Source: Patescibacteria group bacterium (GTDB lineage Bacteria; Patescibacteriota; Minisyncoccia; Minisyncoccales; GWA2-38-27). From it: a stretch of 64,000 nucleotides of DNA. Every line of letters begins with the position of its first letter. Positions within the stretch are counted from its first letter, which is position 1. A program made the translations under genes and the position numbers. The stretch covers positions 576 through 64,575 of the forward strand of contig JAHCRG010000004.1 in the NCBI GenBank assembly GCA_020148045.1, read 5' to 3'. Under the pieces are notes generated by a model, which worked only from the letters and a program-made list of their open reading frames with translations, had not been told where the DNA came from and ran no database searches. Of this stretch, positions 1 through 64,000 are shown one piece after another.

Positions 1-1397
1 AGCCGGGAATTGATAATGATAACAGAGTTACGGTTTTGTTTCATTTAATGAAAGAAAATGATGGAGGTTATTTTAATAACGGCGATGAATACTCCCGTTT
101 TCAAAATCCAAGATCAAACCAGAGAGAGATGGTTTATCTAAATGCCAGTTACATTACGAATGATGTAATCAAAAGTTTTCTTGCTCATGAGTTTTTACAT
201 TTGATTGCCTTTAATCAAAAAGAGAAGATTCAATGGGTTGAAGAAGAAACTTGGCTTAATGAAGCCAGGGCAGAATACGCTCCGACTTTTTGCGGCTATG
301 ATTCAGAATATCAAAGGAGTAATCTGCAGAACAGGGTTAATGAATTTTTGAAAAACCCTTCTGATTCTATTACCGAATGGCAAGGCGTTTCGGCAGATTA
401 CGGAGCTCTAAATGTTTTTATCCAGTATTTAGTTGACCATTACGGAGTTAAGATTTTGACTGATTCTTTACATTCTTCGAAAGTTGGAATTGAAAGTATT
501 AACTATGCTTTGGAGAAAGATGGTTTTAAGAAAGATTTTTCTCAGATTTTCACAGATTGGACAATAGCTGTTTTAGTCAACGATTGCTCTTTGGGAGAAA
601 AATATTGTTATAAAAACGAAAACCTGAAAAACATCCGAATAGTTCCCGAGAGCAATTTCTTACCCCTTACTTCAGAAAGCAGTTTATTGATAAGTCATAC
701 TACTAAAAATTGGGCAGGCAATTGGCAAAAAATTTTTGGGGGAAAGGATACTTTAACTTTTGAGTTTAAAGGAGGAGAAGGAAATAACTTTAAACTTCCT
801 TACCTTGTTTGTCAGGATTCAAACGGATGTTCAATTAACTTTTTATCTTTAGATGAGAACCAAAAAGGTGAAATTATTCTTGAAGACTTCAATACAAAAT
901 ATACTTCTTTAACCATTATCCCTTCCCTTCAAAACAAATTCTCCGGTTTTGACGGAATAGAGCCCGCTTATTTGTTTAATTGGAAGGCAACAATTTCTAA
1001 TGGAAGAACAGAGGAAGATAAAGAAACAGAACTAATTAAACAGCTTTTAGCTCGGATTGCTTATCTAAAATCAGAAATCGCTAAAGTCCGAAGTCAAATA
1101 GCTGCTATTTTGGGAAAAACTACGGTTTCCTGCCAAAAATTTGATAGTAATCTTTATTATGGGATGATGGCAAATTCAGAAGTTCGCTGTCTCCAGCAAT
1201 TTTTAAAAAATCAAGGGGCCGAGATTTACCCCGAAGGTTTAGTTACCGGAAACTTCCTTTCTTTAACTAAAGCAGCCGTCATCCGTTTTCAAGAAGAATA
1301 TGCTCCAGAAATTTTAGCTCCCCTTAGTTTAGAAAAAGGAACAGGTTATTTCGGACCCTTGAGTCGGGAAGCCGCCAACGGACTTATTCACAGGTAA
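1..1397 (+). CDS. Secreted zinc metallopeptidase (HExxH, gluzincin-like) with C-terminal peptidoglycan-binding domain; 5' end cut by window edge
   Basis: The frame of track ORF 36..1397 has no stop back to nt 3, so the gene starts upstream of the window. HEFLH is an HExxH site, followed about 20 aa later by NEARAEY (thermolysin-like third-ligand Glu spacing). A coiled-coil-like stretch follows. C-terminal VRCLQQFLKNQG...LTKAAVIRFQEEY resembles PG_binding_1. Confidence 0.6.
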   Translation, partial: PGIDNDNRVTVLFHLMKENDGGYFNNGDEYSRFQNPRSNQREMVYLNASYITNDVIKSFLAHEFLHLIAFNQKEKIQWVEEETWLNEARAEYAPTFCGYDSEYQRSNLQNRVNEFLKNPSDSITEWQGVSADYGALNVFIQYLVDHYGVKILTDSLHSSKVGIESINYALEKDGFKKDFSQIFTDWTIAVLVNDCSLGEKYCYKNENLKNIRIVPESNFLPLTSESSLLISHTTKNWAGNWQKIFGGKDTLTFEFKGGEGNNFKLPYLVCQDSNGCSINFLSLDENQKGEIILEDFNTKYTSLTIIPSLQNKFSGFDGIEPAYLFNWKATISNGRTEEDKETELIKQLLARIAYLKSEIAKVRSQIAAILGKTTVSCQKFDSNLYYGMMANSEVRCLQQFLKNQGAEIYPEGLVTGNFLSLTKAAVIRFQEEYAPEILAPLSLEKGTGYFGPLSREAANGLIHR

Positions 1398-1423
1398 TCC
1401 CCAGTAAACCCTATTGACCCCTC

Positions 1424-1452
1424 TTGACACACCTTCTTGAGGGGTTTATTAT
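1424..1452 (+). promoter_or_regulatory. Sigma70-type promoter candidate inside a hairpin-forming 45-nt cassette
   Basis: TTGACA (1424-1429), 17-nt spacer, TATTAT (1447-1452). CCCCTC/GAGGGG arms flank the -35. The cassette is repeated at 2448-2491. Confidence 0.45.
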
Positions 1453-1470
1453 TATAAAAGAGGAGTATTT

Positions 1471-1536
1471 CCTCCTCCTCCTCCTCCTCCTCCTCCTCCT
1501 CCTCTTCTTCTTCTTCTTATTATTATTAGTAGTAGT
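1471..1536. repeat. Phase-locked trinucleotide microsatellite staircase (CCT)11(CTT)5(ATT)3(AGT)3
   Basis: Direct reading: CCT x11 at 1471-1503, CTT x5 at 1504-1518, ATT x3 at 1519-1527, AGT x3 at 1528-1536, all in one triplet register. Confidence 0.95.
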
Positions 1537-1616
1537 ATTAATAAGGAGAATTTAATTTTTTCAAAAAAAACAATTTTGGGGTTATCTTAAAAATTCAAAG
1601 TATAAATTAGGATTTT

Positions 1617-1656
1617 TGGTAATATTCTCACCCAAAGGATTAATCGTTAAACGATT
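1617..1656 (+). promoter_or_regulatory. Extended -10 promoter candidate plus perfect inverted repeat (possible operator) upstream of the first glycan gene
   Basis: TGgTAATAT at 1617-1625. AATCGTT-A-AACGATT at 1642-1656, about 45 nt upstream of the ATG at 1699. Confidence 0.3.
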
Positions 1657-1698
1657 TATCCACACTACTAAAAATCCGTATAAATCAGCTCAATTGGT

Positions 1699-2436
1699 AT
1701 GAATCAGTGTTTATCTAATTACAAAGCAATAATCCTCGCTGGAGGGAAAGGAACTCGGCTTTATCCGGTAACTAAAGAAATTCCCAAGCCCTTGCTTCCA
1801 GTAAAAAGAAAGCCGATTATTAATTATTTAATTAATTTATTTTATTCTCAGGGAATAAAAGAGATAGCTGTTTTAATAAATAAGGATTTTCGAGAAGATT
1901 TTGATTGGTGGCAGAAAAGATACTATTCAAAAAACAAAATTAAATTAGTCCAAGAATCAAAGCCCCTTGGGACTTTAGGGGGGCTTTGTTTTTTAAAAGA
2001 TTGGATTTCAAACAAGCCCTTTTTTCTAACTAATGGGGACGAATTAAAGAAGATAGATTTGATTGAGATGAACAAATTTCACCAGAGATTAAAAACGCCA
2101 GCAACAATAGCTTTAGTAAAAGTACCCGACCCTCAACACTACGGAGTTGTTATTTCAAAAAATGGAAGAGTAGAAGAGTTTTTAGAAAAACCTTCACCCT
2201 CCCAAATTTCTAAAAGAAACTTAGAAGGGCAAGCAAACTATATTAACTCCGGTCTTTATTTACTATCTCCCGAAATTTTTAATTATCATTCCGGTCCTCA
2301 ATTCTCAATGATTGAAACTGATTTATTTCCAAAGTTAGCAAAAGAAAAGAAATTAGCAGGATTTAAATTCCACGATAAGTGGACGGATTGCGGGACTTGG
2401 GAAAGATACGAAAAAGCTCTCCGGGAATGGAAATGA
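1699..2436 (+). CDS. Sugar-1-phosphate nucleotidyltransferase (RmlA/ManC-like NTP-transferase fold)
   Basis: N-terminal AIILAGGKGTRLYPVTKEIPKPLLPV is the G-x-G-T-R-L nucleotidyltransferase signature. Length 245 aa. Confidence 0.8.
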   Translation: MNQCLSNYKAIILAGGKGTRLYPVTKEIPKPLLPVKRKPIINYLINLFYSQGIKEIAVLINKDFREDFDWWQKRYYSKNKIKLVQESKPLGTLGGLCFLKDWISNKPFFLTNGDELKKIDLIEMNKFHQRLKTPATIALVKVPDPQHYGVVISKNGRVEEFLEKPSPSQISKRNLEGQANYINSGLYLLSPEIFNYHSGPQFSMIETDLFPKLAKEKKLAGFKFHDKWTDCGTWERYEKALREWK

Positions 2437-2457
2437 AGTGATCCTTTTTGACCCCTC

Positions 2458-2486
2458 TTGGCATGCCTTCTTGAGGGATTTATCAT
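2458..2486 (+). promoter_or_regulatory. Second copy of the promoter cassette
   Basis: TTGGCA (2458-2463), 17 nt, TATCAT (2481-2486). About 85 percent identical to the 1414-1452 cassette. The predicted TSS is only about 6-7 nt before the ATG at 2500. Confidence 0.4.
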
Positions 2487-2499
2487 AAAAAGTAGAAAC

Positions 2500-2748
2500 A
2501 TGGAAAAGGAAATAAAACCAGACAAAATTTATACAACTAAAGAAACTCAGGATTTTTTGAAAGTAAGCAAAAGCACTATGAAACGTTTATTGAAACGAGG
2601 TGTAATTAAGGCCTATAAGGTAGGCGGAACGTATAGAATTTGGGGCAGCGAAATTTTGAGCTTAGTTTCTCCAAAAGTTGAATCAAAGGTTTATAAAGTT
2701 TATAAAAAAGCCAGAGATAAAACTAGGAAAACTCTTGAAAAGTGGTAA
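2500..2748 (+). CDS. Small excisionase/MerR-type helix-turn-helix DNA-binding protein
   Basis: YTTKETQDFLKVSKSTMKRLLKRGVIKAYKVGGTYRIWGSEI matches the HTH_17 (excisionase family) pattern. The track start at 2458 is a TTG lying in the promoter -35, so the in-frame ATG at 2500 (MEKEIK) is preferred. Confidence 0.7.
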   Translation: MEKEIKPDKIYTTKETQDFLKVSKSTMKRLLKRGVIKAYKVGGTYRIWGSEILSLVSPKVESKVYKVYKKARDKTRKTLEKW

Positions 2749-2772
2749 TTCTGGTTTTTTTATAAATGAAAT

Positions 2773-3750
2773 ATGAGCATTGATAACAAAACAATTTTAG
2801 TTACCGGGGGCACAGGTTCTTTTGGTCAGAAATTTGCCGAGATTATTTTAAAAGAACACAATCCAAAAAGTGTCCGTATTTATGACAATCGGGAATTGGC
2901 TGAAGTAGAAATGAAAAGGAAATTTAATGATTCCCGTTTGAGGTTTTTTATTGGGGATGTCCGAGATAGGGTTCGTCTTTATAGGGCAATGAATGGGGTT
3001 GATATTATTGTTCATGCCGCTGCTTTGAAACACGTGCCCATATGTGAATATAATCCTATTGAAGCAGTGAAGACCAATATGGAAGGTGCAATAAATGTTA
3101 TTGACGCAGCAATTGATAATTCAGTTGAAAAAGTAATGACAATTAGTACAGATAAAGCAGTTTATCCGGTTAATTTATATGGAGCAACTAAAATGGCAGC
3201 GGAAAAGCTTTTTATTCAAGGAAATAGCTATGCTGGCTCCAAGCAAATTATGTTTAGCTGCGCTCGCTATGGAAATGTTCTTGCTAGCAGCGGAAGCGTG
3301 ATTCTTTTATTTAATGAACAAAAAAAGAAAGGAGAAATTACAATTACAGATGAAAGAATGACAAGATTCTGGATTACTTTGGAAGATGGCGTTCGTTTTG
3401 TTATTAAATGTATTAAGTTTATGAAGGGTGGAGAGGTATTTATCCCTAAAATTTCCAGTATGAGAATTGTGGATTTGGCTGACGTTATAGCGCCCGGGGT
3501 TAAGAAAAAAATAATAGGTATCCGACCTGGAGAAAAACTACACGAGATCCTTTTAACAAAGGAAGAGGCAAAACACTCCAGAGAATTTGATAAATATTTT
3601 GTAATTGAACCCGAATATCCTTTTTGGAATAGGGATAATTTTAAAGAAAGAAAACATCTTTCCGATGGATTTGAGTATACGAGTGCTACTAACGATAAAT
3701 GGATTACCAAAGAACAAATGAGAAAAATTTTAAGAGATTTAGAAAAATGA
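2773..3750 (+). CDS. pseB: UDP-N-acetylglucosamine 4,6-dehydratase (inverting), FlaA1/PseB type
   Basis: Collinear similarity to remembered H. pylori FlaA1/PseB: ILVTGGTGSFG, FFIGDVRD, HAAALKHVP.EYNP, STDKA..P.NLYGATK, RYGNV..S.GSV, MTRFWITLE.GV.FV, GIRPGEKLHE. Confidence 0.85.
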   Translation: MSIDNKTILVTGGTGSFGQKFAEIILKEHNPKSVRIYDNRELAEVEMKRKFNDSRLRFFIGDVRDRVRLYRAMNGVDIIVHAAALKHVPICEYNPIEAVKTNMEGAINVIDAAIDNSVEKVMTISTDKAVYPVNLYGATKMAAEKLFIQGNSYAGSKQIMFSCARYGNVLASSGSVILLFNEQKKKGEITITDERMTRFWITLEDGVRFVIKCIKFMKGGEVFIPKISSMRIVDLADVIAPGVKKKIIGIRPGEKLHEILLTKEEAKHSREFDKYFVIEPEYPFWNRDNFKERKHLSDGFEYTSATNDKWITKEQMRKILRDLEK

Positions 3751-4499
3751 AGATAGCGGCAATTATTCAAGCAAGAATGGCTTCAACGAGATTACCCGGT
3801 AAGGTTTTAATGAAGATAGCGGGAAAACCAATGTTATGGCACGTAGTTGAACGAATAAAAGCCGCAAAAACATTAGATAGTGTGATTGTGGCAACCACAA
3901 TCAATTCTGAGGATAATGCCATAGAGAAGTTAGCCCAAAAAGAAGGTTGGCTCTTATATCGTGGATCTTCAGAAGATGTTTTGGATCGTTATTATCAAGC
4001 GGCAAAGAAATTTGACATCAATATTGTTTTTAGAGGAAGCAGTGATCTTCCTTTAATTGACCCCGTCGTTATTGACATGTGCGTTAAAAAACTTTTAAGT
4101 GGGAAATACGATTATATTAGTAATTTTTTTCAAGAGGAGCAGGATAAGAGTGATTTTCCCCGAGGGCTTGATGTTAGAGTATTTTCTTTTGAAGCATTAA
4201 AAAAGGCACATCATAATGCTACCCGGTCTTATGAAAGGGAACACGTAGCTCCCTATATTTGGGAAAATAAAAAGAAGGAGTTTAAAATTGGACCTGCGGT
4301 AGAAGCCCCGCCAGAATATTCCAGGAATTACCGTTTGACCGTTGATTATCCAGAAGATTTTAGTTTAATGGAGAAAATTTACCAAATTTTCTATAAACCA
4401 GGTAAAATTATTGATACATCTAAGATCATTGCCTTTTTAGATAAACATCCCGAGATTGCTCAGATAAATGCTAATCGTCAGCAAAAGCCATTTAAATAA
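3747..4499 (+). CDS. Cytidylyltransferase-fold protein, SpsF/PseF-like (CMP-sugar synthetase family)
   Basis: MKIAAIIQARMASTRLPGKVL is the typical SpsF/CTP_transf_3 N-terminus. The ATG at 3747 overlaps the pseB stop (ATGA). The upstream part of the track ORF is frame overlap. Confidence 0.65.
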   Translation: MKIAAIIQARMASTRLPGKVLMKIAGKPMLWHVVERIKAAKTLDSVIVATTINSEDNAIEKLAQKEGWLLYRGSSEDVLDRYYQAAKKFDINIVFRGSSDLPLIDPVVIDMCVKKLLSGKYDYISNFFQEEQDKSDFPRGLDVRVFSFEALKKAHHNATRSYEREHVAPYIWENKKKEFKIGPAVEAPPEYSRNYRLTVDYPEDFSLMEKIYQIFYKPGKIIDTSKIIAFLDKHPEIAQINANRQQKPFK

Positions 4500-4509
4500 A
4501 GAAACAATC

Positions 4510-5373
4510 ATGAAGAAGCAAAAAATACTAATAACCGGGATGAGTGGCCTTCTTGGTTCAACCTTAGAGCAAATTTTAAAAAAGGAAGGTCACGATATTT
4601 ACGATATTGACATGGATATTAGCGATACCGACGCGGTTAAGGACTGTGTATTCCGGAAAGAAAATTTTGACTGGATTATTCATACCGCAGCAGTTACTAA
4701 TGTTGACTCTTGTGAAAAGGATAGATTTTTATGTTATAACGTAAATGCTCAAGGTACCAAAAATATTAGAGATCTGGCAGAAACTATTGGAGCTAAATTA
4801 ATTTATATCTCCACTGCTTCAGTATTTTCGGGAGAAGAAGGAAATTATAAAGAAACCGACTTACCTTATCCCCGAAATTTTTATAACCTTACAAAATTTT
4901 TAGGCGAACAAGTTATATTAGAATACAATCTTGGTTTGGTTCTTCGTTTGAATTTAATCGGTATTCATCCAAAAGGCTCTCGTGGTCTTAATTTTTTTGA
5001 ATGGTTGGTTAATTCAATTAAAGCTAATAAAAATATTCAACTTTTTAATGATATAATGATAAATCCTTTAAGCAGTTGGACGATAGCTGAATTCATTAAT
5101 AATCTTATTGAGATTAGCCCCCAGGAGAAAATATTGCATCTTGCTAGTAAAAATATTTTATCTAAGGCAGACATAGGAAAATTAGTTATAAAAAAACTTG
5201 GAAATTATAGAGGAAAAGCAAGATTTGTAACCAGGGACGATAATCAAAGCAATGCTCTACGACCAAAACAAATGTGGCTTAACGCCGATTATGCGCAAAC
5301 GAAATTAGGTTTGGAAATGCCGACTCTTGAATCAGAGATAGAAAAAATATTAAAAAAGTCACATTTATTATAG
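4510..5373 (+). CDS. NAD(P)-dependent sugar reductase/epimerase, RmlD-like
   Basis: KILITGMSGLLGS Rossmann motif. The size and STASVF / Y..TK pattern are as in dTDP-4-dehydrorhamnose reductase-like SDRs. Start taken at ATG 4510 (MKKQKILITG). Confidence 0.6.
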   Translation: MKKQKILITGMSGLLGSTLEQILKKEGHDIYDIDMDISDTDAVKDCVFRKENFDWIIHTAAVTNVDSCEKDRFLCYNVNAQGTKNIRDLAETIGAKLIYISTASVFSGEEGNYKETDLPYPRNFYNLTKFLGEQVILEYNLGLVLRLNLIGIHPKGSRGLNFFEWLVNSIKANKNIQLFNDIMINPLSSWTIAEFINNLIEISPQEKILHLASKNILSKADIGKLVIKKLGNYRGKARFVTRDDNQSNALRPKQMWLNADYAQTKLGLEMPTLESEIEKILKKSHLL

Positions 5374-5375
5374 AA

Positions 5376-6464
5376 GTGATTATGCTAGATATTAAAATTG
5401 GTAACAAAAATATCGGTGCCGAAAACTCTGTGTATATTATTGCCGAGATAGGATCTAATTTTGACGGAGATCTTAGACGCGCAAAATATTTAGCCAAGCT
5501 CGCTAAAGAGGTCGGAGCCGATGCTTATAAAATACAAAACTTTTTAGCCCCGAAGATGCTTTCAGAAAAAGGATTCCAAAATTTTCAGGTTTCTTATCAA
5601 TCAAAATGGGATAGTGGCGTGTTTGAAGTTTATCGCCAAGCAGAATTTCCCAGAAAATGGTTAAAAGAATTATCGGATTATTGTCGCAAGATTGGCATTG
5701 ATTTTTTTTCAAGTCCCTATGACATTGAAGCGGTTAACCTATTAGAAAAGATCGGTGTTCCTGCCTATAAAATTGGATCTGGGGAGATTGATAATTTGGA
5801 ATTTTTAGAATATGTGGCGCGTCTCGGCAAGCCCATTATTTTGTCTTGCGGAACGGCAACCTTGGAGGAGATTGGAAATGCGGTCTCGGTTATTCGCGAT
5901 AGCGGGAATAACCAGATTGTATTATTGCAATGCGTAACTAATTATCCATCACCAATGGCAGATGCCAATATTCGGGCAATGGTTGCTATTAAAGAAAAAT
6001 TCAGAGTTGAGGTTGGTTATTCGGATCATACAATCGGTAAAGAAGGGGGTGGCGACGATCCGCTTTCTGGCACTACTGTTCCCCTGGGTGCTGTAGCTTT
6101 GGGCGCAAGAGTTATTGAAAAACATTTTACTGACGACCGTACTCGCAAGGGTCAGGATCATCCTTTTGCAATGGACATAGAGGGATTTAGAAAAATGGTA
6201 GAAGGAATTAGAGCATTAGAAAAAGCCTTGGGCAATGGAATGAAAAGAATTATGCCGTCAGAGAAAGAAACGGCATTTATAATGCGTCGAGGTATTTATG
6301 CAAGGAAAAAGATTGAAAAGAGCCAAAAGATTTCTCGGGATAGTGTTGAATTTTTACGCCCAGCTACAGGATTACGGCCGCCTCAAATAAATGAAATATT
6401 GGATAAAGTTGCTAAACATAAAATTTTGGCCGGAGAGCCAATCACTCTTGATGATGTTGTTTAA
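5376..6464 (+). CDS. Nonulosonic acid synthase, NeuB/PseI/SpsE family (PEP-condensing) with C-terminal SAF domain
   Basis: IIAEIGSNFDGDL..AK.L...AKEVGADAYKIQ, YSDHT.G, GARVIEKHFT blocks. The C-terminal ISRDSVEFLRPATGL...LAGEPITLDDV is SAF-like. Confidence 0.8.
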   Translation: MIMLDIKIGNKNIGAENSVYIIAEIGSNFDGDLRRAKYLAKLAKEVGADAYKIQNFLAPKMLSEKGFQNFQVSYQSKWDSGVFEVYRQAEFPRKWLKELSDYCRKIGIDFFSSPYDIEAVNLLEKIGVPAYKIGSGEIDNLEFLEYVARLGKPIILSCGTATLEEIGNAVSVIRDSGNNQIVLLQCVTNYPSPMADANIRAMVAIKEKFRVEVGYSDHTIGKEGGGDDPLSGTTVPLGAVALGARVIEKHFTDDRTRKGQDHPFAMDIEGFRKMVEGIRALEKALGNGMKRIMPSEKETAFIMRRGIYARKKIEKSQKISRDSVEFLRPATGLRPPQINEILDKVAKHKILAGEPITLDDVV

Positions 6465-7115
6465 CCAAAAAATAGTCGTTGTTATCCCCGCTTTTAACGA
6501 ATCCAAAACCGTTGAGAGGGTAATAAAAGAAACTAAGCCCTATGCCAATGAAATTATTGTGGTTGATGACGGATCTTATGATGATACCAGCTTAAAGGCA
6601 AAAAAAGTTGGGGCTATCGTTATACACCATAAAAAAAATCAAGGGTACGACGCCTCAATTGAAGATGGATTTCGGGAGGCGTTAAAAAGAAAAGCATCTG
6701 TTATGTGACCTTTGATGCTGATGGGCAGCATCAACCAGAGGATATTAAAAGATTAACCGAGCCAATTATTACCGGGAAGGCTGATATCGTAATTGGACAA
6801 CGACAACATGCTTTTCCTCTTAGCGAGAAAATTTTCGCCTTATATACAAATTTCCGGTTTGGAATTAAGGATCCATTATGTGGACTAAAAGCTTATACTT
6901 CTAAAGTTTATGAGGGTATTGGTCATTTTGATACCTTGGGTTCTATGGGAACTCAATTAATGATAGAAGCTTTACATAGGGGATTCAGAATTGAATTTGT
7001 TCCGATTAATGTTAGACCGCAGGTGGACAGAGCGCATTTTTATTTCAACCGCCTTAAGACGAATTATAAGATTTTAAAAGCAACGATGAAAGTAATTTTA
7101 TTTTTACGGAAATAG
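6451..7115 (+). pseudogene. GT2 glycosyltransferase (DPM1/GtrB-like catalytic domain) interrupted by a frameshift at 6703-6708
   Basis: VVVIPAFNESKTVERV...IVVDDGSYDDT (6451-6708) stops at ATG TGA. The DxD-containing continuation (V)TFDADGQHQPEDI follows in the -1 frame from 6705. Together they form one normal about 220-aa GT2 domain. Confidence 0.7.
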
Positions 7116-7128
7116 ATCACTTATTAAA

Positions 7129-7947
7129 ATGAATGAAACGAGAATAAAACCCATCAGAGGGTTTATAAATATAGATTGGAAAGAACTCTGGAAGTATCGA
7201 GAACTTTTTTATTTTTTGGCTTGGAAAGATATCAAAGTGCGCTATAAACAAACGATTATTGGGATTGGCTGGGCAGTCTTACAGCCTTTTTTAACAATGG
7301 TAATATTTAGTATATTTTTTGGCCGAGTAGCTGGTATTTCCAGCGGAGAAATTCCTTATCCTATTTTTGTTTATGCCGGTCTCCTTTTTTGGAATTATTT
7401 TTCTAATTCTTTGAATAGCGCTAGTAGCAGCTTAGTCAGTAATCAAAAAATTATCCAAAAAATATATTTTCCTCATCTGATTATGCCGATTTCAAGTACA
7501 ATCGTTCATTTAGTTGATTTCTTTTTTGCTGCCCTGATTTTTGTTGGTTTAATGTTTTATTACCATTTCATACCTACTTTTGTCGGCATTCTGCTAATTA
7601 TTCCCTGCCTTTTAATTACTTTTCTCTCTTTTTCTGGTCTTGGCTTAGCTTTTTCAGTTCTCAACGTAAAATACCGTGATGTTCGTTACGCTTTGCCATT
7701 TTTTATTCAACTTTTAGTTTTTGTTACCCCGGTTATTTATCCAACCAGTGTTTTGGGTAGATATCAGTGGCTGTGGTATTTGAATCCAATGAGCGGTGTT
7801 GTTGAGACAATGCGGGCAGGTTTGTTGGGGGTAGGGGCAACAAACTGGGCCCTTCTTGCTTCTTCTGTTCTGATGTCAACTTTATTATTTGTTTTTGGAA
7901 TATTATATTTTAAAAAATCAGAAAGATATTTTGCCGATATTATTTAG
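7129..7947 (+). CDS. ABC-2 type polysaccharide/teichoic-acid export permease (Wzm/TagG-like)
   Basis: Six hydrophobic segments. The WKDIKVRYKQT.IG..W motif is typical of ABC-2 glycan exporters. Directly upstream of the cognate ATPase. Confidence 0.8.
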   Translation: MNETRIKPIRGFINIDWKELWKYRELFYFLAWKDIKVRYKQTIIGIGWAVLQPFLTMVIFSIFFGRVAGISSGEIPYPIFVYAGLLFWNYFSNSLNSASSSLVSNQKIIQKIYFPHLIMPISSTIVHLVDFFFAALIFVGLMFYYHFIPTFVGILLIIPCLLITFLSFSGLGLAFSVLNVKYRDVRYALPFFIQLLVFVTPVIYPTSVLGRYQWLWYLNPMSGVVETMRAGLLGVGATNWALLASSVLMSTLLFVFGILYFKKSERYFADII

Positions 7948-7994
7948 CGACGCCAATATTGGTATGATTAGCATTAATTAGTATATTAGCATCA

Positions 7995-9248
7995 ATGTCT
8001 ATTATTGAAGTAAACAATTTGTCAAAAAGTTATCGTCTGGGGCATAATTTATTTTCTTATCGCTCGCTTAGAGATGAGATGGTAAGCTTTACAAAAAAAC
8101 CTGTCCTTTGGCTTAGAGGAAATAGAGAATTAAGAGAAAATTTTTGGGCTTTGAAAGATATCAGTTTTTCAGTGGAAGAAGGCGAGGTTCTGGGGATTAT
8201 TGGCAGAAACGGAGCTGGTAAAACCACTCTTTTGAAAATCTTATCTCAGATTACGCCTCCTACCAAAGGAGAAGCAGTAATCAAAGGCCGAGTCAGCAGT
8301 CTCCTAGAGGTTGGAACCGGTTTCCATCCGGAATTGACTGGCAAAGAAAATATTTATTTTAACGGTGCTCTTTTAGGAATGACAAAAAAAGAGATTAATT
8401 CCAAATTTGATGAAATCGTTAATTTTGCCGAACTCGAGAAATTCTTAGAGACTCCGGTGAAAAGATACTCCAGCGGAATGTATGTAAGATTAGCTTTTGC
8501 AATTGCTGCTCATTTAGAACCCGAGATACTTTTGGTGGATGAAGTATTAGCTGTTGGAGACACTGCTTTTCAAAAGAAATGTTTGGGAAAAATGAATAAA
8601 GTAGCTCAAAGCGGCAGGACCATTCTGTTTATAAGCCATAATATGGCAGCGATTGAAAACTTATGCACTAGAGCCATTGTTTTAGATGAAGGAAAGAAGA
8701 TTTTTGAAGGCGAAACAAAAAAAGCCATTGATCATTACCTTTTTAGTTATAAAACAGATAGACGAAATTTAAGAGATTTTAGTTCTCGAAAGGGAAATGG
8801 AGAACTCCGGATTGTTGATTTGAAATTTCGCAACAAAGATGGCAAAATAAGAAATTGCATACCCTGTGGAGAACCAATGGACATTCTTATGGAATACGAA
8901 AATTATGGACTTCCAAATAATACCGAAGTGTTTGTAACGTTATATGCCAAAACCGTTCGGGGCACTCCTCTTTTTGAAACAAATAATAAGCTGTCAGGGC
9001 TTCGGCTTGAGAGCAAGAATATTGGGAAACGAGGATTTTTCGTCTGTCATATTAATTCCCTTGCCTTAACTCCTTCAACTTATTTTTTAGATTTATATAT
9101 TAAGCGTTCAGGACAAATTAGTTTGGATGAGATTCCCGGTGCCAGAAAACTAGACATTGAAATGAGTAATTTTTTAGGTTCAGGACAACTTCCTTCCCCG
9201 GCAGCCGGCCCCTTAGTTTTAAAAACAGATTGGAAGGTTGAGAATTAA
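7995..9248 (+). CDS. ABC glycan exporter ATPase (Wzt/TagH-like) with about 170-aa C-terminal extension
   Basis: Walker A GRNGAGKTTLLK, signature YSSGMYVRLAF, Walker B LLVDEVLAVGD. An extra C-terminal domain (residues about 250-417) sits where Wzt carbohydrate-binding domains occur. Confidence 0.85.
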   Translation: MSIIEVNNLSKSYRLGHNLFSYRSLRDEMVSFTKKPVLWLRGNRELRENFWALKDISFSVEEGEVLGIIGRNGAGKTTLLKILSQITPPTKGEAVIKGRVSSLLEVGTGFHPELTGKENIYFNGALLGMTKKEINSKFDEIVNFAELEKFLETPVKRYSSGMYVRLAFAIAAHLEPEILLVDEVLAVGDTAFQKKCLGKMNKVAQSGRTILFISHNMAAIENLCTRAIVLDEGKKIFEGETKKAIDHYLFSYKTDRRNLRDFSSRKGNGELRIVDLKFRNKDGKIRNCIPCGEPMDILMEYENYGLPNNTEVFVTLYAKTVRGTPLFETNNKLSGLRLESKNIGKRGFFVCHINSLALTPSTYFLDLYIKRSGQISLDEIPGARKLDIEMSNFLGSGQLPSPAAGPLVLKTDWKVEN

Positions 9249-9280
9249 TTATATTATACATCTATGGAAAATATTACATC

Positions 9281-10558
9281 ATGAATATTCAAAAAAATAA
9301 TAATTTAATAGAAGGAAGAAAAAAAATCATCATTGTTGGTACTGGAGAGCATTATAAAAATATTTTATCTCCATCTTTAGATATTATGAAAAAAGAAGGA
9401 TCGTTTGAACTATTGACTACTGTCAGCAAAGAATCACCAGCTGATTTAAAAAAAACTAAATCTTTTCGAAAGGTTGAACACAGAATAAGAAAAAGGTCTG
9501 AAAAACTTAGTTCTTTACTTTCTGACTTTAAAAATCAGAACCCGGTTGTTATTTTGAGTCATATTAACGAGCTTCATACACCAGACGCATATGATTTGGT
9601 AAAAAATGGCTTTAAAGTGATGATAGAGAAGCCTTATTGCCTAAACAGATCTCAATTTGAGGTTATGCGAAATCTAATAAACCGGCACCCTGACAAAATT
9701 GGGTTATTAGAATACTATCTAATGATGAAATCAATTCCCTTGCTTATTTTAGCTGGCATGGTTAAAAAAGATAGTTTTTATTTCAAAAAAGAAGGGTTAT
9801 TAAAAATACATAAAGGATTGTATTCTTTTGTCAACAATGTAGATGAGTTATCTGGAAGAATAAAAGAATTTATCGGCACACCTAAGTTTATTTTGGTGGA
9901 TGTTCTTGAAGGCGAAGGTAATGTAGGAAGATTAGATCATAGGGGGGCTTTTCTATGCGATCGTAGAAAAGGAGGAGGAATGATTCAGGATTTGGGCATT
10001 CACGCCCTATCTCCTCTTTTTGCCCTTGAGGATTATATAGGGAATATTGGATCGTTTAAAAAAGGAAATATGAGAATTGCTAAATGTAAAGAATATGTTG
10101 ATATGGCAAAAAGAAAATTTGGCTTGTCAGATAAATACCTCGGGGAAACCTATGCTGAAATTGAGTTTTCAACATCAAAAGGTGTACAGGTAATGGTATC
10201 GGTGGGAAAGTATGTTTTAAATAATAAAAACCAGAGAAGAATAGTGATAGTGGGTAGTGAGGGACGAGTTTATTTTGATCTTTCTTCTTGTACGTTATTT
10301 GTCTCAACCGGAGAAAATTCTGAAATGAAAATTTTAGAAATCCCTAAAAAACCGGGTTGTAAATATTATTCTGTTCTAAAAGCAGCTCTTGAAGTTCTTG
10401 AAGGGCATAATCCTTTCAGTTTTAATGCTACCCTTGCAGCTTTAAGAACCCAGTCGTTTATTTTGAATATTCTTGAGAAAGCATATTTTAAAAATAATAA
10501 AATCCGTGTCTATAAAGCAAAGGCCTTACCCCAGAATATAGATACGCGTCCTATATGA
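9281..10558 (+). CDS. Gfo/Idh/MocA-like oxidoreductase (tentative)
   Basis: N-terminal IIIVGTGEHY Rossmann-like start and an MIEKPYC (EKP) motif. Confidence 0.4.
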   Translation: MNIQKNNNLIEGRKKIIIVGTGEHYKNILSPSLDIMKKEGSFELLTTVSKESPADLKKTKSFRKVEHRIRKRSEKLSSLLSDFKNQNPVVILSHINELHTPDAYDLVKNGFKVMIEKPYCLNRSQFEVMRNLINRHPDKIGLLEYYLMMKSIPLLILAGMVKKDSFYFKKEGLLKIHKGLYSFVNNVDELSGRIKEFIGTPKFILVDVLEGEGNVGRLDHRGAFLCDRRKGGGMIQDLGIHALSPLFALEDYIGNIGSFKKGNMRIAKCKEYVDMAKRKFGLSDKYLGETYAEIEFSTSKGVQVMVSVGKYVLNNKNQRRIVIVGSEGRVYFDLSSCTLFVSTGENSEMKILEIPKKPGCKYYSVLKAALEVLEGHNPFSFNATLAALRTQSFILNILEKAYFKNNKIRVYKAKALPQNIDTRPI

Positions 10559-11559
10559 AAAATATCTTTTTAAATCATTTTCATGAATCAGAAATAAAGC
10601 CGCAGGCTTTGTATGAACAATGGAGAAAAGCACTCAAGAAAGATCTTTTGGTATTGTTTCCCGACAAAAAGAAATTTGTGGCTGTGGGTTGTCCAGGATG
10701 TGGTAAACATAATTTTAAGTCAGTGTTTACTAAGTTTGGATTTGAGTATCAACGTTGTAATTTATGTGATAGCTTATTTGTCTCTCCAAGACCAAATACA
10801 AGAACTATAAGAAAATTTTACAAGAATTCTCAGGCAGTGAAATTTTGGGGAAAGAAAATAATGAGGGCTTCTATATCTGCCCGTCGTCGCTATCAATTGT
10901 TTCCTTTATATGTATGGTTTATGGATTTAATAAAAGATTACAAACCTGAAGCTAGAGTAGTCGCTGATTACGAGCCAAAATATTTTAGTTTATTTCTTCC
11001 TGATAAAAATTTCTATACAAAATTTGAGAAAATTATTTTTATAAATCCTTTAGTTTTAGAGCGTAATTTCTCAACTAAGAATATTAAAGTAGTTAATAAT
11101 TTCAGTAATTTAAAAAATAAAGTTGATGTTTTCACCGCTTTTGAGGTTTTAGATAGAGAATTTGACCCAGTTTCTTTTATTAAAAAAGTAAGCAGAATTT
11201 GTCGTAAAGGAGGATTATTTCTTTTAACTGTTAATACTATTAGTGGCTTTGAATATCAAATACTAGGTAAAAATTCACAGAGGCTTGTGCCCCCAGATCG
11301 TTTAAATCTCCTTTCTGTTGAAGCCATTCATCAACTTTTAACCAATGAAGGATTCAGAATTCTTGATATAAGTTCCCCTGGTAAATTAGACGTAGAAATA
11401 GTGGCTAATACTTTTAAGAGTAATTCCAATATTGATATGCCAGAATTTTTAAAATATATGTTTAAGCATCGAAGTAAAGACGCTTGGGAAAATCTTCAAG
11501 ATTTTCTTCAGCTTAATAAATTAAGTTCTTATTTAAGGATCGCGGCTGTAAAAAAGTAA
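10555..11559 (+). CDS. Zinc-ribbon protein, possibly a degenerate methyltransferase
   Basis: The Cys4 ribbon CPGCG...CNLCDS resembles the N-terminal Zn domain of sugar methyltransferases. No clear GxGxG SAM motif is seen. Confidence 0.3.
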   Translation: MKNIFLNHFHESEIKPQALYEQWRKALKKDLLVLFPDKKKFVAVGCPGCGKHNFKSVFTKFGFEYQRCNLCDSLFVSPRPNTRTIRKFYKNSQAVKFWGKKIMRASISARRRYQLFPLYVWFMDLIKDYKPEARVVADYEPKYFSLFLPDKNFYTKFEKIIFINPLVLERNFSTKNIKVVNNFSNLKNKVDVFTAFEVLDREFDPVSFIKKVSRICRKGGLFLLTVNTISGFEYQILGKNSQRLVPPDRLNLLSVEAIHQLLTNEGFRILDISSPGKLDVEIVANTFKSNSNIDMPEFLKYMFKHRSKDAWENLQDFLQLNKLSSYLRIAAVKK

Positions 11560-11562
11560 AAA

Positions 11563-12228
11563 TTGAATAATAAACTATTAAAATATATAAGCATTATGCC
11601 TAAAAGAAATATTAAAAAAATATATAAAAAACATCCTCAACCTATGGAGTATTTTAGAGAGTACTCTAAATATGTTTTCCATTTATTAGCAAATCTGGAT
11701 TACAACACCATTGAAAAAATTACCAAAATTATTTTAGAAAAAAATAAACAAGAGAGAACACTATTTTTAATTGGTAATGGCGGGAGTGCCGCTACCGCTT
11801 CTCACCTTGCTACTGATATTTCACACGGGATTTTATTAAAAGGTAAACCTTTAATTAAAGCAGTTAGCCTTGTTGACAGCATCCCTTTAATAACTGCTAT
11901 TTGTAATGATAAAGGATACGAGAAAATATTTACTACTCAAATTAAAAATTTATTCCGAAAGGGAGATGTATTAATAGCGATTTCTGCCAGTGGAAACTCT
12001 CTCAATATTATAAAATCCGTAAGGCTTGCTAAAAAAATGGGTGGAATAACTATTGGTCTGGTGGGATTTGATGGGGGGAGATTAGCAAAAATCTGTGATT
12101 ATGTTGTTCATGTCCGAACCGAAAAAGGCCAGTATGGTCCAGTAGAAGATATACATAGTTTTCTGGGCCATATGATTACTTCCTATTTGGGTTTAGCTTT
12201 AAACAAAAAGAAAAAGAGGATTTTATGA
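11563..12228 (+). CDS. SIS-domain phosphosugar isomerase, GmhA-like (sedoheptulose-7-phosphate isomerase family)
   Basis: LFLIGNGGSAATASHLATD and AISASGNS blocks. The track start is TTG; an alternative ATG lies at 11596. Confidence 0.7.
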   Translation: MNNKLLKYISIMPKRNIKKIYKKHPQPMEYFREYSKYVFHLLANLDYNTIEKITKIILEKNKQERTLFLIGNGGSAATASHLATDISHGILLKGKPLIKAVSLVDSIPLITAICNDKGYEKIFTTQIKNLFRKGDVLIAISASGNSLNIIKSVRLAKKMGGITIGLVGFDGGRLAKICDYVVHVRTEKGQYGPVEDIHSFLGHMITSYLGLALNKKKKRIL

Positions 12229-13040
12229 AAATTTATTTTAATACCAAAGCTTTTGATTGTCTTGAAGAAAAAAAGAAATTAGATTTAACCGAGGATGTTT
12301 CCCAAGCTGATATTCTTGTTTTGGGAGCTAAGCCAGTTGATTTCTCAAAAGCATCAAACGTAAAAGCTGTTTATCGTTTTGGAGTTGGCCGTGAAAATAT
12401 CCCCGATGAATTGCTAAAAAAGGGTATTCCTCAGGTTTTTTTTCCGAGCGAGAAAGCAAAAGAAATCCTGTATGAATCGACAGCTAATTTCACTGTTTTT
12501 CTAATATTCCAAATGTATTATTGTCCAGTAACCGGAGACATTGACCAATGGGTTAAAAAAACCAGGAATTTTTTCAGAAAAAAGAATCTTTTAATAATAG
12601 GTTTAGGAAATATAGGACAAAGAATAGCAAAAAAAATGGAATTATTTATGAGTGTTAAAACCTACGATATTAAAGAGAATAAATCAGAAGCATTAAAACC
12701 TTTAATTGAATCAGCAGATATTATTACTTTGCATATTCCTTTGTCAAAAGAAAATGAAAATTTTATAGATGCTGAGAAACTTTCTTGGATGAAAAACGAT
12801 GCTATTTTAATAAATACTTCAAGAGGAATTATTGTAGATGAAGAAGCGCTTTACCAGAAGATGCAAAATTCCAACCTTAGAGCAGGTTTTGATGTTTTTT
12901 GGCAAGAACCCTATAATGGAAAACTTAAAGTTTTTGGTCAATCAAAATTTTTTATGACCCCTCACAGCGCCAGTCAAACCATTGAGTTTGTCAAAGAGGG
13001 GTTTAGAGATATATTAGAAATTATTAAAAAGTATGAATAA
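12225..13040 (+). CDS. D-isomer-specific 2-hydroxyacid dehydrogenase family protein
   Basis: IIGLGNIGQRIAKK NAD-binding motif, HIPL, NTSRGIIVDEEAL, and a TPH...S catalytic-region pattern. Confidence 0.7.
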   Translation: MKIYFNTKAFDCLEEKKKLDLTEDVSQADILVLGAKPVDFSKASNVKAVYRFGVGRENIPDELLKKGIPQVFFPSEKAKEILYESTANFTVFLIFQMYYCPVTGDIDQWVKKTRNFFRKKNLLIIGLGNIGQRIAKKMELFMSVKTYDIKENKSEALKPLIESADIITLHIPLSKENENFIDAEKLSWMKNDAILINTSRGIIVDEEALYQKMQNSNLRAGFDVFWQEPYNGKLKVFGQSKFFMTPHSASQTIEFVKEGFRDILEIIKKYE

Positions 13041-13773
13041 AAAAATAAATTTCAGAAATAAAACAGCTTTAATAACCGGAGCAACCCAGGGAATTGGTGA
13101 ATGTATCGCTAATTCTTTATGGGAGTTGGGATGCAATATTATTGCAACAGGTTTAGAAATTAATCCACCCAAAAGAATAACCAAAAAAACAAGATTTAAT
13201 TATCACCAGTTAGATTTCTTGGATCCCGAAAGTTTGAATAAATTTTTAGATTATATAAAAGGTTTTAATAATATTGATATATTAATTAATAATGCCGGAA
13301 TTTGTATTAATCAGCCCATAGACGAAATAGCGGAAGAAAACTGGTACAAAGTTCTTCAAGTAAATTTAACTGGTCCCATGATTCTAATAAAAACAGCGGC
13401 AAAAATTATGAAAAAGAAAAAAAATGGTAAGATACTTAACATTAGTTCAATTTTTGGGGTGGTATCAAAAGAAACGCGGAATGCTTATTCTGCCAGCAAA
13501 TCAGGTTTAATAGGGTTAACCAGGGCAACGAGTTTAGATTTAGCAAAATACAATATTTTAGTAAATGCCTTGTGTCCAGGATTTACTTTAACAAAACTTA
13601 CTAAATCCGTATTAGGTAAAGCCGGAATAGCTAAAATGAGAAAAACCATTCCTTTGCAGCAACTTGCTAAAGTTGATGATATAGCCAACGTTGCTTTATT
13701 TCTTTGCTCGGATTTAAATACCTATATCACCGGGCAAACAATAATTGCCGACGGAGGTTTCACAGTACAATGA
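13033..13773 (+). CDS. Short-chain dehydrogenase/reductase (FabG-like)
   Basis: TGATQGIGECIA (TGxxxGIG), NNAG, S...YSASK (YxxxK), and a PG.T tail. Confidence 0.8.
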   Translation: MNKKINFRNKTALITGATQGIGECIANSLWELGCNIIATGLEINPPKRITKKTRFNYHQLDFLDPESLNKFLDYIKGFNNIDILINNAGICINQPIDEIAEENWYKVLQVNLTGPMILIKTAAKIMKKKKNGKILNISSIFGVVSKETRNAYSASKSGLIGLTRATSLDLAKYNILVNALCPGFTLTKLTKSVLGKAGIAKMRKTIPLQQLAKVDDIANVALFLCSDLNTYITGQTIIADGGFTVQ

Positions 13774-14837
13774 TAATAAAATCTAAGATAAAAAATTATA
13801 CAATGGAACTTACAGACAAGGTATTGGAGCAGAAAGATTTATTAAAAACAGATAATATTCATCAAAAATATTTATATTTAATTGATGATAGTGTTTATAA
13901 GATTTACCAAAAGCAACTTGAGCCTTTTATTGGTAAAAATAATTTAGTTATTATACCGGCTACTGAAGATTCTAAATCTTTTCATTCGCTAGCTAAAATT
14001 TACCGAGCGTTAATTAATAATGAATTTAGAAAAAAAGATACCTTAGTAACATTTGGGGGAGGGGTGCTTCAAGATATTAGCGGATTTATTGCTTCAACGA
14101 TTTATCGAGGCGTGAAATGGGTATTTTTTCCAACTACCCTTTTAGCTCAGGCAGATAGTTGTATTGGTTCAAAGACCTCAATAAATTTCGATGAAAGTAA
14201 AAATTTAATCGGAACTTTTTATCCCCCGGATAAAATATATATAGATATTAATTTTCTCAGCACCTTAAAAGATGATTATTTTTATAGTGGGGTAGGTGAA
14301 ATTATTAAATTTCACCTTATGGCTGATAATAAAAGATATCAATTATTGAGAAAATTTTTGGCTACTTCCGACCTCAAAAAATCAAATATCTTAAAAAAGA
14401 TAATAAAATCTACTTTGTTTATAAAAAAATCGTACTTTGAAGGAGATGAACTTGATTTGGGTAGAAGAAACTTGTTAAATTATGGCCACTGTTTCGGACA
14501 TGCCTTAGAATCAGCAAGTAATTTTGCTGTTTCTCATGGACAAGCCGTAATTGTGGGAATGGGATTTGCCAATCTTTTGTCTTTAAAAAGAGGCCTAATG
14601 ACAAAAGAAAAATATGATGAATTTGAAGAAATTTTAGAGAAATATTATCCTCGCTTTGATATCTCAAAAATTAGTATAGGAGATATTATATATCATTTAA
14701 AACGTGATAAAAAAAGAGTTGGCAAGGATTTAACCATGATTCTCTCTCAAGATATTGGCAAACAATTTAAATTTAACGACATAAAAGAAAAAGAAATTAT
14801 AGAAACCTTTAATGATTTTGTAAAAAATTATGACTGA
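13770..14837 (+). CDS. 3-dehydroquinate synthase-like sugar-phosphate cyclase
   Basis: FGGGVLQDISGFIASTIYRGVKWVFFPTTLLAQADSCIGSKTSINF and NYGHCFGHALE match DHQS-family core blocks. ATG 13770 overlaps the SDR stop. Confidence 0.8.
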   Translation: MIIKSKIKNYTMELTDKVLEQKDLLKTDNIHQKYLYLIDDSVYKIYQKQLEPFIGKNNLVIIPATEDSKSFHSLAKIYRALINNEFRKKDTLVTFGGGVLQDISGFIASTIYRGVKWVFFPTTLLAQADSCIGSKTSINFDESKNLIGTFYPPDKIYIDINFLSTLKDDYFYSGVGEIIKFHLMADNKRYQLLRKFLATSDLKKSNILKKIIKSTLFIKKSYFEGDELDLGRRNLLNYGHCFGHALESASNFAVSHGQAVIVGMGFANLLSLKRGLMTKEKYDEFEEILEKYYPRFDISKISIGDIIYHLKRDKKRVGKDLTMILSQDIGKQFKFNDIKEKEIIETFNDFVKNYD

Positions 14838-15531
14838 GAAATATAAAGTCACTGCCTTATTACCAATGAAGGGTCATAGTGAACGTATACCTGAAAAAAA
14901 TATAAAACTCTTAGGGGGGAAACCGCTTTTTTTTCATGTATTGGAGAGCTTAGAATCAACTAAATTTGTTTATGAAATTATAGTAAATACAGATAGTCAA
15001 AAGATAATTTCTCTTATAAAAAAGAATTTCCCAAGAGTGGTTATAATAAAAAGACCTCAACATTTATTGGGCGATAAGGTTCCGATGACACCACTAATAG
15101 AACATGACATAAAATTTGCTAAAACAAAACATTTTTTACAAACCCATGCTGTTACCCCACTTTTAAAAGCAAGTACCTTTGATAAGGCAATCAAAACTTA
15201 TTTTGAGGGACTGAACAAGGGGGCTGATTCTGTAATAGGAGTTACCAGATACCAGACAAGATTTTATAACCATAACAAACATCCTATTAATCACGACCCA
15301 AATATAATGGTTCCATCACAAGATATGCCTCCCTTATACGAAGATAACTCTTGCTTTTACATAAATTCAATTGAAAATTTTTTAAAACGCAAAGACCGAG
15401 TAGGTAAAAATCCAATTTTCGTTGAGATATCTAAATTAGAAAATGTAGAGATTGATGAAGAAGAGGATTTTGTTCTGGCTGAGGCTCTCTTTAATTTTTT
15501 AAAAAATAAAAGTAAATATTATGGGAAATAA
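14830..15531 (+). CDS. Acylneuraminate-type cytidylyltransferase (CMP-sugar synthetase, second copy in locus)
   Basis: ALLPMKGHSERIPEKNIKLLGGKPLFFHVLESL matches the CTP_transf_3 N-terminal signature. Confidence 0.7.
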   Translation: MTEKYKVTALLPMKGHSERIPEKNIKLLGGKPLFFHVLESLESTKFVYEIIVNTDSQKIISLIKKNFPRVVIIKRPQHLLGDKVPMTPLIEHDIKFAKTKHFLQTHAVTPLLKASTFDKAIKTYFEGLNKGADSVIGVTRYQTRFYNHNKHPINHDPNIMVPSQDMPPLYEDNSCFYINSIENFLKRKDRVGKNPIFVEISKLENVEIDEEEDFVLAEALFNFLKNKSKYYGK

Positions 15532-16261
15532 TAATGAAGTATATGTTGGGGGCTGGTTAACTCGGCCAAATAACGCAATTACAGAAGTTATGGCTAAAAG
15601 CGGGTATTTTGACTGGCTTGCTATAGATATAGAACACAACCCTATTTCAATTAACCAGGTAGAAGATATGATACGAATAATACAGCTTTCCAATGTAGAA
15701 GCTTTTGTTCGTTTATCAGAAAATAATCCTACCTTAATTAAACGAGTTCTGGATGCCGGGGCTGACGGTATTATAGTCCCCATGGTAAACTCAGCCGATG
15801 ATGTTAAAAAAGCAAAGGATGCATGTTTTTATCCATCTCGAGGTAAACGAGGTGTGGGATTATCCCGTGCCCAGAATTATAACCCATCTGGTTTACAAAA
15901 ATATATAAAGGATAAAGAACCAAAAACAAAAATCATAATACAAATTGAACATATTGATGCAGTAAAGCAAATTAATGAAATATTTTCTGTTAAAGGTGTC
16001 TTTGGTTACTTTATAGGACCATATGATTTATCCGCCTCTTTAGGTAAACCCGGAGATTTTAAATGCAAAGAAGTTATTGAAGCACTTAAAATTGTAAAGC
16101 AAGCAGGAATCAAATACCAGATTCGAGCAGGCTATCATGTTATTGAACCTGACCCTCAAGAAGTACTAAATAAGAAAAAAGAAGGTTATAAAATTATAGC
16201 TGTATCAACAGATATGTTATTCTTTTTAAGGGGTTTAGAATTGGCATTTAAAAACAATTAA
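15521..16261 (+). CDS. HpcH/HpaI-family class II (pyruvate-dependent) aldolase
   Basis: GYFDWLAIDIEHNP, VRLSENNPTLIKRVLDAGADGIIVPMV, and YPSRGKRGVG match the HpcH/HpaI/GarL/YfaU aldolase blocks. Confidence 0.8.
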   Translation: MGNNNEVYVGGWLTRPNNAITEVMAKSGYFDWLAIDIEHNPISINQVEDMIRIIQLSNVEAFVRLSENNPTLIKRVLDAGADGIIVPMVNSADDVKKAKDACFYPSRGKRGVGLSRAQNYNPSGLQKYIKDKEPKTKIIIQIEHIDAVKQINEIFSVKGVFGYFIGPYDLSASLGKPGDFKCKEVIEALKIVKQAGIKYQIRAGYHVIEPDPQEVLNKKKEGYKIIAVSTDMLFFLRGLELAFKNN

Positions 16262-16268
16262 ATACAAT

Positions 16269-16727
16269 ATGATATTTGATACCATAAATAATCTAAGTAA
16301 ATATAAATCAATACCCAACCTTGACCTTATTGTTGATTTTATTAAAGACAAAAATCTTTTAGATTTATCAGAAAGTGAAATTGAAATAAAAGGAAGAAAT
16401 CTTTTTGTTAAAGCGCTTCGTTATTTCCCAAAACTTGCAGAAGAAAGAAACTTTGAAACCCATAAAATATACACCGATGTTCAAATTATAGTCAAAGGTG
16501 TGGAAAAAATACAAATTACAAATAAAGAGAATTTAAAAGAAGAGATTGAAGATAAAAAAGACCGAGAAGATTTTCAGCTTTTTACTGCCTCTGGTGATAT
16601 CTCAGAGATTATTGCTAAAGAAAGTAATTTTGTTGTCTTTTTCCCGGGCGAACCCCATAAACCCAGCTGCGTTTACCAAAAATTAGACAAACCGATTATG
16701 AAATTAATCTTTAAAACAACTCCTTAA
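16269..16727 (+). CDS. YhcH/YjgK/YiaL (DUF386) family protein, sialic-acid-associated beta-barrel
   Basis: 152 aa. MIFDTINNLSKY..., ETHKIYTDVQIIVKGVEKI, and FFPGEPHKP resemble the YhcH/EbgC-like family. Confidence 0.7.
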   Translation: MIFDTINNLSKYKSIPNLDLIVDFIKDKNLLDLSESEIEIKGRNLFVKALRYFPKLAEERNFETHKIYTDVQIIVKGVEKIQITNKENLKEEIEDKKDREDFQLFTASGDISEIIAKESNFVVFFPGEPHKPSCVYQKLDKPIMKLIFKTTP

Positions 16728-16749
16728 AAATATAATAAAAAAATAAGAT

Positions 16750-17769
16750 ATGAATTTTATTCCAAAAACGATAAAAAAAATTATCCCTGATCCATTTAAG
16801 GTTTTCTATATCCAAATGTGTGATTATTTGAGAAGAACCAACTTAGGGAAAAGGCTTCCCTTTAAGTTAGTATTAATTGAAACCACAACTTATTGTAATC
16901 TAAAATGTAAAGGTTGCTACCGTACTACGCATGATTATCCTAGTAAAAATAAACAGATGTCATTAGATGATTTTAAAATATATATAAATCAGTTGCCACG
17001 CGCTGATAATTTAACACTGCATGGTATGGGAGAACCAACAATTAATCCTGCTTTACCCGAAATGGTTGAATATGCACGTAAGAGTGGTAAATTTAAGCGA
17101 ATTACGTTTACAACAAATGCTTTGGTTCATAATCCTATTATCTATGATGAATTATTTCAAAGAGGATTAAGCGATTTTAGTATATCTGTAGACTCGTTGG
17201 ATCCCCAAGAAGTTGCTAAATTAAGACCATCTACTGATGTGGAGCTTCTAATCAAGAATATTAAATATTTAGTTGATAAATATTCAGATAAGATTAAGTT
17301 TGGTATTCTCATAAGTAAAGGAAATATCAATACTTTTCATCAGACAATTAAAAAATTAACTGATATTGGCGCTAAGTTGATAACCTGCGGACTTTTTAGC
17401 GACTTTGGTTATCCGGTGTTGTGTCTATCTTCTAAGGAGAAGAAAGAATTTTTAGAACGGAAAAAACAGATTAAAATTAAAGGTGTCAAGATAATATCAA
17501 CGGGATGGTTCAAACCTGTTACACAGCCATGTCGTATGGTTAACCAAGCTGTTCTTGTAGAGGTTGATGGAAATTTAGCTCCTTGCTGTTATAAAATAGA
17601 TAGAGGCATATCTTTTGGAAACTTGAAGAAAACCCCGTTTAAAAAAGATATTTTCCTAAAGAAAAATAACGATTTGCAACGTAATATAACGAAAGGAAAA
17701 TATCCATCTTTTTGTAAGAGTTGTTTGGGAAATCACATTGAATTTAAACTAAAAAAAGAAAAACAATGA
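16750..17769 (+). CDS. Radical SAM enzyme with C-terminal auxiliary-cluster (twitch/SPASM-like) Cys motifs
   Basis: CNLKCKGC is the CxxxCxxC motif. C-terminal C-x13-G-x4-PCC and FCKSC motifs are present. Confidence 0.8.
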   Translation: MNFIPKTIKKIIPDPFKVFYIQMCDYLRRTNLGKRLPFKLVLIETTTYCNLKCKGCYRTTHDYPSKNKQMSLDDFKIYINQLPRADNLTLHGMGEPTINPALPEMVEYARKSGKFKRITFTTNALVHNPIIYDELFQRGLSDFSISVDSLDPQEVAKLRPSTDVELLIKNIKYLVDKYSDKIKFGILISKGNINTFHQTIKKLTDIGAKLITCGLFSDFGYPVLCLSSKEKKEFLERKKQIKIKGVKIISTGWFKPVTQPCRMVNQAVLVEVDGNLAPCCYKIDRGISFGNLKKTPFKKDIFLKKNNDLQRNITKGKYPSFCKSCLGNHIEFKLKKEKQ

Positions 17770-18632
17770 AAGATTATCCCTTGGTTTTTATCGTTATGAG
17801 AAATCGTAATGCATTCTCATTAACATCACAATGTCTTCGGTCGTTAAGACAATTAACATATCCCAACTATCATATTCTTGTTGTGGATGATGGTTCAATA
17901 GATAATTCCCCAAAAATGTTAAAAAAAACATTTCCATATGTAACGCTTATTAAAAATGGAAAATATTTGGGGTATTGCAAGGGATTAAATCTGGGAATAC
18001 GCGAAGCTTTAAAAAATAATGCCGAATATGTATTTATTGTCAATAATGATACGAAAGATTTTTCTGTGAATTATTTGGAAGAAGTAGTAAAAACTTTTAA
18101 TAAAGATAATAAAGTAGGTTTAGTAGGGTCTAAAGTTTTTAATTTTGATGGCAAAAGAATTTGGGGAGGAGAAAATCATAGAAAGTTTGGAGTAGATATG
18201 AATACACCAACAAGTGGTTTTGTTGTTAAAAAAGAGGTTTTTAAAAAAATTGGTTTATTGGACGAAGTTCTGTTTAGGTTTTTTGAGGACTTAGATTTTA
18301 TTATTCGGCTCAGAAAAGCCGACTATAAAACGGCTTTCGTTCCTACGGTTAGCTTCGCCCACTTGGTGGGCGGGACGACCACAAGGCTTGGTTTTGTTTA
18401 TAATTATTACCGCATTAGAAATATCTTTTGGTTTCTAAAAAAACATAGCGCTGATTCATCCTTAAAGTGCAAAATAAGGAGTATTCGGCAACTGATGCAA
18501 ACACACATATATATCGTTCTCCGTTGCTGTAAGCATGGAAAAATGAAGGATTTGATAAAAGTGGTGGCATTTGTATTTTGCGGATTAATTATTGGTATAT
18601 TTTTGCCATATAGAAAGAAAACAAAAAAATAA
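17766..18632 (+). CDS. GT2 glycosyltransferase
   Basis: FIVMRNRN...YPNYHILVVDDGSIDNS and a FEDLDF (ED/DxD-like) region. C-terminal TM. Confidence 0.75.
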   Translation: MKDYPLVFIVMRNRNAFSLTSQCLRSLRQLTYPNYHILVVDDGSIDNSPKMLKKTFPYVTLIKNGKYLGYCKGLNLGIREALKNNAEYVFIVNNDTKDFSVNYLEEVVKTFNKDNKVGLVGSKVFNFDGKRIWGGENHRKFGVDMNTPTSGFVVKKEVFKKIGLLDEVLFRFFEDLDFIIRLRKADYKTAFVPTVSFAHLVGGTTTRLGFVYNYYRIRNIFWFLKKHSADSSLKCKIRSIRQLMQTHIYIVLRCCKHGKMKDLIKVVAFVFCGLIIGIFLPYRKKTKK

Positions 18633-18635
18633 ATA

Positions 18636-19229
18636 ATGAAAACAATAAATATGAAATCAATTATATTTTGCGATCTAGATGGTTGTTTAAACTTCTATCC
18701 TAAAACTTTTTTAGAATGGGTAAATAAACACACTGGAATTTATAAAAAAGATGTTAATAGTTTAAAGTCTATTCTTACAAAAGAGAAATATGAAAAGTTA
18801 AAATATAATTACAGAACTTGTGGAGTAAAACGCAACCTTCCGGTAAGAAAAGGTGCGATAAATACACTTAAAGAAATAAAAAAATCAGATAAAAAAATAT
18901 GGATAGTAACTACCAGGCCTACCTTTGAACCGGTAAAGAGAGATACACAATATTGGCTTAAAAAAAATAAAATAATATACGACAAATTAATTTTTCAGGA
19001 GGGGGAAAAGAAAAAAGAATTTATAAGAAGATTACGAAAAAGAATTTGTTTTATTATTGAAGATGATCTTAATATCGCTATTTATTTCGCAGGGAAACTA
19101 AAAATTCCTGTGTTTCTTTTTGATAATAAGCAACTTGGTAGTAAGCAAGACAGTAAAAAAAATCATCCCCTGATAATCTATATTAAATCATGGAATGATA
19201 TAAAAACTCTTTTTTCTAATTATATTTAA
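18636..19229 (+). CDS. HAD-superfamily phosphatase-like protein
   Basis: IIFCDLDGCL is motif I. IVTTRP and IEDD are plausible motifs II/IV. Confidence 0.45.
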   Translation: MKTINMKSIIFCDLDGCLNFYPKTFLEWVNKHTGIYKKDVNSLKSILTKEKYEKLKYNYRTCGVKRNLPVRKGAINTLKEIKKSDKKIWIVTTRPTFEPVKRDTQYWLKKNKIIYDKLIFQEGEKKKEFIRRLRKRICFIIEDDLNIAIYFAGKLKIPVFLFDNKQLGSKQDSKKNHPLIIYIKSWNDIKTLFSNYI

Positions 19230-19236
19230 CATCGAA

Positions 19237-20472
19237 ATGTATAAACTTTTATATTTGGTAAGAGCAGAAGCTGATTTTGAGCGAGTGGTTGCTTTGGCTA
19301 TCGCTGGAAAAGATAAATTTAAACAAACTTTTATTTTTACAGGCAGTTTGCCCCCTTTTTTTGTTAATGAAATCCAAAATCAGTTTCAAAAACATCTTTT
19401 CAAAAAACATGGCTTTAAAATAAAAGATTTATGCGATTACGATATAATTGGGATTATCCTAAAAAAATTTTCCTATAAAGAAAAATTTTCTATTGCTGAT
19501 GAGATTTTTAAATCAAGAAAAAAATTATTTAAATTTTTAGTACCATTGGCATTTTTATATTTGCTTAGACAATATAAAGAACTTAGAAAAAGAAAAATAA
19601 CAAAAAAAATATTAAAAGAAGTAAATCCAGATGCTTTATTAACAGATGCTTCTCAGCCTATGCCAGATTATGTTCCCGAAGTATTTAGAAAAGCGGCTTT
19701 TGAAATGGGAATACCATCTTGTATCTTTCCCCATGGAGCGGCGGGGGGCTTACATCAAGCATTTTCAGAGCCCAAATGTCATAATTATAAAAATTATTAT
19801 GTTTTTGTTTGCAGCGACTTAGACATAAAAACCATCTCGGCTGATAGAATCATTCTTGGCGATATGTCTTCCAGTTTTCCCTACGTAAATTACCTTCATA
19901 GTATTAATAGTCATACCCTATCTTTCTTAAATGATAGAAAATTTAAAATTGCTTTCCTCCAGTCAGGCGTTATAGGTTATTATACGTCAACAAATGCTTG
20001 GTTAGAGATGGAAAAAATAATTATTAATTTGTCTAACAATCCCGATGTGGCAATGATTATTAAAAAACATCCCAGAAAAAGCGACACAATTACTGATTTC
20101 AGAATGTTCTCTACCTTTAATAATGTTAAAATCGTCGGCTCGGAGTGTGATAGATCAAGAGTGGTAAAATGGGCAGATATTATTGTTTGCAGTGACCACT
20201 GTTCAACCATATTTGAACCTATGATTCTCGGTAAGAAAGTGGTGGCTATTGAGGGTACGCATATCCCAAAGTATAAAGACAAACATAGCCCCTTGAAAAA
20301 TTCAAGCGTAAAATATATCTCTTCAGCCGAAGAATTTGATTTTAATTCTATACCCAACGCAAATCCAGAAGACCCGGTTACAAATCGAATCTGCTGGGGA
20401 AATCACGGTAAAGTTGATTTGGCTAGATTATTCTTAGAAAAAGTAGAAGAGATTATTATGAATAGAAGATAA
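19237..20472 (+). CDS. GT-B-like polymer-forming transferase (TagF/KpsS-like), tentative
   Basis: The C-terminal half has MIIKKHPRKS and ADIIVCSDHCSTIFEPMILGKKVV, resembling TagF-type or KpsS-type blocks. The N-terminal half is not recognised. Confidence 0.35.
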   Translation: MYKLLYLVRAEADFERVVALAIAGKDKFKQTFIFTGSLPPFFVNEIQNQFQKHLFKKHGFKIKDLCDYDIIGIILKKFSYKEKFSIADEIFKSRKKLFKFLVPLAFLYLLRQYKELRKRKITKKILKEVNPDALLTDASQPMPDYVPEVFRKAAFEMGIPSCIFPHGAAGGLHQAFSEPKCHNYKNYYVFVCSDLDIKTISADRIILGDMSSSFPYVNYLHSINSHTLSFLNDRKFKIAFLQSGVIGYYTSTNAWLEMEKIIINLSNNPDVAMIIKKHPRKSDTITDFRMFSTFNNVKIVGSECDRSRVVKWADIIVCSDHCSTIFEPMILGKKVVAIEGTHIPKYKDKHSPLKNSSVKYISSAEEFDFNSIPNANPEDPVTNRICWGNHGKVDLARLFLEKVEEIIMNRR

Positions 20473-20484
20473 AGACTATTTTCA

Positions 20485-21864
20485 ATGAGAGAAATAAAAT
20501 ATCAAAAAATTGATTTTCTTATTGTCGGCGCTTCGTATCAAGGAAGAAAGAATTTTTATTATAATTTAGCGCAGGAATTTCACAAAAAAGGTTATCAAAG
20601 CTGTGTATTAACAGGCTGTTACGAAGAATATAGGCAATTGAAAAATCAACAAATTTATTGTTTATATTTAAACAATTTGATTAGGATACTAAATAAAATC
20701 AAAAATATTGAAGAAAAGGCAAGCCAAATAGAGAAAAAATATAACATTCCGAGTTTAAACAATTTTATTTTTACTGAAAAATGCTATTGCGGTGAGAAAG
20801 ATAATTATCTTATAAAAAAGGCCATCATATGTTTTGAGGTATTGGAAAAATTACTAATGAATCTACAGCCAAAATGTGTGATTCAAAATCAAGGAGGAGA
20901 AATTCATAGACGAGTACTGCATATGATTGCCCGAAAAAGAGGAATTCCAGTTATTTATTTTGGAGAAAGTTTTTTCCCTGATAAAATGTTACTACATTCA
21001 GATGAGATGAATACTTTAACTGAATATAAAAATATTCCATGGGATGAAGTAACTGATAACCAAAAGAGAGAAATTGAAAAACATATAGAAGATTTTGTCA
21101 GTCAGAAAAGTATTTTCCGATACTTTTTTTTCAAAAAAAGAACATTGATTGAATTTTTTAGGATATTTTTAGGTTATGTCAAAAATCGTGAATTCAGAAA
21201 TTTAAGAATTGCTCTTCGAACAAAATTTAAATGGTATATTATTGATAATTTTAACAAACTTTTTTCAGTTTTTCTTTATCAGGATTACTTAAAGGATGAA
21301 AAATTTATTTATTTCCCTTTACATGTTCCAGATGATTCACAAATTACCATCAGAAATCCTCAATTTTACGATCAAGCGTCACTTGCTTTATATATAGCGA
21401 AAATGATACCTTTTGGATATAAACTTTATGTTAAAGAACATCCAGGTAGTCTTATTTCGGTTAGAGATAAAAGAAGGTTAAATAAAGAAAACAGTATTGT
21501 TCTTTTGAATCCAAGAATCAATTCTCATTTGGTTATAGAGAAATCAAAAGCTATTGTTATTATTAATTCTACAGTTGGATTTGAAGCTCTTCATTATTCA
21601 AAACCAGTAATTGTTTTGGGAAATTGGAATCTAAAAGGCAAAGGAATAACTATAGATGTTGATAATATTTTTAATTTAGATAAAGCGATCAAATTTGCAT
21701 TAGAAACAAGAGTAAATCCAGAAAAGATTAAAGCCTTTTTGTTTTCATTAAAAGAATCAATGTATGAGGGGAGTATTTTGAAAAAAAATATAGATTATCC
21801 CTTAGTGGTTCAATCATTGATCAAAAAGTTTAATAAATCTAAAAATAAATACTTTGAAGAATAA
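20485..21864 (+). CDS. Capsule_synth (KpsC/KpsS) family glycosyltransferase-like protein
   Basis: FIYFPLHVPDDSQI, LYVKEHPGS, and INSTVGFEALHYSKPVIVLG match the hallmark blocks of KpsC/KpsS beta-Kdo transferases. Confidence 0.6.
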   Translation: MREIKYQKIDFLIVGASYQGRKNFYYNLAQEFHKKGYQSCVLTGCYEEYRQLKNQQIYCLYLNNLIRILNKIKNIEEKASQIEKKYNIPSLNNFIFTEKCYCGEKDNYLIKKAIICFEVLEKLLMNLQPKCVIQNQGGEIHRRVLHMIARKRGIPVIYFGESFFPDKMLLHSDEMNTLTEYKNIPWDEVTDNQKREIEKHIEDFVSQKSIFRYFFFKKRTLIEFFRIFLGYVKNREFRNLRIALRTKFKWYIIDNFNKLFSVFLYQDYLKDEKFIYFPLHVPDDSQITIRNPQFYDQASLALYIAKMIPFGYKLYVKEHPGSLISVRDKRRLNKENSIVLLNPRINSHLVIEKSKAIVIINSTVGFEALHYSKPVIVLGNWNLKGKGITIDVDNIFNLDKAIKFALETRVNPEKIKAFLFSLKESMYEGSILKKNIDYPLVVQSLIKKFNKSKNKYFEE

Positions 21865-21865
21865 A

Positions 21866-22816
21866 ATGCAACTAAATATGCCATTTCAACAACCACCTAA
21901 AATTTGTCCAATTTGCCAAGAAGGAAAACTATTTAAATTTGTTAAAGATTACCGGAGTAAATCTGGTAAGTTTTCCCTATTTGAGTGTGAATTATGTAAA
22001 ATTCAATTTTGGACGCCATTTAAAAATCCGGGAGTCGACTGGTACGAGAAACAAGATGGTTTCACTGCTAGGGGCATTTTGAGGTATAAAATTTATAGAG
22101 ATTATCATAAGAAATTTCTGAAATTATATAAAAATCTTCCACCAAATATAAAAGTTTTAGACCTTGGTTGCGGCATAAGTGAATTTATCGCTGAACTTCA
22201 GAAGAGAGGTTGTGAGGTGTGGGGAGTAGATTTTGATAAAAATTTCATCGAGATAGCCAAAAAAAACTTTAATTTGAAAAATGTCTATGCGATGTCTTTT
22301 GATGATTTCTTTCAAAAGCAAGATATTCCTCAATTTGATATCATTACTTTTTTTGAGGTCATTGAACACTTAGATAATCCTTTAAAATTTATTCAAAATG
22401 CCAAGAAGATACTGAAACCAGGCGGCAAAATTATTTTGAGTACTCCGGAAAGAGAAAGACTACTGGTCAACTCAGCTCATTTGGATTTCCCTCCCCATCA
22501 TTTAACCAGGTGGAATCGAGAAGCCATTTCAAATTTATTTAAAAAAATTAATTTTAGAATGTCTTATGTTGAGCATATAGACCAGTTCGGTTATCTAATG
22601 TCGGTAATTAATGAAAAATTTAGAACAGGATTAGTAAATAAAACCGCTGAGTTATCAAAAGGTAATAACAAAAAGTCGGTGATGGTAAAATTAGTCCACC
22701 TTGGTGGTAGTCTAAAAGACTATCTTATTGGTGGAATCCCAGCTATTTTTTTATGGTTTTTTAGTAAATTGACAAAACACGAAAATGGAACTATATTAAT
22801 TGAATTTAAAAAATGA
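21866..22816 (+). CDS. Class I SAM-dependent methyltransferase with N-terminal Cys4 zinc ribbon
   Basis: CPICQ...CELCK ribbon. KVLDLGCGISEF...VWGVDFD SAM motifs I/II. The ATG at 21866 is preferred over the track TTG at 21854. Confidence 0.75.
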   Translation: MQLNMPFQQPPKICPICQEGKLFKFVKDYRSKSGKFSLFECELCKIQFWTPFKNPGVDWYEKQDGFTARGILRYKIYRDYHKKFLKLYKNLPPNIKVLDLGCGISEFIAELQKRGCEVWGVDFDKNFIEIAKKNFNLKNVYAMSFDDFFQKQDIPQFDIITFFEVIEHLDNPLKFIQNAKKILKPGGKIILSTPERERLLVNSAHLDFPPHHLTRWNREAISNLFKKINFRMSYVEHIDQFGYLMSVINEKFRTGLVNKTAELSKGNNKKSVMVKLVHLGGSLKDYLIGGIPAIFLWFFSKLTKHENGTILIEFKK

Positions 22817-23961
22817 AGAAAATGAAAGATAAAAAAATCCTTTTTTTGGTTCAAACCTTGGCTAAAGGAGGAGGTGAAAGAGTAGTTTCCGAATTAACTT
22901 TAAATTTTCCTGAGAATATCCAGAGAATTATTGTTTTATTTGAAGAGAAAGTTTCTTATCCTTATAAGGGCAAGTTAGTTTCTTTAAATATTCCGTTTTC
23001 TAAGAAGTTTTTTCCTAAGGTTTATTATCTTTTTTCAGGTTTTTTCCGTTTTAAAAGAATAATTAAAAAAGAAAAACCAAGTTATATAATAAGCTTTGGG
23101 AATGCCCCTAATATTTTTAATGCTCTGATTGGCAGAAAAGCAATAATTAGAGGCGATAATTTTTTATCGGAAGGTTATAAGACTTTTTGGGGGAGAGTGT
23201 ATAAAATTTTAGTAAGATTGTTATTTAATAGATCTGCAAAAATTATTGCTGTTTCCAAAGGGATAAAAAATGACTTTATAAGAAATTTTGGGGTTCAAGA
23301 AGAAAAAATAAAAGTAATCCACAATCCAATTGATGTAGATAATATCCGGAAGCTTTCAAAAGAACTCTTAAAACCAGAGCATCAGAAGATTTTCAATCAT
23401 CCAGTTTTAATTAATATAGGAAGATTGGGGGAGCAAAAAGGTCAGTGGCATTTAATTAAAGCGTTTAAAGAGATTAAAAGAGAAATAGGGGATTTGAAGC
23501 TTGTGATTTTAGGAGAAGGTAAATTAAAATCTTATTTTAAAAAATTGATTCAACAGTTAGGTTTGGAAAATGATGTTTATATTTTAGGTTGGCAGAAAAA
23601 CCCATTTAAATTTTTATCAAAGTCGAACCTTTTTATTCTATCTTCTCATTGGGAGGGATTGCCGACCGTAATTTTAGAGGCGATGACTTGTGGGCTTCCA
23701 GTGATATCTACAGACTGCAAGTCGGGACCGAGAGAAATTTTAGCGCCGGATACTAATATAGAAAGCCAGACAGAGGATATTGAACGGGCCGAATACGGCA
23801 TTCTAATTCCGACAAAAAACGAGGAAATATTAAGTAAAGCAATAATTGAAATGTTAAATGATAAAAACTTAGCAAACAATCTGGCATTAAAATCGCAAAA
23901 AAGAGTAAAAGATTTTAATATTGATAAAATTATCAAAAAATGGGAATTTTTAACGAAATAA
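22813..23961 (+). CDS. GT4 (GT-B) glycosyltransferase
   Basis: GRLGEQKG, and the EGLPTVILEAMTCGLPVISTD..SGPREIL E-x7-E region. Confidence 0.85.
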   Translation: MKKMKDKKILFLVQTLAKGGGERVVSELTLNFPENIQRIIVLFEEKVSYPYKGKLVSLNIPFSKKFFPKVYYLFSGFFRFKRIIKKEKPSYIISFGNAPNIFNALIGRKAIIRGDNFLSEGYKTFWGRVYKILVRLLFNRSAKIIAVSKGIKNDFIRNFGVQEEKIKVIHNPIDVDNIRKLSKELLKPEHQKIFNHPVLINIGRLGEQKGQWHLIKAFKEIKREIGDLKLVILGEGKLKSYFKKLIQQLGLENDVYILGWQKNPFKFLSKSNLFILSSHWEGLPTVILEAMTCGLPVISTDCKSGPREILAPDTNIESQTEDIERAEYGILIPTKNEEILSKAIIEMLNDKNLANNLALKSQKRVKDFNIDKIIKKWEFLTK

Positions 23962-23971
23962 AAAATAAATT

Positions 23972-24751
23972 ATGATAGAACTAATTAAGAATTTAGCTAA
24001 AAAAAGCAAGACGACATTAAAAGCTTACAAAATATTTAAATTTATAAGAGAAATTCCTTTTAAGGATTATTTGAATTTTAAAAAGCTCGTCTTAATTGAG
24101 AAAGTTTATCCTTATACAATGGTTGACTATTCTAGATTAGCTAATGTTTATTTCCTTGCCGAATTAGTTGAAAAATCAAAAGTGAAAGGAGCATTTGTTG
24201 AATGTGGAGTATGGAAAGGTGGTTGTGCCGCGATTATGGGGTTTGTTGTTGATAGGGCAAAATCTAACCGGAAGGTTTGGTTATTTGATTCTTTTCAGGG
24301 GATGCCAGAGCCATCCAAAAAAGATGGAGTCGATAAAGATGGAGTTCCAGCTAAGGAGTACACCTCAAACAGAGATTCTGGGAGATTGGTGCCGACAAAC
24401 CTGTGTTCTTGCTCCCTGGATGACGTAGAAAAGATATTTTTTTCTATATTAAAAATAGATAGAAAAAATGTAGTAGTTAGAAAGGGGTGGTTTCAAGAGA
24501 CCTTACCGGAGGCCAAAAAAGAGATTGGTCCTATTGCCATTCTTCGGTTAGACAGTGATTGGTATGAGTCTACTAAGTGTTGTCTGGAGAATTTGTACGA
24601 TAATGTAATTCCTGGGGGCTATATTATTATAGACGATTATGGTTTTTGGGAAGGATGCAAAAAAGCGGTGGACGAATTTCTAGGAGAAAGAGATCTGGAA
24701 GTAAATTTAATTAGTATTAACGAGATGGGAATTTATTTTCAAAAACCTTAA
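23972..24751 (+). CDS. TylF/MycF-type sugar O-methyltransferase
   Basis: GAFVECGVWKGG, LFDSFQGMP, and ILRLDSDWYEST match macrocin-O-methyltransferase family blocks. Confidence 0.7.
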   Translation: MIELIKNLAKKSKTTLKAYKIFKFIREIPFKDYLNFKKLVLIEKVYPYTMVDYSRLANVYFLAELVEKSKVKGAFVECGVWKGGCAAIMGFVVDRAKSNRKVWLFDSFQGMPEPSKKDGVDKDGVPAKEYTSNRDSGRLVPTNLCSCSLDDVEKIFFSILKIDRKNVVVRKGWFQETLPEAKKEIGPIAILRLDSDWYESTKCCLENLYDNVIPGGYIIIDDYGFWEGCKKAVDEFLGERDLEVNLISINEMGIYFQKP

Positions 24752-24764
24752 TTTTGCTTAAAAT

Positions 24765-25760
24765 ATGAGGAAAAAAATATATTGGGTTCAGGTTTCTTCA
24801 AAAAAATATGGAGGAAGTCTTTATGGAGAAGAAGTAAGAAAGGTTCTTTCCGAAGAGTTTGATATAGAAGTTGAAAACTTAGAAGCAAGATATCTTAAAT
24901 GGAGATATTTAAAACCCTTTGAGTGGCTTTTAAATTTTATAAAGTTAAAAGGCAAGAAAGATTTGTGGATAATATCTTCTTTTTCAGATTTAGCCCTTGC
25001 TTCGTCTCTAAGCAGAATTAAGGGCAAGAAGTTGGCTATAATTCACCATATTGATAATTCTGTATTTTCTTTGATTTTAAAACCCTTCTTTTTTTTAATT
25101 GAAACTTTTTTTTATTACAGTTTAAAAAAAACAGATACAATTGTAACAGTTTCTGAATATTGGAAAAAGCACTTTTTAGATAGAGGATATTCTAATGTTT
25201 ATAAAATATATAATCCTTTTAATTTAGCTGATTTTAATGTCAGCTACCAAGAAGCTTTGGAGTTTAAAAAAAGATTTAATCTTGAGGGAAAACCAATAGT
25301 TTATATCGGAAACTGCCAAAAGGAAAAGGGAGCAATAGAGGTTTTTAAAGCATTAAAAGATTTAGATGTTTATCTGATTACTTCGGGAGAAAGGAGGGTT
25401 AAAATACCAACAGTGAATTTAAATATAGAATATAAAGATTATCTTCGGCTTCTTAAGGCATCTTCTATAGTAATAACAATGTCTAAATTTAAGGAAGGTT
25501 GGTGCAGAACTGCTCACGAAGCAATGTTGTGTAAAACGCCGGTAATAGGATCGGGATTAGGCGGAATGAAGGAATTGTTAGAAGGGGGCAAGCAGATAAT
25601 TTGTAAAAACCGTCAAAATTTAGGAGAAAAAGTGAGGTATTTATTAAACCATCCCGAGATAAGAAAAAAAATGGGGAAAGATGGCTACAATTTCGCTAAA
25701 GAATTTAATTTAGAAAAATTTGAACAAGAATGGATGGAATTAATTAAAAAAATATTATGA
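24765..25760 (+). CDS. GT4-like glycosyltransferase
   Basis: The C-terminal EGWCRTAHEAMLCKTPVIGSGLGGMKELL is an E-x7-E type motif. Confidence 0.65.
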   Translation: MRKKIYWVQVSSKKYGGSLYGEEVRKVLSEEFDIEVENLEARYLKWRYLKPFEWLLNFIKLKGKKDLWIISSFSDLALASSLSRIKGKKLAIIHHIDNSVFSLILKPFFFLIETFFYYSLKKTDTIVTVSEYWKKHFLDRGYSNVYKIYNPFNLADFNVSYQEALEFKKRFNLEGKPIVYIGNCQKEKGAIEVFKALKDLDVYLITSGERRVKIPTVNLNIEYKDYLRLLKASSIVITMSKFKEGWCRTAHEAMLCKTPVIGSGLGGMKELLEGGKQIICKNRQNLGEKVRYLLNHPEIRKKMGKDGYNFAKEFNLEKFEQEWMELIKKIL

Positions 25761-27058
25761 CGAAAAGAAACTTACTTGAACTTTTACCTTTAATTCTTTT
25801 AGTTTTGGCTATTGGTTTAAGCCCTAGTTTTCCGGCTGGGACATTTGGAGGAGATAAAACTATTGAGCTGAGAGTGGAAGATTTTTTGATGGTGATTTTA
25901 GGGGTAATTTGGATAGCCAGTTTTTTAATTTCAAGAAAAGAAAAAGTAAAAAAACCTCCTTTATTATTTCCTATTTTAATTTGGGTTGGCATAGGGTTTT
26001 TTAGCACCGTTCTTAGTATTCTCTTGGGAAAGCTTAATTTCTCCAATGGCTTTTTTTATTTCTTTAAAGGAATTCAGTATTTCTTTTTATATTTTTATTT
26101 TTTTTATCATTTAAAGAAAATAAAAGTTGCAGAATCTTTGATAAAGATTTTGATGTTTCTGGGGGGAGCTAATGTCTTATACATTCTTTATCAGAATCTT
26201 ACAAATAAAGTAACGGGAGATCTTTACTATTTTTTTTCACATCTTAATCCGCCGGGAGATAATTATGGGGCGTCGGCTCTTTGTGAAGCGGGGGTTCTTC
26301 CCAGGGGAATGTTTTTTCTTTTGCTTTTTATCTTTTTTCTTAATATTTTTCTTTATTACTTTTCAAAATTAAAAATTTCAAAATTGAAGAAGGTATTTTT
26401 GTTTTTTGGAGTTATAGCTCCCGGCTATGGTGTTTTTTCTTCCGGCTCTAGGACATCTTTTTTGGGTCTTCTTTTGGCTACTTTTTTAAGCCTCCTCTTC
26501 TTATTATTTTTTAAAAAAAGAAACTGCAAGCAGTTTTTGCTAATTGTCCTAATTCTTCTTTTTTTTGCTGGAATTTTTCTAGTTATTCCTAATCCTTTTT
26601 CAGGTTCGGATAGAATAATAAGAATGTTTTCTTCCACGGGGATTGTTTTAAGTGAGATTAGAAGATCAAGAATAGATTCAGCAATTGCTCCGACTTTTAA
26701 AAAGATAATGGAAGAGAAAAACTTATTATTGCCATTTTTTGGGTTTGGGAAAGGGTATATTAGAGAGGGCCACAATCAATATTTGCTTTATTTTACTTGG
26801 GTGGGGATTACAGGTCTTTTTGTGTTTTTTTGGCTAATTTTTAATATTTTAAGAAAAAGCTTCAAAGCATTTTTAAAGAGCGGAGAAGGTTTTTTAGTAG
26901 GGATGTCGTCAGGGCTTTTTGTTGCTACAATATCTATGCTTTTTTGCGGGCTAGCCTCAGATCCTTTTATGGTAGTAAAGTCTGCGGAAGTTTATTGGAT
27001 GTTTGCCGGCATTACTATGGCTGTTCTTAGTATTAACAGAGAAAAATACAATGAGTAA
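25757..27058 (+). CDS. O-antigen polymerase/ligase-like polytopic membrane protein (Wzy_C-like)
   Basis: At least 10 hydrophobic segments. The SGSRTSFLGLLLA block resembles the Wzy_C domain. Confidence 0.55.
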   Translation: MTKRNLLELLPLILLVLAIGLSPSFPAGTFGGDKTIELRVEDFLMVILGVIWIASFLISRKEKVKKPPLLFPILIWVGIGFFSTVLSILLGKLNFSNGFFYFFKGIQYFFLYFYFFYHLKKIKVAESLIKILMFLGGANVLYILYQNLTNKVTGDLYYFFSHLNPPGDNYGASALCEAGVLPRGMFFLLLFIFFLNIFLYYFSKLKISKLKKVFLFFGVIAPGYGVFSSGSRTSFLGLLLATFLSLLFLLFFKKRNCKQFLLIVLILLFFAGIFLVIPNPFSGSDRIIRMFSSTGIVLSEIRRSRIDSAIAPTFKKIMEEKNLLLPFFGFGKGYIREGHNQYLLYFTWVGITGLFVFFWLIFNILRKSFKAFLKSGEGFLVGMSSGLFVATISMLFCGLASDPFMVVKSAEVYWMFAGITMAVLSINREKYNE

Positions 27059-28046
27059 CATCTTAGTCTCCGTTATTATTCCTTGCCGAAATGAAGAAAA
27101 ATTCATAAGCAAATGTTTGGATTCTATAATTGCCCAGGATTTCCCAAAAGATAAACAGGAGGTTTTAATTATTGATGGAATGTCAGAAGATAAAACTAAA
27201 GAGATTATTGAAAATTATTCTAAACGTTTCCCTTATGTTAAACTTTTAAATAACCCAACTAAATTTACCCCTGCTGGTTTAAATATTGGGGTTAAAAAAT
27301 CAAAGGGAGAAGTTATTATCAGAATGGATGCTCATGCTATTTATTCTAGAGATTATATTTCAAAATGCCTAAAATATTTAGAAAAGTATAGGGTAGATAA
27401 TGTTGGTGGAATAATAAAAACCATTCCAAAAGAAAATAAAATTATAGCCAAAGCTATCGCTTTTTCCTTATCTCATCCATTTGGGGCCGGTGCGTCGTAT
27501 TTTAGAATTGGGTCAGAAAAGCCGAGATTGGTAGATACAGTTTTTGGGGGATGTTATAGAAAAAAAGTTTTTGACAAAATAGGATTTTTTAATGAGAACT
27601 TAGTGAGATCTCAAGATATGGAGTTTAATTTGCGTCTAAAAAGAACAGGGGGTAAAATTCTTTTGGCCCCAGACATTAAAAGTTACTATTATCCAAAAGC
27701 TACACTTTGGAGTTTCTTTGTCCATAATTTAAAGGACGGAGTTTGGTCGGTTTATCTTTTAAGGTTTGTAAAAATGCCTTTGAGTTTAAGGCACTATATC
27801 CCTTTAGTTTTTGTTTTAAGTTTAGTGGTAACAGGATTGCTTGGGATCTTCCTTTCTATTTTCTTTTGGATTTTTCTAGGTATAACTTGTTTATATATCA
27901 TAACTGCTGTTTATTTTTCTATTAAAAGTGCTATAGTGAAGAGAGAAATTAGCTATTTTTTTGCTTTGCCGTTAGTTTTTACTACTCGGCATATTGGATA
28001 TGGTTTAGGTTCAATTTTAGGATTTATTAAATTATTCAAAAAATAG
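27051..28046 (+). CDS. GT2 glycosyltransferase with C-terminal TM helices
   Basis: VSVIIPCRNEEKFI...IIDGMSEDKT and RMDAH. The ATG at 27051 overlaps the previous stop (ATGAGTAA). Confidence 0.8.
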   Translation: MSNILVSVIIPCRNEEKFISKCLDSIIAQDFPKDKQEVLIIDGMSEDKTKEIIENYSKRFPYVKLLNNPTKFTPAGLNIGVKKSKGEVIIRMDAHAIYSRDYISKCLKYLEKYRVDNVGGIIKTIPKENKIIAKAIAFSLSHPFGAGASYFRIGSEKPRLVDTVFGGCYRKKVFDKIGFFNENLVRSQDMEFNLRLKRTGGKILLAPDIKSYYYPKATLWSFFVHNLKDGVWSVYLLRFVKMPLSLRHYIPLVFVLSLVVTGLLGIFLSIFFWIFLGITCLYIITAVYFSIKSAIVKREISYFFALPLVFTTRHIGYGLGSILGFIKLFKK

Positions 28047-28832
28047 ATGGAACCGAGAAAACAAAAAGAAATTGAATATTATGACAAAAAAACAAAAGAG
28101 CAGTTAAGGAATTTTCAGGAAGAAAACCAAATGCTTGATTTTGAAAGATTTAGCCCTTTTATGTTAGAAAGCTATAAGTTTTTGCAAGGGCTTTCAAGGG
28201 ACAAATGTAAAAATAAAAAAATTTTAGACTATGGCTGCGGGAATGGAATTCATTCTATTTGGCTGGTTGAATATGGGGCTGAAGTTGTTGGGATTGACCT
28301 TTCTAAATATTCGCTTCAAATTGCCAAAGAAAGAGCGAAGAAAGAGGGAATAGATAATAAAACCGAATTTTTAATGATGGACTGTGAAAATTTAGACTTT
28401 TCAGACAATTCATTTGATATAATTTTTGACGGCGGCACTCTTTCTTCTTTGGATTTTAAAAAAGCTCTTCCAGAAATATCAAGGGTTTTGAGACCGGGAG
28501 GGTTTTTAATTGGGATTGAAACCTTAGGGCATAATCCTTTAACTAATTTAAAGAGAAGAATTAATAAAATCACTGATAAACGGACAGAATGGGCTGCTGC
28601 CCATATTTTTCAAACTCAAGATTTAAGACAAGCTGAAAAATATTTTAATAGAATAGAAACACATTTTTTCCATTTTGTTTCCTGGCTTGCCTTTCCATTT
28701 TTAAATTTGCCCGGAGGTAAAATTTTACTAAAATTACTTGAGAAAATAGACCACTTTTTACTGTTTCTTTTTCCATTTTTGCGAAGATACTCCTTTAAAA
28801 TAGTTTTTATTTTTTCCGAACCAAGAAAATAA
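28047..28832 (+). CDS. Class I SAM-dependent methyltransferase
   Basis: ILDYGCGNGIHS...VVGIDLS, and DIIFDGGTL. Confidence 0.8.
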   Translation: MEPRKQKEIEYYDKKTKEQLRNFQEENQMLDFERFSPFMLESYKFLQGLSRDKCKNKKILDYGCGNGIHSIWLVEYGAEVVGIDLSKYSLQIAKERAKKEGIDNKTEFLMMDCENLDFSDNSFDIIFDGGTLSSLDFKKALPEISRVLRPGGFLIGIETLGHNPLTNLKRRINKITDKRTEWAAAHIFQTQDLRQAEKYFNRIETHFFHFVSWLAFPFLNLPGGKILLKLLEKIDHFLLFLFPFLRRYSFKIVFIFSEPRK

Positions 28833-28851
28833 ACCAAGACCAAAATAACTA

Positions 28852-28874
28852 ACAGAGGCCCGACCTCTGTTTTT
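28852..28874 (+). terminator. Rho-independent terminator splitting the glycan locus
   Basis: ACAGAGG-cccga-CCTCTGT followed by TTTT. Confidence 0.7.
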
Positions 28875-28913
28875 ACTTGAAATTAAACTAAAAAAGAGGT
28901 AAATTAAAAATAT

Positions 28914-29507
28914 ATGATTAAGCGGTTATTTGATATTATATTTTCTTTTTTGGGAATAATAATAACAGCTCCGTTAATGGGATTGCTTGCTGTTTTAATA
29001 AAAACTAATTCAGGGACTCCTGTTTTTTTTCGGGGCACAAGAGTCGGAAAACACGGAAAACCATTTAAAATATTTAAATTTCGAACAATGGTTCCTGATG
29101 CTGAGAAGTTAGGGGGTCCTTCAACTGCAGAAGACGATCCTCGTTTAACCAAAATTGGCAAATTTCTTAAAAAATTTCAATTAGATGAACTGCCTCAATT
29201 GATCAATGTTTTAAAAGGAGAAATGAGCTTTGTTGGTCCCAGACCAGAAGTTCCATTTTATGTTAAAATGATGTCAAATGAAGAGAAAAAGATTATTTTG
29301 TCTGTTCGGTCTGGTATGACTGATTTGGCCTCTTTGTGGAATTTTCACGAAGGAGAAATTCTAAAAGGAAGCCCTGACCCGGAAAAAACCTATATGGAAA
29401 AAATAAGGCCGGAAAAAATTCGTCTACAAATAGAATATGTTGAAAAACAATCGGCTTGGCTTGATTTTAAAATAATTTTTAAAACAATACTGAAAATATT
29501 TCAATGA
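28914..29507 (+). CDS. Initiating phosphoglycosyltransferase (small PglC/WbaP-C-type bacterial sugar transferase)
   Basis: KRLFDIIFS..., one N-terminal TM, KFRTM, DELPQL.NVLKGEMS.VGPRP. Confidence 0.85.
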   Translation: MIKRLFDIIFSFLGIIITAPLMGLLAVLIKTNSGTPVFFRGTRVGKHGKPFKIFKFRTMVPDAEKLGGPSTAEDDPRLTKIGKFLKKFQLDELPQLINVLKGEMSFVGPRPEVPFYVKMMSNEEKKIILSVRSGMTDLASLWNFHEGEILKGSPDPEKTYMEKIRPEKIRLQIEYVEKQSAWLDFKIIFKTILKIFQ

Positions 29508-30271
29508 AAGAAATAGCCAAAAAAATTAGAAGGAAAGTAATAGATCTTCTTTATAAACACAAAGCTTGTCATTTGGGTTCCTGTATGTCTTGTATTGAAA
29601 TTATAGTGGCTCTTTACTTTAAAGTAATGAAACCAGAAGATAAATTCATTTTGAGTAAGGGTCATGCTGCTGCTGCTTTATATACTGTTTTAGCCGAAAA
29701 AGGAATTATTGATTGGGATGAATTGTATGAAAAATATTATGAAAAAGGACATGAATACTGGGGGCTGGTTCATCATACAGTGCCAGGGGTAGAATTCAGC
29801 ACAGGAAGTTTAGGACACGGGCTGCCTGTGGCTTGCGGGATGACTTTGGCAATGAAGCGGGATAAAAACAAAGGAAAGGTTTATTGCTTAATGTCAGATG
29901 GCGAGATGGATTGCGGAACCACTTGGGAAAGCGCTTTATTTGCGGCTCATCATAAATTGGATAATTTGGTGGTGATTGTAGATAGAAATTGGTGGCAAGC
30001 ATTTGGTAAAACAGAAGAAGTAATAAAATTAGAGCCGTTAAAAGATAAATGGGAGGCGTTTGGCTGGGTGGTTTCTGAAGCAGACGGTCATAATTTCGAA
30101 GATTTATTAGAAGCTTTTGAAAAAATTCCGCCTGTAGAAAGAAAACCCCATATAATTATTTGCCATACTATTAAAGGCAAGGGGATTTCATTTGCTGAAA
30201 ATAAAATGGAGTGGCATTATTATAATTTAACTCAAGAACTTTATGAAAGAGCTAAGAAAGATCTTCGTTGA
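29504..30271 (+). CDS. Transketolase, N-terminal (PP/TPP-binding) subunit
   Basis: HLGS..S..EI, SKGHAA.ALY, GSLGHGLP.A.G, and DGE...G..WE blocks. Confidence 0.8.
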   Translation: MKEIAKKIRRKVIDLLYKHKACHLGSCMSCIEIIVALYFKVMKPEDKFILSKGHAAAALYTVLAEKGIIDWDELYEKYYEKGHEYWGLVHHTVPGVEFSTGSLGHGLPVACGMTLAMKRDKNKGKVYCLMSDGEMDCGTTWESALFAAHHKLDNLVVIVDRNWWQAFGKTEEVIKLEPLKDKWEAFGWVVSEADGHNFEDLLEAFEKIPPVERKPHIIICHTIKGKGISFAENKMEWHYYNLTQELYERAKKDLR

Positions 30272-30728
30272 AGAATTAATAAAATTAGCAGAAAAGGATA
30301 AGAGAATCATGCTTCTTAATGATGACACCGGTTTTAGTTTGTTTGAAGATTTTGAGAAAAAATTTCCAGGCAGATATATTAATTGCGGAATAATAGAACA
30401 AAGCTATATTGGGATTGCTGCCGGCTTGGCTTTAATGGGTAAGAAGCCTTATGTTTACGGGATTATCCCTTTTTGCACAATGAGACCCTATGAGCAAATA
30501 AGGAATGATGTTTGCTATCATAATCTTGATGTAAAGATAATTGGAGTGGGTGGATTTCAGTATTATAAATTTCTTGGCTTTACTCATAATCCTGATTTTG
30601 ATGAAGATATTAAGATTATGGAAATTTTGCCCAATATGAAAGTTTATGTTCCAAAAAGCGTGGAGGAGACAGAAAAAGCTTTTTCAGAATCTTATAAAAA
30701 AGAAGGGCCAGCTTACATAAGGCTTTAA
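30243..30728 (+). CDS. Transketolase Pyr-domain subunit, lacking the usual C-terminal domain
   Basis: FPGRYINCGI.EQ...IAAGLAL.G..P, ending at GPAYIRL where the Pyr domain normally ends. Only 161 aa, against about 300 aa for typical C-terminal subunits. Confidence 0.65.
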   Translation: MKELRKIFVEELIKLAEKDKRIMLLNDDTGFSLFEDFEKKFPGRYINCGIIEQSYIGIAAGLALMGKKPYVYGIIPFCTMRPYEQIRNDVCYHNLDVKIIGVGGFQYYKFLGFTHNPDFDEDIKIMEILPNMKVYVPKSVEETEKAFSESYKKEGPAYIRL

Positions 30729-30744
30729 AGGGTCTTGTTGAATT

Positions 30745-31854
30745 ATGGAATATAAAGTTCCCTTTGTGGGATATAAATTACAATATCAGAATCTAAAAGA
30801 AGAGATAAATGCAGCTATCCAAGACGTTCTCCAACGAGGGGATTTGATTTTGCGTAAAGATGTAGAAAAGTTTGAGAAAGATTTAGCTGATTTCGTTGGT
30901 GTAAAATACGCTGTTGGTTTAAACAGCGGAACAGATGCTTTGTTTTTATCTTTAAAAGCCGCCGGAATAGGGAAAGGGGACGAGGTTATTACTGTTTCCC
31001 ATAGTTTTATTGCTTCTATTGCAGCAATAGTTCAATCTGGAGCCACTCCTATTTTAGTTGAAGTAGGGGAGGATTTTTTGATGGATATGGAAAAAGTGGA
31101 AGAGGCAATTACTTCTAAAACCAAAGCAGTAATCCCAGTTCATCTAAATGGCAGGGTTTGTGATATGGAAAAATTGATGGCTCTTGCTCAAAAACATAAT
31201 TTAATTGTAATTGAGGATGCTGCCCAATCTTTAGGAGCAACCTTTAATGGAAAGAAAGCGGGCTCTTTTGGTCTAACTGGTTGCTTCAGTTTTTATCCAG
31301 CAAAAGTTCTGGGTTGTTTTGGAGACGGGGGAGCAGTAACCACTAATGATTTAGAAATTGCTGAGAAAATTCGGGTTTTAAGGGACCACGGTCAAAAGAC
31401 AAAAACAGAAATAATTTGCTACGGATGGAATTCCAGGTTAGATAACTTGCAAGCAGTGATATTAAATGTTAAATTTGAATACCTACTGGAATGGGTAAAA
31501 AGAAGAAGAAAGATTGCTAAAATTTATAGTGAGGGATTATCAAATATTCCGGGAGTAAAACTTCCACCAAGCCCTGATTCAGATTCTAAACATTTCGACG
31601 TCTATCAGAATTATATTTTAAAGGTTGAAAAAAGAGATGAATTATTTGAATACTTAAAAGAAAAAGGAGTGGAAACTTTGATTAAAGACCCGATCCCCAA
31701 TCATTGGCAAAAAGGTCTCGGTCTTTCTCATTTTAAGCTTCCCTATGCAGAAAAGCTCGCAAAAGAAGTCATTTCGCTTCCAATGTATCCGGAATTAACA
31801 GAAGAGCAAATTAAATATACAATAAATTCTATTAGAAATTTTTGCAGGAACTAA
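30745..31854 (+). CDS. DegT/DnrJ/EryC1/StrS-family PLP aminotransferase (PglE/PseC-like)
   Basis: G.NSGTDAL, PVHL.G, EDAAQ..GA, and SF.P.K (PLP Lys) blocks. Confidence 0.85.
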   Translation: MEYKVPFVGYKLQYQNLKEEINAAIQDVLQRGDLILRKDVEKFEKDLADFVGVKYAVGLNSGTDALFLSLKAAGIGKGDEVITVSHSFIASIAAIVQSGATPILVEVGEDFLMDMEKVEEAITSKTKAVIPVHLNGRVCDMEKLMALAQKHNLIVIEDAAQSLGATFNGKKAGSFGLTGCFSFYPAKVLGCFGDGGAVTTNDLEIAEKIRVLRDHGQKTKTEIICYGWNSRLDNLQAVILNVKFEYLLEWVKRRRKIAKIYSEGLSNIPGVKLPPSPDSDSKHFDVYQNYILKVEKRDELFEYLKEKGVETLIKDPIPNHWQKGLGLSHFKLPYAEKLAKEVISLPMYPELTEEQIKYTINSIRNFCRN

Positions 31855-31858
31855 TTAA

Positions 31859-33727
31859 ATGCTTTCATTTTTAAAAAGAACAACCAAAACTCGACTATTA
31901 TTTTTTCTTGTTGCTGATATTTTCTTTATAATCTGCTCGATTTTTTTGGCTTTTCTTTTAAGGTTTGACGGAGAAATACCGGGTCAGTATTTTGAGGGAG
32001 TTTTACCGGGAATGATTGTTTTGACCTTGGTTTTTTGTTTGCCGATTTTTTATTTTTTGAAACTTTACTCTTTTTCCTGGAGTTATGTAAGTACTAATGA
32101 ATTAATATCTTTGGCAAAAGCTATAACATTAAGCTTTTTATTTTTAGGAGCTTCTCTTTTTATTTTAAGAGACCAGCCAATTTTTCAAGGTTTTCCTCGT
32201 TCAACTCTAATAATTGGTTATTTTTTGATATTTATTTTCTGCGGCGGAATTCGTCTTGCTAAAAGAATTTATTTAGAGTTATTCAAGGGTAAGAGAGTAG
32301 AGAGCAAAAAAGAAAGAACTTTAATTGTAGGGGCTGGTGATGCCGGAGAACAAATTTTAAGGAGCATTTTAGCGTCAAAAAATAGTTCTTATTTACCGAT
32401 TGGATTTGTGGATGATAATTCAACAAAACAAGGGATAATAATTCATGGAATAAAAGTTTTAGGAAAAATTAATGATATTCCAAGAGTTATTCAAGAAAAA
32501 CAAATTGAACAAATGATTGTTGCTTTACCTTCAGCTGGATCTCAGACTATCAAGAAAGCAGTTGAATCAAGTAGAAAGTCAGGTCTTAAAAATATTAAAG
32601 TTATTCCTTCAATAACTGAAATAATCAATGAAGAGGTTTCAATAAGGGACCTTCGGGAAATTCAGGTTGAGGACCTGCTGGGTAGAGAACCTGTTAAATT
32701 GAATGTGAAAGCAATTGAAAACCTTATTAAAAACAAAAATGTTTTAATTACTGGAGCTGCTGGTTCAATCGGTTCTGAACTTTCAAAGCAGGTAGCTAAA
32801 TTCAAACCCTCGCTACTTTTACTTTTAGATCAAGACGAAACAGGTATCTTCAATATATCAGAAGAGCTTAAGAGCGGGTTCCCTTACTTAAAAATTATTT
32901 CTCAAATAGCCGATATCAGAGACAAAGCAAAAATTGATGGGGTCTTTGCTATGCTCCAATCGGGAATTGTTTTTCATGCAGCTGCTTACAAACATGTTCC
33001 TTTAATGGAAAAACAGCCCGATGAAGCGCTAAAGAACAACATTTTTGGGACAGAAATTGTTGCCAGTGCATCATTAAAACATAACATAGAAAAATTTGTA
33101 TTTATTTCTACCGACAAAGCAGTGAACCCAAGTTCGGTGATGGGAGCGACCAAAAGAGCAGGAGAAATAATTTGCCAAACTCTAAACCAGAAAAACTCCA
33201 CTAAATTTATTTCTGTTCGTTTTGGCAATGTTTTAGATAGTAGGGGAAGTGTTATTCCTATTTTTAGAGAACAAATAAAAAAGAGTGGACCAGTTGAAGT
33301 TACTCATCCTGATATGAAAAGGTATTTTATGACTATTTCGGAGGCCTGTCTTTTGGTAATGCAGGCAGCTGGAATAGGAAAGGGAGGCGAAGTATTTGTT
33401 TTAGATATGGGAGAGCCAATTAAGATTTTGGATTTGGCAAAAGAAATGATTCGCCTTTACGGTTTTGAGCCAGACAAAGATATCCCCATCGTTTTTACAG
33501 GGGTCAGGCCAGGGGAAAAGCTTTTTGAAGAAGTTCTAACTGCGGAGGAAGGAACGATAGCTACTCAGCACCAAAAGATTTTTATGGCAAAACTTTCTCC
33601 AATAGATAAGAGAAAAATCGAAGAAAACTTAGAAAAATTAAAAGAGGCAGTAAAAAAATCTGGCCGAAAAGAGATAATAAATATTTTAAAAGAACTTATC
33701 CTTTCCTACAAGCCAAACTATAATTGA
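31859..33727 (+). CDS. Membrane-bound CapD/PglF/WbpM-type UDP-sugar 4,6-dehydratase
   Basis: Four N-terminal TM segments, GAGDAG, ITGAAGSIGSEL, HAAAYKHVP, STDKAV.P...MGATKR, and RFGNVL.S.GSV. Confidence 0.85.
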   Translation: MLSFLKRTTKTRLLFFLVADIFFIICSIFLAFLLRFDGEIPGQYFEGVLPGMIVLTLVFCLPIFYFLKLYSFSWSYVSTNELISLAKAITLSFLFLGASLFILRDQPIFQGFPRSTLIIGYFLIFIFCGGIRLAKRIYLELFKGKRVESKKERTLIVGAGDAGEQILRSILASKNSSYLPIGFVDDNSTKQGIIIHGIKVLGKINDIPRVIQEKQIEQMIVALPSAGSQTIKKAVESSRKSGLKNIKVIPSITEIINEEVSIRDLREIQVEDLLGREPVKLNVKAIENLIKNKNVLITGAAGSIGSELSKQVAKFKPSLLLLLDQDETGIFNISEELKSGFPYLKIISQIADIRDKAKIDGVFAMLQSGIVFHAAAYKHVPLMEKQPDEALKNNIFGTEIVASASLKHNIEKFVFISTDKAVNPSSVMGATKRAGEIICQTLNQKNSTKFISVRFGNVLDSRGSVIPIFREQIKKSGPVEVTHPDMKRYFMTISEACLLVMQAAGIGKGGEVFVLDMGEPIKILDLAKEMIRLYGFEPDKDIPIVFTGVRPGEKLFEEVLTAEEGTIATQHQKIFMAKLSPIDKRKIEENLEKLKEAVKKSGRKEIINILKELILSYKPNYN

Positions 33728-33759
33728 CATTATTTTTACAGACTTTATAATAAAAATAT

Positions 33760-34434
33760 ATGAACCAAGAAGATAATGAAATTAATTTAATAGATTATAT
33801 TCGGGTGATTATAAAGAGAAAAAACTTGATTTTAGTTTTTCTTTTAGCAGGCCTGATAATAACTGGAGTCCTGACTTTTTTATTACCTGAAACATATAAT
33901 GTTGCAACTTATTTAGAAATCGGAAGTTATAGCAATGAATTAGGTGAACAGGTTTTAATAAAACATCCCAAAACTATAATAGGAAAGATTAATAATGGTT
34001 TTTATGAGAATTCTCCGAAGTTAAAGGCATGGACAGAGGGCTCTTTAATTAAAATTGAACGGATATCAAAAAATCAAGAAGAAGCCAAAAAAACATTAGA
34101 AAACATAAATAATTTAGTTTTGAAAGAACATAATCAAATAATTGAGACTAAGAAAGAAAATTTTGAAAAATCCCTTAAAGAATTACAAGAAAAAATTAAA
34201 ATTTTGACCAATAGAAACAAAGAGACAGCGGTACTTGGGGTTAAAGCTTTTAATGTTCAAAGACAGATTAATACCCTTCAGCCAACCGAAATAATAAAGG
34301 AGCCAACCATTGTTTCTGAGAAAAAACCAAATCTTCCTTTTAATTTGATTTGCGGCGGACTTTTGGGGATTTTCTTGGGATTATTTTTTGCTTTCGGGAA
34401 AGAATGGCGTGAGGAAAACAAAAAGAGATTGTAG
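33760..34434 (+). CDS. Wzz-like chain-length determinant (short form)
   Basis: EINLIDYIRVIIKRKNLI plus an N-terminal TM, a coiled-coil middle, and a C-terminal TM (LICGGLLGIFLGLFFAF). Confidence 0.55.
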   Translation: MNQEDNEINLIDYIRVIIKRKNLILVFLLAGLIITGVLTFLLPETYNVATYLEIGSYSNELGEQVLIKHPKTIIGKINNGFYENSPKLKAWTEGSLIKIERISKNQEEAKKTLENINNLVLKEHNQIIETKKENFEKSLKELQEKIKILTNRNKETAVLGVKAFNVQRQINTLQPTEIIKEPTIVSEKKPNLPFNLICGGLLGIFLGLFFAFGKEWREENKKRL

Positions 34435-34455
34435 GATTTCATAAGCCATAAGCTG

Positions 34456-34488
34456 AAATCAAGAGCGACTAAATTGCTCTTGATTTTT
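34456..34488 (+). terminator. Rho-independent terminator
   Basis: AAATCAAGAGC-9 nt loop-GCTCTTGATTT followed by a T run. Confidence 0.75.
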
Positions 34489-34514
34489 CATTAAAATTAA
34501 GGTTTAATAGATTT

Positions 34515-35420
34515 ATGGAAGTTTTAATAACCGGTGGAGCAGGATTTATAGGAAGCCATCTGGTAGATAGGCTAATAAGAGATGGTCACAAAGTAGTGGT
34601 GATTGATAATTTATCCACCGGGAAAAAAGAAAATTTGAATCCCGAGGCAGATTTCCATAATTTAGACATATGTGATTTTAATAAAATTAAACCTTTATTT
34701 CAGGGCGTGGATTTCGTTTTCCATTTAGCTGCTATCCCCAGAGTGCCTGTGTCGGTAGAAGATCCAGTTGGGACTGCAAAATCGAATATTTTAGGATCAA
34801 TTAATGTTTTCAAAGCAGCCGCTGATGCTAAAGTAAAAAGAGTTATTTTTGCCTCTTCATCTGCCATTTACGGCGACCAGAAAACTCTCCCTTTTAGAGA
34901 AGATATGAAACCTAATCCGCTTAGTCCCTATGCGCTTCAGAAATTAAGTGGGGAACAATTTGCCGATTTATTTACTAAACTTTACAAAATCCCAATAGTT
35001 TCTTTGCGATATTTTAATGTATACGGGCCAAGAATTGATTTTGATTCCGATTACGGTTTAGTAATAGGAAAGTTTTTAAACCAAAAGATTCAAGGCAAAC
35101 CCTTAACCATATTCGGGGATGGAGAACAAACTAGAGGATTCTGTTATGTTGATGATGTAACTGATGCGAATATTAAAGCAGCTCAAAGTGAGGAGACAAA
35201 AGGGGGAGAAGTGATTAATATTAGCAGCGAGGAATCTCACTCCATAAATTATTTGGCAAAAGTAATCGGCGGAGAAGTAAAATATTTACCCCCGAGACCG
35301 GGTGATCCGCGTCATACCAAAGCAGATATTACTTTAGCTAAAAATCTTTTGAGTTGGGAACCAAAGATTTCCTTTAAAGAAGGTTTAAAGAGGACTCAAA
35401 ATTGGTTCAAGGATTTATGA
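34515..35420 (+). CDS. NAD-dependent nucleotide-sugar epimerase/dehydratase (UDP-glucose 4-epimerase / UDP-xylose synthase-like)
   Basis: VLITGGAGFIGSHL, SS.A.YG, and YA..K. Confidence 0.8.
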   Translation: MEVLITGGAGFIGSHLVDRLIRDGHKVVVIDNLSTGKKENLNPEADFHNLDICDFNKIKPLFQGVDFVFHLAAIPRVPVSVEDPVGTAKSNILGSINVFKAAADAKVKRVIFASSSAIYGDQKTLPFREDMKPNPLSPYALQKLSGEQFADLFTKLYKIPIVSLRYFNVYGPRIDFDSDYGLVIGKFLNQKIQGKPLTIFGDGEQTRGFCYVDDVTDANIKAAQSEETKGGEVINISSEESHSINYLAKVIGGEVKYLPPRPGDPRHTKADITLAKNLLSWEPKISFKEGLKRTQNWFKDL

Positions 35421-36244
35421 GAAATATAGGAGAAAAATATAAACTTGGCGTGTGCGGTGTTGGAATGGTTGGTGGAGCTTTAAGGAGTTACTTTGAAAAA
35501 AAAGGAATGAACCCTTTTCTATATGACGAAGGTAAAGATATCGGCTCTCTTGAAGAAGTCAATCAGGCAGACATTATTTTCATTTGTGTTCCCACGCCTT
35601 TTAACAAAGAAAAAGGATTTGATTTGTCTTCTGTCGAAAAAGCCTGCCAGAATATTAAGGGAGAAAAGATTATAGTAATTAAATCAACAATTCTCCCGGG
35701 CACCACAGAAAAGCTTCAAGAAAAATACCCTCAGCATAAATTTTTATTTAATCCCGAGTTTTTAACTGAAACTACTGCCAAGCAGGACATGGAGCATCCA
35801 GATAGGCAGATTTTAGGTTATACTAAGAAGAGCCGCGACATAGCAGAAGATATTTTGCAAATTCTGCCGCCAGCTTCTTTTAAAAAAATAATACCGGCTA
35901 CGGAGGCCGAAATGGTAAAATATTTCAGTAATACCTGGTTTTCAACCAAAGTAGTTTTTGCTAACCAAATCTATAAATTATGTAAAAAGCTTGGCATAGA
36001 TTATGAGATAGTCAGAGAATGTGCCGCGGCTGATAAAATGGTAGGACCCAGCCACTTGGATGTTCACCATAAAGGATATTTTGGGTATGGGGGCAAGTGT
36101 ATTCCAAAAGATATCAGAGCTTTAATTCAGCTTGCTAATGAACAGGGACTCGATTTTAGGCTTCACAAAACAGTTGAAGAGATTAACAATCAGTTGATGA
36201 AAGAACAGGGGATAGATGATTCGGCCAAGCCCTTAAATGGTTGA
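35417..36244 (+). CDS. UDP-glucose/GDP-mannose dehydrogenase family protein, short form without the C-terminal nucleotide-sugar-binding domain
   Basis: GVCGVGMVGGA, FNPEFLTE, and GGKCIPKD blocks, but only 275 aa. The ATG at 35417 overlaps the upstream stop. Confidence 0.5.
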   Translation: MRNIGEKYKLGVCGVGMVGGALRSYFEKKGMNPFLYDEGKDIGSLEEVNQADIIFICVPTPFNKEKGFDLSSVEKACQNIKGEKIIVIKSTILPGTTEKLQEKYPQHKFLFNPEFLTETTAKQDMEHPDRQILGYTKKSRDIAEDILQILPPASFKKIIPATEAEMVKYFSNTWFSTKVVFANQIYKLCKKLGIDYEIVRECAAADKMVGPSHLDVHHKGYFGYGGKCIPKDIRALIQLANEQGLDFRLHKTVEEINNQLMKEQGIDDSAKPLNG

Positions 36245-36262
36245 TGTAAAAAATGCAATATT

Positions 36263-37537
36263 ATGAATTCAATTTCAGCTGTATTATTTAGAATTTATAA
36301 TAAAAAAAGATTGTTATTGGTTTCTATTTTTATTGCTTCTCTTTTATTTTCATCAATTTTTTTGATTTTTTTCAAAAATATAGGACCAGTTGGGCATCAT
36401 GTTCCCGGCACTGATTATCTTGGCTGTTATGGTCCTTTTGCTGACAGCATTCTTCAAGAAGAAGGTATTTACTTTGGTGAAAATCAGGAGATTTGTGCTC
36501 CGCCCGGCTACCCGATTATTTTAGCAGTGATTTTTAGCTTATCTCGGTTGCTGAGGATTGACAAGGTTTTATTGATTATTATATTCAATGTTTTTATGAT
36601 AGCTCTTGCTGCTTGTTTTTTCTTTCTTATTGTAGAATCAATTTTTAAGAAAAAAATCGCCTTGTTATCTTCATTTTTGTGGATAACTTATCCTTTTAAC
36701 CTATGGTTTACAAAGAATCCTCATACTGAAATTCCTTTTATTCTTTTTCTATATGCTGGAATCTGGTTCTATATCCTCGCCCTTAAAAAAAGACACTTCG
36801 GATTCATTTTCCTAACAGGAGCTATTTTGGGTTTCGCTGTTTTAATCCGGCCAAGCGGTTTTTTTCTACCTATTCTTTTTGGTTTAATGATTTTTCTTTT
36901 GTTAAAAGGAAGCCAAAGGAAAACACAGTTTGCCTTGGCTATATTTCTTTTAATTGGTAGTATATTAATTATTTTTCCCTGGGAAGCTCAGATTCTATCT
37001 GAAACTGGACGTCTGGTTTTTCTTGACGCAAGAGGATATAGTACCCTTAATAATGGTCTTACTTTTGCTTTAAGAAACACAGCGGGTGAGGGATGGCCAT
37101 CTGTTCCGGGTGACGTTTTAACGTTAATGAAACAGATAAAGGTAGCGGAATTAAATACTGCTTCTGATATGTTTAACTTTTTTATAGAAGAATTAACAAA
37201 CAATCCTGTTCCGGTCTTTAAACTATTAGGATTGAAAATAGTCAGGGCCTGGTATGCTACTTCTCAAATGTGGTTTGAAAAGAGGATATTAGCAGTTCAG
37301 CTTTTTTATCTTGTCCCTGGTCTTGCAGGGGTGATATATGCGGTTAAAAAATATAAAGATAAGATTAGAAGTGTAATTTTTCTTTTAAGTATAGTATTTT
37401 GCTTTTGGGGAGTAGCTTTTCTTGCTCATTCTATCATGCGGTATATGATACCGGCTATGGGAGTAGTAATTATTTTTTTAGCAATCTCAGTAAATCTTGT
37501 GGTAACCCATTTATTTAAAAAAATACCCGTGAGATGA
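36263..37537 (+). CDS. Polytopic GT-C-like membrane glycosyltransferase candidate (ArnT/PMT-like)
   Basis: At least 10 TM segments. Sits next to a polyprenyl-phosphate-sugar-synthase-like GT2. No diagnostic motif is confidently seen. Confidence 0.4.
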   Translation: MNSISAVLFRIYNKKRLLLVSIFIASLLFSSIFLIFFKNIGPVGHHVPGTDYLGCYGPFADSILQEEGIYFGENQEICAPPGYPIILAVIFSLSRLLRIDKVLLIIIFNVFMIALAACFFFLIVESIFKKKIALLSSFLWITYPFNLWFTKNPHTEIPFILFLYAGIWFYILALKKRHFGFIFLTGAILGFAVLIRPSGFFLPILFGLMIFLLLKGSQRKTQFALAIFLLIGSILIIFPWEAQILSETGRLVFLDARGYSTLNNGLTFALRNTAGEGWPSVPGDVLTLMKQIKVAELNTASDMFNFFIEELTNNPVPVFKLLGLKIVRAWYATSQMWFEKRILAVQLFYLVPGLAGVIYAVKKYKDKIRSVIFLLSIVFCFWGVAFLAHSIMRYMIPAMGVVIIFLAISVNLVVTHLFKKIPVR

Positions 37538-37573
37538 ACGATAAAATTTATGAATAAATGGGTTAAATGAAAA

Positions 37574-38548
37574 ATGTTGCATATAACCAATAAAAATCAA
37601 AAACATAAAGAAATAAAATTAGCAGTTGTGATTCCGGTTTACAATGAGGAAAAACTAATTGGTAAGGTTTTGTCTACTCTGCCCATGTTTGTTGACCATA
37701 TTATTGTGGTTGATGATTGTAGTAAGGACAAAACGGTTGATATTATAAGAAGATTTCAACAAACTGATTCTCGGATAATTTTAATTTGTCATCAGAAAAA
37801 TCAGGGAGTGGGAGGAGCTATCTCTACTGGCTATCAAAGAGCTCTTGAGTTGAGAGTTGATGTAACAGTGGTCGTGAACGGAGACGCCCAGATGGATCCA
37901 AAAGATATGATAAACTTGGTAAAGCCAGTGGGTTTAGGGGAGGTAGATTATTGTAAGGGCAACCGGTTATTCAGAGGAAAATCTTGGGATATGATTCCTC
38001 ATTACAGATATCTTGGTAATGCCTGTTTATCTTTGTTGACTAAAATCGCTTCAGGCTATTGGCATATTACTGATTCTCAATCTGGCTATACAGCTATTTC
38101 TTTAACAGCTCTGAAAACACTTGACCTTAAGTCAATTTATAAGAAATACGGCGCGCCAAATGATTTGTTAATAAAACTAAATATCCATAACTTTAAAGTT
38201 AGAGATGTTCCTATCAGGCCTATTTATAGGCAAGGAGAGAAATCAGGCATTAAATTATGGAAAATTATACCAACTATTCCCTGGTTGTTAATTAGAGGAT
38301 TTTTTAAAAGATTGTGGCGCAAATATGTAATTAATGATTTCCACCCTTTAGTTTTCTTTTATATTCTAGCTTTTTTACTTTTAATAACAAGTATTCCGCT
38401 TTCTATTCGGTTAGTATATATTTGGATTATTCAGGGTTTTGTACCAAGAACCACTACCTTAGCTGTAATGTTTTTAATAATTACCGGCCTCCAATTCTTA
38501 TTTTTTGCGATGTGGTTTGATATGGAATATAATAAAAATTTGAAATAA
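37574..38548 (+). CDS. GT2 polyprenyl-phosphate sugar synthase-like (GtrB/DPM1/ArnC-like) with C-terminal TM pair
   Basis: LAVVIPVYNEE...IVVDDCSKDKT, NGDAQMDP (DxD-like), and two C-terminal TM helices. Confidence 0.75.
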   Translation: MLHITNKNQKHKEIKLAVVIPVYNEEKLIGKVLSTLPMFVDHIIVVDDCSKDKTVDIIRRFQQTDSRIILICHQKNQGVGGAISTGYQRALELRVDVTVVVNGDAQMDPKDMINLVKPVGLGEVDYCKGNRLFRGKSWDMIPHYRYLGNACLSLLTKIASGYWHITDSQSGYTAISLTALKTLDLKSIYKKYGAPNDLLIKLNIHNFKVRDVPIRPIYRQGEKSGIKLWKIIPTIPWLLIRGFFKRLWRKYVINDFHPLVFFYILAFLLLITSIPLSIRLVYIWIIQGFVPRTTTLAVMFLIITGLQFLFFAMWFDMEYNKNLK

Positions 38549-38578
38549 GAAAAGAAGACGTTAAAGTTATTTTTTTTT

Positions 38579-39547
38579 ATGTTTGAAATTTTTCTACGGA
38601 GTATGATAAATAAAAAGAACATCATTAGTAAAATTATTAGTTTTTTTATTGTTGCTTTAATTTTTTATTTTTTAGGAAGAAATCTTTTTTTGAATTGGGA
38701 ACAGATTAAAGAACACCAATTTTCTTTGAGCTATTTTTATTTGGCGTTTTCTTTTATTTGTTTAGGAGCTGGTTTTATAAGTCGCGGTTTAGTTTGGAAG
38801 AAAATCGTTAATTTTTTACAAGCCGATAACGATTTAGGTTACCTAGAAGCAATAAGAATTGTTGCCTATTCTCAACTCGGAAAATATCTACCGGGCAAAG
38901 TTTTTTCAGTAGTTGGAATGATCTATCTATCCCGTAACAAAAATATATCAAAAAAAAATTTATATTTAAGCGTCATTTTTGCCATTATCTTCTCCATTAT
39001 TGCTAGCTTTGTTCTCTCCCTATTTTTAATTGGTTTTTTCTTTGTTTATAGCATTGATTTCTTTATCTTTTATTTAATTGGGATTTTGGTCATCCTCGGC
39101 GGATTGATAGTAATACACCCTCGGGTATTTCAATATTTGGTTAGGTTATTTTTTAATAAAATAAAAAAAGAACCGATTGATTTAGATTTTGATTTAAGTT
39201 GGCTCAATAGAATTAAAATAATTTTATATTATGCTTTTGCTGATTTTTGGACAGGTTTTGGTTTTTTTTGTTTAATTAATTCCATAACTTATTTATCTAT
39301 TCAGAACTTATTTAGCATAATTGGAGTTTATGTTTTAGCTATGGTTTTGGGACTTGTAGTTTTCTTTGCTCCCAGCGGCTTAGGAGTAAGAGAGGGTGTC
39401 TTAGTTTTATTTTTGCAATTTTATTTTTCTTTAAATGTAGCCATTCTAATTTCTCTATTAGCTCGAGTTTGGGCTATCCTTGGCGATTTATTTTTAGCCG
39501 GGGGATTTTATCTTTCAAACATATTTAAGAAAATAAAGTATAATTGA
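38579..39547 (+). CDS. UPF0104/LPG_synthase_TM-type flippase-like membrane protein
   Basis: About 8 TM segments. FFAPSGLGVREG is the motif characteristic of this family. Confidence 0.45.
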   Translation: MFEIFLRSMINKKNIISKIISFFIVALIFYFLGRNLFLNWEQIKEHQFSLSYFYLAFSFICLGAGFISRGLVWKKIVNFLQADNDLGYLEAIRIVAYSQLGKYLPGKVFSVVGMIYLSRNKNISKKNLYLSVIFAIIFSIIASFVLSLFLIGFFFVYSIDFFIFYLIGILVILGGLIVIHPRVFQYLVRLFFNKIKKEPIDLDFDLSWLNRIKIILYYAFADFWTGFGFFCLINSITYLSIQNLFSIIGVYVLAMVLGLVVFFAPSGLGVREGVLVLFLQFYFSLNVAILISLLARVWAILGDLFLAGGFYLSNIFKKIKYN

Positions 39548-39586
39548 GATGCTAATGGAAAACAAAGTTGAAATTCTTTTACGGGG

Positions 39587-39615
39587 TTGACAGATGCTCT
39601 TTAATTTGCTAATAT
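39587..39615 (+). promoter_or_regulatory. Sigma70-type promoter
   Basis: TTGACA (39587-39592), 17 nt, TAATAT (39610-39615). Confidence 0.55.
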
Positions 39616-39621
39616 TAGATT

Positions 39622-39705
39622 AGTGGGTGTTCTCCTTTTTGGGAACCCCATCTGAGTCGGCAAAAGCCCGCGTTTTACGTGGGTTTTTGCTTTTTGCTTT
39701 TTTTA
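39622..39705 (+). ncRNA. Candidate about 80-nt sRNA or terminated leader upstream of murB
   Basis: Starts about 7 nt after the -10. Hairpin 1 is TGGG(T)GTTC(T)CC / GGGAACCCCA around a TTTTT loop. It is followed by the terminator GCCCGCG-tttta-CGTGGGT and TTTTTGCTTTTTGCTTTTTTT. No family is recognised. Confidence 0.3.
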
Positions 39706-39791
39706 TCCAAATTGATATAATAAAATTGGGTCGGGAGATAGACACCCACTAAAGACTTAGTTAGGGGTAAACACTCCCGGCCCTTTAAAAA

Positions 39792-40661
39792 GTGATGGAT
39801 ATAAAGGAAAACATTTCTTTAGCTAAACACACTACTTTTAAAATTGGAGGACCGGCCAAGTATTTTTGTATTACCAGAAATAAAGAGGATTTAGTTAAAG
39901 CAGTCAAAAAAGCAAAAGAGCTTAATTTGCCCTTTTTCATTTTAGGCGGGGGAAGCAATGTTTTAGCTTCGGACAAAGGATACAATGGTTTAATTATAAA
40001 AATTGAAAATTGTAAATTGAGAATTGAAAATTGTAATCTCTATACAGAAGCAGGAGTGAAATTAGAAGAAATAGTGAAATTAAGTGATAAAAAATCATTA
40101 ACTGGCATGGAATGGGCTGCTGGAATTCCAGGAACAGTTGGGGGCGCTGTTTATGGCAATGCCCAGGCATTTGATGTCAAAATGTCAGATATAGTAAAAA
40201 GTGTAGAAGTTTTGGATACCAAAAACTTAAAGATTAAGAACTTACTAAAAAAACAATGTCTTTTTTCAGCTAAAAAGAGTATTTTTAAAAAGAATAAAAA
40301 CTTAATAATTCTCTCCGCGACTTTAAAATTAAAAAAAGGGGATAAAAAAGAAATTCAAAAGGCAATTAAAGAACATTTGAATTATCGGAAAAAAAATCAT
40401 CCCTTGAGGTTTTCTTCAGCTGGCTCTGTTTTTGTTAATAAAACAGGAGGACCGCCATCAGCTTATCTGATTGAGAAATGTGGTCTCAAAGGAACAAAGG
40501 TAGGCGGAGCTGAAGTATCTAAAAAGCATGCTGGCTTTATTATTAATACTGGAAAAGCTAAAGCCAAAGATGTTTTAAAGTTAATCAAAATTATTAAACA
40601 AAAAGTAAAAAACAAGCTTGGGATTAAACTAGAAGAGGAAGTGCAGATAATAAAGTATTGA
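39792..40661 (+). CDS. murB: UDP-N-acetylenolpyruvoylglucosamine reductase
   Basis: LAKHTTFKIGGPAKYF, ILGGGSN.L, AGIPGTVGGAVYGNA, GSVF.N, and GGA.VS.KHAGFI.N blocks. Confidence 0.9.
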   Translation: MMDIKENISLAKHTTFKIGGPAKYFCITRNKEDLVKAVKKAKELNLPFFILGGGSNVLASDKGYNGLIIKIENCKLRIENCNLYTEAGVKLEEIVKLSDKKSLTGMEWAAGIPGTVGGAVYGNAQAFDVKMSDIVKSVEVLDTKNLKIKNLLKKQCLFSAKKSIFKKNKNLIILSATLKLKKGDKKEIQKAIKEHLNYRKKNHPLRFSSAGSVFVNKTGGPPSAYLIEKCGLKGTKVGGAEVSKKHAGFIINTGKAKAKDVLKLIKIIKQKVKNKLGIKLEEEVQIIKY

Positions 40662-40787
40662 CAAAGTTCTTTGAGAACGAGAAAATAAAAGAAGAGAAAG
40701 CTTTTTAACTTTTCGCAGATAGGGTCGACTATTTGCACCTAATTTTTTAATATAATTTTCTCAATAAGTTTTATTGAGTCTAAAGAA

Positions 40788-40835
40788 ATGGCTAAGAGAA
40801 AAAGAGCCAAGAAGAAAAAGAAGAAGAAGAAATAA
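40788..40835 (+). CDS. 15-codon polybasic mini-ORF (MAKRKRAKKKKKKKK), possible leader peptide
   Basis: ATG at 40788, TAA at 40833. Lies between a TATAAT (40751-40756) and the terminator at 40849. Coding status unproven. Confidence 0.25.
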   Translation: MAKRKRAKKKKKKKK

Positions 40836-40848
40836 GAACTTTTTCTGA

Positions 40849-40882
40849 CCAAGCACTCAATCTCTTGAGTGCTTGGTTTTTT
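40849..40882 (+). terminator. Perfect 12-bp rho-independent terminator ending 4 nt before the hpf start codon
   Basis: CCAAGCACTCAA-tctc-TTGAGTGCTTGG followed by TTTTTT. Confidence 0.8.
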
Positions 40883-40885
40883 GAG

Positions 40886-41338
40886 ATGAAGATTGTTATA
40901 AAAGCAACAAATTTAGAATTGAATCGGGAGCTAAGAGATTATATTGAAGAAAAAATCGGCAGTTTAGAAAAATTTGCTGAAGTTTTCCAAAGCAAAAATT
41001 ACTATAATGGTTTTTTCACCAAAGGGAAACCCCGAGTTGAGGTTTGGGTAGAGATTGGAAGAACAACTCGTCATCATCAGAAAGGAGATATTTTTAGAGC
41101 TGAAGCCCAAATGCGCTTTCCTGGAAAAAGCATCAGAGCAGAATCAGAAAGAGATGACTTAAAATTAGCCATTACTGAAGTCAAAGACGAACTTCAGCGA
41201 GAATTAAAACAATACAAAGGGAAAGCGGAGGCAGTCACTAAAAGAAAAGCCAGAGTTTTCAAAAAACTACTTCGCTTATCTCCTTTCGCAAGATTCAAAA
41301 AAAGAAAGGGCGGGAGAACAAGAGAAGAAGGAATATAG
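40886..41338 (+). CDS. hpf: Ribosome hibernation promoting factor / RaiA family protein with basic C-terminal tail
   Basis: MKIVIKATNLELNRELRDYIEEKIGSLEKF is the typical HPF/RaiA N-terminus. The track start at 40865 lies inside the terminator stem, so ATG 40886 is preferred. Confidence 0.75.
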   Translation: MKIVIKATNLELNRELRDYIEEKIGSLEKFAEVFQSKNYYNGFFTKGKPRVEVWVEIGRTTRHHQKGDIFRAEAQMRFPGKSIRAESERDDLKLAITEVKDELQRELKQYKGKAEAVTKRKARVFKKLLRLSPFARFKKRKGGRTREEGI

Positions 41339-41380
41339 AATATAAATTTTCAATTTCTAATTTTTAATCAATTTTCAAAA

Positions 41381-41402
41381 CGGTTCTCGTGGGGCCGCTT
41401 TT
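41381..41402 (+). terminator. Weak terminator candidate after hpf
   Basis: CGGTTC-tcgtg-GGGGCCG (two G-U pairs) followed by CTTTTAATTTT. Confidence 0.35.
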
Positions 41403-41441
41403 AATTTTAAGTGAAATACGCTATGATAGGAATATTAAACC

Positions 41442-43892
41442 ATGTCAATTATTGCTAAAATTTTTGGGGATGCGAATGAAAAGTATCTCAAAAAACTTGA
41501 GCCAACAATTAAAAAAATCAATTCTCTTGAACCGGAATTTGAGAAGTTTTCTGCTCAGAAATTAAAAGAAAAAACCAACGAATTTAAAGAAAGATTAAAA
41601 AAAGGAGAAAGTTTAAACGATTTATTACCTGAAGCATTTGCTTTGGTTAGGGAAGCCAGTAAAAGGACTCTTAGTCAAAGACACTTTGATGTTCAGCTGA
41701 TTGGCGGGATTGTCTTACATCAAGGCAAAATCGCTGAGATGAAAACTGGTGAGGGGAAAACTTTAGCTGCTACCTTGCCTCTATATTTAAATGCTCTTAA
41801 AGAGAGAGGAGCTCATCTGGTAACAGTTAATGATTATTTAGCCAGAAGAGATACGGTCTGGATGGGACAGATTTACGATTTATTGGGACTTACTGTTGGC
41901 TGCATAACGCATGATGCGGCTTTTTTATATGATTCTGAATTTAAAGAAAAAGATAAAATCAGAGATAAGCTTGGTAGTTTTAAAGTTATTGAAGATTTTC
42001 TAAGACCGGCTTCAAGAAAAGAGGCCTATTTAACTGATATTACTTATGGCACTAATAATGAGTTTGGCTTTGATTATTTGAGAGATAACATGGTCTATGA
42101 TTTAAAAGACCAAAGCCAGAGGGATTTTCATTACGCCATTGTTGATGAGGTAGATTCAATTTTAATTGATGAAGCAAGAACCCCCTTAATTATTTCCGCA
42201 CCGGCTGAGGAGTCAACTGAAAGATATTATCAATTTGCCAGAATAGCAGAGCGTCTGAAAGAAAATGAAGATTATACCATTGATGAAAAAATAAAAGCAG
42301 CCACTTTTACTGAAGCAGGCCAAAATAAGATTGTTCAGTCATTAGGTTCTGACCCCTGGGCTGAAAATGATATTGCGACAACCCATCAGTTAGAGGCTGC
42401 TCTGAAGGCAAAAACCTTATTTAAAAGAGATAAAGATTATGTAGTAAAAGATGGTCAAATTATTATTGTTGATGAATTTACTGGTCGTTTAATGCCGGGC
42501 AGAAGATGGTCGGGCGGTCTTCATCAGGCAGTTGAGGCAAAAGAGGGAGTTAAGGTTCAGCCAGAGTCAAGAACTTTTGCTACTATTACTTTTCAGAATT
42601 ATTTTCGGATGTATCAGAAATTAGCTGGAATGACTGGTACAGCTGTCACTTCAGCTGAAGAGCTTGATAAAGTTTATGGTTTGGAGGTAATAATTGTTCC
42701 AACCAACAAACCTTTAATAAGAAAGGGTTTGCCCGATAGAATTTACAAAACCTTAAATGGAAAATTTGAGGCAGTGGTAAAAGAAATTAAAGAGAAACAT
42801 CAGGGGGGACAGCCGGTTTTAGTAGGAACGGTTTCTATTGAGAAAAATGAATATTTAGGGAAATTGTTGGAAAGGGAAGGCATTCCCCATCAAATTTTAA
42901 ATGCCAAACACCATGAAAAAGAAGGAGAGATAATTGCCCAGGCAGGAAAAATGGGGGCAGTAACCATAGCTACTAATATGGCAGGTAGGGGAGTGGATAT
43001 AATTTTGGGAGGAAACCCACCTGGCCTGGAAGAACAGAAAAAAGTTATTGAACAGGGAGGGCTTCATATTATTGGAACCGAAAGGCATGAGGCAAGGAGA
43101 ATTGACAATCAGCTGCGGGGAAGGTCAGGCAGGCAGGGTGATCCCGGCTCTTCTCAATTTTTTGTTTCTTTGGAAGATGACTTAATGAGAATTTTTGGTG
43201 GGGAGAGAATAAAAGGGCTGATGGAAACTTTGAAAGTTCCCGAAGACCAGCCAATTGAAGCTAAAATGATTTCAAAAGCTATTGAGTCTGCCCAGTCAAA
43301 AGTTGAGGGAATGAATTTCGATGCGAGGAAGCATATTTTAGAATATGATGACGTGATGAATAAACACAGAGAAGTGTTTTACAAAAAGAGAAGAGAACTT
43401 TTGGAAAAAGCTGGAGCTGGGAATTTGAGGCAGCAGATTTTAGAAATAGTTAAAAAAGCAGGTTTTTCAGAGAAAGATTATGAAAAGCGCGAAAAGGAAG
43501 TGGGTGAGGAAAATATGCGTCAGCTGGAGAAAGCCGTTTGTTTAAAGGTTCTTGATACTCTTTGGGTAGAGCATTTAGAGAATATGGGCCATTTAAGAGA
43601 TTCTGTCCGGCTTAGAGCTTATGGCCAGCAAGATCCTTTGGTTGAGTATAAAAGCGAAGGCCATAGGATGTTCCGGAGATTGCTTCAATCAATTGATTTA
43701 ACCATTGCCAACGCAGTTTTTAAAGCTGAGTTGAAAGTTCAAACCCAAAAAGAAAGAGCCGTCTTTGCCCGCCCAGGGCGGACTTCGGCGGGCAAAATCG
43801 GCAGAAACGACCCCTGTCCCTGCGGTAAAATCAATCCTAAAACTGGCAAACCGATGAAATATAAAAAATGCTGCTGGCCAAAATTCGGCTAA
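41442..43892 (+). CDS. secA: Preprotein translocase ATPase SecA
   Basis: 816 aa. MKTGEGKTL Walker [29 protein letters not shown], and a C-terminal zinc motif CPCG...KKCC. Confidence 0.95.
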
Positions 43893-43896
43893 AACA

Positions 43897-44541
43897 ATGT
43901 TTTTCTTTCCCGTTGGTTGTTTAATTTTTCTTCTTTTTATTCTATTTTTGCCAATATTGTTTTTATTGGTGTTTTTTCATGTTGTGACGCTTGGCTTTGA
44001 AAAACTGGGTTTATCTCCAGAGACAACTATTTTAGTTCTTCTTTTAATGCTTGTTTGTTCTAGCATAAATATTCCCTTAACTAAAAGAAAAATGGTTTAT
44101 GTTTCAGAGCCCTCTTTTTTTGGCTTATTCAAGACACCGAAACTAAGGGTTTCTGGCATTGCTATTAATTTGGGAGGAGCTGTTATTCCAATTATTCTTT
44201 CTTTTTATTTTCTGAATAAAGTTCCTTTAGAGCCGGTTTTAATAGCCACTCTTTTAATGATTTTAGTTTCAAAGTTTTTTTCCAGGCCTGTTCCCGGCAG
44301 GGGAATTGCAATTTCAGCTTTTATCCCTCCATTATTTGCTGTTCTTTTTGCAATAATCTTAGCTCCTGAATTTGCAGCTCCTTGCGCTTTTATCTCAGGC
44401 GTTTTAGGAACTTTAATCGGAGCTGATATTTTAAACTTGCATAAAGCCAGAAAATTAGGCCCTGGATTACTTTCAATTGGTGGAGCTGGCGTCTTTGACG
44501 GCATATTCTTAATCGGCATCATCTCCGCTCTTCTTACCTAA
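43897..44541 (+). CDS. DUF1614-like polytopic membrane protein
   Basis: Six hydrophobic segments. The GGAGVFDGIFLIG motif is recalled from DUF1614. Starts 4 nt after secA. Confidence 0.4.
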   Translation: MFFFPVGCLIFLLFILFLPILFLLVFFHVVTLGFEKLGLSPETTILVLLLMLVCSSINIPLTKRKMVYVSEPSFFGLFKTPKLRVSGIAINLGGAVIPIILSFYFLNKVPLEPVLIATLLMILVSKFFSRPVPGRGIAISAFIPPLFAVLFAIILAPEFAAPCAFISGVLGTLIGADILNLHKARKLGPGLLSIGGAGVFDGIFLIGIISALLT

Positions 44542-44545
44542 AAAC

Positions 44546-44574
44546 TTGACATCTCTAAAGATATTTGTTAATAT
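44546..44574 (+). promoter_or_regulatory. Sigma70-type promoter
   Basis: TTGACA (44546-44551), 17 nt, TAATAT (44569-44574). Confidence 0.5.
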
Positions 44575-44633
44575 AGAAAATCGTAAAGTAACTAAAGCCG
44601 CACATTTAAAACTTTAAAGGGAAGGATAAGAAA

Positions 44634-45140
44634 ATGAAAAAAGAAAAAAAGAGAAGATTGGTTAAGTTCTGGACTGTTAGAATATGGTGGGCTTTATTTA
44701 TTATCGCTGCTGGATTTTTTGCCTTGCTTTTTAGGCCTTATGAGGTGACCAAAGAGATTTGGTTACCAGAGAAGTATAAGATAATCAATGATAGAGATGG
44801 TGAATATATCCCGTTCCCAAAAGTAATTATCAGCGGGACCGCATCTTTTATGCCTCCTGAAAACTTCAAAAAGGAATTCAGTGACAAAGAAAATAAAGTA
44901 CATATCCAGGCAGATGGAAAGGTGTATTATTGCGTAAAAGAAGGCGAGGAAGTCTTTGTCGCAGAAGTGGATCACGGAAAACCCTTAAGCCGCGGTGGCC
45001 AGAGAAAGGTCTGGGTTAAGTCAATAATTAACGGTTCAGCTATAAAGCTTCGTTGTGAATTTGATTTCGGTGCGATAGCGGGAAGCGTGCTTTTATGGGC
45101 TATAGCTTCGGGTATAGTCGCTGGAACAGTTCATCGCTGA
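44634..45140 (+). CDS. Hypothetical bitopic membrane protein (N- and C-terminal TM helices)
   Basis: SD-like AAGGGAAGGA upstream. A basic N-terminus followed by a TM, and a C-terminal hydrophobic helix. No family recognised. Confidence 0.5.
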   Translation: MKKEKKRRLVKFWTVRIWWALFIIAAGFFALLFRPYEVTKEIWLPEKYKIINDRDGEYIPFPKVIISGTASFMPPENFKKEFSDKENKVHIQADGKVYYCVKEGEEVFVAEVDHGKPLSRGGQRKVWVKSIINGSAIKLRCEFDFGAIAGSVLLWAIASGIVAGTVHR

Positions 45141-45177
45141 GACGCAAGAGTCCATAACTCATTCTATTTAGTTCTGG

Positions 45178-45205
45178 AGACCCAAAGATATTTTGGGTCT
45201 TTTTT
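45178..45205 (+). terminator. Rho-independent terminator
   Basis: AGACCCAAA-gatat-TTTGGGTCT followed by TTTTT. Confidence 0.8.
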
Positions 45206-45245
45206 ATTTTGGGGGAAATGTGGTATAGTAGTTATATTAAATAAA

Positions 45246-46640
45246 ATGAGAAAGAAACGAGTTTATTTAATTTTGCTTTTTATTTTAATTCTGGCTTTTT
45301 TGGCTGGGAATTTAAGTTATCCAAAATACCTAAATCAAGGTATTAATTTTCTTAATGGGAAACTTAAATTAAATATTCCTCATTTTTGGGAAATTCCTTT
45401 TAAATTGGGTTTGGATTTGCAGGGAGGAACTCATCTTTTATACGAGGCCGACTTATCCAATATTGAGAAAGAAGATTATTCTTCTGCTATGCAAGGTCTA
45501 AGAGATATTATTGAGAGGAGGGTTAATCTTTTTGGTGTTACCGAACCAGTAGTTCAGACGCAGGAGACAGCTGGTCAGCATAGATTAGTTGCTGAATTAG
45601 CTGGAATAAAAGAACCGGCTGAAGCAATTAAAATGATTGGTCAGACCCCGTTTTTAGAATTTAGAGAGCAGAGAACAGAAGAAGAAACCCAGATAATTCT
45701 TGATAAGCAGAAAGAACTTGAGGGATTAACTTATGAAGAAGCTCAAAAAATAGAGAATTGGGAATTAGCTTTAGAAGACCCTTATTTTATATCAACCACT
45801 CTGACTGGAAAATATTTAGAAAGAGCTGATTTAGGATTTAATCAACAGACAGGCGTACCTTTAATCTCTCTTCAGTTTAATGATGAAGGCGCAGAGATTT
45901 TTGAACAACTGACTTCCCAAAACGTTGGAAAGATATTGGCTATTTTTATTGATGGAATTCCAATTTCCACTCCAGTTGTCCAGGAAGCAATTTCCGGTGG
46001 CAGAGCCCAGATTACAGGAGATTTTACTGTGGAGGAGGCTAAAGAGTTAGTCAGAAACCTTAATGCTGGTGCTCTTCCAGTGCCGATAAAACTGATTTCC
46101 CAGCAAACAGTTGGGCCAACTTTAGGGGCTATTTCTTTAGAAAAGAGTTTAAAAGCAGGTATGTTCGGCTTTTTAGCTATTATTATATTTTTAATAATTT
46201 TCTATAGATTTCCTGGATTTTTAGCTTCTTTGGCTTTAGGAATTTATATTGCTTTGATTTTAAGTTTGTTTAAGTTAATTCCAGTAACTTTAACTTTGGC
46301 TGGAATTGGCGGATTTATTTTATCAATTGGAATGGCTGTTGATGCCAATATTTTAATTTTTTCAAGAATGAGAGAAGAATTAAAGGAAGAGAAAAGCTTT
46401 ACTATTGCTTTAGAAGAGGGCTTTAGAAGAAGCTGGCCTTCAATTCGGGATGGGAATTTAACTACCTTAATCGTTGCTTTGATCCTGTTTGGTTTAGGAA
46501 CAAGCTTTATTAAAGGATTTGCTTTAACTTTAAGCATTGGAATTTTACTAAGCATGTTTTCTGCAATATTTATAACGAGGACTTTATTAAGATTATTTGC
46601 TAATACTAGATTTGAAGACATAAGGTTTCTTTGGAAGTAA
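45246..46640 (+). CDS. secD: Protein translocase subunit SecD
   Basis: LGLDLQGGTHLLYEA, a periplasmic P1 domain, a C-terminal 6-TM SecD/SecF domain, and AVDANILIFSRMREE. Confidence 0.9.
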   Translation: MRKKRVYLILLFILILAFLAGNLSYPKYLNQGINFLNGKLKLNIPHFWEIPFKLGLDLQGGTHLLYEADLSNIEKEDYSSAMQGLRDIIERRVNLFGVTEPVVQTQETAGQHRLVAELAGIKEPAEAIKMIGQTPFLEFREQRTEEETQIILDKQKELEGLTYEEAQKIENWELALEDPYFISTTLTGKYLERADLGFNQQTGVPLISLQFNDEGAEIFEQLTSQNVGKILAIFIDGIPISTPVVQEAISGGRAQITGDFTVEEAKELVRNLNAGALPVPIKLISQQTVGPTLGAISLEKSLKAGMFGFLAIIIFLIIFYRFPGFLASLALGIYIALILSLFKLIPVTLTLAGIGGFILSIGMAVDANILIFSRMREELKEEKSFTIALEEGFRRSWPSIRDGNLTTLIVALILFGLGTSFIKGFALTLSIGILLSMFSAIFITRTLLRLFANTRFEDIRFLWK

Positions 46641-46641
46641 T

Positions 46642-47553
46642 ATGATTCAATTTACAAAACATCGCAAAATATATTTCATTTTCTCCGGAGCTCTAATCAT
46701 AGCCAGTATTTTCGCTTTGGTTGTTTTCGGTTTAAAGCCCGGGATTGATTTTACCGGCGGAAGCATTTTAGAAATTGACTATCAAGAAACAAGACCGTCA
46801 AATCAAGAAATATTAGAAAAATTAAATGAATTTGATTTAGGAACTATTTATGTTCAACCAACTGGAGAAAAAGGAGTTATTCTAAGGATGAAAGAGATTG
46901 ATGAAGAAATTCATCAGCAGATTTTAGAGAGACTTCAAGATGAGAGAGAGTTAGAGGAGATACGATTTGAATCAATTGGGCCCACAATTGGTCAAGAGTT
47001 AAAGCAAAAAACCAAAATTGTTATAGTTGTAGCCTTATTGTCAATGATTGTATATATTGCTTTAGCTTTTAGAAAAGTTCAGAGGCCTTTGCGGTCTTGG
47101 CAGTATGGAATAGCCAGTGTCGTTGCTCTTTTCCATGATATTTTAATTCCCTTAGGGATTTTCGCGGTTTTAGGAAAATTTTATAGCATTGAGATTTCTA
47201 TTCCAGTTATCACTGCTCTTCTTGCTGTTTTAGGATATTCCATTAACAATACAGTAGTTGTCTTTGACAGAATAAGAGAAAATCTTTTGAAAAGAGGGGA
47301 GGCATTTAAAGAAACTGTTGATATAAGCTTAAATCAAACCTTAAGCCGACAGATTAATACTTCTCTGACAACTTTATTTGTAGCTGGAGCTGTCTTCTTT
47401 TTGGGCGGGGAAACTTTAAAATACTTTGCCTTAGCTCTAATTTTCGGAATTTTAGCTGGCACCTATTCCTCAATCTTCCTCGCCGGCCCAATTTTGGTAG
47501 CCTGGTATAGCCTGCGAGACTCGCAGGCTTTATGGCGCCACAGGAGAGAATAA
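46642..47553 (+). CDS. secF: Protein translocase subunit SecF
   Basis: GIDFTGGS, FHDILIPLG, GYSINNTVVVFDRIREN. Immediately follows secD. Confidence 0.9.
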   Translation: MIQFTKHRKIYFIFSGALIIASIFALVVFGLKPGIDFTGGSILEIDYQETRPSNQEILEKLNEFDLGTIYVQPTGEKGVILRMKEIDEEIHQQILERLQDERELEEIRFESIGPTIGQELKQKTKIVIVVALLSMIVYIALAFRKVQRPLRSWQYGIASVVALFHDILIPLGIFAVLGKFYSIEISIPVITALLAVLGYSINNTVVVFDRIRENLLKRGEAFKETVDISLNQTLSRQINTSLTTLFVAGAVFFLGGETLKYFALALIFGILAGTYSSIFLAGPILVAWYSLRDSQALWRHRRE

Positions 47554-47595
47554 AAAGCTTGACCATTCACCTTAAGGTTTTCTAAAGGTGAAGGG

Positions 47596-47624
47596 TTGAC
47601 AAATTGGAAGAATAGGCGTATAGT
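47596..47624 (+). promoter_or_regulatory. Sigma70-type promoter
   Basis: TTGACA (47596-47601), 17 nt, TATAGT (47619-47624). A strong SD (AAAGGAGG) precedes the ATG at 47685. Confidence 0.55.
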
Positions 47625-47684
47625 GTAAGCAGTTCAGATTTTGATCATTGTAAACTACATAAAAGGAAAGAAAGGAGGTATCAA

Positions 47685-48755
47685 ATGGAAACATTCCATA
47701 CGATTATGACACATGAAAATCCTCATTTAGACGAGATTGTTGCAATTTGGTTGCTCCGGATGTTCGGAGGGGAGAAATTTCCCGGGATCAGCACTGCAAA
47801 AGTTAAATATTTGAGTACTGGTGGTAGAACTCCTGATGGCCGTTCAGCCCGAGATTATGAACAAGAAGGTATTCTCCTTATTGGTATTGGGGGTGGACGT
47901 TTTGACGAGCATCCATCTGTCAATGGCAAACGCAGAAAGAATGAGTGTGCTGCTACTCTTGTAGCTAAAGCCCTTGGTATAGATGATGATTTAGTGCTTG
48001 AGAAAATTTTGAGATTTACAATCAATAGCGATCTTAAAATAGGGAGCTATCCTTTTGATTTAGCCTCCATTATCAAGCTTCTTCATCTGCAACATCCAGG
48101 TCACCCACAAACGGCAATAGAATGGGCAGTGACAGCGCTTGGGGCAAAATATCGCGAGCAACTTCAGTTTTTTACCACAACTAAGGCAGAATTTGATGAG
48201 AAAGCCAAAATTGAAGAAATCCCAGGCCCTAATGGACGGATGCTCAAAATGGTAACCATTGTTTCTGATAATCCCCAGATGAATAAATTCGCTCGTTCTA
48301 CCCATGGCGGAAATGCAGACATTGTAATTCAGAGACAGCCCTCCGGGAATATTCAGGTTTTTACTAATGGACGGTCCAATCTAGTTCTTTATGACGTTGC
48401 CCAGATGATTCGGCTTATTGAACAACAAGCAAAGGGTAAGGTTGTAACAACCAATTGGAAACTACTTGCTTCTGAAGGGAAAGTAGAGGGTGCCGAAGAA
48501 TGGTTTTTCCAGGTCACTGGGCAGATGCTTCTTAACGGGAGTCTTACTGCAACTCAGGTACCGGCTACAAAGATTTCTCTTAAAAAAATCAAAGAGATTA
48601 TTCGGATTGGTGTTCATCCACGGACTTTTTATCCAAAGCGGGCTGAAAATTGCAAGCAAGGTTTCTGTTTCTCGACACCTCGCAGTCCGTGTCCATGGTA
48701 TCGGTTTGGGCTTCATCGTTGCCGGGAAATTCGATTCAAAATGAAGAAATCCTAA
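47685..48755 (+). CDS. MYG1/UPF0160-like (DHH-superfamily) metal-dependent hydrolase, tentative, with Cys-rich C-terminal tail
   Basis: THENPHLDE and IGIGGGRFDEH resemble the MYG1 motifs TH..(F)H.DE and DVGG.YD...DHH. The tail is C-x5-C-x8-C-x11-C. Confidence 0.35.
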   Translation: METFHTIMTHENPHLDEIVAIWLLRMFGGEKFPGISTAKVKYLSTGGRTPDGRSARDYEQEGILLIGIGGGRFDEHPSVNGKRRKNECAATLVAKALGIDDDLVLEKILRFTINSDLKIGSYPFDLASIIKLLHLQHPGHPQTAIEWAVTALGAKYREQLQFFTTTKAEFDEKAKIEEIPGPNGRMLKMVTIVSDNPQMNKFARSTHGGNADIVIQRQPSGNIQVFTNGRSNLVLYDVAQMIRLIEQQAKGKVVTTNWKLLASEGKVEGAEEWFFQVTGQMLLNGSLTATQVPATKISLKKIKEIIRIGVHPRTFYPKRAENCKQGFCFSTPRSPCPWYRFGLHRCREIRFKMKKS

Positions 48756-48863
48756 AGCTTTCTCAATTCGCATTCAAATGCGAGGGGAGAAGTGGCGAAA
48801 AAAGAAGGGTTTATTCCTTTACTCTTCTTTTTTTTATTTTCCTTTATCCCCAGCATTTTGGTC

Positions 48864-48893
48864 TTGACAGGGATTTTTAAAAATGTTTAAATA
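48864..48893 (+). promoter_or_regulatory. Sigma70-type promoter
   Basis: TTGACA (48864-48869), 17-18 nt, TTAAAT/TAAATA. Confidence 0.4.
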
Positions 48894-48923
48894 AGAGAAT
48901 AAACAATTAACCATATAAATATT

Positions 48924-49922
48924 ATGAATTTCAATTATCAAAAAATTTGCGCAGATTTATTAAAAGGTTTGCCTCAAAGAACAACCGGTGTTATTGAGAG
49001 GCGTTTTGGTTTGCAAACAGGGCAAAGAGAAACATTAGAAGCTATTGGAGAAAGCTATGGCCGTACCAGAGAAAGAATTCGTCAAATTGAAGATGATGGG
49101 ATTTCTAAAATAAAACCGAGAATTAAGGAGAATCAAAAACTTTTTAAATATTTTGAAGATATTCTTACCTCTTTTGGGGGCTTGAAAAAAGAAGATGATT
49201 TACTCCAGGTTTTGGGCGGAAACAAGTTCCAAAGCCATATTTTCTTTTTATTATCTAATGGAGATGATTTTAATAGATTTCCAGAAGACAATGATTTTTA
49301 TTCTTTTTGGGCAATTAAGAAAGAGTCTGTAAATCAGGCCAAGAAAGTGGTAGAATTAACTATAAATAGATTTAAAAAAGAAAAGAGAACTTTTTCTTTG
49401 AATGAGCTTTTAAAAAATCAGAAGCTAAATAAGGATATTTTTCTTTCATATATTGGCATTTCAAAGCAAATTCAAAAAAATCCTGAAGAGCAATATGGTC
49501 TAAAAGATTGGTTGGAGATTAATCCTCGTGGAGTAAAAGACAGGGCCTATTTGGTTTTTAAGAGGGAAGAGAAACCTTTGCATTTTGCCCAAGTTGCTAC
49601 TCTTATAGAGAAATTACCTTTTCCTTGTCAAAAGGGAATTCACATAGCTACTGTTCATAATGAACTAATTAAGGACCCGAGATTTGTTTTAGTTGGAAGG
49701 GGCCTTTATGCTTTAACAGAATGGGGATATACCCCCGGAGTAGTTAAGGATATAATTTCAAAAATCTTAAAAGAGTCAAAAAAACCTTTATCAAAAAAAG
49801 AGGTTTTGGAAAGGGTTTTAGAACAACGTTTTGTAAAAGAAAATACAGTTTCTCTTAATTTACAGAATAACGATTGTTTTGTCAGGGACTCTCAAGGAAG
49901 GTACAAGGTAAGAGAAGCTTAG
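48924..49922 (+). CDS. Sigma-70 region-4-only HTH protein with C-terminal HARE-HTH-like domain
   Basis: RETLEAIGESYGRTRERIRQIEDDGISKI matches sigma70 region 4.2. No region 2 is present. The C-terminal LHFAQVATLI...FVLVGRGLYALTEWGY resembles HARE-HTH (RNAP delta-like). Confidence 0.6.
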   Translation: MNFNYQKICADLLKGLPQRTTGVIERRFGLQTGQRETLEAIGESYGRTRERIRQIEDDGISKIKPRIKENQKLFKYFEDILTSFGGLKKEDDLLQVLGGNKFQSHIFFLLSNGDDFNRFPEDNDFYSFWAIKKESVNQAKKVVELTINRFKKEKRTFSLNELLKNQKLNKDIFLSYIGISKQIQKNPEEQYGLKDWLEINPRGVKDRAYLVFKREEKPLHFAQVATLIEKLPFPCQKGIHIATVHNELIKDPRFVLVGRGLYALTEWGYTPGVVKDIISKILKESKKPLSKKEVLERVLEQRFVKENTVSLNLQNNDCFVRDSQGRYKVREA

Positions 49923-49941
49923 GAAGTTTCTCAATTTTTTA

Positions 49942-51258
49942 ATGTTTGATTCATTAAAAATTTTAATTCCAATACTTTCCCCAGTCTGGGAAATTTTAAG
50001 AAGCTGGTGGTGGCTGCCATTACCTTTTATTTTATGGTGGCCTTTTTGTTTTCTCTGGCGTTGGCGGAAAACAGATATTTATTTAAAAAAGACAAAATAT
50101 ATTTTGCTTGAGATAAAGATTCCCAAAGAGGTTTTAAAGCCAATCAGGGCTATGGAGACAGTTGTAGATGGATTATGGCAGATTCTTTATGACGCTCCTG
50201 GTTCTTGGTGGGAGAGATGGATTGAGGGGAAAATAATACTTACTTATTCATTTGAAATTGCCTCGATTGGCGGAGAGCCCCACTTTTTTATCAGAATTCC
50301 GGAGAAAAGTCGGGACCCAGTTGAATCAGCTATTTATTCTCAATATCCTGAAGCTGAGATTTCCATAGCTGACGATTATACAAAATATGTCCCTCAAGAT
50401 ATTCCAAATAAGGATTGGGACCTTTGGGGTTCTGATTACAAACTTTTGAAAGAAAATCCCTATCCAATTAAAACCTATCTCAAATTTGAAACAGAACGCG
50501 AGCCCTTAGAGGAAAAAAGAATTGACCCCTTGGCTAGTCTTCTTGAGGCAATGGCAAAAATAAAACCGGGAGAGCAGCTTTGGGTTCAGATTACAGCTAG
50601 TCCAGTTACTGATGAAGAACTTCCCTGGGTAAAAGAAGGAGAAAAGATAAGAGATGAGCTTGCCAGAAGAACAAAAAAGGTTCCAGTAAGAAAACCAATG
50701 ATTATGGAAGTTGCTGATATTTTAGTTACCGGAGAACCACCCGGAGGCCTACCCAAAGAGGAAAAAGAACTCATTCCGCCAGAAATGAAACTTACTCCTG
50801 GAGAAAGAGAAATAATTAGTGGAGTAGAGCAAAAAATGACAAAACGCGGCTTTAAGGCCAGTGCCCGGTTTATTTATCTTGGCAAAAGAGACGTTTTCTT
50901 TAAACCAAAGCTTCGGCTCGTTCTTGCCTTTTTCTCTGCTTTTTTTACTCAAAATCTTAATGCTTTAGTGCCTTGGGGGAAAACTCTAACTAAAATTCAT
51001 AAAAGCTGGTTTTTGCCCCTAAATCTTGTTTTAAATCGGAGATTATATTTGAGAAAAAGATCTCTATTTAGAAAATATAAATTAAGATTTCCTCCTTTGT
51101 TTCCACGAAAGGGTCGTTGGCCTTCATCTTTTATCTTAAATACCGAAGAGATGGCTACTATATTTCACTTTCCTGGCCGAAGAGTTGCTCGAGCTCCTTT
51201 TGTTGAACGCATTGAAGCAAAGAAAGGAGAGGCACCTCCAGGACTACCTACAGAATAG
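49942..51258 (+). CDS. Membrane-anchored protein of unknown function, upstream partner of the TraD-like ATPase
   Basis: An N-terminal Trp-rich TM hairpin (WWWLPLPFILWWPFCFLW), an about 380-aa soluble region, and a C-terminal FHFPG motif. The next gene starts 9 nt downstream. Confidence 0.6.
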   Translation: MFDSLKILIPILSPVWEILRSWWWLPLPFILWWPFCFLWRWRKTDIYLKKTKYILLEIKIPKEVLKPIRAMETVVDGLWQILYDAPGSWWERWIEGKIILTYSFEIASIGGEPHFFIRIPEKSRDPVESAIYSQYPEAEISIADDYTKYVPQDIPNKDWDLWGSDYKLLKENPYPIKTYLKFETEREPLEEKRIDPLASLLEAMAKIKPGEQLWVQITASPVTDEELPWVKEGEKIRDELARRTKKVPVRKPMIMEVADILVTGEPPGGLPKEEKELIPPEMKLTPGEREIISGVEQKMTKRGFKASARFIYLGKRDVFFKPKLRLVLAFFSAFFTQNLNALVPWGKTLTKIHKSWFLPLNLVLNRRLYLRKRSLFRKYKLRFPPLFPRKGRWPSSFILNTEEMATIFHFPGRRVARAPFVERIEAKKGEAPPGLPTE

Positions 51259-51266
51259 ATATCAAT

Positions 51267-52886
51267 ATGATTAATAACGAAATTAATCTTTTCGCTGAAA
51301 CAACTTTCCGTAATATCCGAAAGAAATTTGGCATTAAACCCGATGATAGACGGAGGCATGTTTATGTTGTTGGTAAAACCGGGATGGGAAAGACGGCTAT
51401 GCTTCAAAATATGGCTATTCAGGATATCCAGCAAGGCCGGGGAGTGGGTTTTGTTGACCCTCATGGAGAGGCAGCTGAAGAATTATTGGATTTTGTTCCT
51501 TCAGATCGGATTAATGATGTTATTTATGTTAATCCTGCTGATTTAGAATATCCCATTGCCTTTAATGTTATGGAAAGAGTTGACTTAGAGCATCGGCATT
51601 TAGTAGCTGGTGGATTGATGGGCGTGTTTAAGAAAATCTGGCCTGATGTCTGGTCTGCCAGAATGGAATACATCTTAAATAATTCTATTTTGGCTCTTCT
51701 TGAATATCCGGGTTCAACCCTGCTTGGGATTAATAGGATGATGTCTGACTCAGATTTTCGGAAAAAAGTGGTAGAGAAAATTACTGATCCAATGGTTAAG
51801 TCATTTTGGGTTAATGAATTTGCCCGTTATACTCAAAGATATGAAGTGGAAGCTACAGCAGCTATTCAAAACAAAGTTGGTCAATTCATTTCAGCTCCCC
51901 TGATTAGAAATATTATTGGTCAGATTGGCTCGGCTATTAATATGCGGGAAGTGATGGATAAAGGAAAAATTTTAATTTTAAATTTATCAAAAGGAAGAAT
52001 AGGGGAGGATAATTCAATGTTATTGGGAGCTCTTTTAATTACAAAAATACAGTTGGCTGCTATGTCCCGAGTGGATATGCCCGAAGAGAAAAGAAGAGAT
52101 TTCTTTTTATATGTAGATGAATTTCAAAACTTTGCCACCGAATCATTTGTTAATATTCTCTCTGAAGCAAGAAAATATAGATTAGCTTTAATTTTGGCTC
52201 ATCAATACATTGCCCAAATGGATGAGACGGTTAGAGATGCTGTTTTTGGTAATGTCGGGACTTTAATTTCTTTCCGAGTCGGGGCAGAAGATGCCGAATA
52301 TTTAGAAAAAGAATTTATCCCGGATTTTACTGCCGGAGATATTGTTAATTTGGCAAAATATAACGTTTATTTAAAATTAATGATTGATGGGGTAGCGGGA
52401 AGACCTTTTTCCGCTGAAACCTTAGCTCCGTTTCCAAGAGCCGAGGTTTCCAACAAAGAAAAGATTATAAAAGTTTCTCGGGAAAGATACGGAACTCTTC
52501 GGGGAGAGGTTGAAGAAAAAATTACCAAATGGGCGGGGTTTTTGGAGATGCCGGCTGTCTCAGCTCAAGCTCCCAAAGCTCCTGTTCTTTATGATGCCAC
52601 CTGTTCGTTATGCGGCAAGCCTACAAAAGTGGTCTTCCCGCCAGATGGCAGGAGACCGGTGTATTGTAAGGCCTGTTTAAAAAAAGTAAGAGAAAGTGGC
52701 GGCTCAAAAGAATCAGCCCCGTCAATTTCCTTAGAAAAAGCAGTAAAAGAAGAGCCGGTTTCTTTTGGAAGGCCAAAAAAAAGACCCGAGCCCTTAAAAA
52801 GAAAACGAAAACCAGTTAATTTAACAGAATTAAGAAAAACCTTAGAGGAGTCCTTGGAAAAAAATGAGAACTCTCAAAAACCTTGA
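51267..52886 (+). CDS. TraD/TrwB/VirD4-family (type IV coupling protein-like) P-loop ATPase without TM domain, C-terminal CxxC...CxxC zinc ribbon
   Basis: HVYVVGKTGMGKT Walker A with FVDPHGE, FFLYVDEFQNF Walker B, and RKYRLALILAHQYIAQ. The tail is CSLCGKPTKVVFPPDGRRPVYCKAC. Confidence 0.7.
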   Translation: MINNEINLFAETTFRNIRKKFGIKPDDRRRHVYVVGKTGMGKTAMLQNMAIQDIQQGRGVGFVDPHGEAAEELLDFVPSDRINDVIYVNPADLEYPIAFNVMERVDLEHRHLVAGGLMGVFKKIWPDVWSARMEYILNNSILALLEYPGSTLLGINRMMSDSDFRKKVVEKITDPMVKSFWVNEFARYTQRYEVEATAAIQNKVGQFISAPLIRNIIGQIGSAINMREVMDKGKILILNLSKGRIGEDNSMLLGALLITKIQLAAMSRVDMPEEKRRDFFLYVDEFQNFATESFVNILSEARKYRLALILAHQYIAQMDETVRDAVFGNVGTLISFRVGAEDAEYLEKEFIPDFTAGDIVNLAKYNVYLKLMIDGVAGRPFSAETLAPFPRAEVSNKEKIIKVSRERYGTLRGEVEEKITKWAGFLEMPAVSAQAPKAPVLYDATCSLCGKPTKVVFPPDGRRPVYCKACLKKVRESGGSKESAPSISLEKAVKEEPVSFGRPKKRPEPLKRKRKPVNLTELRKTLEESLEKNENSQKP

Positions 52887-54030
52887 TGTCAAAAATAAAC
52901 GAGTTTTAGTAAGGTGTGATTTTAATATTCCTTTAAATAAAAAAGGGGATATTGGGGATGATTTTCGAATTAAACAGACCATCCCTACCATTGAATATTT
53001 GATTAAAAATAAAGCCAAAGTAATTTTGATGAGTCATTTAGGTGAGCCAGAAGGAAAGGTAGTAGAAACTTTGAGATTAAACCAAGTTCAAGAGAAATTG
53101 GCAGAATATTTAGACCTCTCAATAACAAAAGCCCCGGACTGTATTGGAAAAGAAATTGAGAAACAGGCAGAGAAGATGAAAGAAGGGGAAATTTTGCTTT
53201 TGGAAAATTTAAGGTTCCATAAAGAAGAGAAAGAAAATGACCGAAGTTTCTCTAAGGAGCTTGCTAAATTAGCCGATGTTTACATCAATGATGCTTTTGG
53301 CGTCTCCCACCGAGCCCATGCTTCAATTGTCGGAGTGCCCAAATATTTACCTTCAGGAGCCGGGCTTTTACTTGAAAAAGAGGTTAAAATTCTTTCTAGG
53401 GTTTTGGAAGAACCCTGGCGGCCCTTGGTAGCAATTATTGGTGGGGTTAAAATTTCAAGCAAAATTAAAGTGATTAAACAATTTTTAGAAAAAGCCGACC
53501 ATTTACTTATTGGAGGGAAGATAGCCAATGCTATTTTGATAATAAAAGGAATTTGTGTTGGAAGACCCTGGCCGTCAGAAGAAGTAGCAAAAGAAATTAC
53601 CAAGTTTAATTTAACTTCCACTAAACTTCATCTCCCTATTGATGCTGTTGCCTCGCCAGATGAAACCGGCAAATTTTATGTTCGGGAAACAGGACCTGGA
53701 AGAGTAAGAAAAGACGAAAAACTCTTTGATATTGGGCCGGAAACCATTGAAGTATTTTCTAAAATAATTGAAAAGGCAAAAATGATTATTTGGTCAGGTC
53801 CTTTAGGACGTTTTGAAGAACCATTATTTGAGAAAGGAACGAAAGTGATTGCCGAGAAAATTGCTAAGAATCATCAGGCCTTTAAAATTGTCGGGGGCGG
53901 AGAGACTATTTCTGCTTTATCTAAATTTGGTTTGCGAGAAAAATTTGACCATATTTCCACAGGCGGGGGAGCAATGTTAGAGTTTCTTTCTGGAGAAGAA
54001 CTTCCGGGTTTAAAGATTTTAGAGAAATGA
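52864..54030 (+). CDS. pgk: Phosphoglycerate kinase
   Basis: KRVLVRCDFNIPL, SHLGEP, NDAFG.SHRAHAS, GGGETI, and STGGGA.LEFL. Confidence 0.95.
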   Translation: MRTLKNLDVKNKRVLVRCDFNIPLNKKGDIGDDFRIKQTIPTIEYLIKNKAKVILMSHLGEPEGKVVETLRLNQVQEKLAEYLDLSITKAPDCIGKEIEKQAEKMKEGEILLLENLRFHKEEKENDRSFSKELAKLADVYINDAFGVSHRAHASIVGVPKYLPSGAGLLLEKEVKILSRVLEEPWRPLVAIIGGVKISSKIKVIKQFLEKADHLLIGGKIANAILIIKGICVGRPWPSEEVAKEITKFNLTSTKLHLPIDAVASPDETGKFYVRETGPGRVRKDEKLFDIGPETIEVFSKIIEKAKMIIWSGPLGRFEEPLFEKGTKVIAEKIAKNHQAFKIVGGGETISALSKFGLREKFDHISTGGGAMLEFLSGEELPGLKILEK

Positions 54031-55214
54031 AAACTGAAATCAAAAATCTAAAGAAGACAGCTAACCGGATTTTAAAAGCAATAAAATCAAAAGAAAAAAT
54101 AATTATTTATGGCGATGCTGATTTAGATGGAGTAACTTCAGTAATTATTTTAAAAGAATCTATTAAGAATTTGGGGGGCGAGATTACTGCAATTTATTTT
54201 CCTGACCGGGAAAAAGAAGGTTATGGGATAAATGAAAAAGCCCTCAAATATCTATCAAAAAAAGTTCCTGCTTTACCCCTCACCACTTTTCCAGGAAAAG
54301 CGGTGAGGGGTTTATTGTTAGTTTTAGACTGCGGCATTGGAAATTTCAAAGAAGTGAAAATAGCCAAAAAACTGGGATTTGAAGTAATAATTATCGAGCA
54401 TCACGAAATATTGGATAAAGTTCCTGAAGCTTCTATTGTTGTTGACCCAAAACAAAAAGGAGATAAATATCCCTTCAAACAATTTGCTACAGTTGGAATT
54501 ATTTTTAGGTTAGCTAAGCTTCTTTTGAAAGAAGGAATGACGGAGAATTTAAGAAAAAATTTTTTAGAATTGACAGCTATGGCGACCATTGCTGATATGA
54601 TGCCGAGAATTGACGAAAACGAAGAAATGATTAGAGAAGGGTTAAGTTTCTTAAAAACGAGCTGGCGGCCGGGAATTCAGGCATTATTTGAGTTAGAACC
54701 ATTTAAATCTTTAACTTTGCTTCAGCAAGTTTATAAAGTTAATTCTCTTTTGAATATTCGAAATATTGAGAATAGATTGCCAGCTGCTTTCCGCCTTTTA
54801 ACCGCTTCCAGTAAAAAAGAAGCAGAGAAATTAGCCAGCAAGTTATTGGAAAACAACGTTCAAAAAAGAAAAAGAATAAAAGAAATAACAGCCGAGGTTG
54901 AAGAGAAAGTTTTAGGCAGAGAAGCAGAAGCAATTATTTTTGAGGGAAGTCCTGATTGGGAATTAATTTTATTGGGAGTAGTGGCAGCAATAATTTCTCA
55001 GAAATATCAAAGACCAGTATTTTTATATAAAAAAGATAAGACAGAAAGCCAAGGCAGCATAAGGGCGCCTGCTGGATTTAATACAGTAGAAGCAATGAAA
55101 AATTGTTCAAAAAACCTTATAACCTATGGAGGACATCCCCAAGCATCGGGATTTAAAATTAAAAATGAGGACTTAGAAGAATTCAAAGAATGCTTAATAG
55201 AATACCTTGATTAA
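54027..55214 (+). CDS. DHH/DHHA1 phosphoesterase (short RecJ/NrnA-like)
   Basis: YGDADLDGVTS (DHH motifs I-II), LDCG, IIIEHH (DHH variant), and YGGHPQASGF (DHHA1 GGH). Confidence 0.65.
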   Translation: MKTEIKNLKKTANRILKAIKSKEKIIIYGDADLDGVTSVIILKESIKNLGGEITAIYFPDREKEGYGINEKALKYLSKKVPALPLTTFPGKAVRGLLLVLDCGIGNFKEVKIAKKLGFEVIIIEHHEILDKVPEASIVVDPKQKGDKYPFKQFATVGIIFRLAKLLLKEGMTENLRKNFLELTAMATIADMMPRIDENEEMIREGLSFLKTSWRPGIQALFELEPFKSLTLLQQVYKVNSLLNIRNIENRLPAAFRLLTASSKKEAEKLASKLLENNVQKRKRIKEITAEVEEKVLGREAEAIIFEGSPDWELILLGVVAAIISQKYQRPVFLYKKDKTESQGSIRAPAGFNTVEAMKNCSKNLITYGGHPQASGFKIKNEDLEEFKECLIEYLD

Positions 55215-55216
55215 TT

Positions 55217-55660
55217 ATGAAGAAAATAATTATATATGCAGATGGAGGTTCCAGGGGCAATCCGGGTCCGGCAGCAATCGGGGTGGTGTTTTGCAATGAG
55301 AAAAGTCAGAGTATAAAACAATATTCTGAATATTTAGGAGAGCGTTTTACTAATAACGAAGCAGAATACAAAGCTGTGATCTTCGCTTTAAAAAAATTTA
55401 AAGCTTTATTCGGCAAAAAATTAGCCAAAAATTCAGAAGTTGAAATAAGGTCTGATTCTGAACTCTTGGTAAAACAATTAAATAACCAATATAAAATTTT
55501 AAATGAAAAGATTCAACCCTTATTTTTAGAAGTTTGGAATTTAAAATTTGATTTTAAGAAAGTAAAATTTAAACTAATTTCCCGGGATAAAAATAAAGAG
55601 GCGGATAGATTAGTAAATGAAGCCTTAGACGCCAAATCCAAAACCCAGTCCTTAATTTAA
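55217..55660 (+). CDS. rnhA: Ribonuclease HI
   Basis: IYADGGSRGNPGPAAIGVV, TNNEAEY, SDSELLV, and ADRLVNEAL (DEDD pattern). Confidence 0.8.
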   Translation: MKKIIIYADGGSRGNPGPAAIGVVFCNEKSQSIKQYSEYLGERFTNNEAEYKAVIFALKKFKALFGKKLAKNSEVEIRSDSELLVKQLNNQYKILNEKIQPLFLEVWNLKFDFKKVKFKLISRDKNKEADRLVNEALDAKSKTQSLI

Positions 55661-55677
55661 ACTTAGCTCGGCTAAGT

Positions 55678-55716
55678 TAAGCCTGGTTTAGTTTTTCGTT
55701 AACTAAACCAGGCTTA
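55678..55716 (+). terminator. Long hairpin after rnhA
   Basis: T-AAGCCTGGTTTAGTT / AACTAAACCAGGCTT-A, a 16-bp stem around a 7-nt loop. A weak T tract follows. Confidence 0.55.
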
Positions 55717-55734
55717 GTTTCGAATATAAGGTAT

Positions 55735-55760
55735 AAAAAAGTCCCTTTGAATAGAGGGAC
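55735..55760 (-). terminator. Rho-independent terminator of the minus-strand repeat gene
   Basis: On the minus strand: GTCCCT-ctattcaa-AGGGAC followed by TTTTTT, 23 nt after the stop codon. Confidence 0.7.
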
Positions 55761-55782
55761 TCTAAGCATTCAGAACAAAAAA

Positions 55783-56280
55783 TTAATCTTCTATTCTGAA
55801 CGCTTTAGCAATTTCGGCTGCTCGGTTTGGCACTGCTTGAGCAATTTGGGCCGCTTGGCTTGGCACTGCTTTAGCAATTTCGACCGCCCGGTCTGGCATT
55901 ACTTGAGCAATTTTGGCCGCATAGCCTGGCATTACTTGAGCAATTTCGACCGCCCGGTCTGGCATTGCTTGAGCAATTTCGGCCGCATAGCCTGACATTG
56001 CTTGAGCAATTTTGGTCGCATAGCCTGGCACTGCTTCAGCAATTTTGACCGTTTGGTCTGGCACTGTTTGAGCAATTTCGACCGCCCGGTCTGGCATTGC
56101 TTTAGCAATTTCGACCGCCCGGTCTGGCATTGCTTTAGCAATTTCGGCCGCCCGGTGTGGCACTACTTTAGCAATTTTGGCCGCCCGGTGTGGCATTTTT
56201 TGAGCAATAACAACTGCCCGAAGTTCGTTTGCCCAAGCTGCTACTTCACAATTCTGTTCATTGATTTCAGACATTTTCAT
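55783..56280 (-). CDS. Ala-rich protein built from 12-13 tandem 11-residue Pro-punctuated repeats (consensus A-[AV]-E/K-I-A-K/Q-A-M/V-P-D/G-R/Y)
   Basis: A 165-aa ORF with its own consensus promoter (56331-56359), SD-like AAAGGGA, and terminator (55735-55760). Repeats read AVVIAQKMPHR AAKIAKVVPHR AAEIAKAMPDR AVEIAKAMPDR AVEIAQTVPDQ TVKIAEAVPGY ATKIAQAMSGY AAEIAQAMPDR AVEIAQVMPGY AAKIAQVMPDR AVEIAKAVPSQ AAQIAQAVPNR AAEIAKAF. Confidence 0.6.
   Translation of the reverse strand: MKMSEINEQNCEVAAWANELRAVVIAQKMPHRAAKIAKVVPHRAAEIAKAMPDRAVEIAKAMPDRAVEIAQTVPDQTVKIAEAVPGYATKIAQAMSGYAAEIAQAMPDRAVEIAQVMPGYAAKIAQVMPDRAVEIAKAVPSQAAQIAQAVPNRAAEIAKAFRIED
55808..56236. repeat. 33-nt tandem repeat array, 12 good units plus a degenerate 13th
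   Basis: Units start at 55808, 55841, 55874 ... 56171, 56204. Each opens with GCAATTT(C/T/G)G. The units at 56072 and 56105 are identical. The unit has no stop codon in any of the six frames. Confidence 0.95.
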
Positions 56281-56330
56281 TTTTGTTCCCTTTCAGCACT
56301 GTTAGTTTTCACTTTTTAAACAACACCTAT

Positions 56331-56359
56331 ATTATATACCCATAATTTAAATATGTCAA
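56331..56359 (-). promoter_or_regulatory. Full-consensus sigma70 promoter for the repeat gene
   Basis: On the minus strand: TTGACA (56359-56354), 17 nt, TATAAT (56336-56331). Confidence 0.65.
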
Positions 56360-56382
56360 GGTTTTCGGGTTTTTCTCTAAAC

Positions 56383-56422
56383 AAAAAGGAGGCAATCGCC
56401 AATGAATTGCGTCCTCCTTTTT
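56383..56422 (-). terminator. Terminator following rnpB
   Basis: AAAAAGGAGG(CAAT)...(ATTG)..CCTCCTTTTT hairpin directly 3' of the RNase P RNA on the minus strand, followed by a T run. Confidence 0.65.
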
Positions 56423-56425
56423 GTT

Positions 56426-56711
56426 GTCTTAGCAAGATTGTAAGCCGAATTCTGTTTTATGTGACCATCTATCTAAGCGAACTACTTTTTCCAAAAAATT
56501 GAGTCAAATTCCCGATTTTTTGGTTTGTTCTTGCACCCAGCAAGGATTTAGCCGTTTCACCCCCCGCCTGGGGCGGGGACTCGTCTCTGTTCGCACCTCT
56601 ATCTACCTACGGTAGACGGTAGCCTTATTAGGAACTACTGCTTTTGAAATGGGTGTCCGGACTTTCCTCCCTCCCGCTAAGCGGGAGAGCGATCACTCAT
56701 CTTGCTAAGAC
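56426..56711 (-). ncRNA. rnpB: RNase P RNA (bacterial type A-like, compact, about 286 nt)
   Basis: The minus strand reads GTCTTAGCAAG...GGGAGGGAGGAAAGTCCGGACACC (P4 5' strand GAGGAAAGUCCGG) ... ACAGAATTCGGCTTACA (P4 3' strand) ...CTTGCTAAGAC. The 11-nt termini pair as P1. A promoter is placed so that +1 falls on the P1 G. Confidence 0.85.
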
Positions 56712-56717
56712 ACTTAT

Positions 56718-56746
56718 ATTTTACCAAACCCAAGCCCCTTTGTCAA
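56718..56746 (-). promoter_or_regulatory. Promoter of rnpB
   Basis: On the minus strand: TTGACA (56746-56741), 17 nt, TAAAAT (56723-56718). There are 6 nt to the first P1 nucleotide at 56711. Confidence 0.6.
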
Positions 56747-56764
56747 GTGCAAGTTTATTATAAG

Positions 56765-56793
56765 TTGAAAAATCAAGGGAAAAATAGTAAGAT
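56765..56793 (+). promoter_or_regulatory. Promoter candidate predicting a leaderless mRNA for the 56800 gene
   Basis: TTGAAA (56765-56770), 17 nt, TAAGAT (56788-56793). The ATG at 56800 is 7 nt after the -10. Confidence 0.3.
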
Positions 56794-56799
56794 TAAACT

Positions 56800-57447
56800 A
56801 TGGAGTATAATAGATATCCAATAAAGACGCACTTTATTACAACATCGGATAATTTATATAGTATTATTTCTAAATATGTTCTGCCTGTTGCTGAAAAGAA
56901 CGATATCATTGTTTTATGCCAAAAAATTGTTTCAATTATTCAGGGCAGAGTAGTTCAGAAATCAGATGTTAAAGTTGGGTTTTGGGCAAGGTTTCTTTCA
57001 AAATTTGCCAAAAAGACACCCTATGGTTTTTCAGTAGGAAATCCTTTGAAAATGCAGGTAGCTATTAATTTAGCAGGTCTGCCAAGAATTTTATTTGCTT
57101 GTTTCTGCAGCGGTGTGGCTAAAATTTTTGGAATTTCTGGAACTTTTTATCGAGTAGCTGGCAATCAGATTAATCAAATAGATGGTTTTTATGGCGAGGC
57201 ATTTCCTCAATATGCTAAAATAGGAATATTAGGGCCAAGAGATTGTGATAAGCTTTGCGACCAACTAAGAAATAAATTTGGCTTTCCATTTGCCGTAGCG
57301 GATGTAAATGATTTGGGTAGAAATCTTTTGGGGAAAAGCCAAGATTTAAAAGGCAAAGAAAAATTAATCTTAGAAATCTTAAAAGACAACCCGGCTGGCC
57401 AATCTAATCAACAAACCCCAATTGTAATTTTGCGGAGATATGTATAA
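56800..57447 (+). CDS. CofE-like (F420-0:gamma-glutamyl ligase family fold) protein
   Basis: IKTHFITTSDNLYSII...EKNDIIVLCQKIVSIIQGRVV resembles the N-terminal block of the F420_ligase family. Confidence 0.45.
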   Translation: MEYNRYPIKTHFITTSDNLYSIISKYVLPVAEKNDIIVLCQKIVSIIQGRVVQKSDVKVGFWARFLSKFAKKTPYGFSVGNPLKMQVAINLAGLPRILFACFCSGVAKIFGISGTFYRVAGNQINQIDGFYGEAFPQYAKIGILGPRDCDKLCDQLRNKFGFPFAVADVNDLGRNLLGKSQDLKGKEKLILEILKDNPAGQSNQQTPIVILRRYV

Positions 57448-59074
57448 TCACATTTTTAATTCTAAAACAAAGACGATTGCTTCTGCTGCTGGGATTTTGG
57501 CAGCAGCGTCTTTGATTAGCGGTCTTTTAGGTCTTTTTAGAGACCGCCTTTTAGCCGGCAGTTTTGGAGCAGGAGATGAACTTGATATTTATTATGCTGC
57601 TTTTAGAATACCCGATTTTATTTCTACGGTTCTTATCATGGGAGCTATTTCAGCTGCTATAATACCTATTTTTAGTGAGTATTTAGTTCGTTCCCATGAG
57701 CAAGCATGGAGATTCTTTTCTAATCTTGTAAACCTCTTTTTTATTTCTTTAATTGTAATAGCTGCTGTTTTAATTATTTTTGTCCCTCAAATTCTTTCTA
57801 TAATTGTTCCTGGATTTATTGGAGATAAAAAAGAGTCAGCTGTTTTGCTAACCCGAATTATGTTTTTAAGCCCGATTCTTCTTGGGATAAGCAATATTAT
57901 TTCCGGTATTCTGCGCGTGTTTAAAAGATTTCTTGTTACTTCTTTAGCCCCTATTATGTATAATCTTGGAATTATTTTCGGAATTATGTTTTTTGTTCCT
58001 TTGATGGGATTAAAAGGGCTTGCCTGGGGAGTTGTATTTGGAGCTTTTCTTCATCTTTTTGTTCAGATTCCTATTCTTTTGAAAGTTGGATTCAGGCCTA
58101 AAAAAGTTTTAAACTTTTCTGAACCCGGTTTTCTTAGGGCTGTAAAATTAACTATTCCTAGAGCTATTGGCTTGGCTGCGGGCCAGATTAATTTAATAGT
58201 AATTACTGCTATTGGCTCTACTTTGGCAGCGGGAAGCATTGCGGTGTTTAACTTAGCAAATAATCTTCAGAAGCTTCCAATAACCCTTATTGCTATTTCT
58301 TTTTCTACTGCTGCTTTTCCATTTTTAGCATTATATTTTTCTAAGAAAGATAAAGAAAAACTTATTCAAGGGTTTTCTTCTGTTTTCAGACAGATTCTTT
58401 TTTTAATTGTACCTGTTAGTATTTTGATATTTATTTTAAGAGCTCAGATTGTTAGAGTAATTTTAGGAACAGGGAAATTCGGCTGGGCTGATACTCAACT
58501 TACTGCTGCCTGTTTGGGCATTTTTAGTTTTGTTATTTTTGCTTATGGACTCGTGCTTTTAATTTCTAAAACTTTTTATGCTTTTCAAAATACTAAAATA
58601 CCTGCCTTAGTAACTTTATTTACAGTAGGATTAAATATTGTTTTATGTTATTTCTTTGTCTGGGTTTTAGGGTTTGAAAATGCTTTTCAAAGGTTTTTAA
58701 TAACTTTTCTTGACCTTCAGGGAATCAAAGAGAATTCAGTTATTGGCCTTCCTTTAGCTTTAGCTGTTTCAGGAATATTTCAGATAAGTTTGCTTTTGAT
58801 GCTTCTGTATAAGAAAATAGGGGATTTTAGAATAAAAGAGATATTTGAATCTTGCGTTAAGATTTTAGCTTCAGGTGTTTTATTGGGTTTTGCTTGTTAT
58901 TTTGTTCGTCAAACTGTAGCTGAATTTGTTGATATGCAAACCTTCTGGGGGATTTTCTCACAAGCTGCGATATCCGGCTTGGCTGGAATTCTCGTTTATT
59001 TCTTAGCCGCTCTCCTTTTGAAATCACCAGAGATTAAGACAATTAGATTTTCAATTTTGAAAAAGTTTTCTTAG
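57440..59074 (+). CDS. murJ: Lipid II flippase MurJ (MviN family)
   Basis: 544 aa with about 14 TM segments. The N-terminal GLLGLFRDRLLAGSFGAG.ELD.YYAAFRIPDF block is typical of MurJ. Confidence 0.85.
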   Translation: MYNHIFNSKTKTIASAAGILAAASLISGLLGLFRDRLLAGSFGAGDELDIYYAAFRIPDFISTVLIMGAISAAIIPIFSEYLVRSHEQAWRFFSNLVNLFFISLIVIAAVLIIFVPQILSIIVPGFIGDKKESAVLLTRIMFLSPILLGISNIISGILRVFKRFLVTSLAPIMYNLGIIFGIMFFVPLMGLKGLAWGVVFGAFLHLFVQIPILLKVGFRPKKVLNFSEPGFLRAVKLTIPRAIGLAAGQINLIVITAIGSTLAAGSIAVFNLANNLQKLPITLIAISFSTAAFPFLALYFSKKDKEKLIQGFSSVFRQILFLIVPVSILIFILRAQIVRVILGTGKFGWADTQLTAACLGIFSFVIFAYGLVLLISKTFYAFQNTKIPALVTLFTVGLNIVLCYFFVWVLGFENAFQRFLITFLDLQGIKENSVIGLPLALAVSGIFQISLLLMLLYKKIGDFRIKEIFESCVKILASGVLLGFACYFVRQTVAEFVDMQTFWGIFSQAAISGLAGILVYFLAALLLKSPEIKTIRFSILKKFS

Positions 59075-59090
59075 AGTATTCCAAAATATC

Positions 59091-59130
59091 AACGAGGACG
59101 GGTTTCGTTGCAACGAGACCCGTCCTCGTT
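59091..59130. terminator. Long near-perfect hairpin (bidirectional terminator candidate)
   Basis: AACGAGGACGGGTTTCGTTG / CAACGAGACCCGTCCTCGTT, about 19 bp with one G-U pair. T-rich on the + side. Confidence 0.7.
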
Positions 59131-59173
59131 TAATAAATTGAAAATATTGAAAAAATTTGTTAGGATAAAGAAG

Positions 59174-59278
59174 TTAACGGAACAGAGGAGCTAAGGCAAG
59201 AAAAACCATACTTAAAACAACCAGAGAAATTAAGGTAATCCAGATTATTTTAAAAATTGTTTTAGGTTTAAGTGACAT
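59174..59278 (-). CDS. Possible 34-aa single-TM small protein
   Basis: Minus-strand ORF MSLKPKTIFKIIWITLISLVVLSMVFLALAPLFR, below the track cutoff. No SD is seen. It ends next to the bidirectional hairpin. Confidence 0.25.
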   Translation of the reverse strand: MSLKPKTIFKIIWITLISLVVLSMVFLALAPLFR

Positions 59279-59284
59279 TAATCT

Positions 59285-59680
59285 ATGATAGCAAAGTTTA
59301 GAAAAAAGAAAAAGCTAAGTTCTTGGAAAAATATATTTTTTTCAATATTGTTTGGAGTGTTATTTTTGCTGGTTATAGGATTTTTAATTGTTACAAATTT
59401 GAAGACTAACCAGCGGAGAGCTCAACTTACTACAAGAATCACAAGTTTAAAAGGAGAAATTGAGGTTTTAGAACAAAAAAACCAAGAGTTAAAAGAAAAC
59501 ATTTCTCAGGCAGGAAGTAAGGAATCTTTGGAAAGAGCAGCTCTAGAACAACTTGGTTTAAAGCCTTCTGGTACGGAGGTAGTGGTTATTACTAAAGAAA
59601 AAGAGGGAGAAAAAGAAGAAGTTAAAGAGGAAGAAAAAACCTGGTGGGAGAAATTCAAAAGTATTTGGAAGCGGGATTAG
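59285..59680 (+). CDS. FtsB/DivIC-like septum formation initiator (TM plus coiled coil)
   Basis: A basic N-terminus, one TM (IFFSILFGVLFLLVIGFLIV), then the leucine-zipper-like LKGEIEVLEQKNQELKENI. Confidence 0.5.
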   Translation: MIAKFRKKKKLSSWKNIFFSILFGVLFLLVIGFLIVTNLKTNQRRAQLTTRITSLKGEIEVLEQKNQELKENISQAGSKESLERAALEQLGLKPSGTEVVVITKEKEGEKEEVKEEEKTWWEKFKSIWKRD

Positions 59681-59741
59681 TATAGTGGTAGTACGTAACC
59701 TTCCCAAGGTTGAAGCGCCGGTTCAATCCCGGTATCCCGCT
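59671..59741 (+). tRNA. tRNA-Gly (anticodon CCC)
   Basis: The cloverleaf folds by hand: acceptor GCGGGAT/ATCCCGC, D arm GTAT/GTAC, anticodon arm TAACC-TTCCCAA-GGTTG, and T arm GCCGG-TTCAATC-CCGGT. No encoded CCA. Confidence 0.85.
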
Positions 59742-59748
59742 CAATTAT

Positions 59749-59820
59749 GCCAGAGTAGCTCAGTGGAAGAGCAGGGCTTTCGTAAAGCTCAGGTCGTCGG
59801 TCCGAATCCGACCTCTGGCT
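59749..59820 (+). tRNA. tRNA-Thr (anticodon CGT)
   Basis: Acceptor GCCAGAG/CTCTGGC, D arm GCTC-AGTGGAA-GAGC, anticodon arm GGGCT-TTCGTAA-AGCTC, and T arm GTCGG-TCCGAAT-CCGAC. No encoded CCA. Confidence 0.85.
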
Positions 59821-59833
59821 CTTTTTATTTTCA

Positions 59834-59862
59834 TTGACAAATTTAGAGGATAGGTGTATAAT
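59834..59862 (+). promoter_or_regulatory. Full-consensus sigma70 promoter
   Basis: TTGACA (59834-59839), 17 nt, TATAAT (59857-59862). Confidence 0.6.
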
Positions 59863-59927
59863 GCAAGTATTGTAGTTTTACAAAAGAATAAAGAAAGAAA
59901 TGATTGAAAAATATAAGGAGAGACAGA

Positions 59928-59999
59928 ATGTTAGAAAAAACAAAAAAAAGATGGACAAGGTGGCTTGTTGGAATAGTGGTATACAGTTTGATCTTTTGA
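59928..59999 (+). CDS. Small ORF with good SD (23 codons to TGA; the frame stays open for 30 more hydrophobic codons to TAA at 60090-60092)
   Basis: AAGGAGAGACAGA precedes the ATG. Reads MLEKTKKRWTRWLVGIVVYSLIF-TGA-VLHFALPGSSKILLLITLPMGVAIGIFAFR-TAA. Confidence 0.3.
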   Translation: MLEKTKKRWTRWLVGIVVYSLIF

Positions 60000-60126
60000 G
60001 TCCTTCATTTTGCACTTCCTGGTTCTTCAAAGATATTGCTTCTGATAACGCTTCCGATGGGAGTTGCTATAGGAATCTTCGCGTTTAGATAAGAAACAAT
60101 ATAAAAATTCAAGAAAGGAGATTGTT

Positions 60127-60291
60127 ATGTATAGACTTATATTTGGGATGATCCTTCTCTTTTCAGCTGTTGGTGTTGCTGCTACGGGAAATGAGGTTGG
60201 AAGATGTTTGCTTGTTGCGCTACTTGCAGCAGTCGGTACCGCTTTTGTCCCCGGACAAATACTGATTATTTTTAAGACAAAGCACGATTAA
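60127..60291 (+). CDS. 54-aa two-TM small membrane protein
   Basis: AAAGGAGATTGTT precedes the ATG. Reads MYRLIFGMILLFSAVGVAATGNEVGRCLLVALLAAVGTAFVPGQILIIFKTKHD. Below the track length cutoff. Confidence 0.45.
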   Translation: MYRLIFGMILLFSAVGVAATGNEVGRCLLVALLAAVGTAFVPGQILIIFKTKHD

Positions 60292-60404
60292 TTTTCAAAA
60301 AGCTCTCTTGGACCAGCAAAGTTCAATAGGGCTGTTTTTTTGATTTTTTTGGGGAAGTGTGGTAAATTAGAGTAAATAATACCATCATTTGATGGATTGG
60401 TAAT

Positions 60405-61452
60405 ATGGAAAAATCTGAGGTTAAAATTGAAGAATTAGAGAAGCGACTCCATCATTTGATGGACGGGCTTTGACATTGAAAATAAGGAGAAAAGATTAAA
60501 AGAACTTGAAAAAGAAGCCCAGAAGCCTGATTTTTGGAAAAATAAAGAGAAAGCTATTGAAATTAATCAGGAGATTGCTAATTTAAAAGAAGAAATTGAG
60601 AGAATAAGAAATCTTGAAAAGAAAATTCAACAAGGGGAGAGTCAGAATTTAGCAGAAGAAATAAAAAAAGAAGAAATTAAAGTTTTTCTCTCTGGGAAAT
60701 ACGACAGAAATAATGCTATTTTAGAGCTCTTTGCTGGAGCTGGTGGAATAGATGCCCAGGATTGGACAACAATGCTTATCAGAATGTTTGAGCGGTATTG
60801 CGAAAGAAAAGGATTTCAGGTAAAAATTATCCATCAGTCCTTTGGTGAAGCAGGGGGACCGGAAGGAAGAATTGGAACCAAATCAGCAACTCTGGAAATT
60901 AGAGGGAATTATGCTTATGGGTTTTTGAAAAAAGAAACAGGCGTTCATCGATTAGTTCGACAATCTCCTTTCTCTGCTAAAAAACTCCGTCATACTTCTT
61001 TCGCTTTGATTGAGGTTTTGCCTGAAATAGGGAAAAAAGAACAAGGAGAAATTAAAATAAAAGACGAAGATTTAAGATTAGATACATTTAGAGCTTCAGG
61101 TCCGGGTGGGCAATATGTAAATAAAAAAGAATCAGCTGTAAGGATTACCCATATTCCTACAGGAATTGCTGTTTCTTCACAATCAGAAAGATTGCAGGGT
61201 CTAAACAGAGCAGAAGCAATGAAAATTCTCTATGCTAAACTTTATCAGTTAAAAGAAAAAGAACGCAAGGAAGAATTGAAAGAAATTAAAGGCAAGGCGG
61301 TCTCTGCCGGCTGGGGAAACCAAATCAGGTCCTATGTCCTACATCCTTATAAGTTAGTTAAAGACCTTAGAACCGGCGTGGAGAATTCAAATGTAGAAGA
61401 GGTTTTAGATGGAAATCTGGATCAATTCATTGAAGCTGAGTTGAAAATATAA
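60405..61452 (+). CDS. prfB: Peptide chain release factor 2, with programmed +1 frameshift at CTT TGA C (60468-60474)
   Basis: Frame 0 runs from ATG 60405 to the in-frame TGA at 60471. The +1 frame continues into track ORF 60772..61452, which carries SPF (QSPFSA) and GGQ (SGPGGQYVNK). The CUU UGA C slippery site is as in E. coli prfB. Confidence 0.9.
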
Positions 61453-62147
61453 TGTTATCAATACAAAACATCACAAAAACTTATCCTTCTCGTTCTGGCA
61501 ATAATCCAACAGTTGCTTTGGATAATGTTTCTTTTAAAATAGACGGAAAAGAATTTGTTTCTATTGTTGGAAAATCAGGAGCCGGTAAGACAACCTTACT
61601 TAAACTGATTTTAGCTGAAGAAAAACCAACTCAGGGCCAGATTTTTTTTGACGGCCAGGATATCCATGAAATAAAAAAACCTCAGCTTCCCCAATTAAGA
61701 CAGAGGATTGGCACGGTTTTTCAGGACTATAAATTATTTCCTTCAAAAACAACTTATGAAAATATCGCTTATGTAATGGAGGTAATGGGAGCGGCCGAGA
61801 AAGAGATTCAAAGAGACGTGCCTCAAGTTTTAGAGCTCGTCGGGTTGATAGACAGGGCTGATAATTTTCCCAACGAACTTTCTGGAGGCGAGAAGCAAAG
61901 AGTAGCTATTGCCAGAGCCCTTATTCATCGTCCAGATGTTATTTTAGCTGATGAGCCGACCGGTAATCTTGATCCCTATCATACCTTTGATATAATCCGG
62001 CTTTTGGTAAAAATCTATGAGCTTGGAACCACTGTTGTTTTATCTACCCATGATAAAGGGGTAATCAATTCTCTGGGGAAACGAGTAATTACCTTAGATC
62101 AGGGAAAAGTAGTTAGGGACGAAGAGCGCGGCCGCTTCATTTTGTAA
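61452..62147 (+). CDS. ftsE: Cell division ABC ATPase FtsE
   Basis: GKSGAGKTTLLK, LSGGEKQRVAIARAL, ILADEPTGNLD. Followed by ftsX. Confidence 0.85.
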   Translation: MLSIQNITKTYPSRSGNNPTVALDNVSFKIDGKEFVSIVGKSGAGKTTLLKLILAEEKPTQGQIFFDGQDIHEIKKPQLPQLRQRIGTVFQDYKLFPSKTTYENIAYVMEVMGAAEKEIQRDVPQVLELVGLIDRADNFPNELSGGEKQRVAIARALIHRPDVILADEPTGNLDPYHTFDIIRLLVKIYELGTTVVLSTHDKGVINSLGKRVITLDQGKVVRDEERGRFIL

Positions 62148-62151
62148 AATT

Positions 62152-63060
62152 ATGTTAACATCATTTAAGAGAATAATTAAAACCGGTTGGAAGGGTTTTT
62201 CACGGAACATTGGTTTGAGTATAGCAACTATATTAATTATGGTAATGGTTATTTCTCTGGCAACCTTGCTTTTTCTTTTAAACCCAGCTTCCAAGATTTT
62301 AATTTCTGGTTTGCAGGAAAAGGTTGACATTTCCGTCTATTTTGGAGAAGATGTTTTACCAGAGGATATTTGGGAAGTTAAATCAGAGATTTCTAGAATT
62401 CCTGAGGTCAAAGATATTGAATATGTTTCCAGAGAACAAGCCCTTGAGAAATTTATTGAAAAGCACAGAGACGACCCGGTTTTAATGGAGTCATTAACAG
62501 AGGTTGGCTACAATCCCTTTTTGGCTTCTTTAAATATTAAGGCCTGGCAGGTCTCTCAATACGAGCAAGTTACCAATTTTTTAGAAACAGGTCCTTTTAG
62601 AAATTTAATTGACAAGGTTGATTATCACCAAAGAAAGCCAGTAATTGAGAAGGTCTTTTCAGTAACTTCTGGTATTAATAAAGTAGGAATTTTCTTTAGC
62701 ATAATTTTTGGAGCAATCGCTATCTTAGTTGCTTTCAACACCATCAGAATAGCAATTTATAATTCAAGCGAGGAGATTTCAATTATGAGGTTGGTTGGCG
62801 CTTCAAACTGGTTTGTTAGAGGACCATTTTTAATCCAAGGAGCAATCGTTGGATTTATTGCCACTCTAATTACCCTTATAATAACTTTTGGCATTTGTTA
62901 TGGTCTTGACTCAAAAATCAGGGTAATTGCGCCTGAAATAAGCATTTTCAGCTTATTCCTCAGCAATTTCTGGACTCTAATCTTAATCCAACTCGCCACC
63001 GGCATCGGCCTGGGCATTCTCTCCAGCTTGATCGCCGTCAGGAAATACCTTAGAATCTAA
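62152..63060 (+). CDS. ftsX: Cell division permease-like protein FtsX
   Basis: The FKRIIKTGWKGFSRN N-terminus, one TM, a periplasmic domain, then 3 TM segments with MRLVGASNWFVRGPF. Confidence 0.85.
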   Translation: MLTSFKRIIKTGWKGFSRNIGLSIATILIMVMVISLATLLFLLNPASKILISGLQEKVDISVYFGEDVLPEDIWEVKSEISRIPEVKDIEYVSREQALEKFIEKHRDDPVLMESLTEVGYNPFLASLNIKAWQVSQYEQVTNFLETGPFRNLIDKVDYHQRKPVIEKVFSVTSGINKVGIFFSIIFGAIAILVAFNTIRIAIYNSSEEISIMRLVGASNWFVRGPFLIQGAIVGFIATLITLIITFGICYGLDSKIRVIAPEISIFSLFLSNFWTLILIQLATGIGLGILSSLIAVRKYLRI

Positions 63061-63063
63061 CAT

Positions 63064-63134
63064 TCCGGGGTCGTCTAGCGGTAGGACACATGGCCCTGGA
63101 CCATGTAACTTTGGTTCGAATCCAAACCCCGGAG
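63064..63134 (+). tRNA. tRNA-Gln (anticodon CTG)
   Basis: Acceptor TCCGGGG/CCCCGGA with U1-A72 and G73, D arm GTCT-AGCGGTA-GGAC, anticodon arm CATGG-CCCTGGA-CCATG, and T arm TTTGG-TTCGAAT-CCAAA. No CCA. Confidence 0.8.
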
Positions 63135-63141
63135 CTTTTTT

Positions 63142-63735
63142 ATGATTATTGCTTCTTTAGCCATTTCAATTGCTACTGCTTTAATTGAGCTTTTTACAAA
63201 AGGTAGAGGCATTGTTATTATTCCTTACGGCTTTGTTATACCTTTGCTAATTCTTCTGCCTCGTTTTTTTTATTACTTTGATGCAAAAATTAAAAAAACT
63301 GTTAAGGTTGAATGGATGAAAAAGATTGAGTATTTTGCTTTTTTCATAGTTCTTTTAAGTGCTCCTGCTAGTTTAATTCTCCATGACCTGGGCTTCCAAT
63401 ACGATAGGTTTCTTCATTTTGCTGTAGCTTTCTTTGCTTTAATAATTTTCTCATTGCTCTGGCTGCCTGTTATGAAGATAAGCGGGGAAGAAGTTAAAAA
63501 AAGAAACTTATTGCTTTACCTTTTTGCTGTTTTGTTTGTTGCTCTTTTTCTTTGGGAAATATTGCAGTATAACATTGATCAACTGTTTGGCACAAAACTG
63601 TTTTTTGACGCAAAACAAGAAATAAAGGTTGATTTTTTAGAAGATATCTTGTTTGGAGCAGCTGGATTGATTGCTGCTGTAATCTATCTTAACTTTTCCC
63701 TAAAAAAATTCTCAGGCCTTTTAATCTCCTCTTGA
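63142..63735 (+). CDS. Hypothetical polytopic membrane protein
   Basis: Five or six hydrophobic segments. No family recognised. Confidence 0.5.
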   Translation: MIIASLAISIATALIELFTKGRGIVIIPYGFVIPLLILLPRFFYYFDAKIKKTVKVEWMKKIEYFAFFIVLLSAPASLILHDLGFQYDRFLHFAVAFFALIIFSLLWLPVMKISGEEVKKRNLLLYLFAVLFVALFLWEILQYNIDQLFGTKLFFDAKQEIKVDFLEDILFGAAGLIAAVIYLNFSLKKFSGLLISS

Positions 63736-63804
63736 AATTTCCCCAAAATAGAGTTAAATAAAAAAGCCCTTCACGGGTTTTTTTGTTTCTTTGGTCTACT
63801 CGGG

Positions 63805-64000
63805 TTAATTTGGAGGATATAATTTTTTGATTAATTTAGGTAAAGGAGTAGAATCATCTAAAATAAGTTGGGTTGCATTTTTTCTCATAGATTTTTTAGC
63901 GGATTCTTTTTTAAACCACTTTGTCCAGGCACCGGAAAAACCATCTACTCTGCAGAGCATTAAACCACCCATATGTTTTTTGATTCTATTCTCAAGTTTA
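63805..64000 (-). CDS. 3' end of a minus-strand gene running off the window (hypothetical)
   Basis: The minus-strand frame reads ...KLENRIKKHMGGLMLCRVDGFSGAWTKWFKKESAKKSMRKNATQLILDDSTPLPKLIKKLYPPN, with the stop at 63805-63807. It converges on a shared A/T-flanked hairpin at about 63755-63785. Confidence 0.35.
   Translation of the reverse strand, partial: KLENRIKKHMGGLMLCRVDGFSGAWTKWFKKESAKKSMRKNATQLILDDSTPLPKLIKKLYPPN

Follow-up and report, generated by a model that had tools for sequence, protein, structure and literature searches.

The 64,000-nucleotide stretch of Patescibacteria DNA analysed here ('the window') contains a real, widely conserved and uncharacterised gene module whose product is, on balance, probably an acidic C7 sugar activated with CMP, made with neither an aldolase nor a NeuB-type synthase. 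If true, sialic-acid-like sugars can be made by an aldolase-free route for a cell-surface glycan. The evidence read directly from the genes comprises family assignments, active-site residues, co-occurrence, gene fusions, and the exclusion between phosphatase genes and the gene of an enzyme resembling 3-dehydroquinate synthase (DHQS; AroB).

Extent and setting of the module

The preliminary description had recognised eight consecutive, mostly overlapping genes, said to form a self-contained pathway that maps to no characterised route. The eight ORFs are confirmed at the coordinates given, all on the + strand, with junctions that are either overlaps of 4-11 nt or gaps of 7-22 nt, and with no excess over chance of promoter-like or terminator-like sites. 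The assigned families (GmhA-like SIS, 2-Hacid_dh_C, SDR, DHQ_synthase N and C domains, CTP_transf_3, HpcH_HpaI, DUF386/YhcH, and Radical_SAM plus SPASM) likewise held, and no characterised pathway with a matching gene set was found. The functional module is larger than the block and reaches from 9281 to 17769: upstream of the SIS gene it takes in those of a G6PDH/GFO-like dehydrogenase and a methyltransferase, both of which elsewhere accompany SIS, 2HADH and methyltransferase domains or occur as fusions with them. The DHQS-like gene, formerly placed at 13704, starts at ATG 13770 (MIIKSKIKNY..., in agreement with its homologues), and the SIS frame, open from 11563, probably starts at 11596. The features are:

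9281-10558, + strand: GFO/IDH/MocA- and G6PDH-like NAD(P) dehydrogenase, 425 aa (weak Pfam GFO N/C); proposed aldose-phosphate 1-dehydrogenase
10555-11559, + strand: SAM methyltransferase, Methyltransf_23-like, 334 aa (Pfam match); proposed tailoring enzyme
11596-12228, + strand: GmhA-like SIS sugar-phosphate isomerase (Pfam SIS_2 and SIS)
12225-13040, + strand: D-isomer 2-hydroxyacid dehydrogenase (2HADH), short form, 271 aa (Pfam 2-Hacid_dh_C, E = 4.6e-35)
13033-13773, + strand: classical SDR ketoreductase (Pfam adh_short; TGxxxGxG, NNAG and YxxxK motifs)
13770-14837, + strand: TIGR04425 AroB-related sugar-phosphate phospho-lyase, DHQS-like, 355 aa (TIGR04425, 411.2 bits)
14830-15531, + strand: CMP-(ulosonic acid) synthetase-type cytidylyltransferase, module-specific (Pfam CTP_transf_3)
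15521-16261, + strand: HpcH/HpaI class II 2-oxoacid aldolase, accessory (Pfam match)
16269-16727, + strand: YhcH/YjgK/YiaL (DUF386) protein (Pfam and NCBIfam matches); possible anomerase, tautomerase or epimerase
16750-17769, + strand: radical-SAM enzyme (CX3CX2C at 49-56) with one conserved auxiliary-cluster motif; proposed window-specific tailoring step
19237-20472, + strand: candidate ulosonic-acid transferase, 411 aa (sole match NF046086)
20485-21864, + strand: KpsC/KpsS-type (Capsule_synth) transferase (Pfam PF05159, E = 3.2e-14); candidate installer of the CMP-sugar

The module lies in an ABC-transporter (Wzm/Wzt) glycan locus on a metagenome scaffold, with a PseB/NeuB-type module 5 kb upstream of the AroB-like one. 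Its cytidylyltransferase had correctly been called the window's second, the first being encoded at 3699-4499. Of the downstream proteins, described as KpsC/KpsS-like transferases, only the one encoded at 20485-21864 has the Capsule_synth domain of this type; its neighbour at 19237-20472 weakly matches the BFO_1060 glycosyltransferase family (NF046086; 32.9 bits, far under the cut-off of 200).

A DHQS-type active site

The DHQS-like protein passes the curated cut-off (400 bits) of NCBIfam TIGR04425, the 'AroB-related putative sugar phosphate phospholyase (cyclizing)', a hypothetical equivalog against which its relatives in two groups of loci, A and B, score 389-456 bits; against the aroB model it reaches 304.6 bits, 0.4 under the equivalog cut-off of 305. 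The TIGR04425 family had already been set apart from AroB bioinformatically, but it comes without a characterised member, assigned substrate or pathway, and literature searches found no publication on it. With AroB the protein has in common the fold, the NAD+/Zn2+ machinery and all 13 DHQS active-site residues (R130, D146, K152, N162, E194, K197 (or H), K250, R264, N268, H271, H275, H287 and K356), which are likewise kept by all 78 related genome proteins. In contrast, DOIS exhibits R264G, N268E and K356N at these positions, EEVS exhibits K250M, N268D, H275P and K356V, and DDGS diverges further. Hence, the substrate probably bears both a carboxylate and a phosphate. The family has its own signature, QADSCIGSKTSIN plus FYPP, and its substrate loops differ from those of AroB (QADSCIGSKTSIN versus VDSSVGGKTGIN; YPP versus YQP).

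Conserved partners and exchange for a phosphatase

Related loci, all from metagenome-assembled genomes with ORFs called by a simple in-house caller, reveal that the grouping of the genes is not due to chance. The SDR is the obligate partner of the DHQS-like enzyme, its gene lying directly upstream in 70 of 80 loci, and among 33 well-flanked group-A loci, drawn from many bacterial and archaeal phyla, the SDR, GFO and CMP-transferase genes are each present in 32, 2HADH in 30 and SIS in 27. These core partners recur, but not the block of eight genes as such: HpcH is found in 17 and the methyltransferase in 13 of the 33 loci, and 15 of 43 group-A loci encode either YhcH or a cytidylyltransferase with a fused cupin. 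The closest relatives (DHQS-like proteins 73-90% identical) have neither HpcH nor the radical-SAM gene, and where HpcH is missing, no other aldolase is present. Aminotransferases occur in some related loci but not in the window's module. In group-B loci, the DHQS-like/SDR pair occurs without a CMP-transferase, which counts against the proposed pathway, and is joined by an HpcH-like or NeuB-like enzyme.

Sister modules have GFO-like, SIS, 2HADH and CMP-transferase (CMPT) genes in common with the window, sometimes fused, and in these an IMPase-type phosphatase occupies the place of the DHQS-like enzyme plus SDR. Their arrangements are (i) CMPT / GFO-2HADH / IMPase, (ii) CMPT / GFO-SIS / 2HADH / IMPase, and (iii) CMPT / GFO-MT / Ldh_2 / IMPase (MT, methyltransferase), the minimal ones consisting of a dehydrogenase fusion, phosphatase and CMP-transferase, with no aldolase. 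The DHQS-like and phosphatase genes are mutually exclusive: the former occurs in none of 50 GFO-like loci, and an IMPase homologue was found in only one of 80 DHQS loci, 9 kb distant. Locus L094, which has the IMPase, is syntenic with the window (GFO-like, methyltransferase and SIS proteins 60-75% identical, HpcH 46%); the methyltransferase is 61-66% identical to its counterparts in L094 and the likewise syntenic L092, and its family is fused to the GFO-like protein in P0196, P0201-P0203 and P0207. Other GFO-like homologues are fused to SIS or 2-Hacid_dh domains.

The individual enzymes

The GFO-like protein contains the motifs EKP and GGGMIQDLGIH, and its AF2 model (pLDDT 88.5) best matches H. 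pylori G6PDH in the PDB, followed by GFO-family sugar 1-dehydrogenases. It differs from the canonical GFO of the other DHQS loci, comparison with which yields an hhalign probability of 10%, and since three sister loci have both kinds, the two may differ in function. The SIS protein scores 102.8 bits against the gmhA model, under its cut-off, with B. pseudomallei GmhA as nearest PDB entry (93 bits), H/D/E/H at the GmhA metal-ligand positions, and an SASGNS phosphate loop. PGDH and glyoxylate/glycerate dehydrogenases are the PDB entries nearest to the 2HADH, which one sister locus replaces by an Ldh_2-family dehydrogenase. The cytidylyltransferase, at 90 bits against the PseF model (cut-off 205) and 44 bits against NeuA structures, shares 42-49% identity with its counterparts in DHQS-containing loci, against 29-34% in the IMPase-type sister modules. 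Among PDB entries HpcH is nearest to YfaU (115 bits), and the positions presumed to be catalytic keep His, Arg, Glu and Asp.

The radical-SAM gene is essentially restricted to the window. Only 22 homologues of its product were found, the family's other members residing in unrelated sugar-tailoring clusters, and C261-x12-G-x4-C279 and C322-x2-C325 are kept across the family. Fold matches include CteB, DesII, anSME, viperin, BlsE and BtrN, the latter at rank 29 among many SPASM/twitch matches and with no sequence-level match even at E = 10.

Proposed pathway

The substrates, step order and product proposed here derive from homology and gene context. The GmhA-like isomerase would convert sedoheptulose-7-phosphate (S7P) to an aldoheptose-7-phosphate, which the G6PDH/GFO-like dehydrogenase would oxidise at C1 to heptonate-7-phosphate and the 2HADH at C2 to hept-2-ulosonate-7-phosphate. 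This compound corresponds to S7P with a C1 carboxylate, that is, to the 3-hydroxy analogue of DAHP. The TIGR04425 enzyme may then bind its carboxylate and phosphate, oxidise C5 with bound NAD+ and eliminate phosphate, and the partner SDR would reduce the remaining keto group, so that both together would replace the IMPase-type phosphatase of the sister modules. Our favoured outcome, put forward tentatively and at clearly less than even likelihood, is a 7-deoxy-hept-2-ulosonic acid that keeps the anomeric C2 and forms by the logic of an NDP-hexose 4,6-dehydratase plus ketoreductase. YhcH might act on an anomer or tautomer, the cytidylyltransferase would yield the CMP-sugar, and methyltransferase, HpcH and radical-SAM enzyme would contribute tailoring steps, before the KpsC/S-like and BFO_1060-like transferases put the sugar onto a Wzm/Wzt-exported glycan. 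That the model gives HpcH no definite role counts against it, as HpcH keeps residues at presumed catalytic positions and adjoins the CMP-transferase in many loci.

Alternative routes

The same oxidative route could end in the full DHQS reaction, with C7 attacking the C2 ketone to give a carbocyclic, quinate-like 'carba-ulosonic acid', the ring ketone of which the SDR would reduce and the tertiary alpha-hydroxy acid of which the cytidylyltransferase would activate. We consider this unlikely, though not much less likely than the favoured outcome. The complete set of DHQS residues and the word 'cyclizing' in the family name speak for it, and a universal SDR partner would suit a reduction of the DHQ-to-quinate type. 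The enol-pyranose intermediate cyclises spontaneously, DHQS, DOIS, EEVS and DDGS in our comparison set all make carbocycles, and to our knowledge all characterised members of the superfamily cyclise, leaving a non-cyclising outcome without precedent. However, a carbocycle has no ring oxygen, and its CMP-linked tertiary carbon would therefore be unable to act as a glycosyl donor, whereas ulosonic-acid-type transferases adjoin the module (KpsC/S-like and BFO_1060-like in the window; Maf/MptE-like and polysialyltransferase-like in related loci), and the DHQS-like/SDR pair stands where homologous modules, with homologous cytidylyltransferases, have a simple phosphatase.

The two hypotheses of the preliminary description each prove right in one half, and the findings unite them. 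The module-specific CMP-transferase, YhcH and the nearby transferases support a NeuB-independent, CMP-activated sugar of the ulosonic-acid type. That HpcH builds this sugar from pyruvate and an aldose or aldose phosphate, as a 3-deoxy-2-ulosonic acid (a DAHP-like one from a tetrose-4-phosphate, for instance) that is then processed and CMP-activated, is improbable. Its conserved residues at presumed catalytic positions, its kinship to a 2-keto-3-deoxy-sugar aldolase, the overlap of its gene with that of the cytidylyltransferase, its presence in about half of the group-A loci, the HpcH-like or NeuB-like companions in group B and a DHQS fingerprint compatible with a 3-deoxy acid phosphate all fit, but HpcH is probably not the keto-acid builder because it is missing in the closest relatives and in complete-looking, aldolase-free loci; the minimal sister modules lack aldolases entirely, and the nearly universal SIS, GFO and 2HADH genes would be left without explanation. 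From the second hypothesis, a C7 cyclitol or aminocyclitol made straight from S7P by an S7P-cyclase-type enzyme and a BtrN-like radical-SAM dehydrogenase, it remains plausible that the route starts from S7P and that the reaction is of the DHQS type, with the SIS nearest to GmhA. As a whole it is very improbable: the auxiliary-cluster motif, the fold match to BtrN and the aminotransferases of some related loci are outweighed by the DHQS-type rather than EEVS-, DDGS- or DOIS-type fingerprint, the small and scattered radical-SAM family, a BtrN likeness undetected by sequence, the missing aminotransferase, and the ulosonate-type CMP-transferase universal in group A. Least credible of all is that the DHQS-like gene is the organism's shikimate-pathway AroB, which had been named as a finding that would overturn a new pathway. 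The residue comparison and the narrowly missed aroB cut-off agree with this reading, but the TIGR04425 assignment and the gene context oppose it: the protein is 29-34% identical to annotated aroB genes and 60-90% identical to glycan-locus proteins of Margulisbacteria, Omnitrophota, Pseudomonadota and archaea, its gene is translationally coupled to those of the SDR and cytidylyltransferase, and no other shikimate genes occur among the roughly 35 annotated ORFs of the window.

Comparison with known systems

The proposed 7-deoxy-hept-2-ulosonic acid route has its logic in common with the CMP-Kdo pathway (KdsD, KdsA, KdsC, KdsB) and the similar KDN-9-P synthase/phosphatase route, which lead from a sugar-phosphate isomerase via a 2-keto-acid sugar phosphate and its dephosphorylation to activation by CTP_transf_3 and a KpsC/S-type transferase. 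There, however, a KdsD-type isomerase, PEP condensation and a phosphatase are employed, and here, seemingly, a GmhA-type SIS, two oxidations (GFO-like, then 2HADH) and a DHQS-like lyase plus SDR. NeuB-dependent routes to nonulosonic acids (Neu5Ac, Pse, Leg) likewise provide surface glycans with an acidic keto sugar activated by CMP and have YhcH-type and Maf-type accessory proteins in common, but the present module itself has no NeuB and its skeleton is probably C7, not C9. EEVS, DDGS, DOIS and the DOIS/BtrN pair belong to the same superfamily, and the carbon skeleton here is probably also S7P-derived, but their distinguishing residues are absent and the partnership with a radical-SAM protein is not conserved.

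An analogy of function only may be drawn to NDP-hexose 4,6-dehydratase, 3,5-epimerase and 4-ketoreductase (RmlB, RmlC, RmlD): in both cases a transient NAD+ oxidation beside the carbon bearing the leaving group would be followed by elimination and ketoreduction by a separate SDR, with a cupin or YhcH protein being optional and an aminotransferase occurring in some variants. The enzymes are unrelated, and here phosphate would leave from a free keto-acid sugar phosphate, whereas there water leaves from an NDP-sugar.

Gene organization and glycan locus

An ORF check of the window recovered, on the + strand, all eight ORFs of the preliminary description where it had placed them, and Pfam and NCBIfam likewise bore out the families that it had named: a GmhA-like SIS isomerase, a 2-hydroxyacid dehydrogenase (2-Hacid_dh_C; 2HADH), a classical SDR, a DHQS-like protein (DHQ_synthase N- and C-terminal domains), a cytidylyltransferase (CTP_transf_3; CMPT), an HpcH_HpaI aldolase, a YhcH protein (DUF386) and a radical-SAM enzyme (Radical_SAM and SPASM). 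Together with a dehydrogenase and a methyltransferase (MT) located upstream, these genes form the module considered here. Neighboring genes of the module overlap by 4-11 nt or are separated by 7-22 nt, and a promoter/terminator scan across the operon revealed no promoter-like or terminator-like sites beyond chance level, which fits a single long operon. The features of the window relevant for what follows are:

2773-6464: second nonulosonic-acid-type module with PseB equivalog (473 bits), KdsB-like cytidylyltransferase, RmlD-like reductase and NeuB/PseI-like synthase
7129-9248: Wzm/Wzt ABC exporter, its ATPase carrying a Wzt_C carbohydrate-binding domain
9281-17769, + strand: module
9281-10558, + strand: G6PDH/GFO-type (GFO-like) dehydrogenase
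13770-14837, + strand: DHQS-like protein
59671-59821 and 63064-63135: genes for three tRNAs (Gly-CCC, Thr-CGT, Gln-CTG), close to the window's 3' end

The module is thus set in an ABC-transporter glycan locus. Upstream, the PseB/KdsB-like/RmlD-like/NeuB-like set is followed by Wzm and the Wzt_C-bearing Wzt, a type of ATPase domain that usually recognizes the chain-terminating residue; downstream are encoded a GT2, a HAD-like protein, a weakly BFO_1060-like glycosyltransferase, a KpsC/S-type Capsule_synth protein, methyltransferases and GT4s. No NeuB-type synthase is encoded within 9281-17769, and the NeuB-like gene at 5376-6464 is part of the separate PseB-type module. Since neither an aminotransferase nor an acetyltransferase gene lies beside 2773-6464, the product of that second module may be a 7-hydroxy rather than a 7-amino nonulosonic acid. 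When compared with the ENA copy of the scaffold (L004), the window exhibits a single-base difference over ~21 kb: one A is absent near 6703, which frameshifts a GT2 gene (6391-7115) that is intact in L004 (221 aa), and which may be due either to a difference in assembly or to genuine pseudogenization.

The DHQS-like enzyme

The DHQS-like protein, which starts at ATG 13770 with an N-terminus (MIIKSKIKNY...) common to its homologues, scores 411.2 bits against TIGR04425 and thus exceeds the curated threshold (400 bits; relatives, 389-456 bits). This family is a hypothetical equivalog named 'AroB-related putative sugar phosphate phospholyase (cyclizing)'. The cut-off of the AroB equivalog TIGR01357 (305 bits) is missed by 0.4 bits (304.6; relatives, 257-296 bits). 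Proteins being 60-90% identical are found in Margulisbacteria, Omnitrophota, Pseudomonadota and archaea, and the best PDB matches are true DHQS structures. A plain shikimate-pathway AroB is very unlikely in view of the genomic context (a glycan operon), the family score, and an identity of only 29-34% with annotated aroB genes.

For comparison of the active sites, the protein was aligned with DHQS of A. nidulans, H. pylori, B. subtilis and T. thermophilus, with BtrC and ValA, and with one DDGS, using reference sequences of the DHQS superfamily from the eLife supplement of PMC4426668. All 13 active-site residues of DHQS (R130, D146, K152, N162, E194, K197, K250, R264, N268, H271, H275, H287 and K356 in A. 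nidulans numbering) are retained, both in the window protein and in all 78 relatives. The EEVS/DDGS fingerprint (K250M, N268D/A, H275P, K356V) is absent, the window protein having K, N, H and K as in DHQS; in the alignment, EEVS carries K250M, N268D, H275P and K356V, and DDGS likewise fails to keep the 13-residue set. The DOIS fingerprint (R264G, N268E, K356N) is equally absent (R, N, K), and only a YPP motif is shared with BtrC. These fingerprint residues, the comparison of which the preliminary description had called for, are of DHQS type and speak against its reading of the cyclase as acting on sedoheptulose-7-phosphate (S7P) or in the manner of a DOIS. Moreover, the trio K250/R264/K356 is complete only in those enzymes whose substrate bears a carboxylate. 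From its completeness here we infer, at the level of sequence, a DAHP-like substrate with both carboxylate and phosphate, and not S7P or glucose-6-P. The substrate loops carry a signature proper to the DHQS-like family, QADSCIGSKTSIN and FYPP.

Conserved partners across genomes

A genome scan yielded 80 DHQS-like loci, all but a few of them from metagenome-assembled genomes, in which ORFs were called with our own simple caller, clustered, and the clusters labelled using Pfam. An SDR gene immediately precedes the DHQS-like gene in 70 of the 80 loci, and the two mostly overlap. Among the 33 loci of the window's neighborhood type that have at least 6 kb of flank on both sides (group A), core genes encode the SDR (32/33), the GFO-type dehydrogenase (32/33), the 2HADH (30/33), the SIS isomerase (27/33) and a CTP_transf_3 protein (32/33). 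Accessory genes are far more scattered: HpcH (17/33), the window-type methyltransferase (13/33), YhcH and MptE/Maf-like transferases (10/33 each), a PF04199 hydrolase (8/33) and NeuB (3/33). The taxa include Bacteroides, Prevotellaceae, Mucilaginibacter, Joostella, Hydrosulfovibrio, Actinomycetota, Dehalococcoidia, Methanoregula and Nitrososphaeria, among others. The loci of the closest DHQS-like relatives (73-90% identity) are arranged either as SIS / 2HADH / GFO / SDR / DHQS / CMPT-cupin / aminotransferase or as DHQS / CMPT-cupin / DUF386, and neither arrangement comprises an HpcH or a radical-SAM gene; six HpcH-less loci (L048, L050, L064, L072, L076 and L078) contain no other aldolase. Taken together, the partner counts and the closest relatives show that the conserved unit consists of five enzymes plus the cytidylyltransferase. 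Hence, the eight-gene block proposed at the outset recurs in this part only: the HpcH, YhcH and radical-SAM genes are not constant members but add-ons.

A fusion of the cytidylyltransferase to a C-terminal cupin domain was observed in eight loci (L001, L003, L006, L041, L064, L078, L088 and L089), and co-occurs with an aminotransferase in all six of those analyzed (L001, L003, L006, L041, L064, L078). In all 10 loci that contain free YhcH, MptE/Maf-like transferases are encoded as well.

The second neighborhood type, group B (15 loci), is another uncharacterized system; loci listed under this type are L011-L029, L032-L035, L039, L043, L045, L046, L051, L056, L066 and L069. Here, the same SDR/DHQS-like pair is accompanied by a TPP enzyme resembling acetolactate synthase and by either a divergent NeuB/PseI-like enzyme or one like HpcH. 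A polyprenyl-phosphate GT2 of ArnC/PgfS-like type and a flippase-like protein complete the set, and none of the loci contains a cytidylyltransferase.

As for the remaining enzymes of the unit, SIS scores 102.8 bits against the gmhA equivalog model (cut-off 209); its closest structure is GmhA. The SASGNS loop is present, and where GmhA has H64, E68, Q175 and H183 the protein has H, D, E and H, with R72 replaced by G; we take these to be metal-binding or catalytic positions. The closest structures of 2HADH are PGDH and glycerate dehydrogenases, the family of 2-hydroxyacid dehydrogenases also including 2-ketoaldonate reductases. The cytidylyltransferase falls below the equivalogs of known specificity (PseF, 90 bits where 205 are required; KdsB models align with no more than the N-terminus; NeuA structures, 44 bits), so that its membership is assigned at the family level only (PF02348).

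Upstream dehydrogenase and sister modules

Pfam alone gives only weak, below-threshold GFO matches for ORF 9281-10558, and profile comparison likewise relates it but weakly to the canonical GFO family. The fold of this 425-residue protein was thus established by structure prediction. The AF2 model (pLDDT 88.5) exhibits a Rossmann domain followed by an α/β domain as in GFO/IDH/MocA proteins and G6PDH, with an EKP motif; its top matches (E ~1e-17 to 1e-15) are H. pylori G6PDH, followed by GFO-family sugar 1-dehydrogenases and other G6PDHs. Among 69 homologues, the protein is fused to SIS (P0165, P0172, P0177), to 2-Hacid_dh (P0186, P0188, P0206) or to Methyltransf_23 (P0196, P0201-P0203, P0207), and six fusions were confirmed by Pfam. 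NCBI-named members of the family are from Patescibacteria (Nealsonbacteria), Pacearchaeota and Nanoarchaeota.

A metagenome scan with the GFO-like alignment gathered 50 loci, among them sister modules encoding an IMPase phosphatase:

CMPT / GFO-2HADH fusion / IMPase
CMPT / GFO-SIS fusion / 2HADH / IMPase
CMPT / GFO-MT fusion / Ldh_2 / IMPase
GFO-like / MT / SIS / B12-rSAM / 2HADH / IMPase / HpcH / CMPT (locus L094)

Ldh_2 is a dehydrogenase family unrelated to 2HADH, and its members act on 2-hydroxyacids. Aldolase-free CMP-sugar modules of this kind (GFO-like protein, 2HADH or Ldh_2, IMPase, cytidylyltransferase; L090, L091, L093, L094, L106, L111-L113, L116, L125, L126) appear to be uncharacterized in their own right. 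With the cytidylyltransferase of the window's module, those of L090 and L091 share 34% and 29% identity, respectively, as against 19-26% with the upstream one of the window, and the GFO-like, MT and SIS trio of L092 and L094 exhibits 60-78% identity with the window. None of the 50 GFO-like loci contains a DHQS-like gene, and an IMPase homologue is found in only 1 of the 80 DHQS loci, 9 kb away. Given this near mutual exclusion, the DHQS-like/SDR pair and the phosphatase are alternatives that occupy a common position within a single family of pathways. The window itself has a mosaic structure, with a CPR-type left part and with 2HADH, SDR and DHQS-like genes that are closest to those of a Margulisbacteria locus.

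Proposed pathway

If the core families all keep to their customary reactions, an order of steps can be proposed. The GmhA-like isomerase would convert S7P to an aldoheptose-7-P, which the G6PDH/GFO-like enzyme would oxidize at C1 and the 2-hydroxyacid dehydrogenase at C2, so that, in effect, the C1 hydroxymethyl group of S7P would become a carboxylate, yielding a hept-2-ulosonate-7-P. Such a compound is just what would be expected to bind in a pocket of DHQS type that accommodates both a carboxylate and a phosphate. In the sister modules the phosphatase would then release the ulosonic acid for CMP activation; in the window's module, the DHQS-like enzyme would instead remove the phosphate by oxidation and elimination, with the SDR reducing the ketone left behind.

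Two outcomes are conceivable. Hydride might be returned to C7 via an enol-ether enone intermediate, as in NDP-hexose 4,6-dehydratases, where the hydride is returned by way of the same kind of intermediate. This would yield a 5-keto-7-deoxy sugar with its anomeric center kept, the 5-keto group being reduced by the SDR or, in the cupin-fused variants, aminated by the aminotransferase. Such a 7-deoxy sugar, which we consider possible though somewhat doubtful, fits the adjoining transferase families that use CMP-ulosonic acids as well as the phosphatase swap. Alternatively, normal DHQS chemistry would yield a carbocycle; this agrees with everything known about the DHQS superfamily, and yet we regard it as rather unlikely. 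The most far-reaching reading, to which we give somewhat less than an even chance, is a widespread bacterial and archaeal route to CMP-ulosonic acids by oxidation of a ketose phosphate (isomerase, then C1 and C2 dehydrogenase) and devoid of aldol condensation, in the TIGR04425 branch of which a DHQS fold might serve as a phosphate-eliminating deoxygenase or might form the first CMP-activated carbocyclic, 'carba-ulosonic' acid, the products representing a new class of C7 acidic surface sugars that would extend to Patescibacteria.

The closest known parallel in its logic is the CMP-Kdo pathway, with isomerase, keto-acid phosphate, phosphatase and KdsB, but the module would reach its keto acid, and shed the phosphate, by other means. 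The ebo operon and the MAA/gadusol, 2-DOS, valienamine and Kdo8N pathways were rejected as counterparts, their partner genes being absent. A literature search retrieved neither a characterized pathway with this gene set nor a paper on TIGR04425, a family flagged only as a hypothetical equivalog. We take the module to be one of CMP-sugar biosynthesis, quite possibly by new chemistry.

Add-on enzymes

HpcH is closest to YfaU, with which the class II aldolase residues (EH, R, QxE and GPxDL) line up; these positions (metal ligands Glu and Asp, Arg, His) are presumably the catalytic ones of the family. Its possible roles are stereo-editing, chain extension or an alternative supply route.

The radical-SAM protein belongs to the Radical SAM/SPASM-twitch proteins (SPASM match, 33 bits). 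It contains C49, C53 and C56 (CX3CX2C) in addition to the invariant or almost invariant C261-x12-G-x4-C279 and C322-x2-C325; judged from sequence, this CX12GX4C...CX2C motif is consistent with one auxiliary cluster. The suggestion that it is a BtrN-type dehydrogenase paired with the cyclase had to be abandoned: (i) BtrN is not detected by sequence up to E = 10, (ii) among the fold matches, which include CteB, DesII, anSME, viperin, MoaA and BlsE, BtrN ranks only 29th (query-normalized TM-score 0.48), and (iii) the only 22 homologues found are located in other sugar-tailoring clusters or alone, and no DHQS-like gene is present in these clusters. The protein is a predicted sugar-tailoring enzyme. 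Homologues of ~50% identity in L085 and L086 lie amid three to five radical-SAM/SPASM genes and B12-radical-SAM genes, along with split transketolase pairs and an SDR-methyltransferase fusion; these two loci look like elaborate branched-sugar tailoring loci.

Significance

To our knowledge, all known CMP-activated sugars (Kdo, sialic, pseudaminic and legionaminic acids) obtain their keto-acid head by condensation with PEP or pyruvate. If true, the oxidation-based route would thus constitute a second, independent way to CMP-activated keto-acid sugars, and hitherto unknown C7 acidic sugars, either 7-deoxy or carbocyclic, would be predicted on the surfaces of gut Bacteroides and Prevotellaceae and of numerous bacteria and archaea not yet in culture. 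It would also provide a first function for TIGR04425, and may extend the chemistry of the DHQS fold past the formation of carbocycles. Since cultured organisms (Mucilaginibacter segetis, Joostella sp. CR20, Hydrosulfovibrio ferrireducens) carry the module, the prediction is directly testable. Finally, a Wzm/Wzt_C exporter adjoins two CMP-sugar modules and several methyltransferases in this Patescibacteria genome, and the module points to a large investment of the genome in surface glycans.
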